A DNA stretch of 64,000 nt, taken from IMG/VR virus record IMGVR_UViG_3300015371_000006, positions 47,597 to 111,596 of that record; one strand, given 5' to 3'. The notes under the pieces were generated by a model, which was given only the letters and a program-made list of their open reading frames with translations, had not been told where the DNA came from and searched no databases. Shown in pieces: positions 1-64,000 of this stretch. Source of the DNA: a virus. Every line of letters starts with the position of its first letter. Position 1 is the first letter of the stretch. The position numbers were made by a program, and so were the translations under genes.

Positions 1-3000
1 GGTCGTCGATCTCGCGGTCGACGGCCTCGTCGCGCGCAGCTTCGTTGGCGAGTTCGTCGTGCAGCTCAGCGACGTCGTCGGGCGTCTTCGCGTCGCCGAA
101 GACGAAGGTGCCCTCCAGGTCGGTGATGACGTAGCTGTGCTCGTCGTCGCGCGCGATGACGGCGTTCGGTGCGACCGCCACCTCGTCGCCCACGGCCAGC
201 TTCTCGGCGGCGTCCAGCGCGTCCTCGCGGCTCAGCGACGAGGAGGGGCTCGCCTGGCCTCCGGCGAAGCGACGCAGGTCGGGGTAGGTGGCGGCGAATT
301 GCGCGTCGCTCATCGGCCGCCCACGCACGGAGCCCGTGCTGCCGACGGTCTGCGGGTCGCCCTCGTAGATGTACCAGCCGCGTCCGGCTCGCTGGGCGAC
401 GACGCGCCCGCCGGTCAGGCCGGGCTCGGGGCCGGGGCGGTCCCACACGTACTCGTCCAGCTTGCCGCCCCGTTCCTTGCGCACCTCCAGGCGGCCGCTG
501 CCGGGGCTGCTTCCGGGGCTCCACTGGCCGGTCTTCTGGATCGCCAGCGCAGCTTCGACGGCCGGGCGCGGGACCATCTCCTCGTAGTCGAACTTCAGCA
601 TCACGGCGTCGCCGTCATCCTCGTCGAGAGCGCTCTGCAGTTGCTCCTTCGTGAAGGCCCAGGCCAGCATCCCCGGCTCGTCGGTGTAGTCGTAGCTCGC
701 CTGGTCGGTGCGGCCCTGCGGGATGAAGCGCTTGCCTGACTTGTCTGGCGCGGTCGCGCCCAGGCGCGCGTAGATCTCGGGCTTGCCGCCGCTGGCGGTC
801 ATGAACGCTTCGCTCTCGCGCTTGCCGTCCTTGCCCACCCGGTACGCCTTGCCGTTGGTCGTGATCCCGCCGTAGCCGGAGTTGCCGTAGATCATGAAGC
901 GGTTGCCGTCGTTGTCGACCGCAGCGGTGCCGTACTTGTCGGCCCAGCTCTGCGAGTCGGCGTTGATCAGCTTGTCCATCGAGCCCCACACGTAGCGGGC
1001 CTTGGAGGTGTCGCCCTCCCAGCCCTTCGTCCAGCCGAGCTTCTTCTTGCCCGTGCCGGGTGACGCCTGGCCGGGGCTGTGCTGACCGCCCATCGAGTCG
1101 GTGAAGCCGGGCGGCGGTTCGACTTCCTGATCGCTGGTCTCGACCTTGTCCAGCGGGACCACGAGCGTGCCGTGGTTGTCGGTCTTGACCCGCAGCTGGC
1201 CGAACTTGTGGTCGACGACCTCGCCCTGGACGAGATCCTCCTGCCCGCCGATCCTCGCCACCTTCGTGGTGATGTTCGTGCCCACCGGGTAGGCGGCCCT
1301 CGCCGCTGCGTCGCGCTCCTCGCGGCTGAGCTTTCCGCCGGGGCTGGCCTGGCCCAGTGGCCCCGTGGTCACCGGCACCGAACCGCCCGCGTTCTTGAGC
1401 TGGCGCTTCTCGCCCTTGGTCAGCTCGCGCTTCTCGGCGACCCGACTGAGCAGCTGGGCGATCTGCTTGTCCCGCATCTCGGCGTTCGCCGAGGTCCGGC
1501 TGCGGATCTGGCGGATCGAGCGCTGGATCGACTCGTGCTCGGGCGTCCCACCGAGGGTCATCGTGGGGCTGCGCTGACCCAGCGGCGGCATGCTGCTCAC
1601 GCCACCGGACGCCAGCCTGCGGTTGTGAGCGCCCTTCGCCCGCGCGTAGTCGTTGGCCTGCTTGCGGGCGAGGTAGTCCTGGTCGTCGAGGACGGCTTCG
1701 GCGGCTCGGGGCGGGTCGTATCCCTCCCCGACCGAACCGTCGGCGTAGTGGACGTCCACCAGCCCGTCCTCGCGGGCCTTCACCCAGGTCAGGCCATAGC
1801 TCTGCTCCTCGCCGGGCCAGAGGTAGTCGAGGTCGCCGACGATCTCGTCCTTGCTCAGCGCCTCGCCGGGGCTGCGCTGGCCGCCGGGCTTCGCGTCGCG
1901 CAGCTTGACGATCAGGTCGAGATCCTCGGGGTCGATGATCGTCTTGTTGCGCAGTGACTTCGCCAGGTTGCCGAACACCCGGCGGGTGTTCTCCTTGTTG
2001 ACGCCGTTCTTCGCCACGTCGGCGGCTAGGTTGCCGTCGGTCATCTTGATCATCGACACCACGTCGTCCATCTCGGCGTCGCTCATGTGCGTGTCGATTC
2101 GGCTGCGCTTCTTCGCCAGCTGCCGCAGCATGTCGTGGTCGCTGAGGCCGGGGCTCGCCTGGTAGCTGTCGGCGCGCATCTTCTCCAGCGCCGCGTCGTA
2201 GTCCAGCTTCGGCAGCTCGGGTGCCTTGCCGGTGGACGGGACGCGCTTGCGGCGTTCCAGGGCTCGCCGCTGCGGCGCGAGGGAGCGCACGGCAGCGTCG
2301 GCCTCCTCGGAGGGCGCGGCCTGCAAGCTCGGCGGGGAGAGCTGCAGCTTGTGGCCCGCGACCATCACCGACTTGCCGTCGGGGGTCACCTTGCCGCGCG
2401 AGCCGCCCAGGCTCACGCTGTCGCCGGGACGCAGCACGCGGCCGCGCCCCTCGGGGGCGAAGGTGCCGTCGGGCAGGCGGCGGATGCGGGCGATCCGGGC
2501 GGCCAGCTCGGAGGTCTTGCGCGCGGCTCCGCGCAGGCTCGCCTCCAGCAGCTCGCAGGCGGCTTCCTGCACGTCGATGTTCGGGTAGCGGCGCTTGACG
2601 GCGGCGCGGACCTTCTTCTTCTCGTCGGCCGATCCGTGCTGGCTTACGCGCGCGAGCGCGTTGCGCGCGTGGGCCTCGTCGTGGATCGGGTAGCGGCGGT
2701 CCGGCAGCGCGAAGTCGGAGTCGGGACGCTTCTTCCGAGCGGCGGCCGTCAGCGTGCCCTCCTCGACCTCCTTCTTGTTCGCGGCCGCCTTGGCCTTGAA
2801 CTTCTCGTCGCGGGCCTTGCTCAGGGAGTGGCCGCACTTCTTGCAGTCGGCGTTGCGGGCGCTCTGCTCGGTGCCGCACTCGGGACACTTGACGCTCTGC
2901 TCGGTTGTCTCGTCGCCCTTGCCCTCCTTCTCGGCCTTCGTGTCAGCCTCGGCCAGGCTCTGGTCGCGCTGGGGGTTGCGGGCGTTGCGCTTCTTGCGGC

Positions 3001-4750
3001 GCTTGTTGCGCTCGGCATCGGTCAGCTTCGGCTCGGGGGTGGAGGTATCAGCCGCAGGCTTGTTTCCCAGCAGGCGCTTGCGCAGCTTGCGCTTGTCCTG
3101 CGGGGTGAGCGCGCCTGGCGTGACTTGAGCCGCCTCGCCGCCTGAAAGCAGCGCCGTAGCAGTCTGGTGACCCACGATCCCGTCGACCATTAGCCCGTTT
3201 TCGCGCTGGTATTGCCTGACCGCCTGTTGGAAGCCCTGGCCGCCGCCGCCCACCTTGTCGGCGATGGCCGATCCCAGGCCACCGGAGGCCGAGCGGATGA
3301 ACTGGCCGCCGCCGGTCCGGCCCTTCGCGGCGCGCGGGTGCTTCTTTTCGAAGTCGCCTCCGGCCGACTGGCCGTCGCGGCCCTTCGGCTTCTTGCCGTA
3401 GTTCATCCCCCAGCGCGTGGTCCCGAAGGGCGTCGTGATCGACTTCGTGCGGAACTCCTCCACGTCGGCGATGCTCTCCTCCAGCTTGTCGCCGTTCTTG
3501 CCGTGGCGCTTGAGCAGCGCCCACGTCTCCGGCCCGATGGCCCCGTCGGCCTTCAGCCCGTAGCGGCGCTGGATGCGCTTGACGCCCTTCTCGGTCTCCG
3601 GCCCGAAGCGCCCGTCCGGCCCGGCGTCGCCGACGTAGGTGCCCATCGCACCCATCGCCTCCTGGGCGGCCTTGACGGAGGGGTCGCCCTCGCCCTGTCC
3701 GACGCCCCGGCCCTTCGCCAGCCAGACGTTCGCGCTGGGCGTATCCGTGGGCGTATCCGTGGGCGTATCGTCGGCGTCCGCGTCGCCCTCGGGCTCGCTC
3801 GGGTTCGCCTCCTCATCAGGATTTCCCCCATTGGGGGAACCGGCGCGCAGCTTCTCCACGTCCTCGGGCGAGGTGCCGCGCATGGCGATCCGGGTCTTGT
3901 CGCCCAGCACGCCGTCGGGCTTCAGCTCGTGGTCGCCCTGAAAGCTCTCGACCGCGCCCTTGGTCTCCTCGCCGTACTCCCCGTCGACGCCGACGTCGTA
4001 GCCCAGCGTCTTCAGCCTGGCCTGGGCCTGGCCTACGAGTTCCCCGGACCCTCCCTGCTTGAGGGTCAGCCCGTCGCTATGTGCCTCGGTAGGGCGGCCT
4101 CGTGGGCTACGCGCTTTGACCTTGGACATGCGCCGCTCTGCATCAGCGACCGGGTCGTCCTTGGCCTCGCGTACCTCCCCGCCCAATTCCTTGGCGAGAG
4201 CACGAAGCTCGGTTGCCTCGGTCAGCAGCGCTCTCGCTGCCTGCGCCTGAGCGCGGGGTTCGGCCGGTGGGCCACCCATCTGCACGATCCGCACGGATTC
4301 GCTGAGCGGAGTTTCGATCAGCTCGGGGACGGCCTTGACCAGTCCCGCCTTGCCCGTTGTCCTCGGTTCGCTGAGCGGTCCCAGCGCGCCCTCGATGACG
4401 ACCAGCCGCGCTTGCACCTCGCGCAGCACCCGCGCCGCCTCCTCGTCGCTGAGGATCAGGTCGGCGACCTCGGCCTCGGTCAGCTTCTTGCGCGAGTGCT
4501 TCAGTCGCCCCGGATCGAACTTGTCGAGCAGCACGGCGCAGCGGCGGTTCGCGTGATCCTTGCTGAGCCCGTGCTTGACCTGGTCGCGCACGCAGGACGT
4601 GAACGGGTGCGGTTTCGCCAGGTAGTGCTTCGCCAGCGGCGCGATCTTCTTCGTGTCGCCAGGGGTTACGTCCGCCGTGCCGGGCTTGCTGAAGGTCTCC
4701 ACCTCTTCGAGGTCACGCCTCTCGGGCGGCTGTTGCTGCGCCTCGGCCAC
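1..4750 (-). CDS. Giant virion-associated polyprotein, partial (at least 1583 aa, runs off left edge): 3 PG_binding_1-like domains, DUF6582-like domain, then 70-170-aa modules separated by GQxSP
   Basis: Hand translation of most of the minus frame (codons at positions = 2 mod 3) found no stop, and the track lists no ORF in this frame, as expected if no stop lies in the window. GTG at 4750 is 6 nt after TACGAT. Motifs: LKQGGSGELVGQAQARLKTLGYDVGVDGEYGEETKGAVESFQ, DGRFGPETEKGVKRIQRRYGLKADGAIGPETW, LTAAARKKRPDSDFALPDRRYPIHDEAHARNALARV. Confidence 0.9.
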   Translation of the reverse strand, partial: MAEAQQQPPERRDLEEVETFSKPGTADVTPGDTKKIAPLAKHYLAKPHPFTSCVRDQVKHGLSKDHANRRCAVLLDKFDPGRLKHSRKKLTEAEVADLILSDEEAARVLREVQARLVVIEGALGPLSEPRTTGKAGLVKAVPELIETPLSESVRIVQMGGPPAEPRAQAQAARALLTEATELRALAKELGGEVREAKDDPVADAERRMSKVKARSPRGRPTEAHSDGLTLKQGGSGELVGQAQARLKTLGYDVGVDGEYGEETKGAVESFQGDHELKPDGVLGDKTRIAMRGTSPEDVEKLRAGSPNGGNPDEEANPSEPEGDADADDTPTDTPTDTPSANVWLAKGRGVGQGEGDPSVKAAQEAMGAMGTYVGDAGPDGRFGPETEKGVKRIQRRYGLKADGAIGPETWALLKRHGKNGDKLEESIADVEEFRTKSITTPFGTTRWGMNYGKKPKGRDGQSAGGDFEKKHPRAAKGRTGGGQFIRSASGGLGSAIADKVGGGGQGFQQAVRQYQRENGLMVDGIVGHQTATALLSGGEAAQVTPGALTPQDKRKLRKRLLGNKPAADTSTPEPKLTDAERNKRRKKRNARNPQRDQSLAEADTKAEKEGKGDETTEQSVKCPECGTEQSARNADCKKCGHSLSKARDEKFKAKAAANKKEVEEGTLTAAARKKRPDSDFALPDRRYPIHDEAHARNALARVSQHGSADEKKKVRAAVKRRYPNIDVQEAACELLEASLRGAARKTSELAARIARIRRLPDGTFAPEGRGRVLRPGDSVSLGGSRGKVTPDGKSVMVAGHKLQLSPPSLQAAPSEEADAAVRSLAPQRRALERRKRVPSTGKAPELPKLDYDAALEKMRADSYQASPGLSDHDMLRQLAKKRSRIDTHMSDAEMDDVVSMIKMTDGNLAADVAKNGVNKENTRRVFGNLAKSLRNKTIIDPEDLDLIVKLRDAKPGGQRSPGEALSKDEIVGDLDYLWPGEEQSYGLTWVKAREDGLVDVHYADGSVGEGYDPPRAAEAVLDDQDYLARKQANDYARAKGAHNRRLASGGVSSMPPLGQRSPTMTLGGTPEHESIQRSIRQIRSRTSANAEMRDKQIAQLLSRVAEKRELTKGEKRQLKNAGGSVPVTTGPLGQASPGGKLSREERDAAARAAYPVGTNITTKVARIGGQEDLVQGEVVDHKFGQLRVKTDNHGTLVVPLDKVETSDQEVEPPPGFTDSMGGQHSPGQASPGTGKKKLGWTKGWEGDTSKARYVWGSMDKLINADSQSWADKYGTAAVDNDGNRFMIYGNSGYGGITTNGKAYRVGKDGKRESEAFMTASGGKPEIYARLGATAPDKSGKRFIPQGRTDQASYDYTDEPGMLAWAFTKEQLQSALDEDDGDAVMLKFDYEEMVPRPAVEAALAIQKTGQWSPGSSPGSGRLEVRKERGGKLDEYVWDRPGPEPGLTGGRVVAQRAGRGWYIYEGDPQTVGSTGSVRGRPMSDAQFAATYPDLRRFAGGQASPSSSLSREDALDAAEKLAVGDEVAVAPNAVIARDDEHSYVITDLEGTFVFGDAKTPDDVAELHDELANEAARDEAVDREIDD
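3736..3770. repeat. 12-bp tandem repeat x3 (TGGGCGTATCCG), encoding a DTPT linker
   Basis: Seen directly. Confidence 0.8.
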
Positions 4751-4941
4751 GTCGTCATCGTAACCGCGCCCTGGGCGGCTACCCCGGTTGGACTTCGATC
4801 CGTAGCGGCGTGTTGCCCGGTGCGGTGACGTGGATGATCCGGCGGCGGTGCTCGGTGCGGACCTCGCTGATCTTGATATCGGGGTCGGCGACCAGCGCCT
4901 GCTCGACGCCACTGAAGCCCCGGTTCAGCCGCTCGCGCGTG

Positions 4942-5241
4942 TCAGGCGGCGACGAGGAGGTCTTCGTCTCGGGCGTCGATGAGTCCATCGATGAGGGCGT
5001 TGATGTCGAGCGGGGAGCCGATCCCGAGGTAGCAGCTCTCCCACGCCGGTCGGGTGTCTAGGAGGACGCGCTTCCATTCATGGCGGTTCTCCTTGTCGTG
5101 GGGCCAGACGATTCGTTGCTGGGCGATCCGCCAAGCGTGGTCGAAGGCGAGGCCCTTGCGCTTCATCCGCACCAGCTCCTCGCAGAGCTGTCGGGGCGGG
5201 GGAACGCTCCTACGCCTCGCCTGTTCCAGCTCCGTTGCCAT
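4942..5241 (-). CDS. Hypothetical protein
   Basis: ORF with GGAGGG RBS; start trimmed to MATELEQ. Confidence 0.65.
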   Translation of the reverse strand: MATELEQARRRSVPPPRQLCEELVRMKRKGLAFDHAWRIAQQRIVWPHDKENRHEWKRVLLDTRPAWESCYLGIGSPLDINALIDGLIDARDEDLLVAA

Positions 5242-5416
5242 CTCTGCCCTCCAGCTGCAGTCGCGTGTCATTGCGATACGTGCGGATGACGCCGAGGGTG
5301 TCGGTGAGGTCGCGCTCTAGGACCGACAGTGCGCGGTCGCGCTCTGCGGGGTCGGTGAGGGTCGCCTGCGTGCGCTCGACGTGTGCCCGGAGATCCTTCA
5401 GCACCTGCGGGGCCAT
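5210..5416 (-). CDS. Hypothetical protein
   Basis: ORF with TACTAT upstream; overlaps next gene. Confidence 0.55.
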   Translation of the reverse strand: MAPQVLKDLRAHVERTQATLTDPAERDRALSVLERDLTDTLGVIRTYRNDTRLQLEGRDGNGAGTGEA

Positions 5417-5432
5417 GTGCGCGAGATAGTAG

Positions 5433-5633
5433 CTAGCCGTCGGACGGAATGGGGCCGTCTGTCGGAATGTCGGAGTGGTAGATGGAGCGAGTCGCCTGCC
5501 AGCGGTTCGGTGCGTCGTCGAAGACTTGCTCGGCGATGGTGCGCGCCTTGTCCCATCGGTCGCGGTTCTCAGGCGTCACCACGAAGGGCGGGTACTCCTC
5601 GGGTTCGGCCGCTGGCCGGGCCTCATCTGCCAC
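5433..5633 (-). CDS. Small acidic hypothetical protein (leaderless)
   Basis: GTG 6 nt after TACGCT; high-GC3 codons. Confidence 0.6.
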   Translation of the reverse strand: MADEARPAAEPEEYPPFVVTPENRDRWDKARTIAEQVFDDAPNRWQATRSIYHSDIPTDGPIPSDG

Positions 5634-5659
5634 CCGGCCAGCGTACCGTTCTCGTCGGC

Positions 5660-6193
5660 CTACCCCTTCGGCTCGCGGTTGCCGAGCCGCACGCAGTCGC
5701 CGCACCACTCGGTGCCGTTGTCGATCACGGCGTCGGGGTCGGTGGTGTCGATCTCGTCGCCGCAGCCGTCGCACATGGCGAAGCCGTGCGGCTCGCGGTC
5801 GAGCACCGGCCAGTCCCACTCCATCTGGAAGCCGTCGCTCTCGACGCCCTCCCGGCCCTCGCGCTCGATGGCGAGCAGCCTGCCCCACACGGCGCTGTAG
5901 GTGCCCGCGCGCTCGTATCCGCAGCGCTGTCCGACCGCGTTCTTGAAGTTGTCGTAGTCGATGTCCCATGCGAGACGCTCTACGACCTTCGCCCACTCGG
6001 CCTTGGCGAGCACGATCCTTGCGGGGTAGTCCGCGCCCTTGATCCCTTCGATGATCTCCGGGGCCGTGTCGCGCTCCAGCAGCTCGATGAGACGCTCCAG
6101 GTCGGCGCGGGCGCGTGCCCGGACCATCACCAGGGTGTCGTCATCGCGGTGCTCGACGGCGCTGTAGAACCCGATGTCTGTCATCAGCCACAT
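5660..6193 (-). CDS. Conserved phage hypothetical protein with C-terminal CxxC..CxxC
   Basis: MWLMTDIGFYSAV..VRAR..DYPAR..IDYDNFK pattern; AGGAGG RBS. Confidence 0.75.
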   Translation of the reverse strand: MWLMTDIGFYSAVEHRDDDTLVMVRARARADLERLIELLERDTAPEIIEGIKGADYPARIVLAKAEWAKVVERLAWDIDYDNFKNAVGQRCGYERAGTYSAVWGRLLAIEREGREGVESDGFQMEWDWPVLDREPHGFAMCDGCGDEIDTTDPDAVIDNGTEWCGDCVRLGNREPKG

Positions 6194-6195
6194 GG

Positions 6196-6600
6196 CTAGG
6201 CCTCCTGCTTCGCGTCGAGGTGCTCGCGCATCTCGCCGAGCCCGCTGAGGGTCGAGTTCTGCATGCCGTTCATGCTCGGCAGCCGCTGCGAGGCGAAGCC
6301 GACCGCGTCGGCCTGCCGCTCCGCAAGGTGCGCCTGCGAGCCCCGGACCAGCCCCAGGATGTAGTCGGTGTCGTCGCCGTCGTCGGTGACGATCTCGACC
6401 GGGATCGCCCGCAGCTTGCGCGGCTGCAGGACGTAGCCCTCGACCTGGAACGTGGTGCCGTAGCTGAGGTACTTGTGCTCGTTCGCCTCCTCGTCGGTGA
6501 CCAGGGTGCTGGTCGCCAGGAAGATGTTGAGGCTGTCCGCTCCGCTGCCCATGAACTCGCGCAGCTCGGCGGTGTCGGTGATGTAGTCGTTGTTGCTCAT
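6196..6600 (-). CDS. Hypothetical protein
   Basis: GAGAGG RBS, codon usage. Confidence 0.7.
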   Translation of the reverse strand: MSNNDYITDTAELREFMGSGADSLNIFLATSTLVTDEEANEHKYLSYGTTFQVEGYVLQPRKLRAIPVEIVTDDGDDTDYILGLVRGSQAHLAERQADAVGFASQRLPSMNGMQNSTLSGLGEMREHLDAKQEA

Positions 6601-6615
6601 GTTGTCCTCTCTGCC

Positions 6616-7125
6616 CTAGACCGCGTACTCGCGGAGGTCGGGCATGGTCGGGTCGTTCATGACCTGCTCGGCGCGGTCCGCGCCCTCTGCGGTCAGTTCC
6701 TGCTTCGGCAGCCGCGCCTTGATGTGGATGTCGAAGCCGTGGGCGGGCCAGAAGCGCCTGCCCTCGTCGTCGACCTCCGGCAGGGTCGCGTCCTCGTCCA
6801 GCTTCAGGACGAAGCCGGGGCTGCAGGGGCACATCGAGCAGCCCGCGTGCTGGTCCCACCGGAGGGTGCCGCTGATGCCCAGCTCGGCGAGCGCCACCTT
6901 GGCGATCTTCCGGTAGAGCGCCGTCGGGCGGCTCGTCCGGTTCGCCATGTTCTCCAGCAGGTTCTCGCCCTCCGGCCAGACGTAGACGCGGGGGGCCTTG
7001 TTCCGGCTGCGCCAGCTGCGCTCGTAGCGCCTGCCGCTGATCGCCGCCTTGACGTCCAGGCCGTCGGCCGGGGTGCGGCGGGTCTTGATCGTCCGGTATC
7101 CGTCCTTGTCGGTGCGTGTGCTCAT
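6616..7125 (-). CDS. Hypothetical protein (AGCSMCPCSPGF motif)
   Basis: AGGAGG RBS; lies downstream of palindromic operator. Confidence 0.7.
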   Translation of the reverse strand: MSTRTDKDGYRTIKTRRTPADGLDVKAAISGRRYERSWRSRNKAPRVYVWPEGENLLENMANRTSRPTALYRKIAKVALAELGISGTLRWDQHAGCSMCPCSPGFVLKLDEDATLPEVDDEGRRFWPAHGFDIHIKARLPKQELTAEGADRAEQVMNDPTMPDLREYAV

Positions 7126-7153
7126 CGGGAACCTCCTGTAGTTGGTCGGGCTA

Positions 7154-7172
7154 CTGCTACAGATGGTAGCAC
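7154..7172. promoter_or_regulatory. 19-bp palindromic operator overlapping extended -10 (CTGCTACAGATGGTAGCAC)
   Basis: One of six or more copies; sits between divergent genes. Confidence 0.75.
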
Positions 7173-7202
7173 ATGACGACGGCGGTGATACGGTGGTGCG
7201 CA

Positions 7203-7931
7203 ATGGGGATTGCGGTCGTCAAGCGCGACGTCTGTTCGGTGCCGGACCCGCTTCCGTTCTGGCACGCCGTGGGCGCTGACCGCGTGGACGGCAAGCCCGA
7301 GGAGCAGTCGACGTCGCTCGCCCAGGTCACGCCCAGCCGCATCGACTGGTTCGCCTCCGGGGGCCCCGGCAACCGGCCCTTCCGACGGCTGCGGGTTCTG
7401 CCCGGCGATGAGTGCTTCGGGGAGCGGTGCGAGTTGGGCAACAACGGCCAGCCGACGTTCTTCGTCTATGCGCCCGAGACCTATTCGGTCACCCGCTATC
7501 ACCTGCGGCTCGGCCCCTTCCCGCTCGACACCCGGTCGTGGCAGGTGGTGACGCAGTTCAAGCAGGTGCAGCCGCACCCGCGCGAGGACACCAACGGCTC
7601 GCCGATCCTCGCCATCGAGGCCAACGAGGGGCGCTGGTGGTTGAAGTCGTCGGGCGAGAAGGTGCTCCAGGGGCCGCCCGCAGCGCTCGCGCGGTGGACG
7701 TTCCTGTCGCTGAAGGTGCGCTGGTCGCTGACCGGGGGCCGGGTGCAGTTCATCGTCGACGACTGGCGCTCGGAGGTGCGCTCGATGCGGACGCTGAAGT
7801 TCGCCGCCGAGGCCGGGCGCGGGTTCGCTGCCGGTGATCCGATCCCCTGCCACCTCCGCATCGGTCCGTACCACGCCACGGGGCTGCCCGAGGCCGTGGT
7901 CGACGTCGCCAACGTCCGCGTGCTGGCCTGA
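7203..7931 (+). CDS. Polysaccharide lyase-like (heparin lyase I / PF14099-type beta-jelly-roll) protein
   Basis: GERCEL, WQVVTQFKQ, SPILAIE, VRWS..G.VQ, LRIGPYH motifs; TACGGT 8 nt before ATG. Confidence 0.6.
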   Translation: MGIAVVKRDVCSVPDPLPFWHAVGADRVDGKPEEQSTSLAQVTPSRIDWFASGGPGNRPFRRLRVLPGDECFGERCELGNNGQPTFFVYAPETYSVTRYHLRLGPFPLDTRSWQVVTQFKQVQPHPREDTNGSPILAIEANEGRWWLKSSGEKVLQGPPAALARWTFLSLKVRWSLTGGRVQFIVDDWRSEVRSMRTLKFAAEAGRGFAAGDPIPCHLRIGPYHATGLPEAVVDVANVRVLA

Positions 7932-7938
7932 ACGACAT

Positions 7939-7961
7939 GAGCCCGGCGCGTGGCCGGGCTC
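7939..7961. terminator. Hairpin between convergent genes
   Basis: GAGCCCGGC-gcgtg-GCCGGGCTC. Confidence 0.65.
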
Positions 7962-8004
7962 TGTCGCATAGGGGTGCGCAGTCAGGTCGCGCGACCCTAT
8001 CGCC

Positions 8005-9036
8005 TCATGCAGCGAGCACCAGGTCCAGACCCTTCTGCTTGAGGTTCTGATCCTCGAAGCTCCGCTGCACCTGGTCGGTGCGCTTCGTGACCCGCCGGAA
8101 GTGGTCGGCGAATTCCGCGACCGCGTTCGCGGCCACCCACTTCGTGCCGGGGCTGTTCCCGGTCGTGTCGCCGTCCGGCGCGGTGCCGTTGAAGAGCGCG
8201 TTCAGCAGCTCGCGGTTGTCCTCGCGGTTGCGGATTGCGATCTTGCGGTCGGCGTCGCGCATCTCGGCCTCCTGCGCCTCGGTGAATCCGATCAGCGGCC
8301 GGACCACCTTCTTGTCGAAGCGGTCGGGGCTCATCGCCTCGCGGGCGAGTTCGTCGCCGAGCTTCTTCATGGCGGCGTTCCAGTTGAGGGTGATGTCCAT
8401 GACCTTGCGGGCCTCGCCCAGCTTCTCGGCCATGTCACCCGTGTGCCGGAACTTGTAGGTGCGGGGGCTGTTCTCCGACTTGGAGAGCGCCCATCCGAGG
8501 GTGTTCGCGCAGACGATCCGCACGTCGGTCGCGGCAGCAGTGACCGCCATCGAGCCGTCGTGCGAGTTGGCGCAGTAGACGTAGCGGGCGATCTCGTCGC
8601 CGCCGATCTCCACCAGCTCGGGGATCTTCGCCAGCACCCACACGCGGCGTCCGTTGCCGAGGCTGCCTGCCGTCTCGATCTCGATCTCGCCGCCGAGCAG
8701 CGCGTCGAGCCAGAGGAAGGCGTCGCGGTTCGGGACCACCTTGTAGTCGTTGCTGACGATCCCGAGGACTTCCGAGGTGTCCTCGCGGATGTTCGCCCGC
8801 CAGTTCGCAGCCTGCACGAGGTTGCTCTCCATCTGCGGGACGAAGATGCCGGGCATGCCCTCCTGCGGGGGGAGCGCGACGAACACGTCGCCCTGGTTGA
8901 CGGCCCAGGTCAGCTCGGCCTTCTCCAGCGCCTCGTCGATGGACTTCGGATAGTCGTCGAGGACGACGCCGAGTCCGTGCCAGGGCATGCTGCGGACGCT
9001 GAACATGCTGTCCGCTTCCTTGATTCCGTGAGCCAT
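8005..9036 (-). CDS. DUF932/DUF945 phage/plasmid-like protein
   Basis: PWHGLG, LGIVS..Y..V.N, ETAGSL..GRRVW, NSHDGS, RIVCANT motifs. Confidence 0.9.
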   Translation of the reverse strand: MAHGIKEADSMFSVRSMPWHGLGVVLDDYPKSIDEALEKAELTWAVNQGDVFVALPPQEGMPGIFVPQMESNLVQAANWRANIREDTSEVLGIVSNDYKVVPNRDAFLWLDALLGGEIEIETAGSLGNGRRVWVLAKIPELVEIGGDEIARYVYCANSHDGSMAVTAAATDVRIVCANTLGWALSKSENSPRTYKFRHTGDMAEKLGEARKVMDITLNWNAAMKKLGDELAREAMSPDRFDKKVVRPLIGFTEAQEAEMRDADRKIAIRNREDNRELLNALFNGTAPDGDTTGNSPGTKWVAANAVAEFADHFRRVTKRTDQVQRSFEDQNLKQKGLDLVLAA

Positions 9037-9041
9037 GTTGG

Positions 9042-9054
9042 CCTCCTTGGTCGG
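9042..9054 (-). promoter_or_regulatory. Start-associated sequence CCGACCAAGGAGG (representative copy)
   Basis: Exact copies also at 26979, 29002, 47075, 51995 and 62297. Confidence 0.75.
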
Positions 9055-9236
9055 TTGACCGGACAGCCTACCAGCAATTTCTTACGGCTATTTATTACTG
9101 CGGCTCAGGGTGCCCGCCAGCCGGATCGGGCAGGCGCGCGCGTGTGAGGTCGTCTCGCGGTCGCAGATGCGGCAGTAGTCGCCGAGGCCGGGGTAGCGGC
9201 GGTGGCCGTTGATCCAGATCCAGTAGAACGCGTCGC

Positions 9237-9668
9237 TCAGCGTGGATCGCCCCATTGCGCCTCCTCCAGCTCGACCTCGCACTCGGGCACGCGCGCGTCG
9301 TTGAGGCCGCGCCGCCAGAACTCCAGCACGCGGATCGGCTCGCTGTTCATCGTCGGGCCGCTTGCGCAGCAGCCCGCGTTGGGCGGGTCGCCGTAGTGCA
9401 GCCCGTTGCCCTTGCGCAGCGCGTTCTCCATCTCGTTGGGGCTCCAGTGGAATCCCTTCGGCCCGAAGTTGCCGGGCGTGTTGCTGATCGCCACCTTGAA
9501 GTGCGTGTGGCAGTTCTGGCAGCGGATCTCCAGCAGCGCGATCTCGTTCGCGTAGATGTGCGCCCCCTCGTCGGGGCCGAACTCGCAGTAGCGGGGCACG
9601 CCGTCCTCGTCCCACCACTTCGGCCGCTCGTCGATGCGGTCGATGATGTCGCGGTAGTGGTGGTGCAT
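9237..9668 (-). CDS. Cys-rich phage hypothetical protein
   Basis: WWDEDGVPRY..F, CQNC, LHYGDPPN motifs. Confidence 0.7.
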   Translation of the reverse strand: MHHHYRDIIDRIDERPKWWDEDGVPRYCEFGPDEGAHIYANEIALLEIRCQNCHTHFKVAISNTPGNFGPKGFHWSPNEMENALRKGNGLHYGDPPNAGCCASGPTMNSEPIRVLEFWRRGLNDARVPECEVELEEAQWGDPR

Positions 9669-9845
9669 CAGGCCGGGTCGGGCTCGTCCGGCATCATTGC
9701 GCCGATGTAGTCGAGGCCCAGCTTGATCGGCATGTCCGATCCCTCCCACCAGCCGATCCAGCGGCCGTCGGCGGCGATCCCGACGCGGATGAAGGTGTCG
9801 CCCTCGCCGTCGGTGAAGCGCTCCTCGGTGCAGGCTTCGCTCGGG

Positions 9846-10127
9846 CTAGTCAACGCGCCACCCGGCTTCCAGCATCTCGTCGAGCGTCGCGTATTCGGTC
9901 TGCTCCAGCTTGTCGATCCCGTCGTGGCTTGTGACGTGCTCGGCCAGGTCGTACCAGTTGACGTGGTGCACGCGCGTGAGCCCGCGCCCGAGGATCAGGC
10001 AGCCAAGCGTCGGCCGGTCGGCGCTGTCCAGCTGCGCGAAGTTCTTCATCGGCAGCACGCTGCCCATCGACCAGCTCGCCGGGTTGCGGATGATCTGACG
10101 GTCGCGTGTCGGGTCGGGAAGGCTCAC
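9846..10127 (-). CDS. Hypothetical protein
   Basis: GTGA overlap; ends GWRVD. Confidence 0.6.
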   Translation of the reverse strand: MSLPDPTRDRQIIRNPASWSMGSVLPMKNFAQLDSADRPTLGCLILGRGLTRVHHVNWYDLAEHVTSHDGIDKLEQTEYATLDEMLEAGWRVD

Positions 10128-10335
10128 CCGACCGCCCTGTATTCGACCAGCTTCATCGACGTGCGCTTGTGCGAGGCCCCCGCCGGGCCGGTGCAGGCGT
10201 AGCTGGTGCGCGCGCCGCCGGGCTGCTTGCCGACCAGGCCGCATTCGGGGCAGACGGGCAGCTCGACGCTGCGCGCTGCCTCGGGGACCGGGGTGCCGTT
10301 CATGTGCTCGGTGAAGCGTTCCATCGGCCGCGACC

Positions 10336-10617
10336 CTAGCGCGCCTGCTTGACGCCCTCGTCGGTGGCCCAATAGGCCACGCCGCTCAGCCCGTCCGGGC
10401 GCTGCACCTGGTCGATCAGGCCCTGGCGGTGCAGGCTGGTGAGGCTGGAGATGATCCGCTGCGCCGGGTTGAACACCCGGTGGCCCTTGCCGCGCCCGCC
10501 CTGCCCCCGTCCGCCGTGGACGGGGGTCATGCCGATGCCGTGGGCGATCTGCGCCGGGGTCTGCGCCTGCTCGCGGAGGCTGAGCCAGCGCAGGATGTCG
10601 AGCTGGCGCTCGGTCAC
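10336..10617 (-). CDS. Winged-HTH-like protein
   Basis: TERQLDILRWL..TPAQIA..LTSLHRQGLI..YWATDEG. Confidence 0.6.
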   Translation of the reverse strand: MTERQLDILRWLSLREQAQTPAQIAHGIGMTPVHGGRGQGGRGKGHRVFNPAQRIISSLTSLHRQGLIDQVQRPDGLSGVAYWATDEGVKQAR

Positions 10618-10896
10618 GCCCGCCTCGCTGCCGTGCGCAGGATCGCCGCGCGCTCGTCGTGCGTCTCGCGCTGCCAGCGCATCGCGTCGGCCATGCTCAC
10701 CCGGCGGCAGGCCCCGCAGATGTCCTCGCCCTCGCGCGCGAAGCCGTTGCGCTCGCGCGGGATCGGCCGACCGCACTTCGTCCACAGGCTGTTGCCGGGG
10801 TAGTAGGCGTGCTCCTTCACTTGCGCGCCCCCTGCGGCCCGGCCAGAATTGCGAGGCCCGCAGCTTTGGTCGCCTGCAGGCCCCGCAGGTAGGCCC

Positions 10897-11100
10897 TTAC
10901 GTATGCCGCTTCGTGTGGCGCTTCTCTGCGACCTTCGTATGCCGCTTCGTGTGGCGCTTCGTGTGCCGCTTCGTGTGGCGCTTCTCCTGCGCGGAGGTCA
11001 CCTTCGTGTGCCGCTTCGCCGTCGCGGTCGCCCCGAAGGACGCCCCCGTGAAGGCCAGGGCCAGGGTCGTTGCCGCCACGGCCAGACGCTTTCCGAACAT
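10897..11100 (-). CDS. Small secreted basic protein with KRHT repeats
   Basis: Signal peptide (MFGKRLAVAATTLALAFTGASFGATATA) plus 12-bp repeats; GGGAGG RBS. Confidence 0.65.
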   Translation of the reverse strand: MFGKRLAVAATTLALAFTGASFGATATAKRHTKVTSAQEKRHTKRHTKRHTKRHTKVAEKRHTKRHT

Positions 11101-11181
11101 CGTTCCTCCCGGTTGCGGGGTCGGTTGTCCGGGCCACGCTACTCGGCGGCAGCCCCGCCGTCCAGCCCTTGTGTCGGGGCA

Positions 11182-11517
11182 TCAGACGCGCTCCCACTCT
11201 GCGGCGGCGATGGCGCGCTCGCACGCGGGGCACTCGGTGTCGACGTCGCCCGCGTACTCGCCATGCGTCGGGCAGCGCTGCATCTCGCCGCGAAGCTCGC
11301 CGTCCTCGTCGAGGCGCGCGCGCTCCCACTCGCGCTGCAGGTCGACGAGCGCCTGCGCGGTCGGGTAGTTGGTCGGGCTCGGGCCGGTGAGCCGGTCGCC
11401 CGCCCACTCCACGAAGTCGTCGGCGTGCTCGGCCGAGGCGAACAGCGGTCCGCCGATGGTCTGCCCGGTCGTCGTGTCGTAGAGCGCGAAGGCCAAGTTG
11501 TCGGTGGCGCGGATCAT
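11182..11517 (-). CDS. Hypothetical protein with C-terminal Zn finger
   Basis: CPTH..CPAC; ATGA overlap. Confidence 0.65.
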   Translation of the reverse strand: MIRATDNLAFALYDTTTGQTIGGPLFASAEHADDFVEWAGDRLTGPSPTNYPTAQALVDLQREWERARLDEDGELRGEMQRCPTHGEYAGDVDTECPACERAIAAAEWERV

Positions 11518-11807
11518 GCTGCGACCTCCAGTTCGTCGGTGACGTATTCCTCGTCGTAATCGCCGGGGTAGCGGACCGGGCTCGCCAGCTCGGATTCGAA
11601 CTCCGACTCCTCGGGGTCGCCGGGGAAGCGGACCGTGATCCGGGGGCAGATCAGGTAGACCCGCTCCGGGGCGTCGCGGTCGTCGATGTCCGGTTCGTGG
11701 ATGGCGGTGATGATCCCGATCTCGGCCGGGTCGTCGGCGTAGGGCGCGGTGACCTTTCCGCCGACCTTCAGCTCGCGCTTGCCTGCGTCCGTCAGGGTGA
11801 ATTCCAT
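11514..11807 (-). CDS. Hypothetical acidic protein
   Basis: Coupled ORF, codon usage. Confidence 0.6.
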   Translation of the reverse strand: MEFTLTDAGKRELKVGGKVTAPYADDPAEIGIITAIHEPDIDDRDAPERVYLICPRITVRFPGDPEESEFESELASPVRYPGDYDEEYVTDELEVAA

Positions 11808-12043
11808 CAGCTCATCTCCAGCCGGAACTCGTCGCAGAAGGCGAAGCTGCCGCTTGCGCCGTCGGGGATCGCCATCGTCTGCAGGTCGCCGTCGGGCTTG
11901 CGGACCGCGAGGCCGTTCTCCACGTTGGCGGTGAAGGTGACCTTCATGCGGCCGGGCATGCTCTGGCTCGCGCGCAGGCTCAGCTCGGCAAGTTTGGGCG
12001 TGCCGTCCTCGTTCGTGAGGAGGGCGAGGGGTCGTGTGCTCAT
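11807..12043 (-). CDS. Hypothetical protein
   Basis: AAGGAG RBS; first gene after operator. Confidence 0.6.
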   Translation of the reverse strand: MSTRPLALLTNEDGTPKLAELSLRASQSMPGRMKVTFTANVENGLAVRKPDGDLQTMAIPDGASGSFAFCDEFRLEMS

Positions 12044-12072
12044 CTGTCGCTCCTTCGGTAGTGCCTTGGTCG

Positions 12073-12091
12073 GTGCTACCGACTGTAGCAC
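12073..12091. promoter_or_regulatory. 19-bp palindromic operator (GTGCTACCGACTGTAGCAC)
   Basis: Perfect 6-bp arms; adjacent CCGACCAAGG. Confidence 0.8.
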
Positions 12092-12102
12092 ACCGGGCGG
12101 CG

Positions 12103-12456
12103 CTAACGGAAGGCTGCGGGGGCCGTTGAGTGGAGCGCGGTGAGCAGCCGTTGGCGGGTCGCGCGCGGGGTGGCCCTGAAGGTGAGGCCCTCGCTGAGTT
12201 GCGCCCGTCGGTACGCCTTGCGGCACTTCGTCTTGCCGATGCCCGGCGTGTGGATGATCAGCGCGGCGATGCGCATCGTCGTCAGCCACTCCGGGTCTTC
12301 GTGGGGGTGTCGCCCAAGCAGCTCCTCCAGCGTGACCTCGCCGGACTTGAGTTGCCCCTTCAGCTTTGACCTTGAGGACCGATGCGCGTTCGCCTTGCGC
12401 AGCGCCCTCTCGCGCTGCTCCAGCTGGTGGCCGGTCCCTGCAACCGATATCGCCAT
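12103..12456 (-). CDS. mihF: Actinobacterial-type integration host factor (mIHF-like, H2TH fold)
   Basis: QRERALRKAN..R..LK..LKSGEVTL..LL..MRIAALI..PGIGK pattern; leaderless TAGCGT. Confidence 0.75.
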   Translation of the reverse strand: MAISVAGTGHQLEQRERALRKANAHRSSRSKLKGQLKSGEVTLEELLGRHPHEDPEWLTTMRIAALIIHTPGIGKTKCRKAYRRAQLSEGLTFRATPRATRQRLLTALHSTAPAAFR

Positions 12457-12471
12457 GCGCGGCACGCTACC

Positions 12472-15400
12472 TCACGAGTCCAGCTCACGGACCCGGTTCA
12501 CGCCGCTGACCAGGAACGCCTTGCCGGTCGCGGGCCGCCAGATCAGAACCAGGCCCCCTCCGGCGGCCTGCACGTAGATGTATTCGTTGCCGCCCTTGTC
12601 GCGGAAGCCCTGGCCCGGCATCAGATCCTTGACGTGGGGGTGCTTGTATTTCCCGCCGCTTCCCCATGCGGATTTGTAGCCCAGCAGATCGGTCATCGGG
12701 ACGCCGCTGATGCTCCCGTGCTCGGCGAGGATCTTCGCCAGCAGCGCCTTCGCGTCGCCGCCCGTGTTCGTCTCGGCCTCCACGTCGGGGCTGCTCAGCT
12801 CGGTCGCAGCCTTCGGCTGCACGTCGTCGAGCTTGGTCTGGTCGCTGACCACCTGCAGCAGCCCGCTCTGCAGATCCTTGACGATCACCTGGTTGCCCTG
12901 GCTCGGGCCGGGCGGGGTCTTGAAGGCGACCACCTGGAAGGGATGCCCGCTCGCGTTCTCGAACTCGTACTCGGGTTCCATGTCGTAGAGGTAGCCCCCG
13001 GTGAACGGCGTCGTCTCGGTTTCGGCCTCCGGGTCGGCGGCGGGCGGTTGCTCGGGGAGGTCCGCCAGCGGCGTGCCGGGGCTCACCTTGGTCATCCCGG
13101 CGGCGTCGGGGCCGGAAGGCCCCACGACCTTCTCGCCGTTCGCCAGCTCGGCCACGACGATCCACGGCTCGCCATCCGGGCCGGTGAAGGTTTCGCCGCC
13201 CTGCAGCTGGTCGATGTTCGTCGGCTCGGGGTCGGGCGGTGTCGGCGCGACGCTGATCTTCGCGGGCTTCAGCGCCCCGACCACTCCGGTGATCGTTGAC
13301 TCGGTGCCGTTCTGCAGGCTGACCGCCTTCTCGTGGTCCGACTTCATGAACTTGTAGCCGCCGTATTCGTAGGTGCTGCCGATGGGCAGGTCGTCGACGG
13401 CGAGGCCTTCGGTGTTGTCGTAGGTCGGCGGGTCGTGGTCGGGGATCGTCTGCGTCGGCGTCGGCGTCTGTGGCGGCAGCGCCATGCCGCCGGGCGGGCC
13501 GGGCACAAAGCCCTCTTCGAACTTCAGCGTCTCGCCGGGGTCGCCGCTACTCCCGAAGCTCTTCTTCAGCAGCGTCACCTCGACCTGTCCGTTGACCGGG
13601 CCGCCCTGCACCTCGTAGATCGAGCCGGAGGCCATCTTGATCTGCGTCCCTGCGGGCATCTCGCCCAGCGTGGCGGTGGTCGGCTGGAAGGCCGCTTCGG
13701 GGAACGGCGCGGCCAGGCCCTCGGGCGGCTCCACGCTGATCGGCGTGCCCCCTCCCGCCGGGGTCGCCAGCGCCTTCACGTCCTTGGCGTAAACCATCTT
13801 CAGGCCGCCCGTGGTGTAGACGCCCTTGATCCCGGTGCCCGCCACCTGGTTGTCGGTGATCTTGACCGTCTGCCCGTCCGTCAGCTCCACGACGTCGCCG
13901 TTCGCCAGCGAGTTGAAGAGTTCCTCCTGGTCGGCGGTTGCGATTCCCGCCTCGGGCGCTGGCCAGGTGATGACGGTCGGGTTGTCGACCGTCGTGTCCA
14001 TCGGCACGGTGCCCCCGGTCGCCACGTTCTCCAGGTCGACGAAGCCGTCGAAGTTGTTCGTCACCTTGTAGCGGACGTCCTGGTAGATGACGGTCTGCCC
14101 CACCGGGATGTCGGCGAGCTTCACCTGCGCGCCGGTGGCCCCCGGAGGTGCCGCAACAGCGCCCGGCTCGTCTACGTCGGTCATCTGCGGCCCCGGCTGC
14201 GTGACCACCTTCTCCAGGCTGACCGTGTACTCCTTCTGGCCCTTCTGGATCAGCAGCGCGTCCTTGCCCGACGGCGTGGTCGCTGATCCGACCACGGTGC
14301 CGGTCCAGGTCTTGCCGTCGGCGCGCTTCATCTCGACCGTCTGCCCCAGCTCGTAGCCGTGGTGCTTGATCGGCTCAGCGGGTGCCATGTCCAGGCCCTG
14401 TCCCGGCGGCGGCGGGGCGTCCATCGTCTCCTCGGGCAGCTCGCGCACGCGCAGCTTTCCGCTCACGGTGAAGTTCGTCTGCCCGTCGGAGATGATCGGC
14501 TCGTCGCCCGCGACCTGCAGCTTGAACAGCTTTCCGGTCTTGTCGCGGAACACGGTCCCGGCGGGCAGGTTCTTGATCCGCTCGTGCTTGTAGGCCCCGC
14601 CCGGCCCGTGGGAGGACTTGTAGGGCACCAGCTGGTCGCCGATGTCGAACAGCGCGTCCTCGGCCTGCTCGGACTGGTTGAGGCTCGGCGACGTGGTTGC
14701 GGGCTTGAGCGCAGGGTGGCTTTCGCCGTAGGTGACGTTGTCGCTCGGGGCGGGCATCGTCGTCTTCTGCGGGTTCAGCGTCCCGTCCTCGCGGATCAGG
14801 TTGCCGGTGATCTGCTTCTCGCCCGACTCGCCGACCGACACGCCGGTCACCTGCCACACCTTGCCGTCGTGGATGAACGTGTCGAAGTTCTCCAGCTGCT
14901 CGGCTTGGACCGTGTCGCCCGGCTTCAGCTCGGAGTGCGGGGTCAGCGACTTCGGCGGCCCGGACTTCTTGACCTGGCTCTCGTTGGTCGGGCTCTCGTG
15001 GTCGTGCCCCACGCCACCGTCTGCCGACTCCAGGGACTTGACCTTCTTCTTCAGCAGCGCCTTGCCGGTCTCCCCGGTGTCCAGGTTCGTGAAGTAGACC
15101 CAGCTCTCGTCCTTGCTGTCCACGCGGTAGGGGCGGATGCGCGAGCCCCGGCCGCCGTGGAACAGGTCGCCGTCGGCGAGGTCGCCCATCTGCGTGGACT
15201 TGCCGATCTTCCACGCCTTCGGGTTGAACAGGCCCTGCAGCGCGTCGTTGTCAGGGTCGATCTGCACGACCTTCGCGCCGGGCTTGGCCTCCTTGATCGA
15301 GACGATGCCGTTCTTCTTGACCGAGGTGACGACGTGCTTGGCCCCGTTGTAGGCCAGCGTCATCCCCTTCTCCGGCGGCTGCTTCAGCTTGAAGTAGCCC

Positions 15401-17343
15401 TCGATTTCGACCAGCTGCACGGCCTTGTAGTCGCCGTTGATGGTGCCGGTCAGGCCGCTGTTCAGGTCTTGGATCTGCGTCAGGCCCAGCGTGGGCGTGT
15501 CCTTGATCTCATACGGCGTCCCGTTGACCTTGAACTTGTCGCCGATCTGCATCTTGGCGATGGGCTTCGCGTCGTCGGTGCCGAATTGCCAGGCGGCCGG
15601 GTCGAAGCCGCTCTCCTCGACCTTGGTCGGCGGCACGTTGCCCAGCAGCTTGTAGTTCGGGTAGCCCTCTTGGAAGGCCATCTCCTCGCCGTTGTATTTC
15701 AGCCCGCCCTCGCCGTCGGGCACGATCTTGTGGATGCGCAGCCCGCTGGGGCTGGCAGGGTCGGCGTTGACGTAGTAGAGGGTGCCCTGCAGGCCCATCA
15801 GGAAGTCACCTGCGCCCGCGTGCGACTCGGCTGCCTCCAGCGCCTCGGGGTTGCCGTTGGGGTCGAGGTTGTCGAATGGCAGCCCCAGCTTCCCCAGCTC
15901 CTCGGGTGACCAGCCGGACTTGATCTCGGGCAGCTTGTCGGCGTACTCCTCCAGCGCGGTGATCGCAGCGGGCGGTGGCGGCAGGTGCGCCGAGCCCTTC
16001 ATCTTGATCTCGGCTGCGACCGGCGGCACGGGCAGCGGCTCGCCGCCTCGGACAGCCGACAGGAACATGCGGATCGTGTCGCCGCCTCGGGGCTGCTTGG
16101 TCATCTTCCCCAGCCACTGGCGGTAGCCGGACGGCACCTCGTCGTTGTGGTAGCTGATCGCCTGGTCCGGGTCCAGCACCATCTGGTAGGGGATCGCCAC
16201 CTCCTGCTCGCCGTGGCAGCTCCCCTGCGCGTTCTTCATCGGCCCCGAGACGTAGGTCGCCATGACGATGTGGCGCATGCTGACCGCCGTCGCCACGCCG
16301 GTCTGCTTCTTGCCGATGGCCTCGCTGTTGAAGCTGCAGCTCAGGCCGCTGAACACCCTCGCCTTGCCGCTGATGAACTTCTTCCACCACGAGGTCGGCT
16401 TCGCCGGGCTCAGGTAGCCGGACTTGTGGATGATCGTCAGGTCGGGGCTGCGGGTGCGGTTGTAGAGATCCCAGGCGTAGGCGTCGCGGATCAGGCCCTG
16501 CAGCTCCATCGCCTGCTCGCGCTTGGCCCGCGCGGACTCCAGCGTCTTCGGGTTCTTCTCGTGCATGTTGATGATCCCGGCGAGGCTCAGCGACATGCCC
16601 GACGAGCTGCCGTACTGCGAGCTGAAGCCGCCGCTGACGAGCTGTCCGATCTCGGCGTCGTAGCCCTGGTACGCCTTCGTGATCAGCTGGCTGGCCTTGA
16701 GCTTGCCGTACTCGCCGTAGCGCTTCTGCAGGTCGGTGTAGTGGAGCTGCTCGGCACGACCGAAGGCGGCCCACTCCTCGGCGGTCAGCGCGCTGTTGGG
16801 CGGGATCGGGATCGAGGGGTCGTGCGTCTTCGGGTCGACGTGCGGGTTGACGGCCGTGACCGTGGACTTCGGGCCGCCCGCGTGCTCGCCCTTGCCGCCG
16901 ATGACCGCCACGGGCTTAGCCCGCTTCGCGCCGGTCAGCTCCTGGGCGGGGCCGCCGGTCGTGGTCGGGTCCAGCACCACGGTCTTCGCCACCTCGCCGC
17001 CGGTCTTGTGGGCGATGATCTGCCCCTGCCCGTCGGGCCCCGCGACGATGTTGGCGATCTCGTAGGTGTCGCCCTTGAAGTCGAAGGTCTGCCCCACGCG
17101 CATGAACTTGCCGCCCAGGCCGCCCGGCGTCCCGGCGGGCCAGCGCGGGTGCAGGTGCTCCTCGACCGACGTCCACGGTCCGGCGGCCGCCTCCTCCAGG
17201 TTCTCGCCCTCGACGTCGGGCTCTCGGGGCTCCGGCCCACGCTCCCTGCGCCCACCCTGCTCGGCCGCTGCTCGGATCAGCCCCAGCGGGTCGTCGGAGT
17301 TCGCGTCGGGGGGCGTCGGCAGCGGAACGAGGACGGTCGTCAC
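12472..17343 (-). CDS. Giant (about 1623 aa) probable virion protein: HPR..GG.F motif, putative ART-like domain, about 12 divergent SH3-like beta repeats
   Basis: Long ORF; GTG start 6 nt after CACAAT; motifs listed in findings. Confidence 0.85.
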   Translation of the reverse strand: MTTVLVPLPTPPDANSDDPLGLIRAAAEQGGRRERGPEPREPDVEGENLEEAAAGPWTSVEEHLHPRWPAGTPGGLGGKFMRVGQTFDFKGDTYEIANIVAGPDGQGQIIAHKTGGEVAKTVVLDPTTTGGPAQELTGAKRAKPVAVIGGKGEHAGGPKSTVTAVNPHVDPKTHDPSIPIPPNSALTAEEWAAFGRAEQLHYTDLQKRYGEYGKLKASQLITKAYQGYDAEIGQLVSGGFSSQYGSSSGMSLSLAGIINMHEKNPKTLESARAKREQAMELQGLIRDAYAWDLYNRTRSPDLTIIHKSGYLSPAKPTSWWKKFISGKARVFSGLSCSFNSEAIGKKQTGVATAVSMRHIVMATYVSGPMKNAQGSCHGEQEVAIPYQMVLDPDQAISYHNDEVPSGYRQWLGKMTKQPRGGDTIRMFLSAVRGGEPLPVPPVAAEIKMKGSAHLPPPPAAITALEEYADKLPEIKSGWSPEELGKLGLPFDNLDPNGNPEALEAAESHAGAGDFLMGLQGTLYYVNADPASPSGLRIHKIVPDGEGGLKYNGEEMAFQEGYPNYKLLGNVPPTKVEESGFDPAAWQFGTDDAKPIAKMQIGDKFKVNGTPYEIKDTPTLGLTQIQDLNSGLTGTINGDYKAVQLVEIEGYFKLKQPPEKGMTLAYNGAKHVVTSVKKNGIVSIKEAKPGAKVVQIDPDNDALQGLFNPKAWKIGKSTQMGDLADGDLFHGGRGSRIRPYRVDSKDESWVYFTNLDTGETGKALLKKKVKSLESADGGVGHDHESPTNESQVKKSGPPKSLTPHSELKPGDTVQAEQLENFDTFIHDGKVWQVTGVSVGESGEKQITGNLIREDGTLNPQKTTMPAPSDNVTYGESHPALKPATTSPSLNQSEQAEDALFDIGDQLVPYKSSHGPGGAYKHERIKNLPAGTVFRDKTGKLFKLQVAGDEPIISDGQTNFTVSGKLRVRELPEETMDAPPPPGQGLDMAPAEPIKHHGYELGQTVEMKRADGKTWTGTVVGSATTPSGKDALLIQKGQKEYTVSLEKVVTQPGPQMTDVDEPGAVAAPPGATGAQVKLADIPVGQTVIYQDVRYKVTNNFDGFVDLENVATGGTVPMDTTVDNPTVITWPAPEAGIATADQEELFNSLANGDVVELTDGQTVKITDNQVAGTGIKGVYTTGGLKMVYAKDVKALATPAGGGTPISVEPPEGLAAPFPEAAFQPTTATLGEMPAGTQIKMASGSIYEVQGGPVNGQVEVTLLKKSFGSSGDPGETLKFEEGFVPGPPGGMALPPQTPTPTQTIPDHDPPTYDNTEGLAVDDLPIGSTYEYGGYKFMKSDHEKAVSLQNGTESTITGVVGALKPAKISVAPTPPDPEPTNIDQLQGGETFTGPDGEPWIVVAELANGEKVVGPSGPDAAGMTKVSPGTPLADLPEQPPAADPEAETETTPFTGGYLYDMEPEYEFENASGHPFQVVAFKTPPGPSQGNQVIVKDLQSGLLQVVSDQTKLDDVQPKAATELSSPDVEAETNTGGDAKALLAKILAEHGSISGVPMTDLLGYKSAWGSGGKYKHPHVKDLMPGQGFRDKGGNEYIYVQAAGGGLVLIWRPATGKAFLVSGVNRVRELDS

Positions 17344-17541
17344 CCGTCCATTGTGAACCCCGCGCAAGCGGGAGGGCGATTCAGACCACGGAGACGATGC
17401 CCTGGTGGCGGCGTTGCCACCAGCGCGCGCCCGCGCGCGTGAGCGCGAGGTGCGCGATCTCCTCGCCATAGGCGGTCGGCATCACCACCCGCCAGCGCCA
17501 GGGTCTCGGGTCGCCGCAGCAGGTGCGCTCGACCCGGCCCT

Positions 17542-17907
17542 TCACTTGACGGCTCTCCAGCCCTTCGGCTTCTCGCCGCCCTTCGGCGCGTTGGCCTGGG
17601 CGTTTCGCAGCTTCCGGTTCCAGCTGGTGTGCTTGTGGCCGCCCCACTCGGTGTAGCGGTCCGCCTCGCTGCGCTTGAAGGGCAGTCCGCTGAAGGCCCG
17701 GCGGAACTTCGCGTTGCCGTCCATCTGCTTCGGCTGGGGGATGTCGCCCAGCGCATGCGACTGCGCCTTACGCGAGCCCCGGCGCAGGTGCCCGACGTTG
17801 CGCGACTCCATCTTCTCCTCCACAGAGCGAGTGCCCTGGCGACGGTTGGCACGGCGCTGTTGGCGGTGGGTCAGGCCCCGGCCGCCCCGCTTGGCCCGGA
17901 TGCTCAC
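17542..17907 (-). CDS. Highly basic hypothetical protein
   Basis: TAGGCT -10 and CCGACCGAGGAGG upstream of GTG. Confidence 0.6.
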   Translation of the reverse strand: MSIRAKRGGRGLTHRQQRRANRRQGTRSVEEKMESRNVGHLRRGSRKAQSHALGDIPQPKQMDGNAKFRRAFSGLPFKRSEADRYTEWGGHKHTSWNRKLRNAQANAPKGGEKPKGWRAVK

Positions 17908-17945
17908 TTCGCGTACCTCCTCGGTCGGGTGTTGACCGGGGCAGC

Positions 17946-20900
17946 CTAACGGGGCTTGACGACGGCGTCGACCACGGTCGCCCCGTCGATGAGCTTGCTG
18001 CCGGTGATGCGAATCGACGTGCGCCGGGGCAGCACCACGCGGCCGGGCGTCGGATCGGTGACGGTGTCGAGCGTCGAGGGCATCAGCGCGTGCGCTCCGG
18101 TCGGGACCGTGAGCCGCAGGGTGACCACGCCGGGCGTCGGCGCGTACTGCGTCTCGGCGTTGAGGTAGCTCTTCTCGGTCATCCACTTCCCGGCCAGCTC
18201 GCCTGCGTTGTCGGCGTTGATCTTGCTGTCGGCGGGCAGCGGGACGTAGGCGTAGAAGTCCTCGTCGACTCGGGTCACCCTGTCGCCCAGCAGGGCGTCC
18301 AGCTGCGCCACGGTGCCCTGCGTCTCGGCGTCGGCGGCCGCGCGCTTGGCCCCGGAGCGCAGGTGGGCGTCCACCACGTCGTGGCCCTGGCCCAGGTAGT
18401 GCTCCATCGCTGCGTCCTCCTCGGGGTAGGTCTCCAGCGATGCGTCGCGCGCGCTGAATTCGTCGAGCACCTCCTCGCCGCTCAGCGGCTCGGGGATCTC
18501 CTCCTCGCCTCGGCTGTAGCGCCCCAACCAGGCGACTCGGGCCTTGAGGTTCTCGCGGACGCGCTCGCGCATCTCCTCATCGTCGAACGGGGCCGCGTCC
18601 ACCAGCGCGTCGATGCGCTCGGGGGTCAGACGCAGCTCGGCGTCCTTGGCGGCGGCCCGCATCCCCTCCTCGGTGATCGCCATCCGCGTCCACGCCTGCC
18701 CGCCAGGCTTGTTCATCGTCCACAGCTCGGTCGGCACCGGCCCGAACGGCTTCGGCCCGCCCATCGCCCGGTACTCCAGGGTGCCGCCCTGGTCGAGTCG
18801 GATCGGGGTGTCGCCGTTCCACAGCACGTTGTCCTGCGCCAGGCCGACCACGTCCCAGTTGCCCAGCAGCGCGTCGGCGACGAAGCCGTCGGCCAGCGTT
18901 TCATCGGCGTGTTGCCACTGGCGCTCCTCGCCGTCCACGAGCGGGTAGGTCAGCGCGCGGGTCTTGCCGAACTTCGGCACGTTCACCTCGGTGTAGCCCG
19001 CGTTCGGGACGGTGATCCCCAGCTCGCGGTAGATCGAGTTCGCCAGCAGCTCGGTTGCCACGCGGTCGCGGTTGCCCTTGTACGTCTTCACCAGCCAGCG
19101 GCGGCCCTCGGCGTCCTCGGCCATCCGCGCCCCGTTCGACCCTCCTGCGGGCTTGACGTCCTTGAGCTTCGTGGCGGTGTAGTCGGGGATGCCCTGCACC
19201 GGCTCGGGCGGGGCTTCCATCTCGGAGCGCTCGACCTCTTCGGTGCGCTCGGGCTTGCCGCCGTCCCAGCTCGCCTGCATCTTCGCCAGGAACGCCTTCA
19301 TCCCCGGCAGCTCAGGTGGGCTGGCCTGGCCTACTCCTCCGGCTTCTCCTCCGGCTTCTCCTCCGGCTCCGGGTCCGACTCGTAGCGCAGCGTCTCCCCC
19401 TCCAGGTACTCCGCTGCGTCCGGCGGGAGATCCGGGGCTGGCGGCGGCTGCTCCTTCGGGTCCATCGAGGCCCATCCTACCCTGCGCCAGGAAGCCGTCC
19501 ATCTTCTCGGCGTCGAGAATCTTCAGCTCGCCGCCCACATCCTTGTCGGCGATCAGCTTCGCGGGCTCGCCGCGCGGCACGTCGGTGTCCCACACCCGCA
19601 GCCGCAGCCAGGGGAGTTCGTCGTCGTACTCGGTGAAGCGCTGGGGCACGCTGCGGTAGGCGTTGTCGACGATGTGGTCGGGCACGGTGCGGCCGCTGCG
19701 CTCGGCGCGCTCGGCCACGCGGACCTTGCCCTTTTCGTGGGGGAGGTGGGCGACGTCGACCTCCACGTCGTAGCCGTCGGCGTGCGCCTGCTCCAGCTTC
19801 TCGCGGAAGCGCCCCGCGCCGGAGTTGCCGACGCCGTCGATCAGCACGTCGAGGCCCCGGTTGAAGGCTCGCGCGCGCAGCGTCCGGGCGATGATCGAGG
19901 ACTCCTCATGCACGCCCGCGCCGCTGTAGGGGTCGCGCGCTTCGATCATCGCCTGGTACTCGGGCAGCTTCTCCTTGATCGCGTCGGGGTTGACCTCGAC
20001 CATGCCGGTGGCCTCGGCGCTCAGCATCGAGGACTTGCCCGAGCCCGGTCCGCCTGCGGTGAACGCCGCGCGCGGCTTGCGGCCCGAGGGTGGTTCGTGG
20101 CCTTCCAAGAAGCTGTTGATGATCTCCTCGTGCAGCGCCCGGCGCTCGTCGGCGTAGACCCGGCCGGTCGGGGTCATGCGCGACCACTTCGCCTCGGTGT
20201 CGACGGCCTCGCCCAGCACCTCATTGGCCGTCGGCCCCTTCTCCACCTGCAGCCGATCCTCGGGGCGCTCGGCGGGGCTGGCCTGGCCCATCATCACCGA
20301 GCTGAGCGCATCCCAGGCGTTGGCTGCCAGCTGCTCCTCTGAGGCCGCGTCGGCGTCACGGATCGCCTCCAGGGCGCGCACCTCCTCTTCGTCTCGCAGC
20401 GTCGTGATCGCCGGTTCGACCTCCTCGCGGCTCAGCCCGTCAACCGAACCCACGTCGCGCTTGACCGCGTAGGTGCGCGTGCCGTCGCGGTCGCGGGTGA
20501 CGCTTACCTCGCTGCCGTCGCTCAGGGTGATCGTCGATGCGTCGGGCTGACCGGGGTAGAAGTCCAGCTCGTCGAGGTTCCTGCGGTCGCGGTCGCTCAG
20601 CGGCCTGCGGCCGAAGCCGGTCGGGCGGGGGCGGTCCAGTGCGCCCCGCCAGGCGGCGAGCGCAGGCATCGGCCCCGCTGCTCCGAGGGTCTGCACGCGC
20701 TGGGCATAGGGATTCCACGCCACATGGCGCGACAGGTGCAGGCCGGGGCTGGCCTGCCCGCCTTGCGCCTCCAGGGATTCGCGGTCGAGCAGCAGCTCGT
20801 TCTCGCCCGCCAGCTTGCCCAGCCACAGCGCCTTGGTCCCGGCGGGCACCGTGACCTCCTGAACGTCGCCGAATCGCTCGGCATCAGCCTTTCGCGTGCT

Positions 20901-23900
20901 GGTGCTCACGAACGGCCCGCGCAGCTTGCCGTCGTCGGCCCCGCCTCGGTAGACCGTGACCGCCTCGGGGAGCGCCCTCATCGCCCTGCGCAGCATCTTG
21001 ACCTGCGGCCCCAGCTTGTACTCGCGGTCGAGCGAGGGGTCGTAGAGGATCTCGTCGGGATCGTCCGACTCTTGGAACGGCGTGCTGTCAACGATGTACA
21101 GCTCAGCCGCGTTCTGTTGGCGCGGTCCCAGCTCGGGCGCATTCGCGTCGAGCATCTCCTCAGCCGCCTTACCCTTCAGTCCGGGGCTGGCCTGGCCAGT
21201 CGCCTTACTGATTGCGGCCTTCACCAGCGAGTCGTCGAGCGCCCGGCGCTCCTCCGGCGTGCGGTCGGGGTCGTCGTCGGCGTGCTGATCCATCGCGTCG
21301 GCGATCAGCGCCTCCAGGTCGGCGGTGTCCTCGCCGGGCTCGACCCAGCCGTTGAGCATCGACTTCGTCAGCTCGTCCTGCACGGCCTGGCGCTGCTCAG
21401 GGGTCAGCTGGTCGAGGCCGGGGCTGGCCTGGCCTGCCATCGCGCGCAGGCGCGGGTCGTCTGACTGGGACAGGTACTCCTGCTTGCGGGCCTGCAGCGA
21501 GTCGGCGATCTCGCTGCCCACCGGCTCGCCGTCGCGGGTGTAGCGGGCCTGGTGGCCGTAGTACGCCTGCGACCAGTTGTAGCCGTCGGTAAGCCGGTAG
21601 CCGTGGTCGATGACCTTGCCCTTGTTCTGCGCCTCCAGCTCGCGCATCAGCTGGGTGGCGATGCCCCGGCGCTGGAACTCGGGGATGACCTCGATCTTGT
21701 CGATGCCGATGTCGGCGTTGGCCTCGCGCGCTTTCTTGCCGATGGCGGGCCGGTAGCGGCTGTAGGTCAGCTTGCCCACCTCCCTGCCGTCTACCTCGGC
21801 CACCAGGCCGTCGAAGTATTCGGTGTCGCCTCGCTTGCGCGGCTTGATCTCGGCGGGGCTCAGCTGGCCCGACTTGACCGCGTCGTCTACCTGGGGGTTC
21901 CAGGCGTCCAGGGTTGCGGGCGGACTCGCCTGCCCCAGCGCGAGCTTCGTGTCCGGCATCAGGCCCTTGCCTGCGGGCTGGGCGACACCGGAGCGCACGG
22001 CGATGCCGTAGCTCTCGGCGTTGCTCATCCGGTTCGTGGTCGCGTAGCGCTTCCGTGAGCCGTCGGGGCGTTCGATCAGCACGCTGTCGCCGCGCTTGCC
22101 TCGGGTGATCGTCGAGCCATCGGCGGCCTGCAGGCTGTCGCCTCGCTGCAGCGCTCGGACCTTGCGGATCAGCGCCCGGCGCGGGTCGGAGTAGTTGTGC
22201 GGGTCGAAGCTGCCGGGCTCGATGTCGAGCGCCTCGGCGTTCGGCTCGGCGATCCCCATCTCCTTCATCGTCCGCTTGACGAAGACGCGGTCCTTCTCCT
22301 TCTCGGCTTCGGGCAGGTCGGCGTAGGGCTTCAGCAGCTCCGGCTGGTCGGCCTTCGCCCAGCTCTGGTTGCGGTCGATCCAGGCGTCGTGCACCTCGGA
22401 GGCCAGCCGCTCCATGTCGAGCGCACCCTCCTCATCGCGCATCCGGGTGATCGCGTCGTAGGCCGACGCCGCGCCGTCGCGGTTCTCGGCTTGGAACTTC
22501 TCGGGCAGCTCGTCGTAGGTCATGTCGGCGATGTCGATGGTCCCGCCCCCATAGGGCTTGGGCCGGGGCTCGTAGTTGCGGTCCTTGCGCCACTGTTCGT
22601 GGGCCTGTGCCGCGACCCTCTCTACGACCTTGTCTCGCTGCATGGCAGCGCCTGTGAGCGGTTGTTCGGGCGCGCCCTCTGCACCCTGCCCCTCCGGGGC
22701 GTCGCCGCCTCTGGCGCGCTTACGGCTCTCCGCTCCAGGGCGGGCTCGGGACACGTCGAGGACGCTCGACTCGCGCAGCAGCACCATCTCGCCGTCCTCG
22801 GTGAGCGCCTCGGCCTTCCAGCCCAGCGCGTCGTCGTCCTCGACCTTGCGCAGCTCGGCCACGGTGATGTCGCCGTTGTTCTGCTTGATCCGCACCACAT
22901 CGCCCTCCGCGACCGGGCCGGTGATGTTGTTGCCCTTCAGGTTGCGCCGGGGCGGATCGGCCAGGAACTCCACGTCGTCGGGGTCGGGGTAGCGGGTGAC
23001 GGTGTCCACGATCTGGCCGTTGTGGTCGCGCAGCTTGACCTCGACCTCGGCGTACCAGCGCCCGTCCTCGCCCACCATCGCGTCGGTGACCACGCCCTCC
23101 CAGGGCTCCTTGCGCCCCGTCACGCGCACGCGCGCGCCCGCGCGGATGCGCATGCGGTGGTCGGTGTAGTTGGGCTGGCGCAGCACCTCCGCTCCGGCGG
23201 CCCCCGGCCCGGCGAAGTGCTCGACCGTCCTCGCCATCAGGTCGCGCGCTCGCGCCTCGCCCTTCTCGGGGGTGACGCCCTGCGCGCCTGCCAGCAGCCC
23301 GCCGAGGATCTCGAAACGCTTCTCGGGGTCGGCGCTGAAGGCCAGGTTGTGCAGCAGCTCGCGGCGGTTCTCCAGCGGGACGTGGGCTTCGTCGAGCAGG
23401 AGCCCGAGCGCTGCGCGCTGGGGCAGGTAGGTGCCCTGGGCTCGGATGTCGTCGGGCTTGCGGCCCAGCCAGCGCAGGACGTCGTGCTGTCCGTTGCGCT
23501 TCAGCAACTCGACCGCCCACTCGTGAGCCATCTCCTCGGTCAGCGCCTCGTCGAGGCTGAAGTGCTCCGGCTGGGCGAAGGTCTCGGGGTTGATCGGGTT
23601 GACGCCGTGGGAGGCCTCGTGCATCGCCGTGCGGTAGGCGTTGTAGACGCCCGCTGCGGTGTCGTCGTCGAGCCGCCGCTTCTCCACGCGGGCGGCGTGG
23701 GCGGCCTGCAGGTGCACCTGGGCGGCCCGGCCGACTTGCACCTCGCCGTCCCAGCTGCGAAAGCCGCCCGTGTCCTCGTCGGCTTCGTTGATGCGGATCG
23801 ACTTCAGCACCACCTGGCGGCCGTGCGTGTCGCCGATTTGCTGTGCAAGCCCGGCCACTCCGGCGGCAAGACCGGAGAAGTCCTCTGGTGCGCCAGCCTT

Positions 23901-25109
23901 CTGGGCCGCCATATTGCCTGCAAAGGGCACAGGAACTGGAGAAGACGTCGGGCCCCCGGCTCCATCCGGCACATCCGGCACATCCGGCGTCCCAGCAGGC
24001 ATCCCGCCGGGTGCCGCCTGGCCCCCGACCTGCGTGGTGACCCTTGCTGGGATCGGGTCCGACCCGCGCTGCGCGAGCTTCGGCGCGTCCGTGCCGTGCA
24101 GGAACCGGAGCACGTCGTTGAGGCTGATCCTCGGCGCAAAACCCCCGCGTCTTGGGCGGAAACGGCCGCCCCACACCGTGCCCTTGGCGAACCGCTCGTC
24201 CCAGGCGACCTCCTCCATGTCGAGCACGAGGTCTGCGGGTGGGACATCGGTGCCCTCGGGCTGGGACATACCGCCGGACATATCCCCAGTCAGAGACACG
24301 AGAAAGTCACCATTTGCAGGGGTTTCGCCGTTCGAGCTGAGGGACATCTCCAGGGACATCTCGGTGACACGTTCGGCCAGTAGGGCCTCTTGCAGCAGGC
24401 CGTATCGCTCAGCGATCTGCTGGGCGCGCCGGTCGGCCGCCTCGGTGTCGGGAGCCTCGGCTCCCATCAGCCCCATGTCGTATGCCTCGTCGTGCGTGAG
24501 CAGCTCGCAGCGGCAGCCCGTGTGCGTCGGCGGGTTGATCCGGTCGAGCACGCTCCAGGGCCACCAGCCGACCGTCGCCATCGCCAGGCAGTCCGGGGTG
24601 TGCTCCTTGACCGCTTCGCTGAGGTGCCAGAACGCGCCCTCGGGGCTCAGCCTGCGGACCATGCCCCTGCGCGCGGTCGCCTGCACGCGAGCGGCCGCCG
24701 CCTCGTGGTGTGCCTCGGTGAACCGCCGCTCGCGCTCCAGCACCCGCTTGACCGCCGCCTCGGGTTCGTCGCGCTGCAGGGCCGCCGGGATGTCGCGGCG
24801 CATCCGCTCCTCCATGCGCCGGTAGAACTCGACGTCGCGCTCCTGCTCGACCCGCGCGGCCTCGGCCAGCTCGGCATCGCTCACGTCGGCGCGTGCGAAC
24901 TCCGGTCGGATCGCCTTGACGATCCAGTCCGCGCCCTTGCTGCGCCGCCTCAGCGCCGCGACGGCCGCCCCGATGGCGGCCCCGGCCTGTCCCGAGGCCA
25001 CCTCGCCCCCAGCAGCGTCGTCGTCGCCGGAGGCTGCGATGACGCCCCCCGCTGCGGCCGCCGCCAGGATCGCCTCGGTGTTGTCGTCCTGCTTCGCGCG
25101 CGTCGGCAT
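17946..25109 (-). CDS. MuF (phage head morphogenesis) fused polyvalent effector polyprotein: MuF, zincin, SH3-like, RyR, GNAT, ART, Zeta kinase, HipA/PI3K-like kinase, degenerate ART
   Basis: HTPDC..PPTHTGCRC (MuF); HEASH..E; HEQW/HDAW..PYADLPEAEKEKDR (RyR); EVIPEFQRRGIATQLM; VYRG..STST..ENE; GGPGSGKS..NPDAIK..HEES; GGSNG..LVK..DALLGNWD..DN..RLDQGG. Confidence 0.9.
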   Translation of the reverse strand: MPTRAKQDDNTEAILAAAAAGGVIAASGDDDAAGGEVASGQAGAAIGAAVAALRRRSKGADWIVKAIRPEFARADVSDAELAEAARVEQERDVEFYRRMEERMRRDIPAALQRDEPEAAVKRVLERERRFTEAHHEAAAARVQATARRGMVRRLSPEGAFWHLSEAVKEHTPDCLAMATVGWWPWSVLDRINPPTHTGCRCELLTHDEAYDMGLMGAEAPDTEAADRRAQQIAERYGLLQEALLAERVTEMSLEMSLSSNGETPANGDFLVSLTGDMSGGMSQPEGTDVPPADLVLDMEEVAWDERFAKGTVWGGRFRPRRGGFAPRISLNDVLRFLHGTDAPKLAQRGSDPIPARVTTQVGGQAAPGGMPAGTPDVPDVPDGAGGPTSSPVPVPFAGNMAAQKAGAPEDFSGLAAGVAGLAQQIGDTHGRQVVLKSIRINEADEDTGGFRSWDGEVQVGRAAQVHLQAAHAARVEKRRLDDDTAAGVYNAYRTAMHEASHGVNPINPETFAQPEHFSLDEALTEEMAHEWAVELLKRNGQHDVLRWLGRKPDDIRAQGTYLPQRAALGLLLDEAHVPLENRRELLHNLAFSADPEKRFEILGGLLAGAQGVTPEKGEARARDLMARTVEHFAGPGAAGAEVLRQPNYTDHRMRIRAGARVRVTGRKEPWEGVVTDAMVGEDGRWYAEVEVKLRDHNGQIVDTVTRYPDPDDVEFLADPPRRNLKGNNITGPVAEGDVVRIKQNNGDITVAELRKVEDDDALGWKAEALTEDGEMVLLRESSVLDVSRARPGAESRKRARGGDAPEGQGAEGAPEQPLTGAAMQRDKVVERVAAQAHEQWRKDRNYEPRPKPYGGGTIDIADMTYDELPEKFQAENRDGAASAYDAITRMRDEEGALDMERLASEVHDAWIDRNQSWAKADQPELLKPYADLPEAEKEKDRVFVKRTMKEMGIAEPNAEALDIEPGSFDPHNYSDPRRALIRKVRALQRGDSLQAADGSTITRGKRGDSVLIERPDGSRKRYATTNRMSNAESYGIAVRSGVAQPAGKGLMPDTKLALGQASPPATLDAWNPQVDDAVKSGQLSPAEIKPRKRGDTEYFDGLVAEVDGREVGKLTYSRYRPAIGKKAREANADIGIDKIEVIPEFQRRGIATQLMRELEAQNKGKVIDHGYRLTDGYNWSQAYYGHQARYTRDGEPVGSEIADSLQARKQEYLSQSDDPRLRAMAGQASPGLDQLTPEQRQAVQDELTKSMLNGWVEPGEDTADLEALIADAMDQHADDDPDRTPEERRALDDSLVKAAISKATGQASPGLKGKAAEEMLDANAPELGPRQQNAAELYIVDSTPFQESDDPDEILYDPSLDREYKLGPQVKMLRRAMRALPEAVTVYRGGADDGKLRGPFVSTSTRKADAERFGDVQEVTVPAGTKALWLGKLAGENELLLDRESLEAQGGQASPGLHLSRHVAWNPYAQRVQTLGAAGPMPALAAWRGALDRPRPTGFGRRPLSDRDRRNLDELDFYPGQPDASTITLSDGSEVSVTRDRDGTRTYAVKRDVGSVDGLSREEVEPAITTLRDEEEVRALEAIRDADAASEEQLAANAWDALSSVMMGQASPAERPEDRLQVEKGPTANEVLGEAVDTEAKWSRMTPTGRVYADERRALHEEIINSFLEGHEPPSGRKPRAAFTAGGPGSGKSSMLSAEATGMVEVNPDAIKEKLPEYQAMIEARDPYSGAGVHEESSIIARTLRARAFNRGLDVLIDGVGNSGAGRFREKLEQAHADGYDVEVDVAHLPHEKGKVRVAERAERSGRTVPDHIVDNAYRSVPQRFTEYDDELPWLRLRVWDTDVPRGEPAKLIADKDVGGELKILDAEKMDGFLAQGRMGLDGPEGAAAASPGSPAGRSGVPGGGDAALRVGPGAGGEAGGEAGGVGQASPPELPGMKAFLAKMQASWDGGKPERTEEVERSEMEAPPEPVQGIPDYTATKLKDVKPAGGSNGARMAEDAEGRRWLVKTYKGNRDRVATELLANSIYRELGITVPNAGYTEVNVPKFGKTRALTYPLVDGEERQWQHADETLADGFVADALLGNWDVVGLAQDNVLWNGDTPIRLDQGGTLEYRAMGGPKPFGPVPTELWTMNKPGGQAWTRMAITEEGMRAAAKDAELRLTPERIDALVDAAPFDDEEMRERVRENLKARVAWLGRYSRGEEEIPEPLSGEEVLDEFSARDASLETYPEEDAAMEHYLGQGHDVVDAHLRSGAKRAAADAETQGTVAQLDALLGDRVTRVDEDFYAYVPLPADSKINADNAGELAGKWMTEKSYLNAETQYAPTPGVVTLRLTVPTGAHALMPSTLDTVTDPTPGRVVLPRRTSIRITGSKLIDGATVVDAVVKPR
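19331..19465 (-). CDS. Nested out-of-frame 44-aa acidic protein, candidate antitoxin/immunity protein for the Zeta domain
   Basis: TAGGAT 8 nt before ATG; MDPKEQPPPAPDLPPDAAEYLEGETLRYESDPEPEEKPEEKPEE*; high-GC3 codons while the host frame has atypical codons. Confidence 0.55.
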   Translation of the reverse strand: MDPKEQPPPAPDLPPDAAEYLEGETLRYESDPEPEEKPEEKPEE

Positions 25110-25217
25110 GCCCAACGAGTCTAAGCCCGAAAGCGGCGAGCGGCCCAGGTCGCCCTGGACCGCCCTCCCAGCGCCGCTCGATTGCCTTTCTTCGCCGCCG
25201 GGTGCCGCTCTCCTGCC

Positions 25218-25436
25218 CTAGACCAGAGCAGCCTTCAGGCGCATCTCATCGACGCGCCGGTCCAGCCACTCCAGCGGAGACTCTTCGCGTTCGGGCTCGG
25301 GCTCGACCGGGACGACCGGGACGTAGGTCGTCTCCTGTTGCCAGCTGGTCGTCGGCCAGGTGGTGATCGACGTCGTGCCCCCGGTCGTGTTGAACCAGGG
25401 GGACACCTGGACGTAGCGGTCGCCGAAGGCAGCCAT
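25218..25436 (-). CDS. Hypothetical protein
   Basis: TGATG coupling. Confidence 0.6.
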   Translation of the reverse strand: MAAFGDRYVQVSPWFNTTGGTTSITTWPTTSWQQETTYVPVVPVEPEPEREESPLEWLDRRVDEMRLKAALV

Positions 25437-25798
25437 CAGCCGTTCTCCGGCTCCGGCGGCTCAGGCAGCGCGTGTCCGGCCGCGCGCTCATAGACCTCCG
25501 CGTAGCGCTCCTCGCGCTTGCGGAGTTCGTTCCAGCACGCCGCCGTGACCGATACGGCCTTGGCCTGCTTCGCGTGCCAGCGCCCGACGCGCTCGCGGTA
25601 GTCGAGACGAACGTCCTCGGGGACCGCCGCGTGCGCATGCGCCTTGGCGATCTCGTCGGAGGTGTTCGGGTCCAGCGCCAGCAGCGCCTTGGACTCGATG
25701 TCGCGGATCTGCTCGCCGAGCTTCTCCAGCGCGACGGCCTCGTCCTCCATCCCGGCTGCCTCGTTGAGCAGCTCCAGCGTGGTGACTGCTTCAGGCAT
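25436..25798 (-). CDS. Hypothetical helical protein
   Basis: AAGGAGG RBS. Confidence 0.65.
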   Translation of the reverse strand: MPEAVTTLELLNEAAGMEDEAVALEKLGEQIRDIESKALLALDPNTSDEIAKAHAHAAVPEDVRLDYRERVGRWHAKQAKAVSVTAACWNELRKREERYAEVYERAAGHALPEPPEPENG

Positions 25799-26282
25799 GC
25801 TCGACCTCCTTGGCCGCGCCGTTGCCGTTGTCGGTGATCTGCTTGTCGACGGTGACGACGGGGAGCCGCTTCAGGATCTGCTCCTGCAGCGCCGTGATGC
25901 GGTCGACCTCCTCGGTCATCCGCGTCCGGGTGAACTCCATCTCCTTTTCGAACGCCTCGCGCTCGCGGGAGAGGTTGCCCTCGCGGACGGCCAGCTCGGC
26001 CTCCTTGACGGCGATGTCGCGCTCGGCCTCGCCGCGCAGCTTCTCCAGGCCGACCTTGTGTTCGACCTCTCGCAGCTGGCGCTCGTTTTCCTCCTCGCGC
26101 TTCGACTTGCTGATCTCCAGGTCGGTGATCTGATGCTTCAGCTTCTTGACCTCGTCGCTGAGTCGGATCGCCTCCCGGCGTCCCTTCTGTTCGCCCCGAA
26201 GCTTCGTGACCTCTTCGGTCAGCGCCTCCAGGCGGTTGAGCACTTCCTGCGTCGCAGGGTGCTCCTCGCGCTTCTTCAACAT
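25791..26282 (-). CDS. Coiled-coil protein
   Basis: E/K/R-rich heptads; GAGGAGGG RBS. Confidence 0.7.
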   Translation of the reverse strand: MLKKREEHPATQEVLNRLEALTEEVTKLRGEQKGRREAIRLSDEVKKLKHQITDLEISKSKREEENERQLREVEHKVGLEKLRGEAERDIAVKEAELAVREGNLSREREAFEKEMEFTRTRMTEEVDRITALQEQILKRLPVVTVDKQITDNGNGAAKEVEHA

Positions 26283-26564
26283 CGGCCCTCCTCGGGTCGG
26301 TCGGGTTGTTCTATGAAGCGCGTGTTCGGCAGCCGCCGCCCGTGAAGGTTGCGGCCGGGCCTCATCGCGGCGAACGACCGCCTGCGGGGTTCGACGTTCC
26401 TGCCGTCTGGACCGCACGGTCGTTCACGGCCGGGCAAGCTATCAGGCGCTTCGGTTGTTAGCTAGCCAGCGCGACGATCAGGGCTGTCAGGCCGACGATG
26501 ATCGCGGCGATGAGCACCGGAACCCACCAGTGCACGCTGCTCGTCGTCATCGTCGGCCCTGCCC

Positions 26565-26972
26565 CTATACGCCGTAGTTGTAGCCGCTGTTGCTCGTGTC
26601 GGCGCTCGCGGCGATGATGATGATCAGGACGACGATGGCCGCGCCGATGATCCCGAGGACGAGCCCGGCGGTTGCCATGCCCCCTCCGGTCTGCATCCCG
26701 TTGCTCTCGCGGATGTTCTTCTTGGCGACGGCCGCGAAGATGATCGCCAGGATGCTCAGGACGCCGTAGCCCCACAGCAGGCCGCAGACGAGGCTGGCGA
26801 TTGCCATGCCGGACGTCTTCGCCTGCGCCGCCGGTCCGGTGACGGTCTGCGCCGGGGCGCGGTTGTCGGTCCACTCCGAGCCGGTCCAGTAGCGGACGGT
26901 GCTCGGGTCGTTCGGGTCCGGGTACCAGCCCGCGCCGGGTGCGGCCGGGGCTGCCGGAGTTGCGTCGCTCAT
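26565..26972 (-). CDS. DUF2510 + DUF4190 membrane protein
   Basis: GWYPDP..RYWTGSEWT; TSGMAIASLVCG..G.GMATAGLVLG. Confidence 0.85.
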   Translation of the reverse strand: MSDATPAAPAAPGAGWYPDPNDPSTVRYWTGSEWTDNRAPAQTVTGPAAQAKTSGMAIASLVCGLLWGYGVLSILAIIFAAVAKKNIRESNGMQTGGGMATAGLVLGIIGAAIVVLIIIIAASADTSNSGYNYGV

Positions 26973-27053
26973 ATTGGTCCTCCTTGGTCGGGTGGAGCGA
27001 TTGATTGTCGCAACCTACCACGCCCGCGCCTCAATGGTCATGACCCGCCCGAT

Positions 27054-27072
27054 GTGCTACAGTCGTTAGCAG
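27054..27072. promoter_or_regulatory. 19-bp palindromic operator (GTGCTACAGTCGTTAGCAG)
   Basis: Repeat copy; followed by CCGACCAAAGGAG. Confidence 0.75.
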
Positions 27073-27097
27073 TTGTTCCCGACCAAAGGAGTTCCCG

Positions 27098-27784
27098 ATG
27101 AACGACGGACCCCACCTCACCGATGCCCAGTCGACGGCCCTTCGCATGGCCGCCGTCGAGTACCTTCGCCGCCGCCCCGAGCTGGTGGGCCGCGTCGAGG
27201 GCGACGATCCCTTCGCCGCCTCCGTCGAGGACGAGCGCTACTGCCGCCGCGTATCCGGCATGGCCGCAGGCACCCGCCGCGTCCTTGAGGAGCGCGGGCT
27301 GCTTGAGCGCGAGACCTCGCCCTCGGGCGGCGTCGAGTACATCGTCGTCAGCGACGCGGGCATGGAGTTGGCGCGGATGATCTACAACGACGAGTACGGG
27401 CTCGACGCTTTCGAGAACACCCTCGTCGAGCGGATCGATGCGGCGGCTGCGGCCGAGCGCGAGTACGAGGAGCGCCAGAACGCGTTCCGCCATCGCGCGA
27501 TGCTCGTCGGCGATGTCCTGTCCGGCCTCCGTGGCCCGGCCAACTACCTCAACATCCGCCCCGAGGACTACCCGGACCTCGGCGCGGAGATCGTCCGGCT
27601 GTTTGAGCGGCCCGACGCGCATCGCCCCGAGCCGACCGAGAAGATCAGCCTGCGCCTGCAGGACTTGGAGGCGCTGATCGCGCGCGTGTACGCGCACGGG
27701 CTCGATGTTCAGGCCGGGCATGAGGTGTCCGGCCGCCTGCGCGATGCCATCGAGGACATCGACATGCAGGTCAACGCTTCCTGA
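27098..27784 (+). CDS. Hypothetical protein with possible N-terminal wHTH
   Basis: RBS; LEERGLL..VSDAG pattern; hairpin downstream. Confidence 0.7.
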   Translation: MNDGPHLTDAQSTALRMAAVEYLRRRPELVGRVEGDDPFAASVEDERYCRRVSGMAAGTRRVLEERGLLERETSPSGGVEYIVVSDAGMELARMIYNDEYGLDAFENTLVERIDAAAAAEREYEERQNAFRHRAMLVGDVLSGLRGPANYLNIRPEDYPDLGAEIVRLFERPDAHRPEPTEKISLRLQDLEALIARVYAHGLDVQAGHEVSGRLRDAIEDIDMQVNAS

Positions 27785-27805
27785 CTTCGTCGGGAACCGA
27801 AGCGC

Positions 27806-27833
27806 GACGGCCCCGCTGAGATGCGGGGCCGTC
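27806..27833. terminator. Hairpin between convergent genes
   Basis: GACGGCCCCGC-tgagat-GCGGGGCCGTC. Confidence 0.7.
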
Positions 27834-28046
27834 TGCGTCTTGCGGTTAGGACGTCTCCTTGGAGTCGCGGGTCTTGTCCCGGTTCTCCTTGTCGTCCTGC
27901 GGCGGCTCCGTCGTTGCCGGATCGACGCCGCGCTGCTCGGTGGCCGGATGCGGACCGGCGTCGGGCTTCTGCTCGTCCGCCTTGTCCTTCTGCTCGGTGT
28001 CACCCATCGGTGATCCCTTCCGTTGCTTGCCAGCTACGTCTACCCG

Positions 28047-28529
28047 CTATTCGGGTTCCGTCACCATCGCCGTGAAGGGCGCGGAGCCGTTGTGCTCCAG
28101 GCCCGCGTCATAGCTCGCGTCGGCGACGATGATCGCCATCCACTCCTTGACGTGCTGGCGCACCATGTCCTTGAACGCCTTGCGCTGCACCTGGTCGGTG
28201 AAGGTCGCGTCGCAGAGCGTCAGCAGCCGCCCGACGAGGTTGTCGACCTCCTGCCAGTTGATCCCGTACAGCGTCTTGCCGTGCGAGCCGCCGTACTCGA
28301 TGGTCAGCAGCTGGCCGTTGGCGCTGACGCGGATCTTCGCCCCGCTCTCGGGGTAGCTGCCCGCGCCCAGCAGCTCGACCTGGATGTGTTCGGCCGCTTC
28401 CTTGTCGAACTCGTCGCGCTCGCGGCTTCCGTCGCCGCGCCACGGCCGCGACTGGATCGGTCCGGTGGTGCCGGTGCTCGCGTAGACCTCGCCGCCGCTC
28501 GACGTGAGTTCAGTGATGCCGTCGCCCAT
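28047..28529 (-). CDS. Hypothetical protein
   Basis: AAGGAGG RBS. Confidence 0.7.
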   Translation of the reverse strand: MGDGITELTSSGGEVYASTGTTGPIQSRPWRGDGSRERDEFDKEAAEHIQVELLGAGSYPESGAKIRVSANGQLLTIEYGGSHGKTLYGINWQEVDNLVGRLLTLCDATFTDQVQRKAFKDMVRQHVKEWMAIIVADASYDAGLEHNGSAPFTAMVTEPE

Positions 28530-28624
28530 GAGGGCCTCCTTGACTTGACGCCGGGGCTGCGCCTCGCGCTGGCCCGGCTATGACTTGACTTGACCGGGCC
28601 AGCGTAGGTGCGCAAGCAGACGGA

Positions 28625-28996
28625 TCAGTTCAGCCGTGCGTGCTGCGCCATGTGGAGCGCGATCAGCTGGTTGAGCGGATCGTTCGGGTCGGTGACCTCG
28701 ACGCACATCTCGGCGGCTTCGTCCTCGTGCAGCGGATCGTGGCAGTGGCGCTCGGCGAAGGCGCGGGGCATCGGCGGCTGCCCCAGCAGCCCGCCGGTCA
28801 GGTTCCACAGCCGGAACGCCTCGGTGTACTTGCCGAGGGTCTGCGCGATGTCGCGCTCGCGCAGGTCGCGGTAGGTGCAGTTGTCCTCGATGTAGCCCAC
28901 GAACTCGTCGCAGCAGTCCGTCTCGCCCAGGCGGTGGATGCGGCCGCAGTAGCAGCGGGTGCTCTCCTGCGGGCTGTTGGGCTCGATGCAGCTCAT
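28625..28996 (-). CDS. Cys/His-containing hypothetical protein
   Basis: CCGACCAAGGAGG upstream. Confidence 0.7.
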   Translation of the reverse strand: MSCIEPNSPQESTRCYCGRIHRLGETDCCDEFVGYIEDNCTYRDLRERDIAQTLGKYTEAFRLWNLTGGLLGQPPMPRAFAERHCHDPLHEDEAAEMCVEVTDPNDPLNQLIALHMAQHARLN

Positions 28997-29096
28997 CGTG
29001 TCCTCCTTGGTCGGGGTGCCTTCCCCTACTACGTCGCTCGGCCTCCCGAACTTCTGACACGAGTTGTACCCGCTGTTTCTCGGGCTTTGTGACCTG

Positions 29097-29141
29097 GACG
29101 AGCGAACCCCGCAGCGGTTGACCGGCGCTGCGGGGCTCGTC
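29097..29141. terminator. Long hairpin after HARE-HTH gene
   Basis: GACGAGC..CCCCGCAGCG / CGCTGCGGGG-CTCGTC. Confidence 0.6.
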
Positions 29142-29145
29142 GTGC

Positions 29146-29418
29146 TCACTCGGGCTTCGGCTTGGCCTTCTGCCCCTTGCGGTCGCGCCCCTTGAGCCCG
29201 TAGGTGCCGGGCATGGTGCGGACGAAGGTATCCCCCTTCGTCGCTGCGACGCTGAGCTGGGCCTGCATGGTCGCCTTCGGGGTCTTGCCCTTGGACTTGA
29301 CCAGCCCGCGCTCCAGCGCGACCTCGGTGATGTCGTCGGCCTTCATCGGGCCTTCGGCCTCTTCGAGAATTCGCGCCGCTGCCTGCTTCATCGGCAGGGT
29401 TTCCGTTGCTGTCGCCAT
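29146..29418 (-). CDS. HARE-HTH (HB1/ASXL/restriction endonuclease wHTH) protein
   Basis: AAARILEEAEGPM...I...ALERGL..KGKTP.ATM.AQL..FVR..PGTYGL. Confidence 0.85.
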   Translation of the reverse strand: MATATETLPMKQAAARILEEAEGPMKADDITEVALERGLVKSKGKTPKATMQAQLSVAATKGDTFVRTMPGTYGLKGRDRKGQKAKPKPE

Positions 29419-29642
29419 CGGAGTCCTCCTTTCGGTGGCGGACCGGACAAGCTACCGACAATCGCTCCTCAACGGGCTTTTTCGGCCCAGTGCGGGCAGG
29501 ATTCTTCGTGCCCGATGGTGATCGTCTTGCCGACGTGGACGACCGGGCGGCAGGTGCAGCCGGTGGCCGCGAGCGTGACTCGGATCAGCGCATCCCACGT
29601 TCCGCCCCGGCACAGGTAGAGCTGGGGCGTGGCGGGCACGGC

Positions 29643-29975
29643 CTACACCAGCTCGGCCTTGACTGCCTGTCGCCGCTCGTCGGTGCCCTGGTAGTTGCCG
29701 GTCGCCTCGGCGCGCACGATGTAGGTGCCGGGGTCGGCCAGGTCGACGTCGATGTAGTAGCGCCCGGCTGCCACCCGGACCACCTCGACGTCGTCGTCGT
29801 AGACGTAGGCGCTCTGCGTGAAGTCGGGGTTGCGGACGCGGATCGTCAGCACGGTCGGGTCCACGTAGGCCAGCGTGCCGGGATCTCGGACCGTCACGCT
29901 GTGGCGGACGCCGTCGCCCTCGGGCAGCGGCCCCACGGGCTTGTCGACGGTGATCTCGACTAGCCCTGCCGCCAT
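29643..29975 (-). CDS. Ig-like beta-sandwich virion accessory protein
   Basis: VDPT..TIRVRNPD..VRVAAGRYYID..PGTY..RAEATG; adjacent to portal. Confidence 0.6.
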   Translation of the reverse strand: MAAGLVEITVDKPVGPLPEGDGVRHSVTVRDPGTLAYVDPTVLTIRVRNPDFTQSAYVYDDDVEVVRVAAGRYYIDVDLADPGTYIVRAEATGNYQGTDERRQAVKAELV

Positions 29976-30126
29976 CGCAGCACCTTCGGCCGGGAGGTTG
30001 ACGTGCTGGCCGCCGGTTGCCGCCGCGCCGCCAGCCTCTGGCGCATGACGAGGATGAACGCCTTCTTCGCCGGGCTCTTGGGCAGCGGCTCGTCGGCTTC
30101 CCAGGACGTCCGCGACGTGTAGGTGC

Positions 30127-32133
30127 TCATTGGCCCAGCTCCCTGATCGGCTTCGTGATGTCGTCGAAGTCGTCGGCGGCCCGTTTCGCCTGCTCGCGCA
30201 CACGGCGCTGGGCCTCCTCGGTGCGCAGGCGGTCGACCATCTGCTCCTCCAGGTCCGACAGGGCCTGCTCGCGCGTGACGTAGCGGCTCTCGGTTGGCCC
30301 GTAGGGGTTGGCCTCCGGCGTCGAGGCCGCCATCGGCGCGCCGTAGGGGTTGGCCTCGCCCTGCGGGGCCCCGCCGTTGCCGTTGATGGTGATCCCTGGC
30401 GGGAGCTGCTCCTGGGGCTGTTGCTGTTGCTGCAGCGCTTCCATCGCCGGGTCGGTGTAGCCGGGCGGGAACACCTTCTCGGTGACCTCGGCCGGGTCGC
30501 TCATCTCCAGGCCCTCGCCGATGGCGATGCTGAACAGCGTCCGGGTCAGCTCGATGTTGGTCCCGTTCGGGTCGAAGGTGCGCGCCACGGTGGCGACGCT
30601 GTTCACCAGCTCGGTCATCATCCGCCGCAGCGGGCTCGGCAGGGAGAAGTCGTAGCTGAGATCGCGCTTGCGCTCGTCCTCGGGCACCTCCTCGGGGATC
30701 TCGCCGTCCTCGTCGGTCGGGTCGGGCGCGCCCAGCTCGGCCTGGGTGTCGGCCTTCGGCGGCGTCGGCACGGCGGGGGCGTCCTCGGTGCCCTCCTGCT
30801 CGCGGTCCTCCTGGCGCTCTGCCCACTCCTCGTAGCTCAGCTCCTCGGTCAGCCGCCCGGCCTCCAGGGCCTCGTGGATCACCTGGTCGCAGAACCAGCG
30901 GAACATCTGCTCGAAGACCTCTTGGCGCGATTCGACCGCCTTCAGCACGGGCAGCTCCATCGAGGTGGCCGTCGCCAGGTTCGCCGAGCCGATGTCGCCG
31001 AGGTAGTGCTGGGGGAAGTGCGTCGCGGCGCTGATCTGCGAGCGGATCATCTGCCCGTCCACGTTCGCGCCGGTCGCCCCGCTGTCCAGCTTGAAGCTCT
31101 CGTGCTCGACCTGCTCGTTCTCGGTGATGATCGAGCCGCCGCTCGGCCCAGCGACCACGGAGGTGTCGGAGTCCACGGTCCGCCCCAGCTCGCCTCGGGT
31201 GCTCAGCGCCTGGTTGGCCATCTTGCGGATCTGGTTCGGCGTGCCCTTGACCTTGCGCTTCATGATGAACGCGGCGGCTGCCTTCGCGGCATCCACGCGG
31301 GCCTCCATCAGCGAGTTGAAGGCGTTGGCCCAGCGCAGCACCCGGTGCATGGTCGGGTGCCCGAAGGCCATCTCGGAGGTCTTGTTGACGGCGACGTGGT
31401 AGACGCGGCCCTTGCCGGTCTTGTTCGCCGGGGGCTTGAGCCCGCCCTTCTCGTTGTTCCAGTGCTGGTAGTAGAGGATGCGCTGGCCGCGCTCGGGCGC
31501 GTCGTAGAGCAGCTGGGGGCCGTCCTTTTGGAAGTCCCACTTCATCTGCTTGCGGCGGCTGACGTAGTAGAGGACGCGCAGGCGGTTGTCGGGATCGCGG
31601 ACGACGTTCTCGACGCTGTCGTGCTCCAGCATCCCGAGCTTGACCTTGCCGTCGTCGCCCGTGAACTTCAGCAGGAAGATGTTGCTCTGCAGGGTGATGT
31701 CGGTCCCGAGCGCGAGCTGCGCCGGGTAGCTGGTCAGCGCCAGCTGGTTGTCCTCGTCGTCCCAGGCTTCGTCGAGGATCTCCTGCACCTTCTCGTCGCG
31801 GGCCTTCGGACGCGGGACGCCCCGGCCCAGGCAGAAGTCGTTCATCAGGTCGGTGGCCGCGCCGAGCTGCGCGTCCTGTTGCCAGGCTACCCGCGCTTGC
31901 TGCACCAGCGCCCGGCGCTTGACCGCCTGCAGATCCTGCTCGGAGCCGCCCTCGTAGTCCAGCAGGGTCCAGCCGATCAGGTCGAGCTGTTGGCGCAGCA
32001 CTCGCCGGTCCTCGACCATCGCCTCCATGACGTCGAGTTCGTCGGCGTCGACGGTCGTCTCGCCCCGGTTGCTCAGGCGCGTGCGCGCCCAGCGGTCGAG
32101 GAAGCCCTCGCGCTTCTCGTCGTCCTCAGCCAC
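30127..32133 (-). CDS. Phage portal protein
   Basis: Position downstream of TerL; size; DFCLGRG, GNIF-like SNIF, YHVAVN..FGHP, G..NLATA..ME.P motifs. Confidence 0.85.
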   Translation of the reverse strand: MAEDDEKREGFLDRWARTRLSNRGETTVDADELDVMEAMVEDRRVLRQQLDLIGWTLLDYEGGSEQDLQAVKRRALVQQARVAWQQDAQLGAATDLMNDFCLGRGVPRPKARDEKVQEILDEAWDDEDNQLALTSYPAQLALGTDITLQSNIFLLKFTGDDGKVKLGMLEHDSVENVVRDPDNRLRVLYYVSRRKQMKWDFQKDGPQLLYDAPERGQRILYYQHWNNEKGGLKPPANKTGKGRVYHVAVNKTSEMAFGHPTMHRVLRWANAFNSLMEARVDAAKAAAAFIMKRKVKGTPNQIRKMANQALSTRGELGRTVDSDTSVVAGPSGGSIITENEQVEHESFKLDSGATGANVDGQMIRSQISAATHFPQHYLGDIGSANLATATSMELPVLKAVESRQEVFEQMFRWFCDQVIHEALEAGRLTEELSYEEWAERQEDREQEGTEDAPAVPTPPKADTQAELGAPDPTDEDGEIPEEVPEDERKRDLSYDFSLPSPLRRMMTELVNSVATVARTFDPNGTNIELTRTLFSIAIGEGLEMSDPAEVTEKVFPPGYTDPAMEALQQQQQPQEQLPPGITINGNGGAPQGEANPYGAPMAASTPEANPYGPTESRYVTREQALSDLEEQMVDRLRTEEAQRRVREQAKRAADDFDDITKPIRELGQ

Positions 32134-32518
32134 TCTTCGCCTTCGCCTTCGACTTGGACTTGGACTTCGGCTCGGGCTCCTCGTCGCCGTCACCGTTCGT
32201 GCCCTGCTCGCCCTTGCGCGCTGCATCGCGCAGGATCGCGGCCGCCTCGCGGTAGGCCATCTGCGCCTTGTTGGAGTTCGGCATCCCCGACGTGCGGGCC
32301 AGCGCTTGGTCGAGCATGTCGGCCGAGGTCTCCAGCAGCACTGAGCGGCCGTTCGTGGCGGCGTGCTCGTCCTCTGCCTCGGCTCTGCCCTCTTCGCGGC
32401 CCCGCTCGTAGTTGCGCTTCAGTAGGTCGCGGACCTCCTTGGCGGTGTCGCGCGTGTCGCCCCCCTTGATCGCAATCCGGCGGGCATCAGCCGCCAGCCG
32501 TCGTCGGTTGTCAGCCAT
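32126..32518 (-). CDS. Hypothetical protein
   Basis: Overlap coupling with portal. Confidence 0.65.
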   Translation of the reverse strand: MADNRRRLAADARRIAIKGGDTRDTAKEVRDLLKRNYERGREEGRAEAEDEHAATNGRSVLLETSADMLDQALARTSGMPNSNKAQMAYREAAAILRDAARKGEQGTNGDGDEEPEPKSKSKSKAKAKSG

Positions 32519-32717
32519 TGCTGCCGTTGTCCTTTCTGACGAGTCGATAGCGCAGGGCTTCGTCGCGGTGCAGCAGCCGGGTGGTCATCAACGAGGCATC
32601 CTCAACCAGCCACGCCGGGTGTCCATCCTCGCTCTCGACTTCCTTGATCACGAACAGCAGCCGTTCCTCGTCGGTTAGGTAGTCGCCCTCCTGTGGTGCT
32701 CGGACGGCGACTGCCAT
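32511..32717 (-). CDS. Hypothetical protein
   Basis: GAGGGG RBS. Confidence 0.55.
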   Translation of the reverse strand: MAVAVRAPQEGDYLTDEERLLFVIKEVESEDGHPAWLVEDASLMTTRLLHRDEALRYRLVRKDNGSNG

Positions 32718-33067
32718 GTCTGCCCCTCAGCTGGGCCTCGGGTCTCGCGGCGCTGCGGCGGCCAGTTCCGCCTCCAGCTCCTTCGCCTTGCGCTTCCAGG
32801 TTTCTCTCTTGTTCCGTCGCCAGATCGGGCAGTGCTCGTACCCGGTCCGGTCTGACTGCGGCCCCGCGCAGAAGGTGGTCAGCGAACCACTGTTCTCGTC
32901 GCGGGTGATCGTCTCCATCGACAGGCGGCAGTAGCACGCTGGGCCACGCAGGGTTTCCTCGACGGCGGCTCCGGCGGGGCAGCGAATGGCATCTGCGGCT
33001 GGGGCGATGGCGCTCACTGCCCGGTAAGTGTAAGCGCACGCGGCGGATGACCGGGCACTTCTATCGA

Positions 33068-33140
33068 TAGCGGGGGTGGGACTCGAACCCACGGCCTCCG
33101 GGTTATGAGCCCAGCGATCTACCAGCTGATCTACCCCGCA
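33068..33140 (-). tRNA. tRNA-Met (CAT), initiator type; CCA not encoded
   Basis: TGCGGGG TA GATC AGCTGGTA GATC G CTGGG CT CAT AA CCCGG AGGCC GTGGG TTCGAGT CCCAC CCCCGCT A; 1:72 mismatch and three G-C pairs in anticodon stem. Confidence 0.93.
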
Positions 33141-33148
33141 GCGCGGGC

Positions 33149-33454
33149 CTAGCGTATCGCGCGCTCGGGGAACGGCGGATCGTGGCGGGTGACGCGGAAG
33201 ACCTCGCGGTGGCCCCGGTGCAGCGTGTCGGTCAGGAACGGCTGCGTGGCGATCTCCCACTTCGCGCCCCGGTGCAGCGTCTTCATCCCGGTGCGCTCCA
33301 GCCACATCTCCAGAATCTCGACCAGCGGCCAGTCGGGCACGTTGGTCTGCCGGGCCACCAGGTCGCTGCGCGCCACGTCGAAGCGCTCGCTCATCTCGCC
33401 GTAGCGCCCGGTGTAGACGACCTCAACCGGGACGATGTCCCTTTCGAGCGTCAC
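33149..33454 (-). CDS. Hypothetical protein
   Basis: Codon usage. Confidence 0.55.
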   Translation of the reverse strand: MTLERDIVPVEVVYTGRYGEMSERFDVARSDLVARQTNVPDWPLVEILEMWLERTGMKTLHRGAKWEIATQPFLTDTLHRGHREVFRVTRHDPPFPERAIR

Positions 33455-33649
33455 CTACCGGCGATCCCTGTCGTGCCACCAGCGGGGCGGGAAGCTCAGG
33501 AGCAAGCCCAGCAGCTTGCGGATCAAAGTGTCGGCCTCTCCCGTCCGCCTACCGACTCGCCGGTTTCGACTACCGGCCCCTCTTCAGCGGGGCTGTTGCG
33601 CATCGTTGAGAGGCTTCCCCGTTGCGCCCTGCACGGTACCAAGAGCCGC

Positions 33650-33886
33650 TCACGCATACCAGCGGGCGAAGTCGAGGTGGCGGACCACCAGCGCGGCTCC
33701 CGCGAGCGCGCGCGCGTCCTCGGCCGTCAGGGCGTCGTCGCGCCAGATCGCCTCCAGCACGTCGCGGTACAGCTCGTCCTCGGCCTTGTGCCAGTCGCTC
33801 TCGTCGCCGCGCTCCTCTTGGATCGCGATGCGGATCGAGTTCGCCCGCTGTTGGACGACGCTTTCGGTGAGCCTCTCCTCGGTCAT
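33650..33886 (-). CDS. Phage hypothetical protein
   Basis: D.E..H..ED.LY..VL..I..F.RWYA pattern. Confidence 0.65.
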   Translation of the reverse strand: MTEERLTESVVQQRANSIRIAIQEERGDESDWHKAEDELYRDVLEAIWRDDALTAEDARALAGAALVVRHLDFARWYA

Positions 33887-34200
33887 CAGTCGGGACAGCC
33901 GGGGCCGGAGGTCGGGTCTGCTCCCAGGTCGAGGCGCTCGGCGTGCGCAGTCAGCAACCCGACGATCTGCTTGAGGACCGCATCGCCGTGCTCGGCGTGG
34001 ACGCCCACCATCACGATGTCGATGGCCGGAAGGTCATCCGGGTTGTGGCCCTGGGTCTCGGCCTGGTCGCGCGCGTTGCCGACCAGGCGGGCCAGCGCGT
34101 CGATGACCATGTTCCCGTTGCCTGGCGAGAGGTGCTCGATACCGACCACGCGCAGGTCGTCCTGCGCCCACTGGCCGATTACCTCCGTCCTCTCGCTCAC
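33886..34200 (-). CDS. Hypothetical protein
   Basis: GTGA coupling. Confidence 0.55.
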   Translation of the reverse strand: MSERTEVIGQWAQDDLRVVGIEHLSPGNGNMVIDALARLVGNARDQAETQGHNPDDLPAIDIVMVGVHAEHGDAVLKQIVGLLTAHAERLDLGADPTSGPGCPD

Positions 34201-34397
34201 GTCGCCCGTGTGAGGTCGATCTTGCCGTCGGCGACCAGCTGCAGCACGGTCCGCGCGATCTCGGCCAGTCCTCGGTCGGCGTTGGACTTGCTGTCGTAGA
34301 CCTCGGTGCCCAGCTGCTTCTCGCCGTTGCCGCCGAACACCTGCGCCTTGACGCGGCCCTCCTCCAGCTCGTCGTACTCGATCCTCGGTGCTCCCAT
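34197..34397 (-). CDS. YegP/DUF1508-like small protein
   Basis: GGNGE..GTEVY.SKSNADRG pattern; AAAGGAG RBS. Confidence 0.55.
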   Translation of the reverse strand: MGAPRIEYDELEEGRVKAQVFGGNGEKQLGTEVYDSKSNADRGLAEIARTVLQLVADGKIDLTRAT

Positions 34398-34597
34398 GTC
34401 GGGGCTCCTTTCGGTCGGGGTCGCTCAGAACGCTAGCCCACATCGGGGACAGTAGGAGTTGCGCGTCCGCCCTCCGCACTCCGAGCACTCGCCTCGCAGT
34501 TCGACCGGGGCCGTCAGCTTCGGCGGCGGGGGCGGCTCCACCTTGTCCGGGGTCCAGGGTCGGTTGCGGTAGCGGCGTCGACGACGACGCCGCCCGA

Positions 34598-36322
34598 TCA
34601 CTGGTCGAATCCGGGCTCGTAGACGTCCACCTTGCTCTCCAGCTGCACGGTGCCCCGGTCCAGCTCCGTGCGTTCGAAGTCGTACATCTCTTCGAAGCTC
34701 ATCGTCTCGCCCTGCTCCAGCTCGTTGACGCCGGTCTGCCAGAGGAAGACCTCTTTGGCGAGCATGTCGTAGACCTCGGCCATCGCGTGGTCGAACGGCT
34801 GCCCGCCGTTGACGTACTCGACCTTCATCTGGCCCTTCTCGTTCTCCTCCTGCACGCGCGTGAGCGCCTGTAGCTGCTCGACGTAGTCGGTCGGCCGGGT
34901 CTCCGGGCTCGGCAGCAGGTTGCGTTGCTGGCGGATCGCGTCGAAGGTCGCGTCGATGGCGGGGGTCCGCTGCACGCTCACGGCCCGCATCTCCGGCTCG
35001 ACCTTCATCACCTCGTTGTGCGTCCCGAAGCGGGCGAGGTAGATGCGGCCGGGGAAGCGCTCGGCCAGCTGGCGGGCCAGGCGGCCTTCGGGCAGGTGGT
35101 CGATGCAGAGGATGTTCACGGAGTAGCGGTCCATCAGCTCGCCGACCTGGCCGAAGCTCTCGACCTCGCCGACGAACAGCGGCGTCTTGTACGGGTCGCC
35201 GCCGCCCTTGCGCTTGGGCTCGTGGTGCAGGCTGATCCGCACGTTCAGGTTGCGCGTCGTGGCGACGTCGACGCCTCCGGTGACCAGCGAGCCGCCGCTG
35301 TAGGGGTCGGCGATAGCGGGGAGGTCGCGGGTGGCCGCTTCGATTGCAGCATCGGTCAGGCGGCCCTCTGCCGGTGCCCACGCCTCGGCGAGATCCTTGT
35401 TGAAGTGGACCTGGCGCTCGTAGGCGTTCGTCTTGTAGTGCGCCGCGACGATGGTCGGGATGTCGGCGTGCGCCACGATCAGGCGGGGCATGTGGTACCC
35501 GCGCACCAGCCGGTCGGGGTGCTTTGCCACCCACTCGCCGCCCAGCACATCGAGGGGCTTCCGGCACTTCGTGCAGACCAGGTGGGCGTCGGGCCACTCG
35601 TCGTTGACCGGCGTGCCCTCCTCGATGTTCGCGTAGCTCGGCGTTTGCTGCTCGCCGCAGCGCTCGCACTTGACCATCCAGAAGCGCTGGTCGGTGCGGT
35701 TGAAGGCGCGGTCGATCCCGTAGCCGGGGATGGAGGGGACGCCGACCCGTCGGGTCTTGCCGTCCAGCGACCCGGAGATCCGGCGCTCGGCGTCAGGGAT
35801 GTTCTCCTGGCGCAGCGTGTCGTACTCATCCAGCGCGAGGATGTCGGCCGGGACCGCATCGAGGTCGTGCTTTGACTCGCTCCCGCGCGCGTAGAGGTGG
35901 CCGCGCCCGATCTTCTTCAGGCCCTTGTTGTTCACGTCGCCGACGGGGATGCGCTTGCTCAGGTACGGGCTCGCCAGGATCGCCGCCTTCACCCGCGCGT
36001 CGGAGAAGTCGTACATCTGCTGGCGCTTCGGGAACACGTAGAGGCTGTCGGTCGCGCGCACGTCGCAGTGCCACATGACCCAGCGCAGCAGGTAGGTGCT
36101 GACGCCGACCTGGGTGGCCTTCTTGACCACGGCCTCCTTCGCCATCGCTCCCGGCGTGTCGTACAGCTCGCGTTGGAACGGGTAGCGGTTGAAGTCCAGC
36201 TTGCCGGTCTTCGGCTCGGGCACCAGCAGGGACCATTCGAAGAAGCTGATGATCATCCCCGCGCGGTGCTCGCGACGTCGGTTGACGCTCTCCATGAACG
36301 CGCTGCCGGGGGTTGCCGTCAC
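34598..36322 (-). CDS. terL: Terminase large subunit (lambda gpA-like family)
   Basis: YPFQREL; KKATQVGVS (Walker A); LALDEYD (Walker B); CERC..CTKC; GGVDV and CID nuclease motifs; leaderless TAGGAT. Confidence 0.92.
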   Translation of the reverse strand: MTATPGSAFMESVNRRREHRAGMIISFFEWSLLVPEPKTGKLDFNRYPFQRELYDTPGAMAKEAVVKKATQVGVSTYLLRWVMWHCDVRATDSLYVFPKRQQMYDFSDARVKAAILASPYLSKRIPVGDVNNKGLKKIGRGHLYARGSESKHDLDAVPADILALDEYDTLRQENIPDAERRISGSLDGKTRRVGVPSIPGYGIDRAFNRTDQRFWMVKCERCGEQQTPSYANIEEGTPVNDEWPDAHLVCTKCRKPLDVLGGEWVAKHPDRLVRGYHMPRLIVAHADIPTIVAAHYKTNAYERQVHFNKDLAEAWAPAEGRLTDAAIEAATRDLPAIADPYSGGSLVTGGVDVATTRNLNVRISLHHEPKRKGGGDPYKTPLFVGEVESFGQVGELMDRYSVNILCIDHLPEGRLARQLAERFPGRIYLARFGTHNEVMKVEPEMRAVSVQRTPAIDATFDAIRQQRNLLPSPETRPTDYVEQLQALTRVQEENEKGQMKVEYVNGGQPFDHAMAEVYDMLAKEVFLWQTGVNELEQGETMSFEEMYDFERTELDRGTVQLESKVDVYEPGFDQ

Positions 36323-36486
36323 GCCTCCATCCTAATTGCCGAGGTCGGCTACCCGGCCAGCAGCCAGATGATCCAGGCCCAGGCCGTGAGGTACAGCGCG
36401 CAGGCCGCCCAGCCGTCGCGCGCGTAGTTGTCGGAGGTCAGCTTCACGCCCCACCCATCGGCAGGCGCGGCCGGAGATTGAGGGCT

Positions 36487-37323
36487 TCAGGTCAGCTTTC
36501 GTACAACCGTCCGCCAGGCGTCGAGCGCCGCCGGGGAGCTGTCCACGCGCCAGTCGCGTTCCTGCGGGCGGTCGTACCAGACGGCCGCCTTGATCCGGGG
36601 CAGGTGGTTGGGGATCGCGCGCAGGAAGCCGCCTCTGATCCAGGTGTTCTTGTCGCCGCCCGCCTCCACCGAGGCCACCTCGCCCAGCATGATCGGTCGC
36701 TGGCTCAGGCCCTGCAGCGTCCGGTAGCTCGGCTCGAAGACTTCGCGCAGCGTCTGCCACTTCCCCGGCCCCCCGCCCGGCCCCCAGTTGTAGCCGTCGA
36801 GCGCCATCCAGTGGACGAAGTTCGCGCCGGGCCAGTACGGGCGGATCGGGTAGTTGCCGTAGTCCACGTTCGGGCACCAGACGGTGCGCACGTTGGGCGC
36901 TGCTCGCAGCCGCCCCGCGACCCGCCGGAACGCGGCGACGTACTCGCCGGGCTGTTTGCCCCAGCCGTACCAGTCGCCGTTCATCTCATGGGCGAAGCGG
37001 ATCAGGATCTTGAACGGCTGCTCCAGCGCCAGCGCGCAGGCCGCGTCGATGTAGCTGTCGTAGACGCCCCTGGCGACGTCGGCCAGCGGGATCGTCGGCC
37101 CTTCCCAGCCCGAGCGGTAGAGCTGCCAGGTGATCATCGGGGTCGTCGCGTGCGCTTTGACGTTGGCGATCTCCGCGTCGGTCAGCAGCGGGTCGGTGAT
37201 GTTGCGGTAGTCGTGCAGGATCGCCGGGTGGTGGCCGGTGCGCCCGATGTAGGCGTCGAGCGTCGCTGCGCTCTCCAGCCCCGATGACTCCCCCTGCCGC
37301 GCGGTGTAGACGCCGAGTTGCAC
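36487..37323 (-). CDS. Glycoside hydrolase family 26 protein
   Basis: IRFAHEMNGDWYGW, WCPN, DGYN, PIMLGE motifs. Confidence 0.9.
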   Translation of the reverse strand: MQLGVYTARQGESSGLESAATLDAYIGRTGHHPAILHDYRNITDPLLTDAEIANVKAHATTPMITWQLYRSGWEGPTIPLADVARGVYDSYIDAACALALEQPFKILIRFAHEMNGDWYGWGKQPGEYVAAFRRVAGRLRAAPNVRTVWCPNVDYGNYPIRPYWPGANFVHWMALDGYNWGPGGGPGKWQTLREVFEPSYRTLQGLSQRPIMLGEVASVEAGGDKNTWIRGGFLRAIPNHLPRIKAAVWYDRPQERDWRVDSSPAALDAWRTVVRKLT

Positions 37324-37344
37324 AGGCCCAGCCTACGCCCCAAG

Positions 37345-37540
37345 CAGGAGGGCCCGGCGATCTACCGGGCCCATCGGTCCTGCCGCCCCGTCGCTTCCCG
37401 CCAGCTTTCGCGGTTCCGCTCTGACGGCTACGGCCATCTGTCCACACCGTGGGGCGTCGCGTTTGCGGCTGCCGGGCTTCACCACGCGCAGGCGGTACTT
37501 GGCCCGGCGGTCCGGCCTAGTGCACCTCGGTCGGCTCGGC
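37345..37540 (-). ncRNA. Candidate operator-controlled non-coding RNA (about 190 nt)
   Basis: Operator/extended -10 at 37542-37560, no credible ORF, terminal hairpin GGGCCCGG-tagatcg-CCGGGCCC. Confidence 0.35.
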
Positions 37541-37541
37541 C

Positions 37542-37560
37542 GCGCTATCGACTGTAGCAC
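37542..37560. promoter_or_regulatory. 19-bp palindromic operator (minus: GTGCTACAGTCGATAGCGC)
   Basis: Repeat copy. Confidence 0.7.
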
Positions 37561-38105
37561 TATGGCAGCTCGGATGTGAGCGGCCAGCTGTTTTCGTGGC
37601 AGCCCTGCAGCCCGTAGGTCTGTTGCTGCATCACCGGGGCGGGGTTGCCCGCGCCCGTGCAGAAGCGATGGCCCTGTCCTATCCGGTGGCCGAATTCGTG
37701 GCAGATGACCATCTGGCGGTAGGTCTTCACGCTGCCCTTCCAGTGCGGGACGGCGTCCATCCAGCGGTCGTGGTTGAAGACGACGCGCTGGCCGATGCTG
37801 CAGCTCACCTGGCCGTCGGTCTGCAGCGGTGCGCACAGCCGGTCGACCGTGTGCGGCTTCGCCAGGTAGACGTAGGTGCTCGCGTTTCGCTCGACCCGTT
37901 GGAAGCGCACGCCGCCGCCTCGGGTCCAGCCTCGCGGGTCGGCCAGCGTCCGGTCGATCATCGCGGCGACCTTGTCGCGCTGCAGACCCAGCCCTTGCTG
38001 CACGAACACCGTGTAGGTGAACAGCGGGCCGCCTCGCCCGCACACCTCGGTGGCACCCATGCAGCGGTTGAAGGTCGCACCCTCGACCTCGATGGTCTCG
38101 CTCAC
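37560..38105 (-). CDS. DUF3152 zincin-like protein
   Basis: TLADPRGW..FQRV..YRQMVICHEFGHRIGQGH..APVMQQQT; leaderless TAGCCT. Confidence 0.85.
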   Translation of the reverse strand: MSETIEVEGATFNRCMGATEVCGRGGPLFTYTVFVQQGLGLQRDKVAAMIDRTLADPRGWTRGGGVRFQRVERNASTYVYLAKPHTVDRLCAPLQTDGQVSCSIGQRVVFNHDRWMDAVPHWKGSVKTYRQMVICHEFGHRIGQGHRFCTGAGNPAPVMQQQTYGLQGCHENSWPLTSELP

Positions 38106-38536
38106 GCCGGGGAGGCTATCCGCTCTGGCGGCCAGGGCCAGGTATCGCCCTTTGCGTTGTTGCACGGGCTGCACATCGTCTGCAGGTTGCGGTCGTCGTT
38201 GGTCCCGCCCTTGGAGCGGGGCTTGATGTGGTCGATGGTCAGCGCCTTGCCGGTCGGGTCGTTGAGCCCGCAGCCCATGCAGGTGTAGCTGTCGCGCAGG
38301 TAGATGCGCGCGCGGCGGCCCAGCGTGATCCGCTTCGACTTGCCGCCGTTGTTGTAGCCGTTGGGCGGGGCACCCTCGCGGGTCTTGACCTGCTTCCAGC
38401 CGGGCCGGTAGCCCTTGCGGTGGCGGCAGATTTCGCAGTCCACCGGGCAGAGTCGCTGAAACCACACGGTGCCGCAGGCCCAGCAGCGCCAGCCCGTCCG
38501 CCAGGCGCGCGTCAGCCCTCCGGCGTCCGTGCTCAC
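38102..38536 (-). CDS. HNH endonuclease
   Basis: RDSYTCMGCG..LTIDHIKPRSKGG..NLQTMCSPCN. Confidence 0.9.
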   Translation of the reverse strand: MSTDAGGLTRAWRTGWRCWACGTVWFQRLCPVDCEICRHRKGYRPGWKQVKTREGAPPNGYNNGGKSKRITLGRRARIYLRDSYTCMGCGLNDPTGKALTIDHIKPRSKGGTNDDRNLQTMCSPCNNAKGDTWPWPPERIASPA

Positions 38537-38787
38537 CGGAGGGCCTCCGCGTCGGCGTCGAGCTTCGCCGTGCGCCGGGCCGCCTTGTCCAGGTCGCGGT
38601 CCAGCTCGCGCATGTATCCGTCCTCGTCCTCGGTGCCCTTCGTGTGGATCAGGCACTTCGGGCCGGGGTTGTAGCCGTTCAGCAGGGTGATGCAGCCCTC
38701 CTGGGCGCACGGGCGGTCGGCCCCGCCGTAGGGGCTGTACTGGCGGATCGCCAGCGGGTGCAGCTTGCTCCGGCTGATGCTCGGCAT
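38533..38787 (-). CDS. Small Cys-containing hypothetical protein
   Basis: C...GC.T.L..YN....C..H. Confidence 0.55.
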   Translation of the reverse strand: MPSISRSKLHPLAIRQYSPYGGADRPCAQEGCITLLNGYNPGPKCLIHTKGTEDEDGYMRELDRDLDKAARRTAKLDADAEALR

Positions 38788-38844
38788 AACCCGAGCCGCC
38801 GTGTTGCGAGGGCTGGGGTTAGGTCGAGCGGCGGGTGCGCACTC

Positions 38845-38913
38845 CGGCAACCTGGATCACGTTCGTTGGGCGACCCGCTACGGCAACCTGGATCACGTTC
38901 GTTGGGCGACCCG
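38845..38913. repeat. 33-bp exact direct repeat x2, 36-bp period
   Basis: CGGCAACCTGGATCACGTTCGTTGGGCGACCCG at 38845 and 38881. Confidence 0.9.
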
Positions 38914-39057
38914 AGTTCGGATCGGGCTTCGGACTCAGGCAGGCGATCAGGTCGCGCGGCATCTGCGCTTCGGTCCTGACGGGAAAGCCATGCCATGTCC
39001 GGTAGCCCATGCGTGGCAGGGTGCCAGCTGGTCCGGCGGAAGTCAACGGTTCGCGCG

Positions 39058-40581
39058 TCACATCAGCTCCATCTGCCCGGCCTCGCGGTGCTCTCGCTTC
39101 GCCGCGTCGGAGGCTGTGCCCAGCTGCAGCGCTTCGGCGGTGTCGCGGCCCTCGTGCTTGACCCACCAGTCGATGCGGGCGCGCGCGACCGGGACGTACT
39201 CTGCCTCGCGCTCGACGCCGATGAAGTCCACGCCCTCCAGCACGGCAGCGCAGCCGGTCGTTCCGCTGCCGGTGAACGGGTCGAGCACCGTGCCGCCGGG
39301 CGGGGTGACCATGCGGATCAGCCAGCGCATCAGGTCGATGGGCTTCACCGTCGGGTGCGGGTTCTTGGTCGGCAGCACCAGGTTGGGCGCACCGTCGGCC
39401 TTCAGCTGGTGGACCTTCTTCAGCGCGGCGTAGTCCTCTGACGGGTTCTCCACCTCGGGGAAGTCCTCCAGCCCGGCGTTGCGCTCGGCCTTGCTGGCCT
39501 TGGCGATGTAGAAGAACCGGCTCGGTCCGCCGCTGTCGCCGTACTGCGCCGCCGTCACACCGTCGATGTCGATGCTCGCCGGACCGTCGAAGCTGCCGCC
39601 GCCCTTGTCGTAGAACCCGGCGCTGCGGGCCGGTCCGGCCTGCGCGTCCAGCTCAGCGGCCGCCTCGGGGCTCAGGGCCATGTTCGCGGGCCAGCGTCCC
39701 TCGGCGTGGTACTCGATGGCCTTGCGCGTACCGTCGGATTCGAAGCCGCTGTAGGCGACCCGGTCCTCGGGGCTCACCCACTCGCGCCCGTCCACGTTCT
39801 CGCGGTCGGCGTCATCGACGGGGATGCGCGTCGCGTCGATGTTCAGGGCTCCGGTGCCGTGCTCCTGCACGTTGTGCGCCACCGTTGTGGGGATCGGCTT
39901 GCGCGCCATGACGATGGGCTCCCAGCTCGGCTTCAGGGCCGTGCCCCAGCCCTCCCACGCCTTCGCCTCGTCGGTGCAGGGCCGCGTCACGTCTACGGTG
40001 CCGCCGTTGTCCTGCCCGGCGCGGTTGAACACGTCGCCCTTGCCCTGCCAGCGGTCGGGGATCGTCTCGACCACCTCGGGTTCGGCTCCGTTGGCCTTGT
40101 CGATGGCCTTGGCGACGTTCAGCGACTTCGGGAAGCCCGAGCCGTAGTTCCAGGTGAGGCAGTCGCGGATCTCGAACCCGGCGTCCTCGATACCCGCCGC
40201 CAGCCGGTGGTAGGTCCGGGTGCCGCCGAAGGCCAGCAGGTGGCCGCCGGGCTTGAGCACTCGCAGCGCCTCGGTCGCCCAGGTCTCGCACCACTCTTGG
40301 AAGGCCCGCCCGCCCTTGACCGGCCCGGCGATGATCGCCTCGTTGCCGAAGGCCGAAGAGGATCGCGGCTCGGCCCTGCCCGGCCTGCTCGGGGAGTGGT
40401 CGCCCAGCGACTTGCGCGTCGCTCGGTCGCGCTCGGCCGCCGCGCTGATCGCTTTGCCGTCCCACTCCTTGCCCATGAACGAGATCCCGTAGGGCGGGTC
40501 GCACACCACGGCGTCGATGCTCTCTGCGTCCATCGCCTGCATCGCCTCGATGCAGTCGGCGTGGCAGACCTCCCAGCTCAC
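39058..40581 (-). CDS. DNA methyltransferase (N4-C/N6-A, beta class)
   Basis: CDPPY at N-terminus; HPTVKP; VLDPFTGSGTTG at C-terminus. Confidence 0.95.
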   Translation of the reverse strand: MSWEVCHADCIEAMQAMDAESIDAVVCDPPYGISFMGKEWDGKAISAAAERDRATRKSLGDHSPSRPGRAEPRSSSAFGNEAIIAGPVKGGRAFQEWCETWATEALRVLKPGGHLLAFGGTRTYHRLAAGIEDAGFEIRDCLTWNYGSGFPKSLNVAKAIDKANGAEPEVVETIPDRWQGKGDVFNRAGQDNGGTVDVTRPCTDEAKAWEGWGTALKPSWEPIVMARKPIPTTVAHNVQEHGTGALNIDATRIPVDDADRENVDGREWVSPEDRVAYSGFESDGTRKAIEYHAEGRWPANMALSPEAAAELDAQAGPARSAGFYDKGGGSFDGPASIDIDGVTAAQYGDSGGPSRFFYIAKASKAERNAGLEDFPEVENPSEDYAALKKVHQLKADGAPNLVLPTKNPHPTVKPIDLMRWLIRMVTPPGGTVLDPFTGSGTTGCAAVLEGVDFIGVEREAEYVPVARARIDWWVKHEGRDTAEALQLGTASDAAKREHREAGQMELM

Positions 40582-40934
40582 AGGCCGCCCTTGACGCGGC
40601 CCAGCTCATCGGGGTCGGGCCGCTGGGGGTCGCCGTTCGTGAGCGCCGTCAGCGCAGCATTCGCCTCGTCGAGCGCTCGCTCGGCGATCAGCGCTCCGCT
40701 CGGCCGGGGGCCACGGTAGTCCTCGCCTGCGATCTCCCTCAGCGATCCCATCGCGCGTTGCAGGATTGCGTAGATCTGCAGCTCGGCCTGGCGCTGGCTG
40801 TTCGCCTTGTCGTGCACGACGACCCGTCGGCACGCCTTGTCGCAGAAGGGGCAGTAGCCCCGGTTGCCGTCGGCCCCGGTGACGAAGCCGCAGGCCGGGG
40901 TGTCGCACACGTCGATCTGCCAGGTGTTGTTCAT
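40578..40934 (-). CDS. Zn-finger hypothetical protein
   Basis: CDTPAC..CPFC; GTGA overlap. Confidence 0.55.
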   Translation of the reverse strand: MNNTWQIDVCDTPACGFVTGADGNRGYCPFCDKACRRVVVHDKANSQRQAELQIYAILQRAMGSLREIAGEDYRGPRPSGALIAERALDEANAALTALTNGDPQRPDPDELGRVKGGL

Positions 40935-41294
40935 CGATCCATGCCCGACGCAAGGAATGCACACCCGATGGCGATCTGTGCACAGCCGATGGCGATCCAG
41001 GCCGTGTCTGCTCCGGCGGCGACCGACCCGAACGCGAAGGCGGCGGCCACGAACATGAGGCAGGCGGCTACTGCCATTCGCGGTACAGCTTCCAGCCGCA
41101 GTAGGCCACGCCGACCAGCTCTGCTCCGATCAGCGTCCACAGGAACCAGTCCCGCAGCGAGTCGGCCAGGGCGAACGTGCAGAGGGCGATGACCAGCGAG
41201 CGCAGTCCCATGACGTGCAGCCAGTACTGCGTGTGCTCAACGGCCAGCTTGTCTCGCCAGCGACGCTCTACCTGTCGCCGGTCCTCGGCGTCGT

Positions 41295-41519
41295 TCATGC
41301 GCCTATCCGCAGTTGGATTGCCTCTCCTGTACCCAGCTCAACGGTACGCCTCACCTCGTCGAGGCGCTCTTCGCTCACCTGCGCCGAGTCGCCGACGCCG
41401 TGCAGCTTGCCCTCGCAGATGCATTGGCAGTCGGCGACCGGGCCGCGCGCGGCGTGACAGGCTGCATCGCAGCGGCGCTCGGTTCCCTGCGGTGTGCGGA
41501 CGGCGATCAGGGTGGTCAT
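41295..41519 (-). CDS. Small Cys-rich Zn-binding protein
   Basis: CDAACHAARG..CQCICEG.LHG. Confidence 0.6.
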   Translation of the reverse strand: MTTLIAVRTPQGTERRCDAACHAARGPVADCQCICEGKLHGVGDSAQVSEERLDEVRRTVELGTGEAIQLRIGA

Positions 41520-41727
41520 CGCTCGGGGGGGCTGTCGCCCCACAGCTCGACCATGAACGCGCAGTCATCGCGGTGGCCGGGGTACTTGCCGGGCGCTCCG
41601 GGGTAGTGCGAGCCGAGTTCGCAGCCGCAGGCTTCGCAGACCGTGACGCCGTTCGCGTCGTGGACGTAGCGGGGAACGTCGGCGGGCGGGTCGAGTTGTT
41701 CGGTGCTCATGGTCGGGTGCGGGCACC

Positions 41728-42366
41728 CTACCCGGACTCGCCGACGGCCTCCAGCGCGAGCGCCGGGGTCACCTCTCTGGCGGTCCCTTGCAGCGCCTCG
41801 TCGAACTCGTCGTTGATCGACTTCGCCACGTCGTCGGTCAGCAGATCGTGGCGCTCCAGGATGTCTGTCAGTCGCTCGGCAAGGTCGAGGATGTTGATCT
41901 GCACGCGGACCTCCTGGGCCTCGCTCGGGAGCACGCCGACGCTCTGCAGGAACTTCGCCTTGTCGAACAGCGCCCGGATGCGCGCGGTCACGGCGTTGAC
42001 TCGGGCCGTGCCCTTCTCCCTCGCCGCCAGCGCAGCCAGCTCGCTGATCCCGGCGTCGATCTGCGCGGTCATTGCCTCGATTACGTCCAGCGGGTTGGCG
42101 CGCGTGAGCCGGGGGCCCTCTGCTCGCACGCCCTTGATGATCTCGCGGACGGTCGGCACGGTCAGCGCATAGGTGGCGGCCAGGTCGTAGTCGCTGATCC
42201 CGCGCAGATGCGCCCGGTAGATCTCGATATCGCGCTGCACCTGGTCGTAGCGCCCGCCCTCGCGCGGCCCCTTGTCACCCGCCTTGGCGACCTTCTTCGT
42301 GTCCTCGACTCGCTGCGCCTTGGTCCGCTTGCGCTGTCGGGGCTTCGGCTTCTTCGGCTCAGCCAC
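41728..42366 (-). CDS. Probable terminase small subunit (HTH plus helical domain)
   Basis: RDIEIYR..RGIS..DLA..Y..TV.TVREI HTH; upstream of TerL; leaderless-type start. Confidence 0.5.
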   Translation of the reverse strand: MAEPKKPKPRQRKRTKAQRVEDTKKVAKAGDKGPREGGRYDQVQRDIEIYRAHLRGISDYDLAATYALTVPTVREIIKGVRAEGPRLTRANPLDVIEAMTAQIDAGISELAALAAREKGTARVNAVTARIRALFDKAKFLQSVGVLPSEAQEVRVQINILDLAERLTDILERHDLLTDDVAKSINDEFDEALQGTAREVTPALALEAVGESG

Positions 42367-42815
42367 GCCTCAGATTGTCGCAGGCATCACGGCAGCTTTG
42401 GGGGTTCACCCTTGCCGGTATTGAGTTCGAAGTCGAAGGGAGCCCTGATCGTCAGCAGGCCGCCCTCGGTCAGCGTGTGTTCGCGCCCCTCGGCCTCCAG
42501 CGTCACCTTCCCTCGGCGGGCTCGGACGATGCGCACCTCGGTCTCGGTGAAGCCGTGGGCCTCTGCTCGGCGCAGGCTCACGGTCTCGCCCTCGCGCGGG
42601 TCCACGCCTTGATCGCGCCCTCGGCCTCCAGCGCCGCCATCTGCACCTCGTAGGGCACGTTGCTGCGCGGCTCGCCTCCGGGGCGGTTGATCCACTCGGC
42701 CATCCTGGCCGCTGCGCTCTGCAGCTGGTCACCGGGGGCGATCAGGGCTGTCAGCGGGTGCTGCGAGGGCAGCGCGTCGGTCTCGGAGTTGGCGAGCTTC
42801 TGCACCAGGTCCGGC

Positions 42816-43643
42816 CTACTCATCGTCGGGCTCGATGCCGGGCTGGGGCTCGGGCTCATCGTCGCCGGGCACCTCGATGCCGGGCACCGGGTACGGGGGC
42901 TCGGGCTTTTCTGCGGTCGATCCCATGTGGCCGCCCTCGGGGGCCATCGACTCGGGCTCGGGGTTCTCCATGTCGTCCTCCTGTCGTCCGGTGAATGGTT
43001 TCGTGAAGGTTGTCATCGTCCAGCCGTCGTCCTCGCTGATCGCCGTCTTCGGCGTCTTGACCGTGGCGATCCGCGCGCGCAGCTTCGTGCACAGCATGTG
43101 GTAGCGGTGCGGGTCGTCCATGCCGTCGGTGTACTCGATGCAGCTTTCGATCTCCTCCACCAGCCAGTCGAGGTCTGCGTCGGCGTCGTCGCGCTGGGTG
43201 CGCATCTGCTCGGCCACGCGCTGGGCCATGTCGGCGGCGGGCTCGCGGAGCCGGTCCACGGCCGCGCGCATCGCATCGACCAGCAGCTCTGAGCCCTGCA
43301 CCAGCCGCTCCATGATCGGCTCGTCGCGCTCGCCCAGCCTGCCGGGGTGCAGCGTGCCGGGGCCGTCGATCAGGTCGGCGCAGTAGCGCAGGATGCCGTC
43401 GACGTCGCCCGCCCGCGCGAACTCCCCGCCTTCGTCGCCGCACACCAGCCACTCGCCCTCCCGCGCGACCCACACCCGGTCGGCAGGGGTCAGCCGCCAG
43501 CCCCGGACCTCCAGCTCGCTGAGGAACTCGGCCAGGACGTGACTCGGGGCTCCGTTGATCCAGCGGCCGTTGCGGGTGGTGGCGAACGCCTGCAGCGCCA
43601 CCGTGATCTCGCGCTGGTGCATCTCGCGGTCGGTCGCCATCAC
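42816..43643 (-). CDS. Hypothetical protein
   Basis: Codon usage, coupling. Confidence 0.6.
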   Translation of the reverse strand: MMATDREMHQREITVALQAFATTRNGRWINGAPSHVLAEFLSELEVRGWRLTPADRVWVAREGEWLVCGDEGGEFARAGDVDGILRYCADLIDGPGTLHPGRLGERDEPIMERLVQGSELLVDAMRAAVDRLREPAADMAQRVAEQMRTQRDDADADLDWLVEEIESCIEYTDGMDDPHRYHMLCTKLRARIATVKTPKTAISEDDGWTMTTFTKPFTGRQEDDMENPEPESMAPEGGHMGSTAEKPEPPYPVPGIEVPGDDEPEPQPGIEPDDE

Positions 43644-44137
43644 TCGCCCCTCATCAGTTCGTCGAGCCGGAACTTAGTGCCCAGCGCATCATCGACGGTC
43701 ACGTCGTCACCCGCCCAGCCCAGCCGCCGTCCGTCGTAGACAGTCGCGTACTTGCGCACCACGCGGCGGCGGTGCAGGAACTCCTCGCCCTCGCGCGTCA
43801 CCAGCCACCAGCCCGAGCGCCCGCCGTCCTCGCGCCGGGCTGTCTCCTCGGCCACCAGCCCGAACAGCGCCAGCTTGCCTACCTCCCCGCCAAAGACGTT
43901 CGTGCCCCGCAGGACGGTCGGGCCGTGGACGTAGCGCTCCGTCCCACCCGCCCGGTAGAGCGCCACCAGCGCCCGGATCATCGTCGCGTTCAGCTTGCGC
44001 CTGTAGACGCGGGCGTACTGTTCACAGCAGGGGCACCTCGCGCCGTCGTAGAGCCGTTCGCGCAGCCAGTCGCGGGCTTCGGTCAGCGTCGCACCGCTCT
44101 GCGGTGTCGGTGCCTGTCCGTTAGGTGATGTAGCCAT
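43640..44137 (-). CDS. Phage protein with CPCC and wHTH-like region
   Basis: GARCPCCEQYARVYRRKL..G.W.VT.EG..F. Confidence 0.7.
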   Translation of the reverse strand: MATSPNGQAPTPQSGATLTEARDWLRERLYDGARCPCCEQYARVYRRKLNATMIRALVALYRAGGTERYVHGPTVLRGTNVFGGEVGKLALFGLVAEETARREDGGRSGWWLVTREGEEFLHRRRVVRKYATVYDGRRLGWAGDDVTVDDALGTKFRLDELMRGE

Positions 44138-44420
44138 TCGGATTCTCCTCGTCGATTCGCTTCGCCATCTTCTGCGCCATGCGCGCGGCGTCCTCCCAGC
44201 TGTCGTAGCGACACCGTGCCATGAAGGCGGCGTCGCGGCTCGACGGCTGGGGTTCGAACTCCCACTCGGCGTCCTTGTTCGCGCAGCGGCCTCGCCAGGT
44301 CACGGCCCAGGTCGCGCCGTCGGGGTTGCCTCGCTCGACGATTCGCACCTCGCCGATCTGCGGCGGGCCGATCCGCCACTCGACGGCGGTGATCGCCAGC
44401 TGCTCTGCGGTCAGGGTCAT
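44121..44420 (-). CDS. Hypothetical protein
   Basis: WEFEPQPSSRD..F..RCR. Confidence 0.6.
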   Translation of the reverse strand: MTLTAEQLAITAVEWRIGPPQIGEVRIVERGNPDGATWAVTWRGRCANKDAEWEFEPQPSSRDAAFMARCRYDSWEDAARMAQKMAKRIDEENPNGYIT

Positions 44421-44950
44421 GCAGGCCCCCGCAGGCTGCCGTCGGGGTAGACCACGCTGTCGACCATCTCGCGCAGCCAGCCGTAGATGCCGTCCAGGCC
44501 ACCGTAGGCCCAGGCCCGGTAGGCCATGTCGCCGAGCGAGAAGCCGATGTCGGTGTAGCAGGGGCCGCCGATGAAGTCGCACTCCTCTGCCGGGCCGGGC
44601 GCTCCGTCGTAGGTCGGCCAGCGGCAGTGAATCCACACCGGCCCCTTGGTCGGGCCGAGGCTGTAGTGCGGGCCGTACTTGCGCTTCAGGATGTCCTCGG
44701 TTTCGGGCAGCGGCTCTGCGCTCAGCAGCTCCCACTCGGCGGCGGCGGTTCCGGCGGGGTGCACCGAGGTGAAGAACATGCACAGGCTGCCGCGCCCGTA
44801 GGTCCGGCTGATGTCCTGGTGCTCGACCTCTGCGTCGTAGGCCGCTCGGGTCACCAGCCAGCGCCCGTAGCCGTCGTTGCCGGACGGCAGCTTCAGGCGG
44901 CTGATGTGGGGCTTGGGCTTGCGGTCGGTCGCCTCCGTGGCCTCAGCCAT
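44417..44950 (-). CDS. Hypothetical protein
   Basis: CGACCGAGGAGG RBS; C.FIGG.CY.D. Confidence 0.65.
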   Translation of the reverse strand: MAEATEATDRKPKPHISRLKLPSGNDGYGRWLVTRAAYDAEVEHQDISRTYGRGSLCMFFTSVHPAGTAAAEWELLSAEPLPETEDILKRKYGPHYSLGPTKGPVWIHCRWPTYDGAPGPAEECDFIGGPCYTDIGFSLGDMAYRAWAYGGLDGIYGWLREMVDSVVYPDGSLRGPA

Positions 44951-45362
44951 GTTTTCCTCCTCGGTCGAGTTCGCGCAGTGCGTGTCGGATGGTTGACTCG
45001 TCAACGTTCATCAGCTCAGCCACCTTACGGCGGCTCATCCCCGACGACACCAGCCTGTAGGCGCGATCTCGCAGCCTCGGGGTCAGCGCCGTGCGCCCGT
45101 AGCGATAGGCCAGCTCGCGGTGCGTCATCGGCTCACGATGGCGCGGCCTCACGCACAGGGTCTCCCCGCATAGCGATCCGAGCACCTTGCCCTTCGGCAC
45201 GGGGCCGTTCTTGCGCTCCCACAGCGCCTTGGCGGCGGTGGTGTTGCCCTGCGTGGTGTGGATCACCGGGGTTCCGTCGCGGTCGGTCTGTCCGTCCCAC
45301 AGGTGGCAGCCGCACACGTAGGCGTTCTCGCCGTCCTCGGGTGTCGCCAGGTGCCAGGTCAT
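44943..45362 (-). CDS. Degenerate HNH/His-Me-finger protein with C-terminal HTH
   Basis: CHLWDG..WE..NGPVP.G..LC...CVRP.H, then GMSRRKVAELMNVDESTIRH. Confidence 0.6.
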   Translation of the reverse strand: MTWHLATPEDGENAYVCGCHLWDGQTDRDGTPVIHTTQGNTTAAKALWERKNGPVPKGKVLGSLCGETLCVRPRHREPMTHRELAYRYGRTALTPRLRDRAYRLVSSGMSRRKVAELMNVDESTIRHALRELDRGGKHG

Positions 45363-45691
45363 GTCCACGGCAGCTTCAGCCCGTCGTCCTTGTGCCGGGG
45401 CAGCAGGTGGATGTGCAGGTGGTGAACGGTCTGCGTCGCCGCGTCGCCCTTGGAGGTGATCAGGTTCCAGTCGCCGGGGTGGCGGGCGGCCCACCAGCTC
45501 GCCAGCTTCATCGCCCAGGCGCTCACCGTCGGGTTCTGCGCGAAGTCGTTGACGTGCGAGAAGGGGACCACGAGCAGGTGTCCCTTGGTCACCGGGTGCA
45601 GCGGCTCGATGATGTAGCCGTAGCGGCCCTGGTACAGCGGCTTGCTCGGGCCGGTGTAGTCGCAGAAGGGGCAGTCGTCGCGGCGGCTCAT
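45359..45691 (-). CDS. HIT family nucleotide hydrolase
   Basis: CPFC; P..KGHLLVVP..H; QTVHHLHIHLLPR. Confidence 0.9.
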   Translation of the reverse strand: MSRRDDCPFCDYTGPSKPLYQGRYGYIIEPLHPVTKGHLLVVPFSHVNDFAQNPTVSAWAMKLASWWAARHPGDWNLITSKGDAATQTVHHLHIHLLPRHKDDGLKLPWT

Positions 45692-46377
45692 CGCTTCAGT
45701 CGACGGGGGTCAGCTCGTTGAGCAGCTGGATTCCGCTGCCGACCCACGGCGGTTCGACGCTGATCGGGATCGCCTCGGCGTTGCAGACGCTGATCGCTGC
45801 CTGCTCCATCGCCTCGCGCTTGGTCGCGGCGGTGCCGCTTCCCCAGTTGGTCTGATTGAGTGCCCCGCTCGGCAGGAAGCTCTCCTCATAGACGCGCCAC
45901 GTCCAGCCGCCTGCGCCGGTCGGCTCGATGGTCACCTTCGTCTGCCTCACAGGACCACCACCAGGACGACGGCGACGATCACCATCATCAGCGCGCAGAG
46001 GATGATCGCCAGGCCGAGGCCGCTCGCGGCGTGCTGGCCCTCCCACCAGTCGTTGTCGAGGTGCGACCGGCTTGCCGGTACCGGGACCGGCTCGCCCCGT
46101 TCGTTGGGCTTGGTCGTGCGCGGGTTGTGCCAGCGCCAGCAGGTGTAGACCTCGCTGTCTGAGCGAAAGACCTTGATCCAGTGCAGCCGGTCGCCGTCGC
46201 CGTAGCGCTCCACGCCCTGCTCGGCGTAGGCCACGGCGTCGGCCTGATTGTCGAACTTCGCCGCCTGCGGCACGGGCGGGCCGCCGTCGTCGGCCATGTA
46301 CCAGACCGTGTGCGGGTGCTCGGGGTAGCCGCAGCTCGGCGGGTCGCGCAGCTCGGGGCTGATCGGAGTCGGTTCGC

Positions 46378-46863
46378 TCATCCGCGTGTCCTCCATTCGG
46401 TCATGCTCGGGATCGGGGCGGGGCTCGCCCGCCACACTAGGTGGTGGTCGTCGTCCTGGGTGAAGCTGCACGCGGTGGCGCGGACGACGCCCAGCGGCTG
46501 TCCGTCGTCGGGCCTCTCGGCCCACACGACGCCGCTGTCACGTCCGTTGCGCCGGTCCTGGTAGTCGCGCCCGTTGAGCCAGGGGCAGTTCTCCCAGGCG
46601 AAGTCGAAGCAGTCGGGGTGCATCGGCGGCTCGCCGAAGCTGTTGCGCTCGACCGACCCGGCGAAGCCGATCAGGATCATCTGCCCGCGCATCTGCTCGC
46701 CGCAGAGCTGGCAGAGGTTCCGCATCGCGCAGCGCTGGCGGTTGCCCTCGTCGTGGACCCTGAAGTCGGGCCGTCCATCGATGATCGCGGTGACGTAGGG
46801 GATCGGCAGGCTGCCGTGCTGCGGGCGCTTCGCCAGGGCAGGGATCACGATTGGTCGGGTCAC
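46378..46863 (-). CDS. Conserved actinophage-type Zn-binding protein
   Basis: LPIPYV..PDF..LCQLCG..EPPMH..C..CPWL. Confidence 0.7.
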   Translation of the reverse strand: MTRPIVIPALAKRPQHGSLPIPYVTAIIDGRPDFRVHDEGNRQRCAMRNLCQLCGEQMRGQMILIGFAGSVERNSFGEPPMHPDCFDFAWENCPWLNGRDYQDRRNGRDSGVVWAERPDDGQPLGVVRATACSFTQDDDHHLVWRASPAPIPSMTEWRTRG

Positions 46864-47050
46864 TCGGCGGCACCTTACCCGGAACGCTCGGACGTGCAAG
46901 CAGCCTGTACGCTCGCGGCCGCCGTGGACCCGGACCGCCTCCTCAGACTCATCCTCGTCGGCCTGCTCGCAGTCGGCGTTATCTGCTGGATCTTCGTCGC
47001 GGTGTTCCTGGGCTACCTGGTGTTCGAGGGCTGACTTTCCGCCCGTCGGT

Positions 47051-47069
47051 GTGCTATCGTCTGTAGCAC
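47051..47069. promoter_or_regulatory. 19-bp palindromic operator (GTGCTATCGTCTGTAGCAC)
   Basis: Perfect arms; followed by CCGACCAAGGAGG. Confidence 0.8.
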
Positions 47070-47093
47070 GTTATCCGACCAAGGAGGTTCCCG

Positions 47094-47603
47094 ATGGAGT
47101 TCGTGATTCCCGAGTTTGAGGTCACCACGCGCAAGGCCGTTGCCGACGCGCTGCGGATCGGCGGGCGCGCTCGCGTGTCCGTGAAGTCACTCGCCACGGG
47201 CCAGCATCTGACCGTGCGGCTCGCCTGCAAGCGCCGGGGCGAGGACGGCAAGTTCATTTCTCGCGCACGCAAGGTCGGCCGGGTCGGCTTCGACGAGTGC
47301 GACGCCCTGTTCGTTGACGGCGATGCCGCCTTCGACGGGTGGATCGCGACGTGGTACGCCGACGAGGGCGAGTGGCGGCAGCCCAAGTCCTACGTCGATC
47401 CGCGTGGCGCGCATTACGCGTGGGCCGCGAAGGCGGTCGTCGCGTGGGCGCTCGACGGGGCCGTCGGCCTTGAGGAGCAGGCCGAGATCCGGCTCGCCAA
47501 CGAGTGCTGCATCTGCGGCCACAAGTTGGAGCACCCCGAGTCGGTGGATCGCGGGATCGGCCCCGAGTGCCTCGGGAAGCTGACGGCCGGTCAGCACGTC
47601 TAG
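47094..47603 (+). CDS. DUF6011 domain protein
   Basis: CCICGHKLEHPESVDRGIGPEC. Confidence 0.8.
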   Translation: MEFVIPEFEVTTRKAVADALRIGGRARVSVKSLATGQHLTVRLACKRRGEDGKFISRARKVGRVGFDECDALFVDGDAAFDGWIATWYADEGEWRQPKSYVDPRGAHYAWAAKAVVAWALDGAVGLEEQAEIRLANECCICGHKLEHPESVDRGIGPECLGKLTAGQHV

Positions 47604-47629
47604 CCGCCGCGCGCCCTCGCTCTCGGTTG

Positions 47630-47654
47630 AAGGCCCCGCTTCGGCGGGGCTTTC
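47630..47654 (+). terminator. Intrinsic terminator
   Basis: AAGGCCCCGC-TTCG-GCGGGGCTTT. Confidence 0.75.
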
Positions 47655-48064
47655 TCGTCTCGCCACGCCTCCAGCATTCCGGCGTGCCAGAGGGCGACCC
47701 GAACGCTGTTGAGCGTCAGCTCGGCCCCCTTGCCGATCATCCAGCGGAGCGCCCGCACGCGGCCAGGGTAGGTGCCGGGGGTGCCGGTGCCCCGTTCGGA
47801 CCTACGATCCGCTCAGAGGTGCTGCTACGGCGTCTGACGGGCCGTCGTAGGCTTGCTCGATGCGGGTGTTGGAGGTCTATCGCGTCGAGGACGCCGGGCG
47901 GCGGGTCCGGGTGCTCGGGCTGCGCGTGCACCACGGCTTGCTCGGAGCGAGCCTTGCTGCGCTCGGGCTGGTGCTCGTGTGGCACGACCGGCGCGACTGG
48001 CCCTGGCGCTTGTTGGATTAGGTCCGCTTCCGGTCGCCCCCAGGTCCGCTAGTACGATCCCGGC

Positions 48065-48655
48065 ATGGCGACGTTCTCGGCCCAGCGCTCGGTCACCACA
48101 GCGGCCACCTTGCTGTCCGACGATCCCGACGCGCTCGCCGAGGCCGATGTCGTGCTGCGCAACACCGACGGGGCTGCCTCAGTGTTCATCGGCGGTCCGA
48201 CGATCACCGACTCCGACGGCGTCGATGAGGTGCAGGTCGTCACGATCAGCGGCGCGCCGACGGGCGGCAGCTTCAAGCTCACCTTCCAGGGCCAGCAGAC
48301 GGCGACCATCGCCTACAACGCAGCGGCGGCCACGGTCGAGTCGGCGCTGGAGGCGCTGTCGAACCTTGCGCCCGCCGACGTCGCGGTCGCCGGGTCTGCC
48401 GGTGGCCCGTACACGGTCACCTTCTCGGGCGTGTTCGCCCACACCGACGTCGGGCTGATGACGGCCGATGCCACCGGGCTGACCGGCGGCACGTCGCCTT
48501 CTGTCGCCGTCGCCACCACGGTCGAGGCGCGCTACTCGCCGGGCTTTGAGCTGGTCGCCGGAGCGGTGCACGGGCCGCTGAAGGGACGCGGCGCGATCTA
48601 CGCAGCGTCGGCCACCGGGACGGTTCGCGTTGACGTGCTGGCGGTGGGCCGCTGA
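48065..48655 (+). CDS. Virion decoration-like protein with inserted EVQ..TGGSF.LTF domain
   Basis: Leaderless TACGAT; DEVQVVTISGAPTGGSFKLTFQGQQTATIAYNA..VESALEAL domain typical of actinophage capsid/tail proteins. Confidence 0.75.
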   Translation: MATFSAQRSVTTAATLLSDDPDALAEADVVLRNTDGAASVFIGGPTITDSDGVDEVQVVTISGAPTGGSFKLTFQGQQTATIAYNAAAATVESALEALSNLAPADVAVAGSAGGPYTVTFSGVFAHTDVGLMTADATGLTGGTSPSVAVATTVEARYSPGFELVAGAVHGPLKGRGAIYAASATGTVRVDVLAVGR

Positions 48656-48921
48656 TGGCTACCAACGGCACCCAGGTCACGGTCACCACCTCGCCGACCC
48701 TGCTCGCGCAGGACTCCGACTCGCTCGCCGAGTCCCAGGTTGTGATCCGCAACACCTCGGGCTCGGTGTCGGTGTTCATCGGCGGCCCCGACGTCACCAC
48801 CTCGACCGGGTATGAGTTGCGCCAGTCGACGGCCCTGCCGCCGTTGCGAGGCCGCGACCCGATCTACGGCGTGGTCGCGGCCTCCACGGTTCGCGTCGAC
48901 GTTCTCGAACTCGCCGACTAG
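48655..48921 (+). CDS. Small beta-rich virion-like protein, paralogue of the upstream gene without the insert
   Basis: Aligns by eye with both flanks of 48065..48655. Confidence 0.75.
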   Translation: MATNGTQVTVTTSPTLLAQDSDSLAESQVVIRNTSGSVSVFIGGPDVTTSTGYELRQSTALPPLRGRDPIYGVVAASTVRVDVLELAD

Positions 48922-49724
48922 CTGTTGCGCAGCACGTTGCGTGCTTCGTCGGAGTTGACCGAGCTGGTCGTCCGGCCCTTCGGCGCGGGCTTCGCGGTGC
49001 TCGACGGGTCGGCCTTGACGCGGCCGCTGGTCTGCCCGCCGTCGTGCTCGGGGATCTCCGAGCCCAGCATCGACTGAGCCTTTGCCTGCGGCATCACGCC
49101 GCTGTCAGCGAGGTAGCCCACGCCCACGTTCGCAGCGCTGCGCATCGTCGAGCGCACGCCCGCCGGGGACGAGGTCGTCGTCGCCGCGACGCCGGTCCCG
49201 TATGCCTGCTTTTCGGCCTGCACGTCCACGTTCGCGCCCAGGTAGATGACGGTCCAGCTGTCCTCGTCCTGCTTGCGCTCCAGCAGCGCCTTGATCGCGG
49301 CCTTGTCGTACTCGCGGCTCGCGTTCTCGTAGCCGTCGGTGTAGATCACCAGCAGCGCCTTGTCGTTCTTCTTCGACTTCGCCTCGATGGCCTGCACCGT
49401 GTCGGCGATGGCGTCGTTGAGCGGGGTCATGCCCTGCGGGCAGTAGTCCGCCTCGGTGATCTGCTTCGCGTCGTTGAGCTTCTCGGCGTTGCGCAGGATG
49501 CGGGTGCGCTCGCGGCCTGCCGCAGCGTCGAAGGTCGCCAGCGTCAGCTTCGTGCGCTCGCTGTTCTTCTCGCCCTGCAGGCTGCCGATGAACTCGTTCG
49601 TGCCGTCGATGACGGCACGGCGGTTGTGCGCCATCGAGCCGCTCTCGTCGAGCAGGATCGCGACGTGGATCGTGCCCTTCTTGGCCTTCGCCTTCTTCGG
49701 CTTGGCCTTGGTCGCTGTTGCCAT
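48918..49724 (-). CDS. von Willebrand factor A domain protein
   Basis: LLDESGSM (MIDAS), TPLNDAI, IYTDGYEN. Confidence 0.9.
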   Translation of the reverse strand: MATATKAKPKKAKAKKGTIHVAILLDESGSMAHNRRAVIDGTNEFIGSLQGEKNSERTKLTLATFDAAAGRERTRILRNAEKLNDAKQITEADYCPQGMTPLNDAIADTVQAIEAKSKKNDKALLVIYTDGYENASREYDKAAIKALLERKQDEDSWTVIYLGANVDVQAEKQAYGTGVAATTTSSPAGVRSTMRSAANVGVGYLADSGVMPQAKAQSMLGSEIPEHDGGQTSGRVKADPSSTAKPAPKGRTTSSVNSDEARNVLRNS

Positions 49725-49928
49725 TTACTCCTCCTCTCGCATCACAGTCAGCGCCTTCTCGACAGCGGACAGGCGGGTGTCCAGCTCGACGTATGGCGAC
49801 TGGCTCTGCGCGAGCGTGCGCAGGTAGTCACCCGTGCTGGAGTAGCCCGCCGCTCGCGCCTTGCTGGTGATCGCGGCGTGTTCGCTCTCGCTGACTCGGA
49901 CCGATATGCGTTTGCCTCGGGGTGCCAT
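49725..49928 (-). CDS. Ribbon-helix-helix (MobC/CopG-like) regulator
   Basis: ISVRVSESEH..I..KA..AG..S..DYLR. Confidence 0.7.
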   Translation of the reverse strand: MAPRGKRISVRVSESEHAAITSKARAAGYSSTGDYLRTLAQSQSPYVELDTRLSAVEKALTVMREEE

Positions 49929-49959
49929 TGTGTGCACAACGGTAACACACCCGTCGCCC

Positions 49960-50370
49960 TCATCGCCCTGTTCGCACACCTCCGGGCTTCGGCACGTCGA
50001 TCCCGGCCCTCTGCATGTGCTTGATCATCTCGGCGATGTTCTGCCCCGTCGTCTCCAGCTCCTCCCCGATCTCGGCGAGCGTAAGCCCGTTCTTACGCAT
50101 CACCCGGATCAGCGGCCACAGCTCTCTGCGGCGGCGGTGACGCAGCTTCAGCCACCCGCTCTGTCGCCCTCTGTCGACCACGCCGCTGACGGCGTGCTCT
50201 GTCAGGTTGAGCATGTCCGCGATCTCTCGGACCGGCGTCCCGGCCTCCCACAGCTCGCGGATCGCTAGATCGCGCTCGCCGTATTCGTCGTCGAGTTGGC
50301 AGCGCAGGCATACGCTGGCCCGTGGCCGGTCGCGCAGGTCGGCCCCGCAGCCGGGGCAGGGCCGCGCCAC
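49960..50370 (-). CDS. Zn finger plus double HTH protein
   Basis: CPGC..CLRC; GTPVREIADML; GLTLAEIGEEL. Confidence 0.65.
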   Translation of the reverse strand: MARPCPGCGADLRDRPRASVCLRCQLDDEYGERDLAIRELWEAGTPVREIADMLNLTEHAVSGVVDRGRQSGWLKLRHRRRRELWPLIRVMRKNGLTLAEIGEELETTGQNIAEMIKHMQRAGIDVPKPGGVRTGR

Positions 50371-51164
50371 GCCTACGCGAACCGGGCTCCCCCGGTGCGC
50401 TCGATGACCAGGTCCATCAGCTCGGAGCGGTCGAGGGCGGTCCAGCCGCTGATGTCGATCTCAGCCACCTGCCAGTTGCCGCAGCGCAGCCGGATGGTGC
50501 CGTCGGGCAGCACGCCGACGAACGCCGTGCCGGTCAGCGCGTAGCCCACCTCCAGGGCGGCCAGGGCCAGGCGGTCGCCCACCATCTTCACCTTGTCCAT
50601 CGTCAGTCCTCCTCGTAGTCGCGGCCGAGCCGCACGCCGCAGCGCATGCACAGCCCGGCTCGGGCGTCGTGGTCGAACTCCTTGCAGACCTCGGTGGCGG
50701 CGATTGCGTGCCCCACCTCCTGTTGGCGGATCAGGTAGACGGTGTCGGCTTGGTAGCGGGCCAGGACGCGGACCGCGTAGTGATTACGGACCTTGGCGAC
50801 CGGGTCGGTGACGCTCGCGTCGAGCGGCGCGGCCACGATGGGCAGCCGGTCGGCGCTCGGCTCGCCGTTCTTGGCCCCCTCGCACTTGCAGCGGTTGTCG
50901 AGCGGCTTGCCGTCCTCGGTGCTCACGGCTCCGCAGCCGGGGCAGACGGCGAGTTGTTTTGCGGGCTGGGGCATCAGCGGTCTGCGAATCCTCTCTCCTG
51001 CGCCGCCGCGAGCGCTGTCGCCGCCCTCGGCATCTCCCACTCCAGCAGTTCGGCCACGGCCATCGTGCTCGCGCCGTTGAGGTAGGCGACCGCGCATAGG
51101 GCTCGGTCCATGTCGGGCTTGTCGTCGTCGGTGATCACGGCCAGCAGACGCTCCTCGCGTTCGC

Positions 51165-51989
51165 TCACACGTCGTCGCCGCGCAGCAGTGCTGCGGCCAG
51201 GCTCATCGCCCCGCCGAAGGTGTTGCCGGAGTGCTGATCGGTGTGATCGAGCATCGCCCGCTGCGTCTTGTGGTCGTAGCCGCCGGGCTCGTCGCCGACC
51301 GCCCAGGCGTACAGCAGCCAGGCCAGTGCCGGGTCGTCGGGCAGCTCGACGTCCCACACCTTGTCGCCCTTGGCGCGGTCGGGCGAGGCGAAGAAGGCGT
51401 CCACGGCGTCGGGCCGCTCGCGCTTGTCGCCCGCCTCCTTGGCGCGCCGGTAGAACTTCGCCGCCTCGGTGCAGCAGAACATCTCGTAGCCCTCGCTGTC
51501 CACCCGGAAGCTCGGGTCGGCCTCGCGGAAGCGGTCGATGCGCGCCTTCAGCGGGTCGGGCAGCATCTCGTAGTCGAGGTCGAGGCTCGCCTTCTGCTCG
51601 GCGAAGCGCTCCCGGTTGCGGCGGTCGTAGTCGGCCAGCCAGGCGGCGCGGTCTGCGTCACGCTCCATCGGCGTCTTCCAGAACAGCTCCTGGGCGTCGA
51701 CGTCGATGCCGTGGAAGCTTGAGCCGAAGCCGCTCGGGCTGTAGATGCGGATCGCGGAGCCGAGCTTCGGCACCACGCCGTCGTAGCGCTCGTCGCCCAC
51801 GCGCTCCCGGCTCCAGCCCAGGCCGGTGCCGTCGTCGGTGGTGATCGAGGTGAAGTCGTCGCCCCGCTCGACGTTCTCGATGCGGTGGTCCTGGTAGTTG
51901 TCGGCGGCCTTCATCTCCGCGATGGTCAGGCCCGCGTGCGGGTCGGGCATCTCGCCCGGAGGGATTTCGGCGATGCGATGGCTCTCCAT
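51165..51989 (-). CDS. Hypothetical protein
   Basis: CCGACCAAGGAGG upstream; HSGNTFG motif. Confidence 0.75.
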   Translation of the reverse strand: MESHRIAEIPPGEMPDPHAGLTIAEMKAADNYQDHRIENVERGDDFTSITTDDGTGLGWSRERVGDERYDGVVPKLGSAIRIYSPSGFGSSFHGIDVDAQELFWKTPMERDADRAAWLADYDRRNRERFAEQKASLDLDYEMLPDPLKARIDRFREADPSFRVDSEGYEMFCCTEAAKFYRRAKEAGDKRERPDAVDAFFASPDRAKGDKVWDVELPDDPALAWLLYAWAVGDEPGGYDHKTQRAMLDHTDQHSGNTFGGAMSLAAALLRGDDV

Positions 51990-52044
51990 CGGTGCCTCCT
52001 TGGTCGGTGACGCGCAGGAGCCTACCGGCTCTGCGGACGGACGA

Positions 52045-52674
52045 CTAGGCCAGCGAGTCCTTCGCCAGCTTGGCGATGACCTTCGGCTCGTCCTCGGGCT
52101 TGCCTCCGGTCAGCCGCCCCAGCACGTCAGCGAGGGTCGCCGCTTGCGTCGGGGTCGCCACAACCGCCACCTCGACGCCGGGCTTCGGTTCGGCGGGCTC
52201 TCGCTCGACGGGATCGTCGGGCTCCAGGTAGCCCGCCAGGTCGAGGTAGCCGGTCATGTCGGACTTGTCCATCGCCAGACGCTTGCGCATCTCGGCCTCG
52301 GGCACGGCGTTGGTCAGGTCGGCCAGCAGGTGCGCCAGCTTGATCGGGACGAACGCTCCACGCAGCCGGTTCATGGTGATCTGGCGCACCTTCGCCGACA
52401 CGTCGTCGGACTCCTCGACCACGCACGGGACGGTCTCGGCTCCCAGCTCGCCCAGCAGCCGCCAGCGGTGCTCACCGTCCACGATCTCGTACTCGACCTG
52501 CGGGTTGGCGCTGTCGATCTCGACCTTGCGCACCAGCACCGGCTGGACGAAGCCCCTTAACCGGATTTCCTCTCGGAGGGCTTTCATCTGCGCAGGCGAC
52601 ATCTCATTGGGGTTCTCAGGCGCTGGCCTGATGGCCCCATGCTCGATGTCCACGATTTCGAGTTCCGCCTTCAT
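52045..52674 (-). CDS. ParB/Srx N-terminal domain protein
   Basis: NPNEM..GFVQPVLVR..IVDGEHRW. Confidence 0.85.
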   Translation of the reverse strand: MKAELEIVDIEHGAIRPAPENPNEMSPAQMKALREEIRLRGFVQPVLVRKVEIDSANPQVEYEIVDGEHRWRLLGELGAETVPCVVEESDDVSAKVRQITMNRLRGAFVPIKLAHLLADLTNAVPEAEMRKRLAMDKSDMTGYLDLAGYLEPDDPVEREPAEPKPGVEVAVVATPTQAATLADVLGRLTGGKPEDEPKVIAKLAKDSLA

Positions 52675-53075
52675 CGCTCCAGGTACCGGATCGCGGCCCG
52701 CAGCCGCTCGGGGTCGTCGCGCAGATTCCCCAGCGCGGTGTTGCAGTGATGGCAGAGCAGGCCCCGCAGCTTGCCCGTGGCATGGTCGTGGTCGATGTGC
52801 AGCCGTCGCGGCTCGCTCTCGCAGATCGCGCAGCGGCCCTTCTGCTCGGCGAGCGCACGGTCGTAATCCTCCCGCGTCACGCCCAGCCGCCGAAGGCTGG
52901 TCAGCAGGCTTTGCCGTGCTCGGACCGCTGGGTCGCGGCGCGCCCGACGGCCCCGCTCGACGTAGCACGACTTGCAGTACGGCTGGTAGCCGTTGCGACC
53001 CCCGCCCCGTCGGCTGAACGCTTCGACCGCTTTGGTCTCGCCGCAGTCGCCGCAGCGCTTGGTCTCGGCCTTCAT
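52671..53075 (-). CDS. Endonuclease VII-like protein
   Basis: CAIC..LHIDHDH.TG.LRGLLCHHCN.ALG...DD. Confidence 0.9.
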   Translation of the reverse strand: MKAETKRCGDCGETKAVEAFSRRGGGRNGYQPYCKSCYVERGRRARRDPAVRARQSLLTSLRRLGVTREDYDRALAEQKGRCAICESEPRRLHIDHDHATGKLRGLLCHHCNTALGNLRDDPERLRAAIRYLER

Positions 53076-53445
53076 CGCCTCAGCCCCCAGCGGCGCGGGT
53101 CGGGGACTCGCAGCAGCAGCGGGCGGGTGGCCGGGTTGTCGCCCTTGCGCTTCGCCCGGACGTGCACCAGGTCGGGCCGGATGATGCGGATCAGCTTCAC
53201 TTCTTCAGCACCTCGCGCTCCAGCTGGTCGGCCGCCTTGTCCCAGGCCCACTTCGTCTTCGGGCCGTACCAGCCGCCCCACTTGCGGAGGTCGGCGATCA
53301 CGTCCTCTACGTCCTTGCGGCTGACGGTGTTCTCGATGACTGCGTTCTCGCTCATGAGTTCTTCTCCGTGCAGTTGCACTTCGCGTCGGCCGGTGCTCCA
53401 CACACCGGACAGGGGTTGAACGTATCGCTCGGCGGCTGCGGCGGC

Positions 53446-53796
53446 TCAGGCATCGCTGCTCACGATCAGCGAGCGCCAGATGGCTACCGGCCGCGCGTGG
53501 CAGGCCACTCGGGTCGACCTGGTCGTGCGATCCGTCGCTGCGACCACGCCCGTGGTGACCGCCCAGCGCATGATCGGCCCCATCGCTCGGGGCTCGTGCG
53601 GCATGTAGTCGGGGTAGTGGTGCTCCAGCCACCACCACACGGCGTCGGTCGTGAACTCCGGCTTGCGCTTCGCCACGGCTTCGACTGACAGCTTCGCCGC
53701 AACCTTCCAGGCCTCCTCAGCATTCGCGTGGACTCGCGTCATCGCCTCGCGCTTGGCCTCCAGCGCGCTGCGCGCGTCGAACAGTTGCTCGGTCAT
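53446..53796 (-). CDS. Conserved phage hypothetical protein
   Basis: FTTDAVW..EPRAMG..H.RP..IWRS. Confidence 0.7.
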   Translation of the reverse strand: MTEQLFDARSALEAKREAMTRVHANAEEAWKVAAKLSVEAVAKRKPEFTTDAVWWWLEHHYPDYMPHEPRAMGPIMRWAVTTGVVAATDRTTRSTRVACHARPVAIWRSLIVSSDA

Positions 53797-54779
53797 CTCT
53801 TCCCCACAATCAGCAGCTCATCGCCGCCCTCGCCGTGCTCTTTCTTCAGCGACTTCAGGTGCTCGTGGTCGAGCGTGCGCATCTCGGCCTCGCGGCCCCG
53901 GTCGGTGATCATCGTCTGGATCGCCTCGGCGTCTGCGCCCTTGCCCATGCTCACCACCCACAGATCGATGTGCTCGCCCGCGTCGAAGACGTCTTCCAGC
54001 AGCCGCCAGCCGTCGGCCTCTGACCACTCGCTCGGGCTCGCGTCGTAGTCGGGCTCCAGCAGCTTCGCCACGCCCGCGTAGCTGTCCTCGTAGCTCAGCG
54101 TGCCGGGGTAGGGCGGGTCGAGGTAGAGCACGTCGGCCTGCACCCCGGTGATGAAGCTCACGGCGTCGCCTCGGTGGGCGGTGTTGTCGCGGCCGTTGTG
54201 GAACACGGCGCGGTTGATCGCCTCGGCGATGCGGATCGCCAGCGCTCGGGGCTTGCCGGTGCGGCGCAGCTGGGTCGCCTGCCCCGGCGTCAGCTCATCC
54301 CACTCGCGTCGCCCCGCCCCCATCGTCGGCATGCCCCAGGTCGCCATGCTCAGGGCGGTCTTCGTGATCCAGGCGCGCATCAGCCAGCGGTGCCAGCCCT
54401 TGGCCTCGCGCTCGACGCTCGCCATCCCGGCCAGCAGCTCGCGGCAGTTGTCGGGGATGCTCAGCAGCTTCTCGTCGGGCAGCTCGACGCCGTTGGGCTC
54501 GGCCTGGATCGCCTGGGTCGCGGCGACGCTGCTCAGCGTCCAGTCGGAGTTCTCGACCAGCGCCTTGGCGGTGGCCTCGGCTAGCGGGCTCATGTCGTTG
54601 GCGGCCACCTGGTAGCCCAGCACTTTCGCCGCCACGCTGACCGCGCCCCCGCCGCTGAAGGCATCGGCGAGGATCGCGCCGGGCGGTGCGCCCTGTCCCG
54701 CGATCACGCGCATGATCTGCGGGGCGATGGCCCGCTTGCCGCCGAGCCACCCTGGGCAGGCTGCGAGGTAGTCCTTCAT
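53793..54779 (-). CDS. DNA adenine methyltransferase (Dam/D12-like, alpha class)
   Basis: WLGGKR; DAFSGGGAVS; LYLDPPY. Confidence 0.85.
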   Translation of the reverse strand: MKDYLAACPGWLGGKRAIAPQIMRVIAGQGAPPGAILADAFSGGGAVSVAAKVLGYQVAANDMSPLAEATAKALVENSDWTLSSVAATQAIQAEPNGVELPDEKLLSIPDNCRELLAGMASVEREAKGWHRWLMRAWITKTALSMATWGMPTMGAGRREWDELTPGQATQLRRTGKPRALAIRIAEAINRAVFHNGRDNTAHRGDAVSFITGVQADVLYLDPPYPGTLSYEDSYAGVAKLLEPDYDASPSEWSEADGWRLLEDVFDAGEHIDLWVVSMGKGADAEAIQTMITDRGREAEMRTLDHEHLKSLKKEHGEGGDELLIVGKR

Positions 54780-55405
54780 CCGCTCAGGATCGCGATCAGG
54801 GCCTCGGCGCGGGTCATGCCCTGCGCCGTCTTCGCTTCCAGGGCCCGCTCCACCGTGGTCGCCTGGCGTGGCCCGAAGCGCCAGCGCAGCACCTCGGGCG
54901 CGCTTGCCTCCTCGGCCTCCAGCACGGCGGCCAGCTGCTCGTCGAGATCCTCGGGCACGTCCTTGAGCGCCAGCGCCGCCTCCCATTGCTCCTCGTCCAT
55001 GCCAAGTCGTTCTTGCAGCTCGGCCTCGTCGAGGTGCTCGGCGAGGTAGGCCAGCACGCGAGCCAGGCGCACGGCGTTGAAGCTGCCGCGCAGGTGGTTC
55101 ATGGTCAGCAGCCGCATCCTGCCCTCTGACTCGTCGCCGTCGTCGATGACGCACGGCACGGTGTCTGAGCCCGCGTCACGCAGCACGCGCCAGCGGTGCT
55201 CGCCGTCCTCGATGACGTACTTGCTGCCCTTCGGCCGCACGACCACCGGCTGGACGAAGCCGTTCTCCGAAATGTCGCGCGCCAGCGCCTTGAGCAGCGC
55301 TGGCGGCACGACATTCGGATTCGCCGGGTCGGGCTCCAGGGCGTCGACCGGCAGGTCGACCACCTCTAGCGTCGCCCGACGCAGCGATTCGATGCTCTCA
55401 GCCAA
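54776..55405 (-). CDS. ParB/Srx N-terminal domain protein (paralogue of 52045..52674)
   Basis: NPN..GFVQPVVVR..IEDGEHRW..TMNHLRG. Confidence 0.85.
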   Translation of the reverse strand: MAESIESLRRATLEVVDLPVDALEPDPANPNVVPPALLKALARDISENGFVQPVVVRPKGSKYVIEDGEHRWRVLRDAGSDTVPCVIDDGDESEGRMRLLTMNHLRGSFNAVRLARVLAYLAEHLDEAELQERLGMDEEQWEAALALKDVPEDLDEQLAAVLEAEEASAPEVLRWRFGPRQATTVERALEAKTAQGMTRAEALIAILSG

Positions 55406-55655
55406 GCACCTTGTCCTTGGCCCACGCGCCGAGCAGCGGCAGCGACGGGATCGCCGCTCCGATGTGCTCGTTGTCGTCGGCCTCGTCGACCAGCTCCAGC
55501 ACGATGCCGAGCACGATCAAGACGACGCCGATCACGGCCACGATGTAGCCCAGCTGCCCGACGCCCGTTGCGCCGCGCGGATTGAACGCGCCGCCGCCCG
55601 CGATCAGCGCCACGATGGCACCGACGACGAGCAGGATGATTCCCAGGGTGATCAT
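55398..55655 (-). CDS. Two-TM membrane protein
   Basis: Two hydrophobic helices. Confidence 0.6.
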   Translation of the reverse strand: MITLGIILLVVGAIVALIAGGGAFNPRGATGVGQLGYIVAVIGVVLIVLGIVLELVDEADDNEHIGAAIPSLPLLGAWAKDKVLG

Positions 55656-55804
55656 TGAGTTCCCTTTCGGTTCGGTTTCCCCCGCGCCAGCGTAGGCGCA
55701 CTTCTTCGGGGGTTCCCAAACCGACTACCCGCGACCCTATCGCTCTACGACGACGACCCGCCGGAGCGGGCCGTTCGTCGTCCAGTGGGTGTGGCCGGGT
55801 CAGC

Positions 55805-56380
55805 CTACGCGCATTCCCATCCACTCGGCCCCACGTCGGTCCAGACGCGGTGGGCGATGATGTCCTGGTGCTTCGGTGCCGCCGCTCCGGCGGTCGAGGT
55901 TCCGGCGAGGGCCGGGCCTCCCCACTGAGCCCAGGTCGCCGTCAGCAGCCCGTAGGCCCCTGCGAATCCGACGTGGTAGTCGGCCCCGCTCTCGCAGACG
56001 ACGATGTAGTACGGCAGCGCCCAGCGCTGTCCGCCGCCCGTGTAGGGCACGCTTGCCCGCCACATGCGGTACTCGGCGAACTTGTCCGCCAGCTCTCCCC
56101 GGCGCTCGGCGATGACCTTGCGGTCGGCCTTGCGCTTGAGGCAGAACTTGTGCTGCTGGATCGCTTCCCGCTCCAGCTTCTTGAGCGGGGTCGCGTCCTC
56201 CCAGCGACGGTGCGAGTAGCCGTGCTTGAGCAGCTCGTCCGCCCGGTCGATGTGGTACCGGATGTTCTGCTCGTCGCAGGTGTAGGGCGTGCGGTCGTTT
56301 CCGGCTGCGGTCGATCCCGCCGTTGCCACCAGGGCGACGGCGAGTGCGGCCAGCAGCGCGGCGCTCAGCCGCACGACCAC
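55805..56380 (-). CDS. Secreted Rpf-like lytic transglycosylase
   Basis: Signal peptide; IVVCESG..GAYG...TW..GG..Q..IA..W..G..W.C. Confidence 0.75.
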   Translation of the reverse strand: MVVRLSAALLAALAVALVATAGSTAAGNDRTPYTCDEQNIRYHIDRADELLKHGYSHRRWEDATPLKKLEREAIQQHKFCLKRKADRKVIAERRGELADKFAEYRMWRASVPYTGGGQRWALPYYIVVCESGADYHVGFAGAYGLLTATWAQWGGPALAGTSTAGAAAPKHQDIIAHRVWTDVGPSGWECA

Positions 56381-56964
56381 GCGCTCGCTCCCACGTCGGC
56401 GTAGATCTCGGCCGCGCAGGCATCCTGGCCTGCCGGTGTCCCGAGGTCACAGCCGTAGGCCGAGGCCGTCGACGGCATGATCTGATACGCGCCGTAGGCC
56501 CCGGACGACGGGTTGACGGCGCTGTAGTCGCCGCCCGACTCGCACTGGGTGATGTAGCTCGGGATCGCTCCCCCGGTGCCACTCGACGTCGTGCTCGCCG
56601 CGTCGTATGTTTCGGTTTCCGCATAGCCCGCGTCGGATACAGGTTCCGGTGCGGGTGCGGGGTTCAGCAGCGCGTTGAGCCGGTCGGTCTCTGAGCATGC
56701 CTGCTGGTTGCTGATCGGCTCGCGCGTTCCGTTGCCAAGCACCCCGTCGTCGACGAGGTTCGCTCCGACTGCGGCGCTGCCCAGCTTCTCCTGGGCCTTG
56801 GCGTAGGTGACGAGGTATTCCTCCTCGCAGATGTGCAGCCCGTTGTCCTTGGTTCCGGGCTCCAGCCCGGTCGGCTGCGTGTCCTTGGCACCCGCGAACG
56901 GGCTGCCGGTTGTGACCGCCGCGCACATCAGCACGAGGGCGGCCACGCCGATGCGATAGCGCAT
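56365..56964 (-). CDS. Secreted Rpf-like lytic transglycosylase
   Basis: Signal peptide; ITQCESGGDY..NPSSGAYGAYQIMPST..QD..A..G..AW.C. Confidence 0.85.
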   Translation of the reverse strand: MRYRIGVAALVLMCAAVTTGSPFAGAKDTQPTGLEPGTKDNGLHICEEEYLVTYAKAQEKLGSAAVGANLVDDGVLGNGTREPISNQQACSETDRLNALLNPAPAPEPVSDAGYAETETYDAASTTSSGTGGAIPSYITQCESGGDYSAVNPSSGAYGAYQIMPSTASAYGCDLGTPAGQDACAAEIYADVGASAWSCG

Positions 56965-57158
56965 CGTGGTCCTCCTTTGATCGGTTCATCGTTCAGCCCG
57001 ATCTGCGCAGCTACCGCCGGGGCGACTTACCCCCTAACGAGTGCTTTCGGCGGCGCACTTCTACTGGGACTTCGTTCAGCGCAGACCACAAGGGTTGATC
57101 GTGGGAACCACCTCCTTTCCTTGGTCGGTTGGTCGGGGAAGCCTAGTACCAGTTCGGG

Positions 57159-57407
57159 CTAGCGGGTGCCGGTGGACTCTGTGGGCTCGCGCTCGGCCTC
57201 GCGCGCGTCGCGGATGCGCTCGATGTCCTTGCGCAGCCACACGGGCGTCGCTCTCAGCTCGCGCCAGGGTGTCGGCAGCACGCCGGTCTTGCGGTAGCGG
57301 GCGACGCGGGTGCGCTCGACTCCGAGGATCTCGGCGGCCTCCACGCTGCCAACGATGTCCTCGGGCCGCACCCGGACGTACTTGCCCTTCTTGCCGTTCG
57401 CGGTCAT
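57159..57407 (-). CDS. AlpA/excisionase-like HTH DNA-binding protein
   Basis: IVGSVEAAEILGV..G.LP.P..PVW...DI. Confidence 0.7.
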   Translation of the reverse strand: MTANGKKGKYVRVRPEDIVGSVEAAEILGVERTRVARYRKTGVLPTPWRELRATPVWLRKDIERIRDAREAEREPTESTGTR

Positions 57408-57863
57408 GCTGCGTCGCTCCTTTCGGCCTCGTAGCGGCGGGCGCGCGGCTGGCGGTCGCCAGCTTCGCGGGTCACCGGCCACTCGGGCCAGGGCCACGTC
57501 TCCGCAGCCTGCTCGTCGTTGATCTGTCCGATCTGCTCGCGCTCGTCCAGCTTGCGAAGGACGATGAAGAGGACGGCGGCGATGGCGATCAGGGTTACAG
57601 GGATTGCGAGTTCCATGTTGGGGCTCCTTGGTCGGGTTGACGTTCTGAAGGAGTCTACTATCTGTAGCGGTCTGTTCCTGCTCAGGGTTCGATTACTTCA
57701 CGAATGACCGCGCTCGTGATTCCTTCGGCCGTCGCCCACAGCCCTGCGTCGAACTCGCTCGGGAAGGGTCCGATCAGGTCGCGCTCCTCGGTGTCGACCA
57801 CCCACCTGCGGTTGCCGTTGCCGCCGGGGAGCGGCTCGCGCTTGTGCCAGGGGTTCGTGCCCA

Positions 57864-59369
57864 TCAGGCCATCACCGCCCCGGCCTCAAATCCGACCAGC
57901 AGGTCGGGCTCGTCGAGCGCCAGCTGCACCATCTTCGCCCCGAGGCGCGTGCACTCCTGGTGCATCTTCTCGTGGAGGTGGTCGTGTGCGACGTGGTGCG
58001 CGAACTCATGCAGCAGCAGGTCGTCGACCGCCTCGCTGCGCCCGTTCTTGAAGAAGGCGTAGCCGAGCGTGCCGTAGTTCAGGGTCAGCTGGCCTCCCTG
58101 TCCGCCGTTGCGCGGCCCGTAGGTCGCGTTGAAGGGCCAGGTGATGTCGCTGACCACCCGGACGTTGATCGTCGCGCCGAGCAGCCGGTCGGCGAGCACC
58201 TGCGCGTACTCGACCACCAGCTTGACGCCGTCGGGGTAGTGCTCGGGCTCCATGATCGTCAGGTTCTCCTCGCCCTCATGCGGCTTCGGGCTCGGCGTAA
58301 CCTGCCCGGCAGGCAGCGCGGCCTCGTGGCCCTTGACCGCCTTCCAGGCCTCCTTGCTGAAGGCCCCGCCGGGGATCACGGTCATGCCCTTGCTCATGGC
58401 GATCTTCGTGCCCTCGGGGTCGGTCTTGTCGTCGATGACGGCGTTCTCGCCGTAGCGCCCGACGACCGCTGCGCTGACCGCCTCGGCCTTGATGTCCTTG
58501 GAGGTCAGCGCGTCGTCGACCCACTTGCCCTCGGCCCCGTCCTTGTCCAGCAGGGTGGCGCAGTTGTTGAGCACGGCCGTCCGCATGTCGCGCAGCCAGC
58601 CCGGCGGCACGTTGTCGCGGTCGGTGGTCAGCGGCACCTTCTGCCCGACGTCGACGTGCCAGCGGTCGCCGGTTTCGACCACCGGGATGCCCATCTCGTA
58701 GAGCGTCGCCACCTCGCCGTCGAGCGGCTCGTAGATGGCGATCTTCGTCTTGCGCCGGGTCGGGCGCAGGTAGCCCTCGTCGTCGGCCAGCTCCGTCCGC
58801 AGGGTCGCGTCGAAGAGGTGCACCGGCTCGCGCTTGCTCAGCGTCATGCCGTTGATCTTCGTCGTGATGCCCGGCGGCGGAATCAGCGTCCCGAACACCT
58901 GCGCGGCCTCGTCGGCCTCGGCGTCGGTCAGCTTCAGCGTCGCGTAGAACCGGGTGCCCGCCTCGCGGATCGGCTCGTCGTACTCGCGCCGCCCCTCGTC
59001 GGTGAACTCCACCAGGCCCTTGGTCGTCCCGATCTGAACGTGGTCGCAGATGGCGATGACCAGCTTCTCGCCGAGGTTGAAGCGCCCGCGCTGGTCGGCG
59101 CGGCCCTTCTTCTTCGACTCCGCGAACAGGGTGTAGGCGTGCTTGAGGTCGGCGAAGCCCTCGGGGGCATCGTCGTCCACGATCAGGGTGTAGCGCCCGT
59201 CGTCGATGGGCTCCAGGGTCACCTCGACCTTGGTCACGCCGTCCTCGTCCCAGGCGTTCTGGATCAGCTCGGTGATGGCGAAGTGCTTGCCACGCCGCTC
59301 CAGCAGCTTGGCGAGGCCCTTCTTGTCGACGTCGTAGACCGGCTTGCGCCGGGGCTCCTTGTTGCTCAT
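57864..59369 (-). CDS. GHKL (Hsp90/MutL-like) ATPase with C-terminal HExxH metallopeptidase-like motif
   Basis: ELIQNAWD, DDAPEGF, RGRFNLGEK, GT; LLHEFAHH. Confidence 0.8.
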   Translation of the reverse strand: MSNKEPRRKPVYDVDKKGLAKLLERRGKHFAITELIQNAWDEDGVTKVEVTLEPIDDGRYTLIVDDDAPEGFADLKHAYTLFAESKKKGRADQRGRFNLGEKLVIAICDHVQIGTTKGLVEFTDEGRREYDEPIREAGTRFYATLKLTDAEADEAAQVFGTLIPPPGITTKINGMTLSKREPVHLFDATLRTELADDEGYLRPTRRKTKIAIYEPLDGEVATLYEMGIPVVETGDRWHVDVGQKVPLTTDRDNVPPGWLRDMRTAVLNNCATLLDKDGAEGKWVDDALTSKDIKAEAVSAAVVGRYGENAVIDDKTDPEGTKIAMSKGMTVIPGGAFSKEAWKAVKGHEAALPAGQVTPSPKPHEGEENLTIMEPEHYPDGVKLVVEYAQVLADRLLGATINVRVVSDITWPFNATYGPRNGGQGGQLTLNYGTLGYAFFKNGRSEAVDDLLLHEFAHHVAHDHLHEKMHQECTRLGAKMVQLALDEPDLLVGFEAGAVMA

Positions 59370-59779
59370 GCTCCAGCCTCCTGCCTCTCGGCGATGTCGT
59401 TGGCGCGCTCCATCTGATCCGCGATGCGGTGCAGCCCGTTGGCGATATAGTTGGTCGTATCGACCAGGTTGGCGATCTCACCGTTCGCGTCTGCCACGTT
59501 CGGTGAGGTCAGGACGTCGTGCAGGGCCTCGGCTACGGGGTCCGCCATGCTCAGCTCCTCTCGGTCTCGGCGAGCGCCTCGTCGGTGGCCTTGTCGCGCT
59601 TGCGGCGCGTGTCCCAGGCCCTCTTCGCGGCGGCGCGCCGCTTGCGCGTCTGCGCGGCCTTCTGCCCGCGCGTCAGCTCCTTGGTCGGGTTGTCGCCGCG
59701 CAACATATCGCGGGCGGCGTGCAGCCGGGCGACTTCCGCCTCGGCGGTTTCGATCAGGGCGTCCAGCTTGCCCATCAGG

Positions 59780-60268
59780 TCAGCGTCCATCGGTGTCCTC
59801 CTTGTCGGGCTGCCACAGCAGCTGGTGCAGGTTGTGCGCGTTCTCGTTCTTGGCCTGTTCGAAGATCATCTCCGCGACCCGCGCGTAGCCCGCGATGTCG
59901 AGCCAGTGGTCGCGGTAGCGCGGGGTGTGGCGGATGCGGCTCAGCTTCAGGCAGATCATCAGCACGGGCAGGTGGTGCTCGCGGATGTCGAGCCCGGTCG
60001 CGCCCGTCGCCAGCGCCGCGAAGGCGCGGGCTGCCTCCAGCTGCGGACCGTAGGCTTCGGCGCGCTCGCCCGAGGTCAGCTCATCTGCGTCCAGCAGCAG
60101 GTTCTCGGCCTCGGGGTCGCGGCGCGGGCCGACCGGCTCGCGCTCGCGTGCCCTGCGGATGAGGTGCGCCAGCTCCTGCTCGGCCGAGTAGTGGCGGGCG
60201 TGCGTCGGGGCCTCCACGAAGTCGCGCGCCAGCTGGTCGGTGATGGTGATGGTGATCGTGTCAGGCAT
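59780..60268 (-). CDS. DUF6378 domain protein
   Basis: ER...YG..M..LKLSR..D.W.DIAGYA. Confidence 0.75.
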   Translation of the reverse strand: MPDTITITITDQLARDFVEAPTHARHYSAEQELAHLIRRAREREPVGPRRDPEAENLLLDADELTSGERAEAYGPQLEAARAFAALATGATGLDIREHHLPVLMICLKLSRIRHTPRYRDHWLDIAGYARVAEMIFEQAKNENAHNLHQLLWQPDKEDTDGR

Positions 60269-60743
60269 TCGCGCGCTCCATGAATCTCGGGGTTGAATCG
60301 CTGCGCTCCAGCCGGTCGGCCCAAGTCCTGATCCGCCCGGCTGTCTCCTCCAGGTCGACGCCCTCGCGGGCTCCGTCGACCAGCGAGATCAGGACCGCGA
60401 TCCCGTAGCCGTCGATGTCGCCGACGTCGAACTTCTCGGCGAGGTAGGGCGGGACGTGCTCCAGCTTGCGGTTGAGCCACGGCCCCTGCATGTGGTTGCC
60501 CGTCTCGCGCAGCCAGAGCGTGAAGCCGCCGCCCCTGCCGAGACCCTCGACCCGTCGCCGGGTGTAGTGCCCGTTGCCGTGCTCGACGTGCTCCTGGTCG
60601 ATCACGAGCATCCGCCACCCGGTCCCGAAGGCCGCGTAGTGGAAGCACGCGCTCCCGCGTGCGTCGAGTTCGGCGGCGATGGCCCTTGCGTCGAAGGGAA
60701 GGTCGGGCCGGTCGAGCGCGACCTCTCCGCTGTAGCTAGGCAT
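60261..60743 (-). CDS. Hypothetical protein
   Basis: GGAG RBS, coupling. Confidence 0.6.
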   Translation of the reverse strand: MPSYSGEVALDRPDLPFDARAIAAELDARGSACFHYAAFGTGWRMLVIDQEHVEHGNGHYTRRRVEGLGRGGGFTLWLRETGNHMQGPWLNRKLEHVPPYLAEKFDVGDIDGYGIAVLISLVDGAREGVDLEETAGRIRTWADRLERSDSTPRFMERANA

Positions 60744-61026
60744 GGCTTTCTCCATTCTTCGGCCGCAGCTTGTCGAGCCCTGCGAAGGGACTGCGGCTGC
60801 GCTTGTCGGTTGCGCGGCGCTCGCGGTTCTCGCGGAACGCCGCCTCCTGCTCATCGAGGTTTCCGGCCTGCGCACGCTTGCCGGTCAGGTGGTAGCCGCC
60901 GCACACGTCGCAGGCGTACCAGCGGGCGGGCGGGTAGCGCCAGGTCCGCTGCGCCAGCTCCAGCCCGCGCTGCGCCTCGGCGAGCGTCGGGTACTTGGTC
61001 TTGCCCCTGCAGTCGTCGCTAGCCAT
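60736..61026 (-). CDS. Small Zn-finger phage protein
   Basis: C.GK..Y....A..Y.C..CGGYHLT. Confidence 0.65.
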   Translation of the reverse strand: MASDDCRGKTKYPTLAEAQRGLELAQRTWRYPPARWYACDVCGGYHLTGKRAQAGNLDEQEAAFRENRERRATDKRSRSPFAGLDKLRPKNGESHA

Positions 61027-61325
61027 CGGCTTCCGCCTTTGCCGCCGCGAGCAGCTGGTCGACGTCGACGTGCTGCGGATCGCCGGGGTCGGCCTGCAGG
61101 TAGAGGGCCATCGCCCGCTGCAGCTCGCCGGGTTCGATCTCGTCCGCGCTCCACGGCCCGATCTGCGCGTGGCAGTGGCCGCAGAGCATCTGCCGTCCGG
61201 CGAAGTACCGCGCCCGCAGCGCGGGGACCGCGATCCCCTGCGCCATGACCTCCTCGGCGCAGGGGACGCAGATGACCTGGCGTCCGTGGGTGTAGTGGCT
61301 CGGGCGGCGCGTGGTCGTCATCGCC

Positions 61326-62291
61326 CTAGCTCCCGTTGCTGACCAGCGGCACGCGCTTGTTGTCGGCCAGGCCCTTGTTCCAGTGGTTGATCAGGACCGG
61401 GGTCAGCTCCTCGGCGTTGCTCATCATGTAGCGGTCGAACCGGAACTTCGGCATGTGGTTCTTCCACCGGGTGATGGCTGCCGCCTCGTCCTGGTGGTGG
61501 CGGCGGACGATGATGATCGCGGCGTAGATCGAGGCGCGGAGGGTGTGCACCCGGTATGCGGCCGGGTTGGCCTCCTTGCCTCCGAAGGCCCCGATGATCG
61601 TCGCCGCCGTGTCGGCCAGGTTGCGGTCGAAGGGCTTCTTGAGCACCTCCATCGCCGCGCCGCCGCCGCCCGCCGACATGGTGCCGGTGACGTAGGCCGC
61701 GACCATGAGCCGCATCTGATTCGGCGTCAGCCGCGTCTTCGATGACGTGGCCGAGGTGACCAGCCAGCTCCAGGGGTGCGCCCCGTTCGGCGAGGTCACG
61801 GCGTCCTGCACGTACTCACTGAAGGGGTCGGTCGCGCTGAGCACCAGGATGCTCGGGTTGACCGTGCTGCGCTTCGCCTGCCCGGCGAAGAGCGCCTTCA
61901 TCTCGTCCTCGTCGAGGTGGCGAGCCAGCGTCGGCAATTCGGCGCGGGCGATGATCGCTCCGGCCGCACGGTGCTGTCCGTCGTTCGCCCACGCTGCGTT
62001 CTTGTGCAGCGCGATCTCGATGGCGGGCATCGGCTCTCCGGCCTTGATCGCCTCGGCGATCTTGCGCGCCTTGGTCACGTTGAGCGGCCGCTGGAATCCG
62101 ATGATCTGTCCGTCGACCACCTCCTGCACCGGGACGAGCAGGCTCGCCAGCTCCTCCGGTGTTGCGATCCGGTAGCCCTCCTTGCCGGTCGGGTACTTGT
62201 GACCCTTGATCCCCTTCATGATCGGGGTCGCGTCCGTCCGGCTCATGTTGTGTCCCTGCAGCAACTTGCCCAGGGGTGTGCCTCGCATCAT
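61326..62291 (-). CDS. ParB-superfamily DGQHR-motif protein
   Basis: FQRPL..NDGQHR; CCGACCAAGGAGG upstream. Confidence 0.75.
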   Translation of the reverse strand: MMRGTPLGKLLQGHNMSRTDATPIMKGIKGHKYPTGKEGYRIATPEELASLLVPVQEVVDGQIIGFQRPLNVTKARKIAEAIKAGEPMPAIEIALHKNAAWANDGQHRAAGAIIARAELPTLARHLDEDEMKALFAGQAKRSTVNPSILVLSATDPFSEYVQDAVTSPNGAHPWSWLVTSATSSKTRLTPNQMRLMVAAYVTGTMSAGGGGAAMEVLKKPFDRNLADTAATIIGAFGGKEANPAAYRVHTLRASIYAAIIIVRRHHQDEAAAITRWKNHMPKFRFDRYMMSNAEELTPVLINHWNKGLADNKRVPLVSNGS

Positions 62292-62470
62292 CTAGTCCTC
62301 CTTGGTCGGGTTGTCCTGCGAAGTGTCGTCGTCGTCGAGGAGTTCTCCGTAGCGGCTGCGGATCTCCTCGTTGCGCTGCTTGATCCGGTCGTCGGCCCAC
62401 CAGATCAGCCAGGCCACGAGGGCCTGCGCGCTGAGCAGGATGCCGATGACCGAGATGGCGGTGTCGGTGC

Positions 62471-62869
62471 TCATCCGTCGACCGCCTTGTAGACGCCGGG
62501 GGCGACGCGCTCGACTCCCTTGCCCCGCCGCCGGGCGAGTTCTGCGCTCAGGGTCTGCGCGAAGGTCTTGCCCTTGGTCTTGACCGCGCCGCTGTCGATC
62601 AGCGCCTCGGCCAGGTCGCGGTAGTGCATCGGTCCGCGTTCGGCGAGCAGCTTGACCGCCGCGTCGCCAATGCTCGGTCCGCGCTTCGTCATCGAGGTGC
62701 CTCCTGTCATGACCTTCGTCCGCAGGCGGCTGCCACCGATCCGCATGGCCTCGGCCTCGGTCACGTTGTCGAGCCGCTTGATCTGATCCGCCGTCAGCTC
62801 GGCCTCCAGGCTGAGCCCGGCGATCTGCAGCTTGCGCCGCCGGTCGGCAGGGTGCGCGTGTTTTGTCAT
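62471..62869 (-). CDS. Second HARE-HTH protein
   Basis: DAAVKLLAERGPMHYRDL..TKGKT..TL.AEL..RVAPGVY. Confidence 0.75.
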   Translation of the reverse strand: MTKHAHPADRRRKLQIAGLSLEAELTADQIKRLDNVTEAEAMRIGGSRLRTKVMTGGTSMTKRGPSIGDAAVKLLAERGPMHYRDLAEALIDSGAVKTKGKTFAQTLSAELARRRGKGVERVAPGVYKAVDG

Positions 62870-62897
62870 GGTGTCCTCTCGCATCGAACTTGGTCGG

Positions 62898-62916
62898 GTG
62901 CCACAGACGATAGCAC
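62898..62916. promoter_or_regulatory. 19-bp palindromic operator (GTGCCACAGACGATAGCAC)
   Basis: Repeat copy between divergent genes. Confidence 0.7.
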
Positions 62917-63243
62917 ATGGATCAAGTCGCCCTGTTTCTCCACACGGGACCGGGCGGCTCTAATCTGTAGCTCCGTTGAGCTATGATCTGTCGCGTTACC
63001 GACCAAGGAGAGTTGTGCACCTGATCATCTTCATCGTCCTGATCGTCTGGCTCGTCCAGGCGGTGATCTACGTCGTCGGCTTCGGCGCGTGGATCGTGTG
63101 GCAGCTTGCGCTGCTGCTCTGGCAGGTTGCGGTGGCGGTCTGGCGCGCGCTCCGTTCCAATGAGGAGGTGGCCTGATGAGCCCCCGCGTCCTGCGTTTCC
63201 TGATCCACTTCATTTGCCCCGGCGTCCGGCTCGGGGGTCCGCG

Positions 63244-63828
63244 ATGACCGCCGAGGCCCGCGAGGCCATGATGGGCTACCTCAGCCAGGTGGCCGAGTTC
63301 ATGGACCGCCACGACCAGCGGTCGGTCGAGCGCATGGTGCTCGACTTCGGCCGCGAGTACGAGTGGCAGCCGCGTCCCGACCACATCGATCCGGGCCGGG
63401 CGAAGGAGTGCTTCACGAACGCGTTCTGGCTCGCCCGCGACAACGACTGGCTCTACGTCGAGGGCTACGTTCTCACGCCCGACATGCCGATTGCGATCCA
63501 TCACGCCTGGGTCGTCGACGGCGGCGGGCGGCTGATCGATCCGACCCTGCGCGAGCCCGCCGACACCGAGTGCGCGTTCTGCCTCGGCGAGGGCTCCGTC
63601 GAGGTGCCGACCGTCGACGACGACGATCTGACCGAGGCCGAGCCGTGCGGCATGTGCGATGGGACCGGCGAGCACCACGGAAAGCGGCGGTCCCTCGACG
63701 GGTCGCTGTACCGGGGCATCCCGTTCACGGCCGAGGTCGCCGCGAAGGCGATCCTGTCGGCCGGGGTCTACGGCGTGCTCACCTCGCCGCTGATCCTCGA
63801 TGGCGACCTCGCGGAGCTGGCGTCATGA
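63244..63828 (+). CDS. Papain/transglutaminase-like Cys-His-Asp protein with DnaJ-type Zn finger
   Basis: ECFTNA..YVEG..HHAWVVD..IDPT; CAFCLGEG / CGMCDGTG. Confidence 0.7.
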   Translation: MTAEAREAMMGYLSQVAEFMDRHDQRSVERMVLDFGREYEWQPRPDHIDPGRAKECFTNAFWLARDNDWLYVEGYVLTPDMPIAIHHAWVVDGGGRLIDPTLREPADTECAFCLGEGSVEVPTVDDDDLTEAEPCGMCDGTGEHHGKRRSLDGSLYRGIPFTAEVAAKAILSAGVYGVLTSPLILDGDLAELAS

Positions 63829-63975
63829 CCTGGCCGTCTGTCATCGACCTGATCGCGGCCTCGGTGTTCGTGGTGTTCGCGCTCGTCGGCCTCCAGGGCG
63901 GCACCTACGAGTGGTTGCTGATGTCGGTCGTCGCGGGTGCCCTCGCCCTCGCCCATCACGACTGGTGAACGAGCG

Positions 63976-64000
63976 AGCCCCCGGCGTCGTGCCGGGGGCT
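63976..64000 (+). terminator. Hairpin at window edge
   Basis: AGCCCCCGGC-gtcgt-GCCGGGGGCT. Confidence 0.55.

Follow-up and report, generated by a model that had tools for sequence, protein, structure and literature searches.

In phage T4, the internal head proteins IPI-III and Alt are processed by gp21. In SPN3US/phiKZ-type phages, ejection proteins are cleaved by the prohead protease, which recognises a short motif in them (PMC5694885, PMC10052503). Phages and conjugative elements also encode polyvalent proteins, predicted to be processed by zincin peptidases (Iyer, Burroughs, Anand, de Souza, Aravind 2017, PMC5512222). These are giants of the head module, often with MuF, zincin peptidase, ART, zeta-kinase and peptidoglycan-directed domains, and were proposed to be packaged and delivered with the DNA. 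MuF polymorphic toxins of temperate phages carry variable toxin domains on MuF (Jamet et al. 2017, PMC5576092). Finally, a crAss-like phage encodes a fused virion polyprotein, "likely cleaved into individual components", close to a zincin-like protease (bioRxiv 10.1101/2020.03.07.982082).

We analyzed a window of 64,000 nucleotides from a 111.6-kb contractile-tailed phage, the host of which probably belongs to the Actinobacteria. Gene P0002 of this phage belongs to a family built of a conserved ~800-aa head, a hypervariable array and a conserved ~570-aa tail. Like polyvalent proteins, P0002 joins unrelated domains (head domains, 12 units and tail), and its MuF-like neighbour of 2,423 aa fits that class closely (GNAT, ART, Zeta_toxin). 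Unlike in the class, effector or enzymatic domains were not recognised in P0002. Its modules are 60-180 aa long, nearly all without detectable relatives, and its joint code is genome-specific and common to several proteins, whereas PMC5512222 describes no conserved joint peptide and does not contain the word "linker". The predicted cargo role of P0002 is comparable with that of the prohead-protease cargo of T4, SPN3US and phiKZ, where one short motif and one protease serve many head-packaged proteins, and a candidate protease of our phage, P0035, resembles the S77/S80 prohead proteases by its features. However, T4/phiKZ-type proteases also cut capsid and scaffold at the same motif, which both proteins lack here; their known cargo undergoes propeptide loss or a few cuts and does not comprise a dozen unrelated modules; and the key residue is Glu in these systems but Q, M or K at the joints described here. 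MuF polymorphic toxins show cassette-like C-terminal variation, which is relevant to the motif-sharing MuF-like neighbour, but they bear a single C-terminal toxin without punctuation, PMC5576092 mentions no cleavage, and P0002 itself has no MuF domain. The crAss-like polyprotein resembles P0002 in that virion-packaged proteins are fused in one huge chain; it has three conserved components and no described joint motif, as against the hypervariable punctuated array of P0002, the cleavage of which is predicted.

The preliminary description had proposed a hidden minus-strand ORF of at least 1583 aa beginning at GTG 4750. This ORF is real, and P0002 encodes 2,507 aa, from GTG 4750 to a stop at genome 44823-44825. 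The frame is open throughout 1-4750 and contains no stop from the first bases of the window up to 4912; leftward extension of the contig showed that it continues for 2,773 bases past the left edge (genome 44823-47596) before it stops. GTG 4750 is supported as the start because homologues begin ~10 residues ahead of a common RDLEEV. G+C content by codon position (0.69/0.49/0.92) matches that of real genes of the same genome and, together with the existence of homologues, showed that the ORF is no artefact of the 70% G+C of this genome. No full-length relative was found among cultured phages.

The N-terminal part contains the elements that had been read from it beforehand (Table 1). Pfam detected PG_binding_1 in three stretches (E 2e-37), at the places given earlier, and the HPR..GG.F motif, conserved in relatives, recurs in P0036, P0004 and P0034. 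The CPEC..CKKC finger is present with a match to Zn_Ribbon_1 of E 0.024 only. The DUF6582-like domain scored below the Pfam cut-off (23.6 vs 27.3 bits, E 7e-5), and a match of the same region to phrog_16160 (E 4e-17) supports it. No enzymatic domain was detected in P0002 by Pfam or PHROGs, and no catalytic muramidase, amidase or peptidase domain matched Pfam beside the PG-binding domains. An endolysin was ruled out, PHROG "endolysin" matches being confined to the PG-binding repeats. The conserved 570-aa C-terminal region lies left of the window and was absent from the preliminary description; an ESM Atlas search with the conserved C-terminal 571 aa returned nothing.

Table 1. Features of P0002 and its surroundings (window coordinates; residues refer to P0002).
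Feature	Residues	Coordinates	Strand	Remarks
P0002, in-window part	1-1583	1..4750	-	
N-terminal region	1-90	4481..4750	-	degenerate copy of ~100-aa domain ..GGLPSYIERIAKHL..
PG_binding_1 domain 1	~233-291	3878..4054	-	
PG_binding_1 domain 2	~345-414	3509..3718	-	
PG-binding domain 3	~492-538	3137..3277	-	PG_binding_1/PG_binding_3
HPR..G..GGQF motif	471-484	3299..3340	-	kept in relatives
CxxC..CxxC finger	621-643	2822..2890	-	zinc-ribbon-like; weak Pfam
DUF6582-like / phrog_16160 domain	665-725	2576..2758	-	
Conserved end of family head	734-800	2351..2551	-	..RLPDGTFAP.GRGRVLRPG..
In-window array		245..2344	-	nine Q-x-S-P copies
Q-x-S-P copies 1-5		2333-2344, 2150-2161, 1868-1879, 1565-1576, 1340-1351	-	
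Q-x-S-P copies 6-9		1073-1084, 1058-1069, 515-526, 245-256	-	
Unit A	~1138-1222	1085..1339	-	one helix + five-stranded SH3/Tudor-like barrel
Module B	~1339-1408	527..735	-	..GRTD.ASYDYTD..LKFDYEE.VP..
P0036, 1,669 aa		12475..17481	-	HPR..GG.F + many SH3-like repeats
Second giant, MuF-like N-terminus		17946..25109	-	seven GQxSP copies
GQxSP of MuF-like giant, Gln codon ends		19328, 20285, 20756, 21194, 21431, 21866, 21932	-	
Portal protein		30130..32418	-	head-module context
Terminase large subunit		34601..36331	-	context

The Q-x-S-P motif was found 14 times in P0002 against 0.40 expected, and 12 of the 14 copies have the form GQ.SP (0.04 expected). All of them fall within residues 803-1935, i.e. 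in the array only, with nine inside the window and five to its left. The nine in-window copies set unit lengths of 61, 94, 101, 75, 89, 181 and 90 aa. Below coordinate 2165, where at least seven modules bounded by QxSP had been announced, seven units of 75-181 aa were found; five further units lie beyond the window edge and the array comprises 12 small units in total. They are mutually unrelated in all-against-all BLAST, as had been stated, and no Pfam or PHROG family matched them. Among relatives, units are exchanged precisely at the motif, and the region between the head and the tail of P0002 is an insertion hotspot. The motif flanks are Gly/Pro-rich; their hydrophobic content is not depleted, which we counted against the reading that we prefer below.

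In the AF2 model of unit A, the core reached pLDDT >=90 and the motif-bearing ends were unstructured, so that this unit folds alone. Structure searches with it returned generic SH3/Tudor-like matches only (best PDB E 0.024); of the SH3-like modules proposed earlier, predicted structure and structure search thus bear out this one. Free-standing homologues measure 59-109 aa for unit A and 63-161 aa for module B, and their ends match the ends of the motif-bounded units: two pieces of the array do occur as stand-alone proteins. In P0005, module B corresponds to exactly one unit between two motifs. Only module B recurs among cultured phages, in a 3,289-aa giant of Actinomycetia phage DSL-LC01 that has no joint motif, and neither module was found in IMG/VR or in 185,579 bacterial and archaeal genomes. 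Because homologue ends coincide with unit ends, swaps are exact at the motif and unit A folds alone, the earlier view of P0002 as an array of autonomous small-protein modules on one chain is supported by several independent tests. The injection of these modules and a role as anti-defence or host-takeover factors, which the preliminary description had also proposed, are putative.

The same motif is carried by the MuF-like giant (~2,387 aa from the first Met; the 2,423-aa neighbour mentioned above), a sharing that the preliminary description missed. Besides an invariant HExxH..E region, this protein contains RyR, GNAT, ART and Zeta_toxin domains, and 7/7 of its GQxSP copies fall between Pfam domains. 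Pfam detected no MuF domain (PF04233) in it; in an hhalign comparison with four PF04233-bearing proteins (probability 33%, E 4.5e-4), its C...HTGCRC was in register with the MuF signature C..HPxCRC. Five divergent homologues, from five genomes, all keep the HExxH and the downstream Glu (E-A-L-x-E-E); this region had no Pfam match and its profile no PDB sequence match.

Comparison with related genomes indicated that the motif type is genome-specific, common to different giant virion proteins and co-varying between them. The PG-binding and MuF-like giants contain 14 and 7 copies of Q.SP in our phage (G000), 24 and 11 copies of M.SP in G001, and 7 and 15 copies of [ED]KG[DG] in G004. The G001 form is GMASP and extends to three giants, the third one adding 4 M.SP copies, while Q.SP is absent from the two main G001 giants. 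In G004, the form G[E/D]KG[D/G] (GEKGD), without Ser-Pro, is shared by two giants. G002 and G003, which have no array, show no motif above chance in either giant, and further family members have K.SP, M.TP, RSEGP or K.DPG joints. On a quick tree of the heads, the motif types cluster, with 9 changes vs 13.3 in shuffles and 0/200 shuffles as low. A literature search found no publication describing the motif.

We then considered what the joint peptide is for. Its codons are more uniform within a genome than the background: Ser is encoded by AGC in 29/33 Q-type copies (background ~0.5) and by TCG in 27/39 G001 copies (background 0.2), and GCA is used in 22/30 copies (background 0.35). This uniformity implies that joints also spread as DNA, which alone could yield what is seen within a genome. 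The chain could accordingly remain uncut, as "beads on a string", the motif being only a scar, or a micro-homology, where cassettes are inserted and exchanged at the DNA level, kept uniform by copy-and-paste or gene conversion. The exact exchange of units at joints agrees with this, as does the lack of the motif in capsid and scaffold proteins. We nevertheless consider it unlikely. Q-type phages use AGC and G001 uses TCG, so Ser persists, with Pro, although its codon family has changed; in P0002, codons at the x position vary without constraint, leaving only 6 + 9 identical bases; the sister proteins P0041 and P0046 have Ser replaced by Thr at every joint; and a scar without peptide function should decay. 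A reader of the peptide other than a phage protease seems improbable. The peptide might be cut by a host protease after delivery, be modified (by glycosylation, or by phosphorylation of Ser through kinase-like domains that the MuF-like giant carries), or serve as a docking peptide in the capsid interior, likened to encapsulin cargo peptides. The invariance of Ser-Pro across the Q, M and K types, the motif-free capsid and scaffold proteins and the differing G+C of the phages compared (0.69, 0.59, 0.67), whose hosts may thus differ, speak for such a reader. However, the G004 type has no Ser-Pro, an uncut protein would need just one docking peptide per chain, and strict placement at module boundaries together with the free-standing matches fits the separation of units better.

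P0002 lies with portal and MuF-like genes on one side and protease-scaffold and capsid genes on the other, and its G001 homologue sits squarely within the head module. The ~100-aa domain that heads its family is elsewhere fused to S78 / XkdF-like prohead proteases and MuF proteins. Because of this synteny and of these fusions, P0002 is most likely a late virion protein carried inside the head. Its three PG-binding domains could also suit a cell-wall-binding protein of the tail or baseplate, with the array as a flexible spacer or a surface-binding set; a Laminin_G_3 protein and a 1,231-aa repeat protein are encoded just downstream, and the tape measure protein contains one GQASP. We regard this as very improbable, given the head-gene synteny, the N-terminal domain, the motif shared with the MuF-like toxin carrier and the clustering of the tail genes apart.

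Taken together, these results favor, at a probability of about 0.55, a head-packaged cargo polyprotein with the motif as the cleavage site of a phage protease; its predicted components are head location, cleavage, protease identity, injection and module functions. P0002, which has a degenerate head-association domain at its N-terminus, would ride inside the capsid, and the G-Q-x-S-P at each joint would be a genome-specific recognition peptide, the same for the toxin-bearing MuF-like giant. Its most likely reader would be a phage-encoded endopeptidase, which would split both giants into individual small proteins, either within the capsid or during delivery, and a single packaged chain would thus deliver a dozen different small proteins along with the DNA. 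Two other explanations of the joints were discarded. Internal starts at the Met of M-type joints cannot apply to Q, K and E types, which do not initiate translation, and free-standing homologues do not begin with MASP. 2A-like ribosome skipping or self-cleaving joints were rejected because the motif bears no resemblance to them and the linkers in which the joints are placed are disordered.

Candidates for the motif protease are the prohead-protease-like P0035 and the HExxH domain of the MuF-like giant. In language-model features (ESM Atlas, 0.95), P0035 is similar to S77/S80 prohead proteases, and tblastn gave weak matches (E 7e-4 to 1e-2) to sequences annotated as maturation proteases. It had no Pfam, PHROG or PDB sequence match and its AF2 model was unusable (pLDDT 46). 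Searches of the genome with the standard Pfam models for prohead protease, ClpP, HK97 capsid and MuF found nothing. Q.SP in G000 and M.SP in G001 are absent from the capsid protein and from P0035 and its homologue, and no site co-varying with the motif was detected in the capsid and protease-scaffold proteins. The protease domain of P0035 is ~80% identical between the Q-type and the M-type phage, which we also counted against the preferred reading.

More broadly, and at somewhat less than even odds, this clade may run a true polyprotein system, in which every genome has its own cleavage code, of the form [G][Q/M/K/E]x[S/T]P or a variant of it, which co-evolves with a phage protease dedicated to it. 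In-frame insertion into the packaged carrier could then allow the product of any small gene to be loaded without a targeting signal of its own and freed in the next host, as part of a swappable library of injected effectors. Should the joints be cut, a single gene would supply the capsid with a dozen different small proteins at a fixed stoichiometry, which would explain how phages can deliver many pre-made factors before gene expression. It would also explain the abundance of tiny phage genes without detectable relatives, because modules of arrays are also found as proteins of their own. A genome-specific code could serve as a computational finder of virion cargo, by searching each phage proteome for the joint peptide that is enriched in it, and it offers an experimental handle through motif mutants and in vitro assays of protease and substrate. 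The pairing of motif type and protease across relatives could show how a specificity and dozens of sites change jointly. P0036 of this phage contains zero GQxSP, and four MASP copies lie in an N-terminal extension of its homologue in G001.

The Q-x-S-P linkers proposed in the preliminary description were borne out in P0002, the PG-binding giant: the motif occurs 14 times against 0.40 expected, in 12 cases as G-Q-x-S-P (0.04 expected), and all copies lie within residues 803–1935 at a spacing of 59–181 residues. These joints separate the units of an array between a conserved head and a conserved tail. In a six-frame scan of the genome (G000), G-Q-x-S-P was found in the real frames of only three genes, encoding P0002 (12 copies), a 2,423-aa MuF-like giant (7) and the tape measure protein (1). 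Besides a weak MuF signature that nevertheless aligns in register (hhalign E 4.5e-4), the MuF-like giant contains RyR, GNAT, ADP-ribosyltransferase and Zeta_toxin domains; every G-Q-x-S-P copy falls between its Pfam domains. The single tape measure GQASP lies close to residue 500, where the sequence is rich in Ala and Gly; it is within chance (~0.5 expected in the remaining proteome) and could be a processing site.

With the conserved head as query, a family of giant PG-binding proteins was found, each with its own over-represented joint: Q.SP in P0002 (14 copies), P0003 (13), P0038 (12), P0039 (19) and L005 (12); M.SP in P0005 (18), P0040 (22), P0041 (24) and P0042 (22); K.SP in P0043 (5), P0044 (6) and P0047 (9); M.TP in P0046 (14); RSEGP in P0048 (8); and K.DPG in P0050 (6). 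Whole genome records of G000 and its relatives were then compared for both giants. In G000, Q.SP is found 14 times in the PG-binding giant (0.40 expected) and 7 times in the MuF-like giant (0.25); the corresponding values are 24 (0.38) and 11 (0.20) for M.SP in G001, and 7 (0.34) and 15 (0.53) for [ED]KG[DG] in G004. Four further M.SP copies lie in the G001 homologue of P0036, a 1,669-aa neighbour, and Q.SP is absent from the two main G001 giants. The G004 MuF-like homologue is one 5,280-aa open frame with 15 G[E/D]KG[D/G] copies. Two complete genomes with direct terminal repeats, G002 (L014, 135 kb) and G003 (L015, 130 kb), represent natural "empty carrier" controls: their PG-binding proteins (1,476 and 1,507 aa) consist of head and tail alone, their MuF-like proteins are also short (1,408 and 1,293 aa), and neither protein type contains a joint motif or an array. 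Together, the matching types in both giants and these motif-free proteins indicate that the array is an insertion between the conserved ends of the family and that joint type is fixed per genome, not per protein. Joint types cluster on a quick head tree (9 changes vs 13.3 in shuffles, 0/200 shuffles being as low), and P0041 and its sister P0046 differ by Ser to Thr at all joints.

The modules had been described as unrelated. When 14 family members were split at their own joints and clustered, most middle units indeed had no partner within this set, and head and tail were conserved; a few units are common to several proteins at different positions with the same length, such as a 69-aa unit present in three proteins. 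HMMER searches of 1.84 billion representatives recovered free-standing homologues of unit A (P0002 residues ~1138–1222; proteins of 59–109 aa) and of module B (residues ~1339–1408; 63–161 aa), all metagenomic and unnamed, whose first and last residues match the folded part of the unit. Module B of P0005 spans precisely one unit, joint to joint. The AF2 model of unit A (12 sequences, mean pLDDT 80) predicts a helix and a five-stranded barrel (pLDDT at least 90) with unstructured motif-bearing ends (pLDDT 50–68); in structure searches, its only matches were to SH3/Tudor-like folds of a generic kind and to small, uncharacterised proteins of phages. Gly and Pro are enriched beside the motif in P0002, P0003 and P0005, and not clearly in L005. 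Homology and modelling thus indicate that the array units are autonomous proteins. Module B is also present in a 3,289-aa hypothetical protein of the cultured-collection Actinomycetia phage DSL-LC01 (OQ999401.1), encoded between the portal and capsid maturation protease genes and devoid of any repeated joint motif.

Within one genome, joint codons show greater uniformity than the background: Ser is encoded by AGC in 29/33 copies of Q-type joints (background ~0.5) and by TCG in 27 of the 39 G001 joints (background 0.2). This argues that joints propagate as DNA. The Ser residue is kept across lineages that use different codon families for it, and the x codon is free in P0002, which points to a constraint on the joint peptide itself. 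Both seem to be at work, with cassettes exchanged at joints that must still match the genome's own code.

One trans-acting, phage-encoded reader best accounts for a peptide that is conserved, located at module boundaries, common to different proteins and switching by genome, and an endopeptidase would be the most economical candidate for this role. Such an enzyme would read the genome-specific joint and cut the chain at the joints of both giants, a predicted cleavage to which we give a probability of about 0.55. In every joint type the key residue (Q, M, K or, in G004, E) has a long, unbranched side chain, and Gly usually precedes it; it would suit the P1 pocket of an S77/S80-like protease or the P1' pocket of a zincin. 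T4 gp21 and phiKZ gp175 cleave after Glu, and Lys-N and Asp-N are precedents for zincin P1' specificity. In the 429-aa protease-scaffold-like protein P0035, an acidic coiled coil comes after a conserved N-terminal domain of ~200 aa. This N-terminal domain resembles Peptidase_S77/S80 clusters (0.95, language-model features) and gives weak tblastn matches to annotated maturation proteases; Pfam, PHROGs, PDB sequences and AF2 did not confirm a protease. Two points speak against the prohead protease as the reader: the domain is ~80% identical between Q-type and M-type phages, and the capsid and scaffold proteins contain no copy of the motif. The HExxH..EEALxEE region of the MuF-like giant, the other candidate, is invariant in five divergent phages, array-less ones included; the HExxH region, with 36% identity, is far more divergent than the P0035 domain and has no family match.

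The conceptual background is that of "polyvalent proteins", for which processing by zincins has been predicted (PMC5512222). A second precedent comes from ejection proteins, in which a short motif marks where prohead proteases cut (PMC5694885, PMC10052503), and a fused virion polyprotein that is "likely cleaved" has been reported for crAss-like phages (bioRxiv 10.1101/2020.03.07.982082). A conserved joint peptide of genome-specific type, as in the giants analyzed here, has been described for none of these precedents, and no publication on the motif turned up in literature searches.

PHROGs identified a large terminase, a portal, a tape measure protein of 1,390 aa, and tail sheath and tail tube-type proteins in G000; its capsid protein matched the capsid portion of families that fuse protease and capsid, and a cement protein adjoins the capsid gene (Pfam). 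These assignments indicate a contractile-tailed phage. The minus-strand order is large terminase, portal, 2,423-aa giant, P0036, DUF932 protein, P0002, small genes, Laminin_G_3 protein, 1,231-aa repeat protein, single-strand DNA-binding protein, P0035, cement protein, capsid protein and tail genes. In G001, the P0002 homologue is encoded directly between the portal/MuF-like and protease-scaffold/capsid genes. The family's N-terminal domain (~100 aa; ..NWV.KAGGLPSYIERIAKHLHYEKG..), degenerate in P0002, is contained in >360 shorter proteins (including P0052–P0169), alone or fused to Peptidase_S78, XkdF-like S78_2, Phage_Mu_F (where it is C-terminal), PG-binding or BRCT domains. These partners are mostly procapsid-internal, and the domain may be a general procapsid-association module. 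Gene position in G001 and these partners favour the head interior as the location of P0002.

Coordinates of the features discussed
Feature	Coordinates	Strand	Remark
P0002 start codon (GTG)	window 4750	-	likely start
P0002 frame, upstream extension	window 4781-4912	-	frame reaches 54 codons ahead of GTG 4750
P0002 stop codon	genome 44823-44825	-	left of window
DUF932 protein	window 8008-9081	-	around head genes
P0036	window 12475-17481	-	1,669 aa
MuF-like giant	window 17946-25109	-	2,423 aa
DUF2510+DUF4190 membrane protein	window 26568-27014	-	around head genes
HARE-HTH protein	window 29149-29451	-	around head genes
DNA methyltransferase	window 39061-40605	-	around head genes
Tape measure protein	L003:4406-8575; genome 17002-21174	-	single GQASP; left of window
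G004 MuF-like homologue	L102:1813-17652	+	5,280 aa
DSL-LC01 protein with module B	L012:4338-14207		3,289 aa

The minus frame said to be open to the window edge contains no stop from the window's first bases up to 4912, and its stop codon was located once DNA to the left of the window was added. The proposed GTG start stood; the size, put at 1583 aa or more, grew to 2,507 aa, the chain continuing beyond the window. GTG 4750 is the likely start since a small gene in another frame finishes at ~4781 and relatives start ~10 residues ahead of a common RDLEEV. No strong ribosome-binding site is visible ahead of it, and the open upstream extension overlaps the end of the small gene (...RIEVQPG, stop near 4781). 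G+C by codon position in P0002 (0.69/0.49/0.92) is typical for genes of this IMG/VR virus record (111,596 bases, G+C 69%), of which the window covers bases 47597-111596.

Pfam recognized the three expected PG_binding_1 stretches (E 2e-37). The CPEC..CKKC finger gave a weak zinc-ribbon match (E 0.024), and the DUF6582-like segment scanned alone fell short of the cut-off (23.6 against 27.3 bits) and matched phrog_16160 (E 4e-17). "Endolysin" PHROG matches are all confined to the PG-binding repeats, so P0002 has no catalytic domain and an endolysin identity was rejected. P0036, without Pfam or PHROG match, contains many short SH3-like repeats and, close to the N-terminus, an HPR..GG.F motif; in its G001 homologue, the N-terminus is extended by ~330 aa that hold four MASP joints.

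Follow-up and report, generated by a model that had tools for sequence, protein, structure and literature searches.

A candidate Zeta inhibitor encoded by a short open reading frame nested out of frame in the gene of a viral toxin polyprotein

We describe a short open reading frame (ORF) of 44 codons, starting with ATG and closed by TAG, that lies inside the gene of a multi-toxin polyprotein at positions 19331-19465 (minus strand) of the window, the whole 64,000-nt stretch of viral DNA that was analysed. The ORF, whose product is denoted P0002, is contained entirely within a longer ORF of the same strand and is read in another frame, as overprinted genes are; its frame is +1 relative to that of the 2389-residue polyprotein ORF at 17946-25115 (minus strand). 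On the basis of codon usage and of a predicted complex with the Zeta domain encoded directly upstream, we lean by a modest measure towards the view that the nested ORF is a real small gene that was captured together with a Zeta toxin, became overprinted and acts as an inhibitor of the toxin.

The polyprotein (P0001) carries GNAT, ADP-ribosyltransferase, Zeta and kinase-like modules between GQASP delimiters; a search of the literature on the GQASP/GMASP delimiter returned nothing relevant. All features described here are encoded on the minus strand. The Zeta module opens with the GQASP at 20274-20288 (residues 1610-1614), contains the Pfam Zeta_toxin match at 19617-20096 (residues 1674-1833; E = 1.2e-22; 80.8 bits for PF06414, compared with a curated cut-off of 22.3) and ends with the sequence FLAQG at 19479-19493 (residues 1875-1879). 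Its P-loop, GGPGSGKS, and the Asp of a VNPD segment are invariant in the alignments; the P-loop aligns with that of the Streptococcus pyogenes Zeta toxin (1GVN), and the Asp with its counterpart in the VIDND segment of the same protein. In the polyprotein frame, the Zeta domain is followed by a 49-residue linker rich in Gly, Ala and Pro (residues 1880-1928; 19332-19478), which has off-frame codon usage and leads to the next GQASP at 19317-19331. The downstream module or modules (17949-19316; 461 residues), which comprise a kinase-like part (GGSNGA) common to many related polyproteins, can be reached only by reading of the polyprotein frame. The first-pass annotation had labelled the gene as a MuF gene. 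Searches with Pfam and PHROGs found no match to MuF (PF04233) in the polyprotein, and what is left in favour of the label is a weak collinear alignment to one MuF-bearing protein, P0197, which includes the H..CRC motif and is insignificant (E = 0.92).

A TGA near 19527 marks the beginning of the open nested frame, in which the ATG at 19465, 14 nt past the FLAQG end of the Zeta domain, is the earliest possible start. At the other end of the ORF, the TAG and the GGC that opens the next GQASP overlap by one base, the last base of the stop codon being shared with the first Gly of the delimiter. A shifted-frame ORF with these start and stop codons, abutting the next module, had been noted on first reading of the DNA and is confirmed by the coordinates. 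The encoded peptide is acidic, Pro-rich and mostly linear, and the final (3') third of the ORF consists of a short tandem repeat. P0002 contains a motif of the type D-x-small-acidic-Y/V-L-acidic-x5-Y, in this case D-A-A-E-Y-L-E-x5-Y from D16 to Y28 (19382-19420), which recurs in peptides adjoining other Zeta domains and falls within the interface predicted with Zeta. No match to P0002 was found in Pfam or PHROGs, querying of the Protein Atlas gave no usable match, and comparison with longer proteins retrieved nothing other than the query itself.

At a GC content of 70%, an open frame of 44 codons is unremarkable: 66 ORFs of at least 40 residues overlap the region 14000-25000. The nested ORF could be an accident of such GC-rich, low-complexity DNA, with a purine-rich repeat (CCGGAGGAGAAG) that mimics good codons; the tandem repeat does make up the 3' third of the ORF, and several of the profile E-values given below are close to 1. 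Codon usage argues against an accident of this kind. Using a codon log-odds model for which 57 long ORFs of the genome, minus the nested segment, served as the training set, we obtained a score of +1.19 bits per codon for the nested frame, which is at the level of true genes (58th percentile of true-frame windows) and is reached by just 0.2% of +1 off-frame windows. G or C ends 41 of its 44 codons (GC3 of 93%). The polyprotein frame over the same DNA scored -0.75 bits per codon, below the 1st percentile of true-frame windows. Its 135-nt window from 19466 has a GC3 of 0.40 (about 0.40-0.45) and a first-position GC of 0.93, and this GC3 is the lowest among 10,741 windows taken from 30 long ORFs of the 64,000-nt stretch. 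The polyprotein sequence there is of low complexity, rich in Gly, Ala and Pro with many GGA, GTA and GCA codons, and looks non-coding. Both the G/C-ending codons of the shifted frame and the atypical codons of the polyprotein frame had been pointed out in the first-pass annotation, and both descriptions hold. Among 88 out-of-frame ORFs of at least 40 residues on the same strand, three have a codon score above 1, the nested ORF included; the other two apparently lie where stop-to-stop ORFs overrun a likely start upstream, as judged by position, which leaves the nested ORF as the only one with a coding score in the interior of a gene. Codon usage thus marks the nested frame as the putative coding frame of the segment. 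The location of the ORF exactly at the usual end of Zeta toxins, the restriction of its motif to the neighbourhood of Zeta domains and a complex prediction that passed its controls also count against a chance ORF, which we consider improbable.

An indel introduced by sequencing or assembly would offer a different account of the two frames, in which the polyprotein would be artefactual and the tail would be in frame in the real gene. In favour of this account, the viral contig of the record was derived from a metagenome, and the depth of the Logan contigs is low here (2.4-4x). These independent contigs, from two samples, cover 19000-19405, 19410-19599 and 19207-19389 with zero differences and no indels. 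They include both frame boundaries, and one that spans the TAG/GQASP junction comes from sample X3 (2012) as opposed to X1 (2016). Moreover, a related protein, P0004, likewise joins a Zeta and a kinase-like module in one polypeptide. An indel artefact is accordingly given hardly any credence. The Logan contigs contained no variant relatives, yielding identical pieces and short low-complexity cross-matches only, and none of the listed runs holding this DNA is recorded as RNA.

The nested ATG is preceded at a distance of 8 nt by the hexamer TAGGAT (19474-19479), which had been proposed as a private promoter of the nested gene. We reject this assignment. No sigma-70-like site was found in 19000-20000, and TAGGAT occurs twice in the 64,000-nt stretch compared with 4.4 expected occurrences, so the hexamer itself is no signal. 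As claimed, it also stands ahead of the TerL gene (34598-36322, minus strand); there it lies 6 nt before the GTG start and abuts a GGAGG Shine-Dalgarno sequence. It is more natural to read the AGGA core of the hexamer (19475-19478), located 9 nt ahead of the ATG, as a weak candidate for a Shine-Dalgarno sequence. Unlike the related loci L003, L011 and L044 described below, the nested ATG has no nearby upstream stop codon for coupling by termination and reinitiation.

Of 152 Zeta homologues, 88 terminate no more than 15 residues from the point at which the Zeta domain ends, so that an immunity gene would be expected at the very spot of the nested ORF. Small ORFs with the motif are seen at this position in other genomes. 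In L011, a Baekduia metagenome-assembled genome, an acidic motif ORF of 47 residues lies in the +1 frame, and its ATG overlaps the stop codon of Zeta. L003 has a looser form of the motif in an ORF that is likewise in the +1 frame with its ATG overlapping the Zeta stop, preceded by GAGGTG 7 nt upstream. In these two loci and in the nested ORF, the ATG is contained in a host-frame GAT-G. In L044, the overlap with the Zeta stop has the form ATGA, the frame of the small gene differs from the +1 frame of the other three, and the motif forms the N-terminus of the next, larger protein. Finally, the proteins P0090 and P0132 continue in frame from Zeta into a tail that contains the motif.

The regular expression D.[SAG][DEV][YV]L[EDQ].{5}Y, which was composed after the sequences had been seen and whose second position was loosened to admit the nested peptide, has three matches in 853,232 six-frame residues, namely L011, L044 and the nested ORF, all of them beside Zeta domains. 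An HMM built from two tail sequences ranked the nested ORF first of 2156 six-frame pieces of the genome (E = 0.0069; next piece 0.52). Broader profiles placed it first or second with E-values of 0.67-0.82, and in BLASTP the nested peptide matched P0090 with an E-value of 0.013 and the L011 peptide with one of 0.20. Because the similarity is short, our confidence that the nested peptide belongs with these small-ORF relatives, which appear to be tied to the same toxin type in other genomes, is moderate. The L011 and L003 peptides have no Pfam or PHROGs match, and the tail of P0090 used as a protein query retrieved nothing other than itself. A DNA search of the phage collection with 18900-20400 gave no match, scans of viral contigs with the Zeta module and with P0004 revealed no close relatives, and no nested ORFs were found after Zeta at other viral loci in which the protein continues past this domain. 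P0004, the nearest polyprotein to combine Zeta and kinase-like modules in this order, shows 53% identity over the Zeta domain and likewise has a Gly-rich linker between the two, which hints that the arrangement may be old. The long protein encoded 3' of the L044 Zeta gene was also compared with the downstream modules of the nested locus and of L012; it did not match, and L012, L048 and L067 are accordingly regarded as loose look-alikes only.

The in-frame fusions of P0090 and P0132 would also be compatible with programmed +1 frameshifting, whereby some ribosomes shift after Zeta and stop at the TAG to give a shorter polyprotein ending in Zeta and a motif tail. The +1 frame common to the nested ORF, L003 and L011 and a rare AGG codon just upstream would fit such an event. 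However, the segment 19527-19465 contains no recognisable slippery site, and no codon pair in it permits re-pairing. In all four out-of-frame cases the small ORF opens with an ATG at the Zeta stop or close to it, a feature that frameshifting would not require, and L044 is in the other frame. We therefore judge frameshifting to be highly improbable. The idea of a relic of an in-frame tail, left by a compensated frameshift or a gene fusion, was demoted in view of the separate, ATG-started motif ORFs in L003, L011 and L044.

Modelling of the complex had been suggested along with the initial proposal of a toxin-immunity pair. Prediction of P0002 together with Zeta yielded ipSAE values of 0.85, 0.84 and 0.85, compared with 0.02 for the best of three controls. 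The same ipSAE mark is reached by 58 of 80 solved complexes and by 2 of 110 mismatched pairs, rates that are approximate since our own alignments were used. The runs agreed in at least 89% of contacts, and the pLDDT of the partner was at least 67. On the peptide side, the predicted interface is formed by residues 8-34. The predicted contacts on Zeta (residues 66, 70-71, 89-92, 112-129, 140-147 and 190-193) take in the P-loop as well as the Asp that aligns with the VIDND Asp of 1GVN Zeta. The peptide is thus predicted to sit over the P-loop and the catalytic Asp and to plug the active site of Zeta. In AlphaFold2 models of the fusions P0132 and P0090, the motif-bearing tail had pLDDT values below 50, which speaks neither for nor against docking in cis.

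The nested ORF might instead be an unexpressed relic, that is, a small gene captured with the Zeta cassette or recently shifted by an indel, in which case the polyprotein frame alone would matter, as a disordered spacer. If the capture was recent and the gene has since fallen out of use, the ORF and its codon signature could equally have stayed intact. The ATG has a weak ribosome-binding site, with neither a promoter-like site nor a stop codon close by for translational coupling; DNA of 70% GC commonly has open alternative frames, and the motif of P0090 and P0132 simply belongs to the tail of the Zeta protein. In addition, no nested ORF was found in the other toxin modules of the polyprotein, so an inhibitor may not be needed. 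Against a relic, no decay is visible: the nested frame has a GC3 of 93% and an intact motif, and the polyprotein frame is not drifting towards normal codon usage. The position of the ATG matches that in L003 and L011, and the module order kept in P0004 suggests, as a hint from the protein only, that the arrangement is possibly old. Taken together, we hold a relic to be rather unlikely.

We regard a captured toxin-inhibitor pair with an overprinted inhibitor as probable. The small gene would descend from a gene located directly downstream of stand-alone Zeta toxin genes, and the Zeta cassette would have entered the polyprotein together with it. Once the stop codon of the toxin had been lost or bypassed, the polyprotein frame could have run through the small gene because the -1 frame of a high-GC3 gene is intrinsically poor in stops; the read-through would have given the G/A/P-rich spacer that rejoins the next GQASP module exactly at the TAG of the small gene. 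To produce the peptide, ribosomes would initiate internally on the late transcript shared with the polyprotein, at the ATG at 19465 with its weak AGGA ribosome-binding site. The peptide would bind over the nucleotide/substrate cleft of Zeta (P-loop, catalytic Asp, HEESS and DGVG segments) and silence the kinase inside the producer cell up to the point of packaging or delivery of the module, acting like an immunity protein or antitoxin in the form of a short linear peptide unrelated to epsilon/PezA. The first-pass annotation had likewise proposed a captured toxin-immunity pair with read-through by the polyprotein. The end position of Zeta, the motif ORFs at Zeta stops, the codon usage and the complex prediction all agree with that proposal, and its independent promoter has to be given up.

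A further proposal, to which we attach somewhat less than even confidence, is that the nested ORF is translated and founds a new family of short linear, acidic Zeta-kinase inhibitors with no relationship to epsilon/PezA. If so, one inhibitor family would exist in three forms, encoded separately downstream of the toxin, fused to its C-terminus and overprinted in a multi-toxin virion polyprotein, and the same 135 bases would encode both the spacer of a toxin carrier and the toxin's own inhibitor. The overlap would have arisen by capture and not by de novo birth, a rare route in which a growing polyprotein takes in an existing small gene and reads through it as a linker; capture of this sort would be easy with high-GC3 genes because their -1 frame almost never has stops. 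The finding would point to an unrecognised and very short family of Zeta-toxin inhibitors. Nested immunity genes in phage toxin polyproteins would always be missed by gene callers, and this would bias surveys that count toxins without immunity partners.

A nested out-of-frame phage gene is known from lambda, where Rz1 lies within Rz. Like Rz1, the ORF described here is short and lies wholly in the +1 frame of a longer phage gene on the same strand. Unlike in the lambda pair, the embedded gene appears to be the older of the two, and the host frame over it seems to be a passive low-complexity linker. We infer translation of the nested frame here from its codon usage.

MuF toxins of temperate phages are polymorphic toxins with immunity genes (Jamet et al. 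2017, PMC5576092). As with the immunity genes of polymorphic toxins, the nested ORF is small, has no known domain and starts right at the end of the toxin domain, and its putative relatives accompany this toxin family in other genomes as well. In contrast to them, it is not a separate cistron but lies inside the toxin polyprotein ORF, with more toxin modules to follow. The modelled complex makes the nested peptide a candidate for neutralising its cognate Zeta toxin.

Epsilon inhibits Zeta by covering the nucleotide-binding cleft. The nested peptide is likewise predicted to lie over the nucleotide-binding cleft of a Zeta-family P-loop kinase, as in the epsilon/Zeta and PezA/PezT systems. It has no sequence or Pfam relation to epsilon or PezA, however, and whereas the genes of these antitoxins are located upstream of the toxin gene, the nested ORF lies downstream of Zeta, as do the small ORFs of L003, L011 and L044. 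Zeta kinases can also be silenced by a fused antitoxin, as in EzeT (PMC4826407). The motif peptide is found as the product of a gene of its own and also joined to the toxin, which parallels two-gene Zeta systems and EzeT (PMC4826407), with the difference that the antitoxin domain of EzeT is N-terminal (PMC4826407), whereas the motif in the fused forms is C-terminal.

The polyprotein P0001 (2389 aa) is encoded by an ORF on the minus strand at 17946–25115 of the window, in a viral record of 111.6 kb with a GC content of 70%. Pfam matches were obtained for GNAT (about residues 1102–1166), ADP-ribosyltransferase (residues 1402–1447) and Zeta_toxin (residues 1674–1833; E 1.2e-22), and the modules are parted by six GQASP delimiters, most with the coding sequence GGCCAGGCCAGCCCC. 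In the broader form G-[QM]-x-S-P, the delimiter is found at module boundaries, with seven copies in P0001 (19317–21935, minus strand); another giant ORF of this genome (1–1882, minus strand, and upstream in the genome) has 12 copies. It recurs in the relatives P0153–P0158; related polyproteins contain GMASP or GQASP up to 17 times each. The x residue is not constant, so the signal lies at the peptide level, and proteolytic processing at the delimiter is probable; nothing relevant to it turned up in a search of the literature. The GGSNGA kinase-like module 3′ of the nested ORF is preceded by NUDIX, 2H phosphoesterase, ART or GNAT in different relatives (P0153–P0200), and cargo modules have evidently been shuffled between phages. 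P0004, known from its protein alone, shares 53% identity in the Zeta domain and has the P0001 order of Zeta, Gly-rich linker and kinase-like module. The designation of the host gene as MuF is tentative: the N-terminus of P0001 contains a PPTHTGCRC-like motif and P0001 aligns weakly but collinearly with a MuF-bearing relative, whereas PF04233 (MuF) had no match anywhere in the genome and the N-terminal 300 residues (24216–25115, minus strand) matched neither Pfam nor PHROGs.

The Zeta domain ends with FLAQG (residues 1875–1879; 19479–19493), and 14 nt beyond it lies the ATG of the nested ORF, 44 codons closed by TAG (19331–19465, minus strand) in the +1 frame of the polyprotein. This is the shifted-frame ORF described in the first-pass annotation, and its surroundings are as reported there: TAGGAT stands 8 nt 5′ of the ATG, and the last base of the TAG is the first base of the GGC opening the next GQASP. 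An exhaustive profile search yielded 3980 Zeta relatives; in 88 of the 152 that could be aligned, the protein ends within 15 residues of the FLAQG-equivalent point, so that this toxin domain normally lies at the C-terminus. The nested ATG would thus occupy the expected start of a polymorphic-toxin immunity gene. A small downstream ORF accompanies 89.4% of MuF toxin genes (Jamet et al., PMC5576092).

An open frame of 44 codons means little at 70% GC, and 66 ORFs of at least 40 aa overlap 14000–25000; a chance ORF is nevertheless very unlikely, because the codon signature of the segment is exceptional. In the 135-nt window from 19466, the polyprotein frame has a GC3 of 0.40 and a first-position GC of 0.93, more extreme than in any other of 10,741 windows from 30 long ORFs; atypical codons such as GGA and GCA, noticed at first pass, abound in the 49-aa G/A/P spacer that this frame encodes. 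Using a codon model trained on 57 long genome ORFs, with the nested segment excluded, the nested frame scored +1.19 bits/codon (58th percentile of genuine coding windows), a value matched by only 0.2% of +1 off-frame windows, and the polyprotein frame across the same segment −0.75 bits/codon (<1st percentile). Of 88 out-of-frame ORFs lying within long ORFs on the same strand, three had coding-like scores, the present one included; from their positions, we read the other two as places where stop-to-stop ORFs run upstream of the likely start. Elsewhere, a 49-codon GTG ORF (46380–46527, minus strand) lies out of frame inside a long ORF whose GC3 there falls to 0.53, with a first-position GC of 0.96; it has a mildly positive coding score of 0.43 in the nested frame and may mark the start region of a gene or a further overlap. 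A 71-codon GTG ORF (32129–32341, minus strand; gene-level codon score 1.18), overlapping the upstream extension of the 30127–32226 ORF, probably represents a genuine small gene. In the nested peptide, the acidic tail is encoded by the repeat CCGGAGGAGAAG (19334–19400), where unrelated metagenome contigs give numerous short cross-matches; read depth over the repeat is uninformative.

In two Zeta homologues, P0090 and P0132, the Zeta domain is followed in frame by a tail containing D-S-[AS]-[DE]-Y-L-E-x5-Y, a motif that reads D-A-A-E-Y-L-E-x5-Y in the nested peptide. When 2156 six-frame pieces of the genome were ranked by an HMM of the two tails, the nested ORF came top (E 0.0069 versus 0.52 for the runner-up). 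Scanning with Zeta alignments yielded 121 loci from metagenome, genome and viral contigs, three of which have the motif in a separate ORF. The Zeta gene of L011, a Baekduia MAG, extends to 2391, and its stop is overlapped by the ATG of a 47-aa acidic ORF in the +1 frame (2378–2521); beyond this ORF lie an inverted repeat and a convergently oriented ORF. L003 has the same layout (ATG at 1701 overlapping TAA, +1 frame, GAGGTG 7 nt upstream), with a looser motif and an ORF continuing past the contig end. In L044, the gene of a NUDIX-Zeta protein overlaps, by ATGA, the next gene (2259–3728), whose product is at least 490 aa long and lacks a Pfam match. The N-terminus of this product contains D-S-A-D-Y-L-E-x5-Y, and the Zeta-associated motif, which makes up residues 1–25 there, may be a portable Zeta-docking peptide. 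The pattern D.[SAG][DEV][YV]L[EDQ].{5}Y, composed after inspection of the sequences and relaxed at its second position to let the nested peptide in, matched three times (L011, L044 and the nested ORF) when all loci and the genome were searched in six frames (853,232 residues). BLAST scores of the nested peptide were weak (E 0.013 versus P0090; 0.20 versus the L011 peptide), and broader profiles gave E 0.67–0.82 on the nested ORF; its putative homology rests on motif and context, not on score alone. In the nested ORF, L003 and L011, the ATG is embedded in host-frame GAT-G. Access to the peptide by programmed frameshift is highly improbable: no canonical +1 slippery site is visible, and every out-of-frame case begins with ATG, which argues for separate initiation. 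Many phage Zeta genes have small acidic ORFs directly downstream, among them a second, unrelated family (L004:3675–3878, L055:2204–2380, L045:2196–2417, L007 from 795 and L064 from 2331) with a pattern like IKAE..G..DIP in common, which may be another candidate immunity family.

Modelling of the complex, suggested at first pass, combined the Zeta module (260 aa, 87-row alignment) with the nested peptide (4-row alignment) and included controls. The pair gave ipSAE values of 0.85, 0.84 and 0.85 versus 0.02 for the best control; 58 of 80 solved complexes attained this mark, as did 2 of 110 mismatched pairs, counts that are only rough here because we used our own alignments. Contacts agreed by at least 89% between runs, with partner pLDDT of at least 67. 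Peptide residues 8–34 were predicted to contact Zeta residues 66, 70–71, 89–92, 112–129, 140–147 and 190–193, covering the P-loop and the Asp aligned to that of the VIDND segment of Streptococcus pyogenes Zeta (1GVN). The model lends support to the peptide as a candidate inhibitor that would occlude the Zeta active site. The structure of the epsilon–Zeta complex is already solved; since the peptide is unrelated to epsilon, recall by the predictor seems unlikely. The natural fusions P0132 and P0090 were also modelled with AlphaFold2; their tail came out disordered, which speaks neither for nor against cis docking.

A high-GC3 gene seldom has T at third codon positions, and its −1 frame therefore almost never contains stops. 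Loss of the Zeta stop would have let the polyprotein frame run through the small gene, leaving the spacer, whose junction with the next GQASP coincides with the TAG of the small gene. The downstream modules (461 aa) can be made only if the polyprotein frame is translated. Expression of the nested gene would call for initiation at an internal site, the nested ATG, and the sole visible signal for this is an AGGA core 9 nt upstream. Capture of toxin and putative inhibitor as one module, with the latter nested, agrees with the Zeta-end position, the motif relatives and the codon signature. The promoter assigned to TAGGAT was not upheld: no sigma-70-like promoter is present by the nested ORF, and the hexamer is not enriched (2 versus 4.4 expected). 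It does recur before TerL, where it merely flanks a GGAGG site. An assembly indel is hardly credible, as independent Logan contigs from two samples matched both frame boundaries with zero differences. On balance we lean towards a live nested inhibitor gene; a recently captured, now silent relic is a less probable, though serious, reading.

The proposed nested inhibitor would act as do polymorphic-toxin immunity proteins and Zeta antitoxins, and the separate and fused forms of its motif parallel the two-gene Zeta systems and EzeT (PMC4826407). It stands outside the epsilon/PezA family, having no profile match, the opposite gene order and the form of a short, linear, acidic peptide. Like Rz1 within Rz, it is embedded in a longer gene, with the difference that here the embedded partner looks older.
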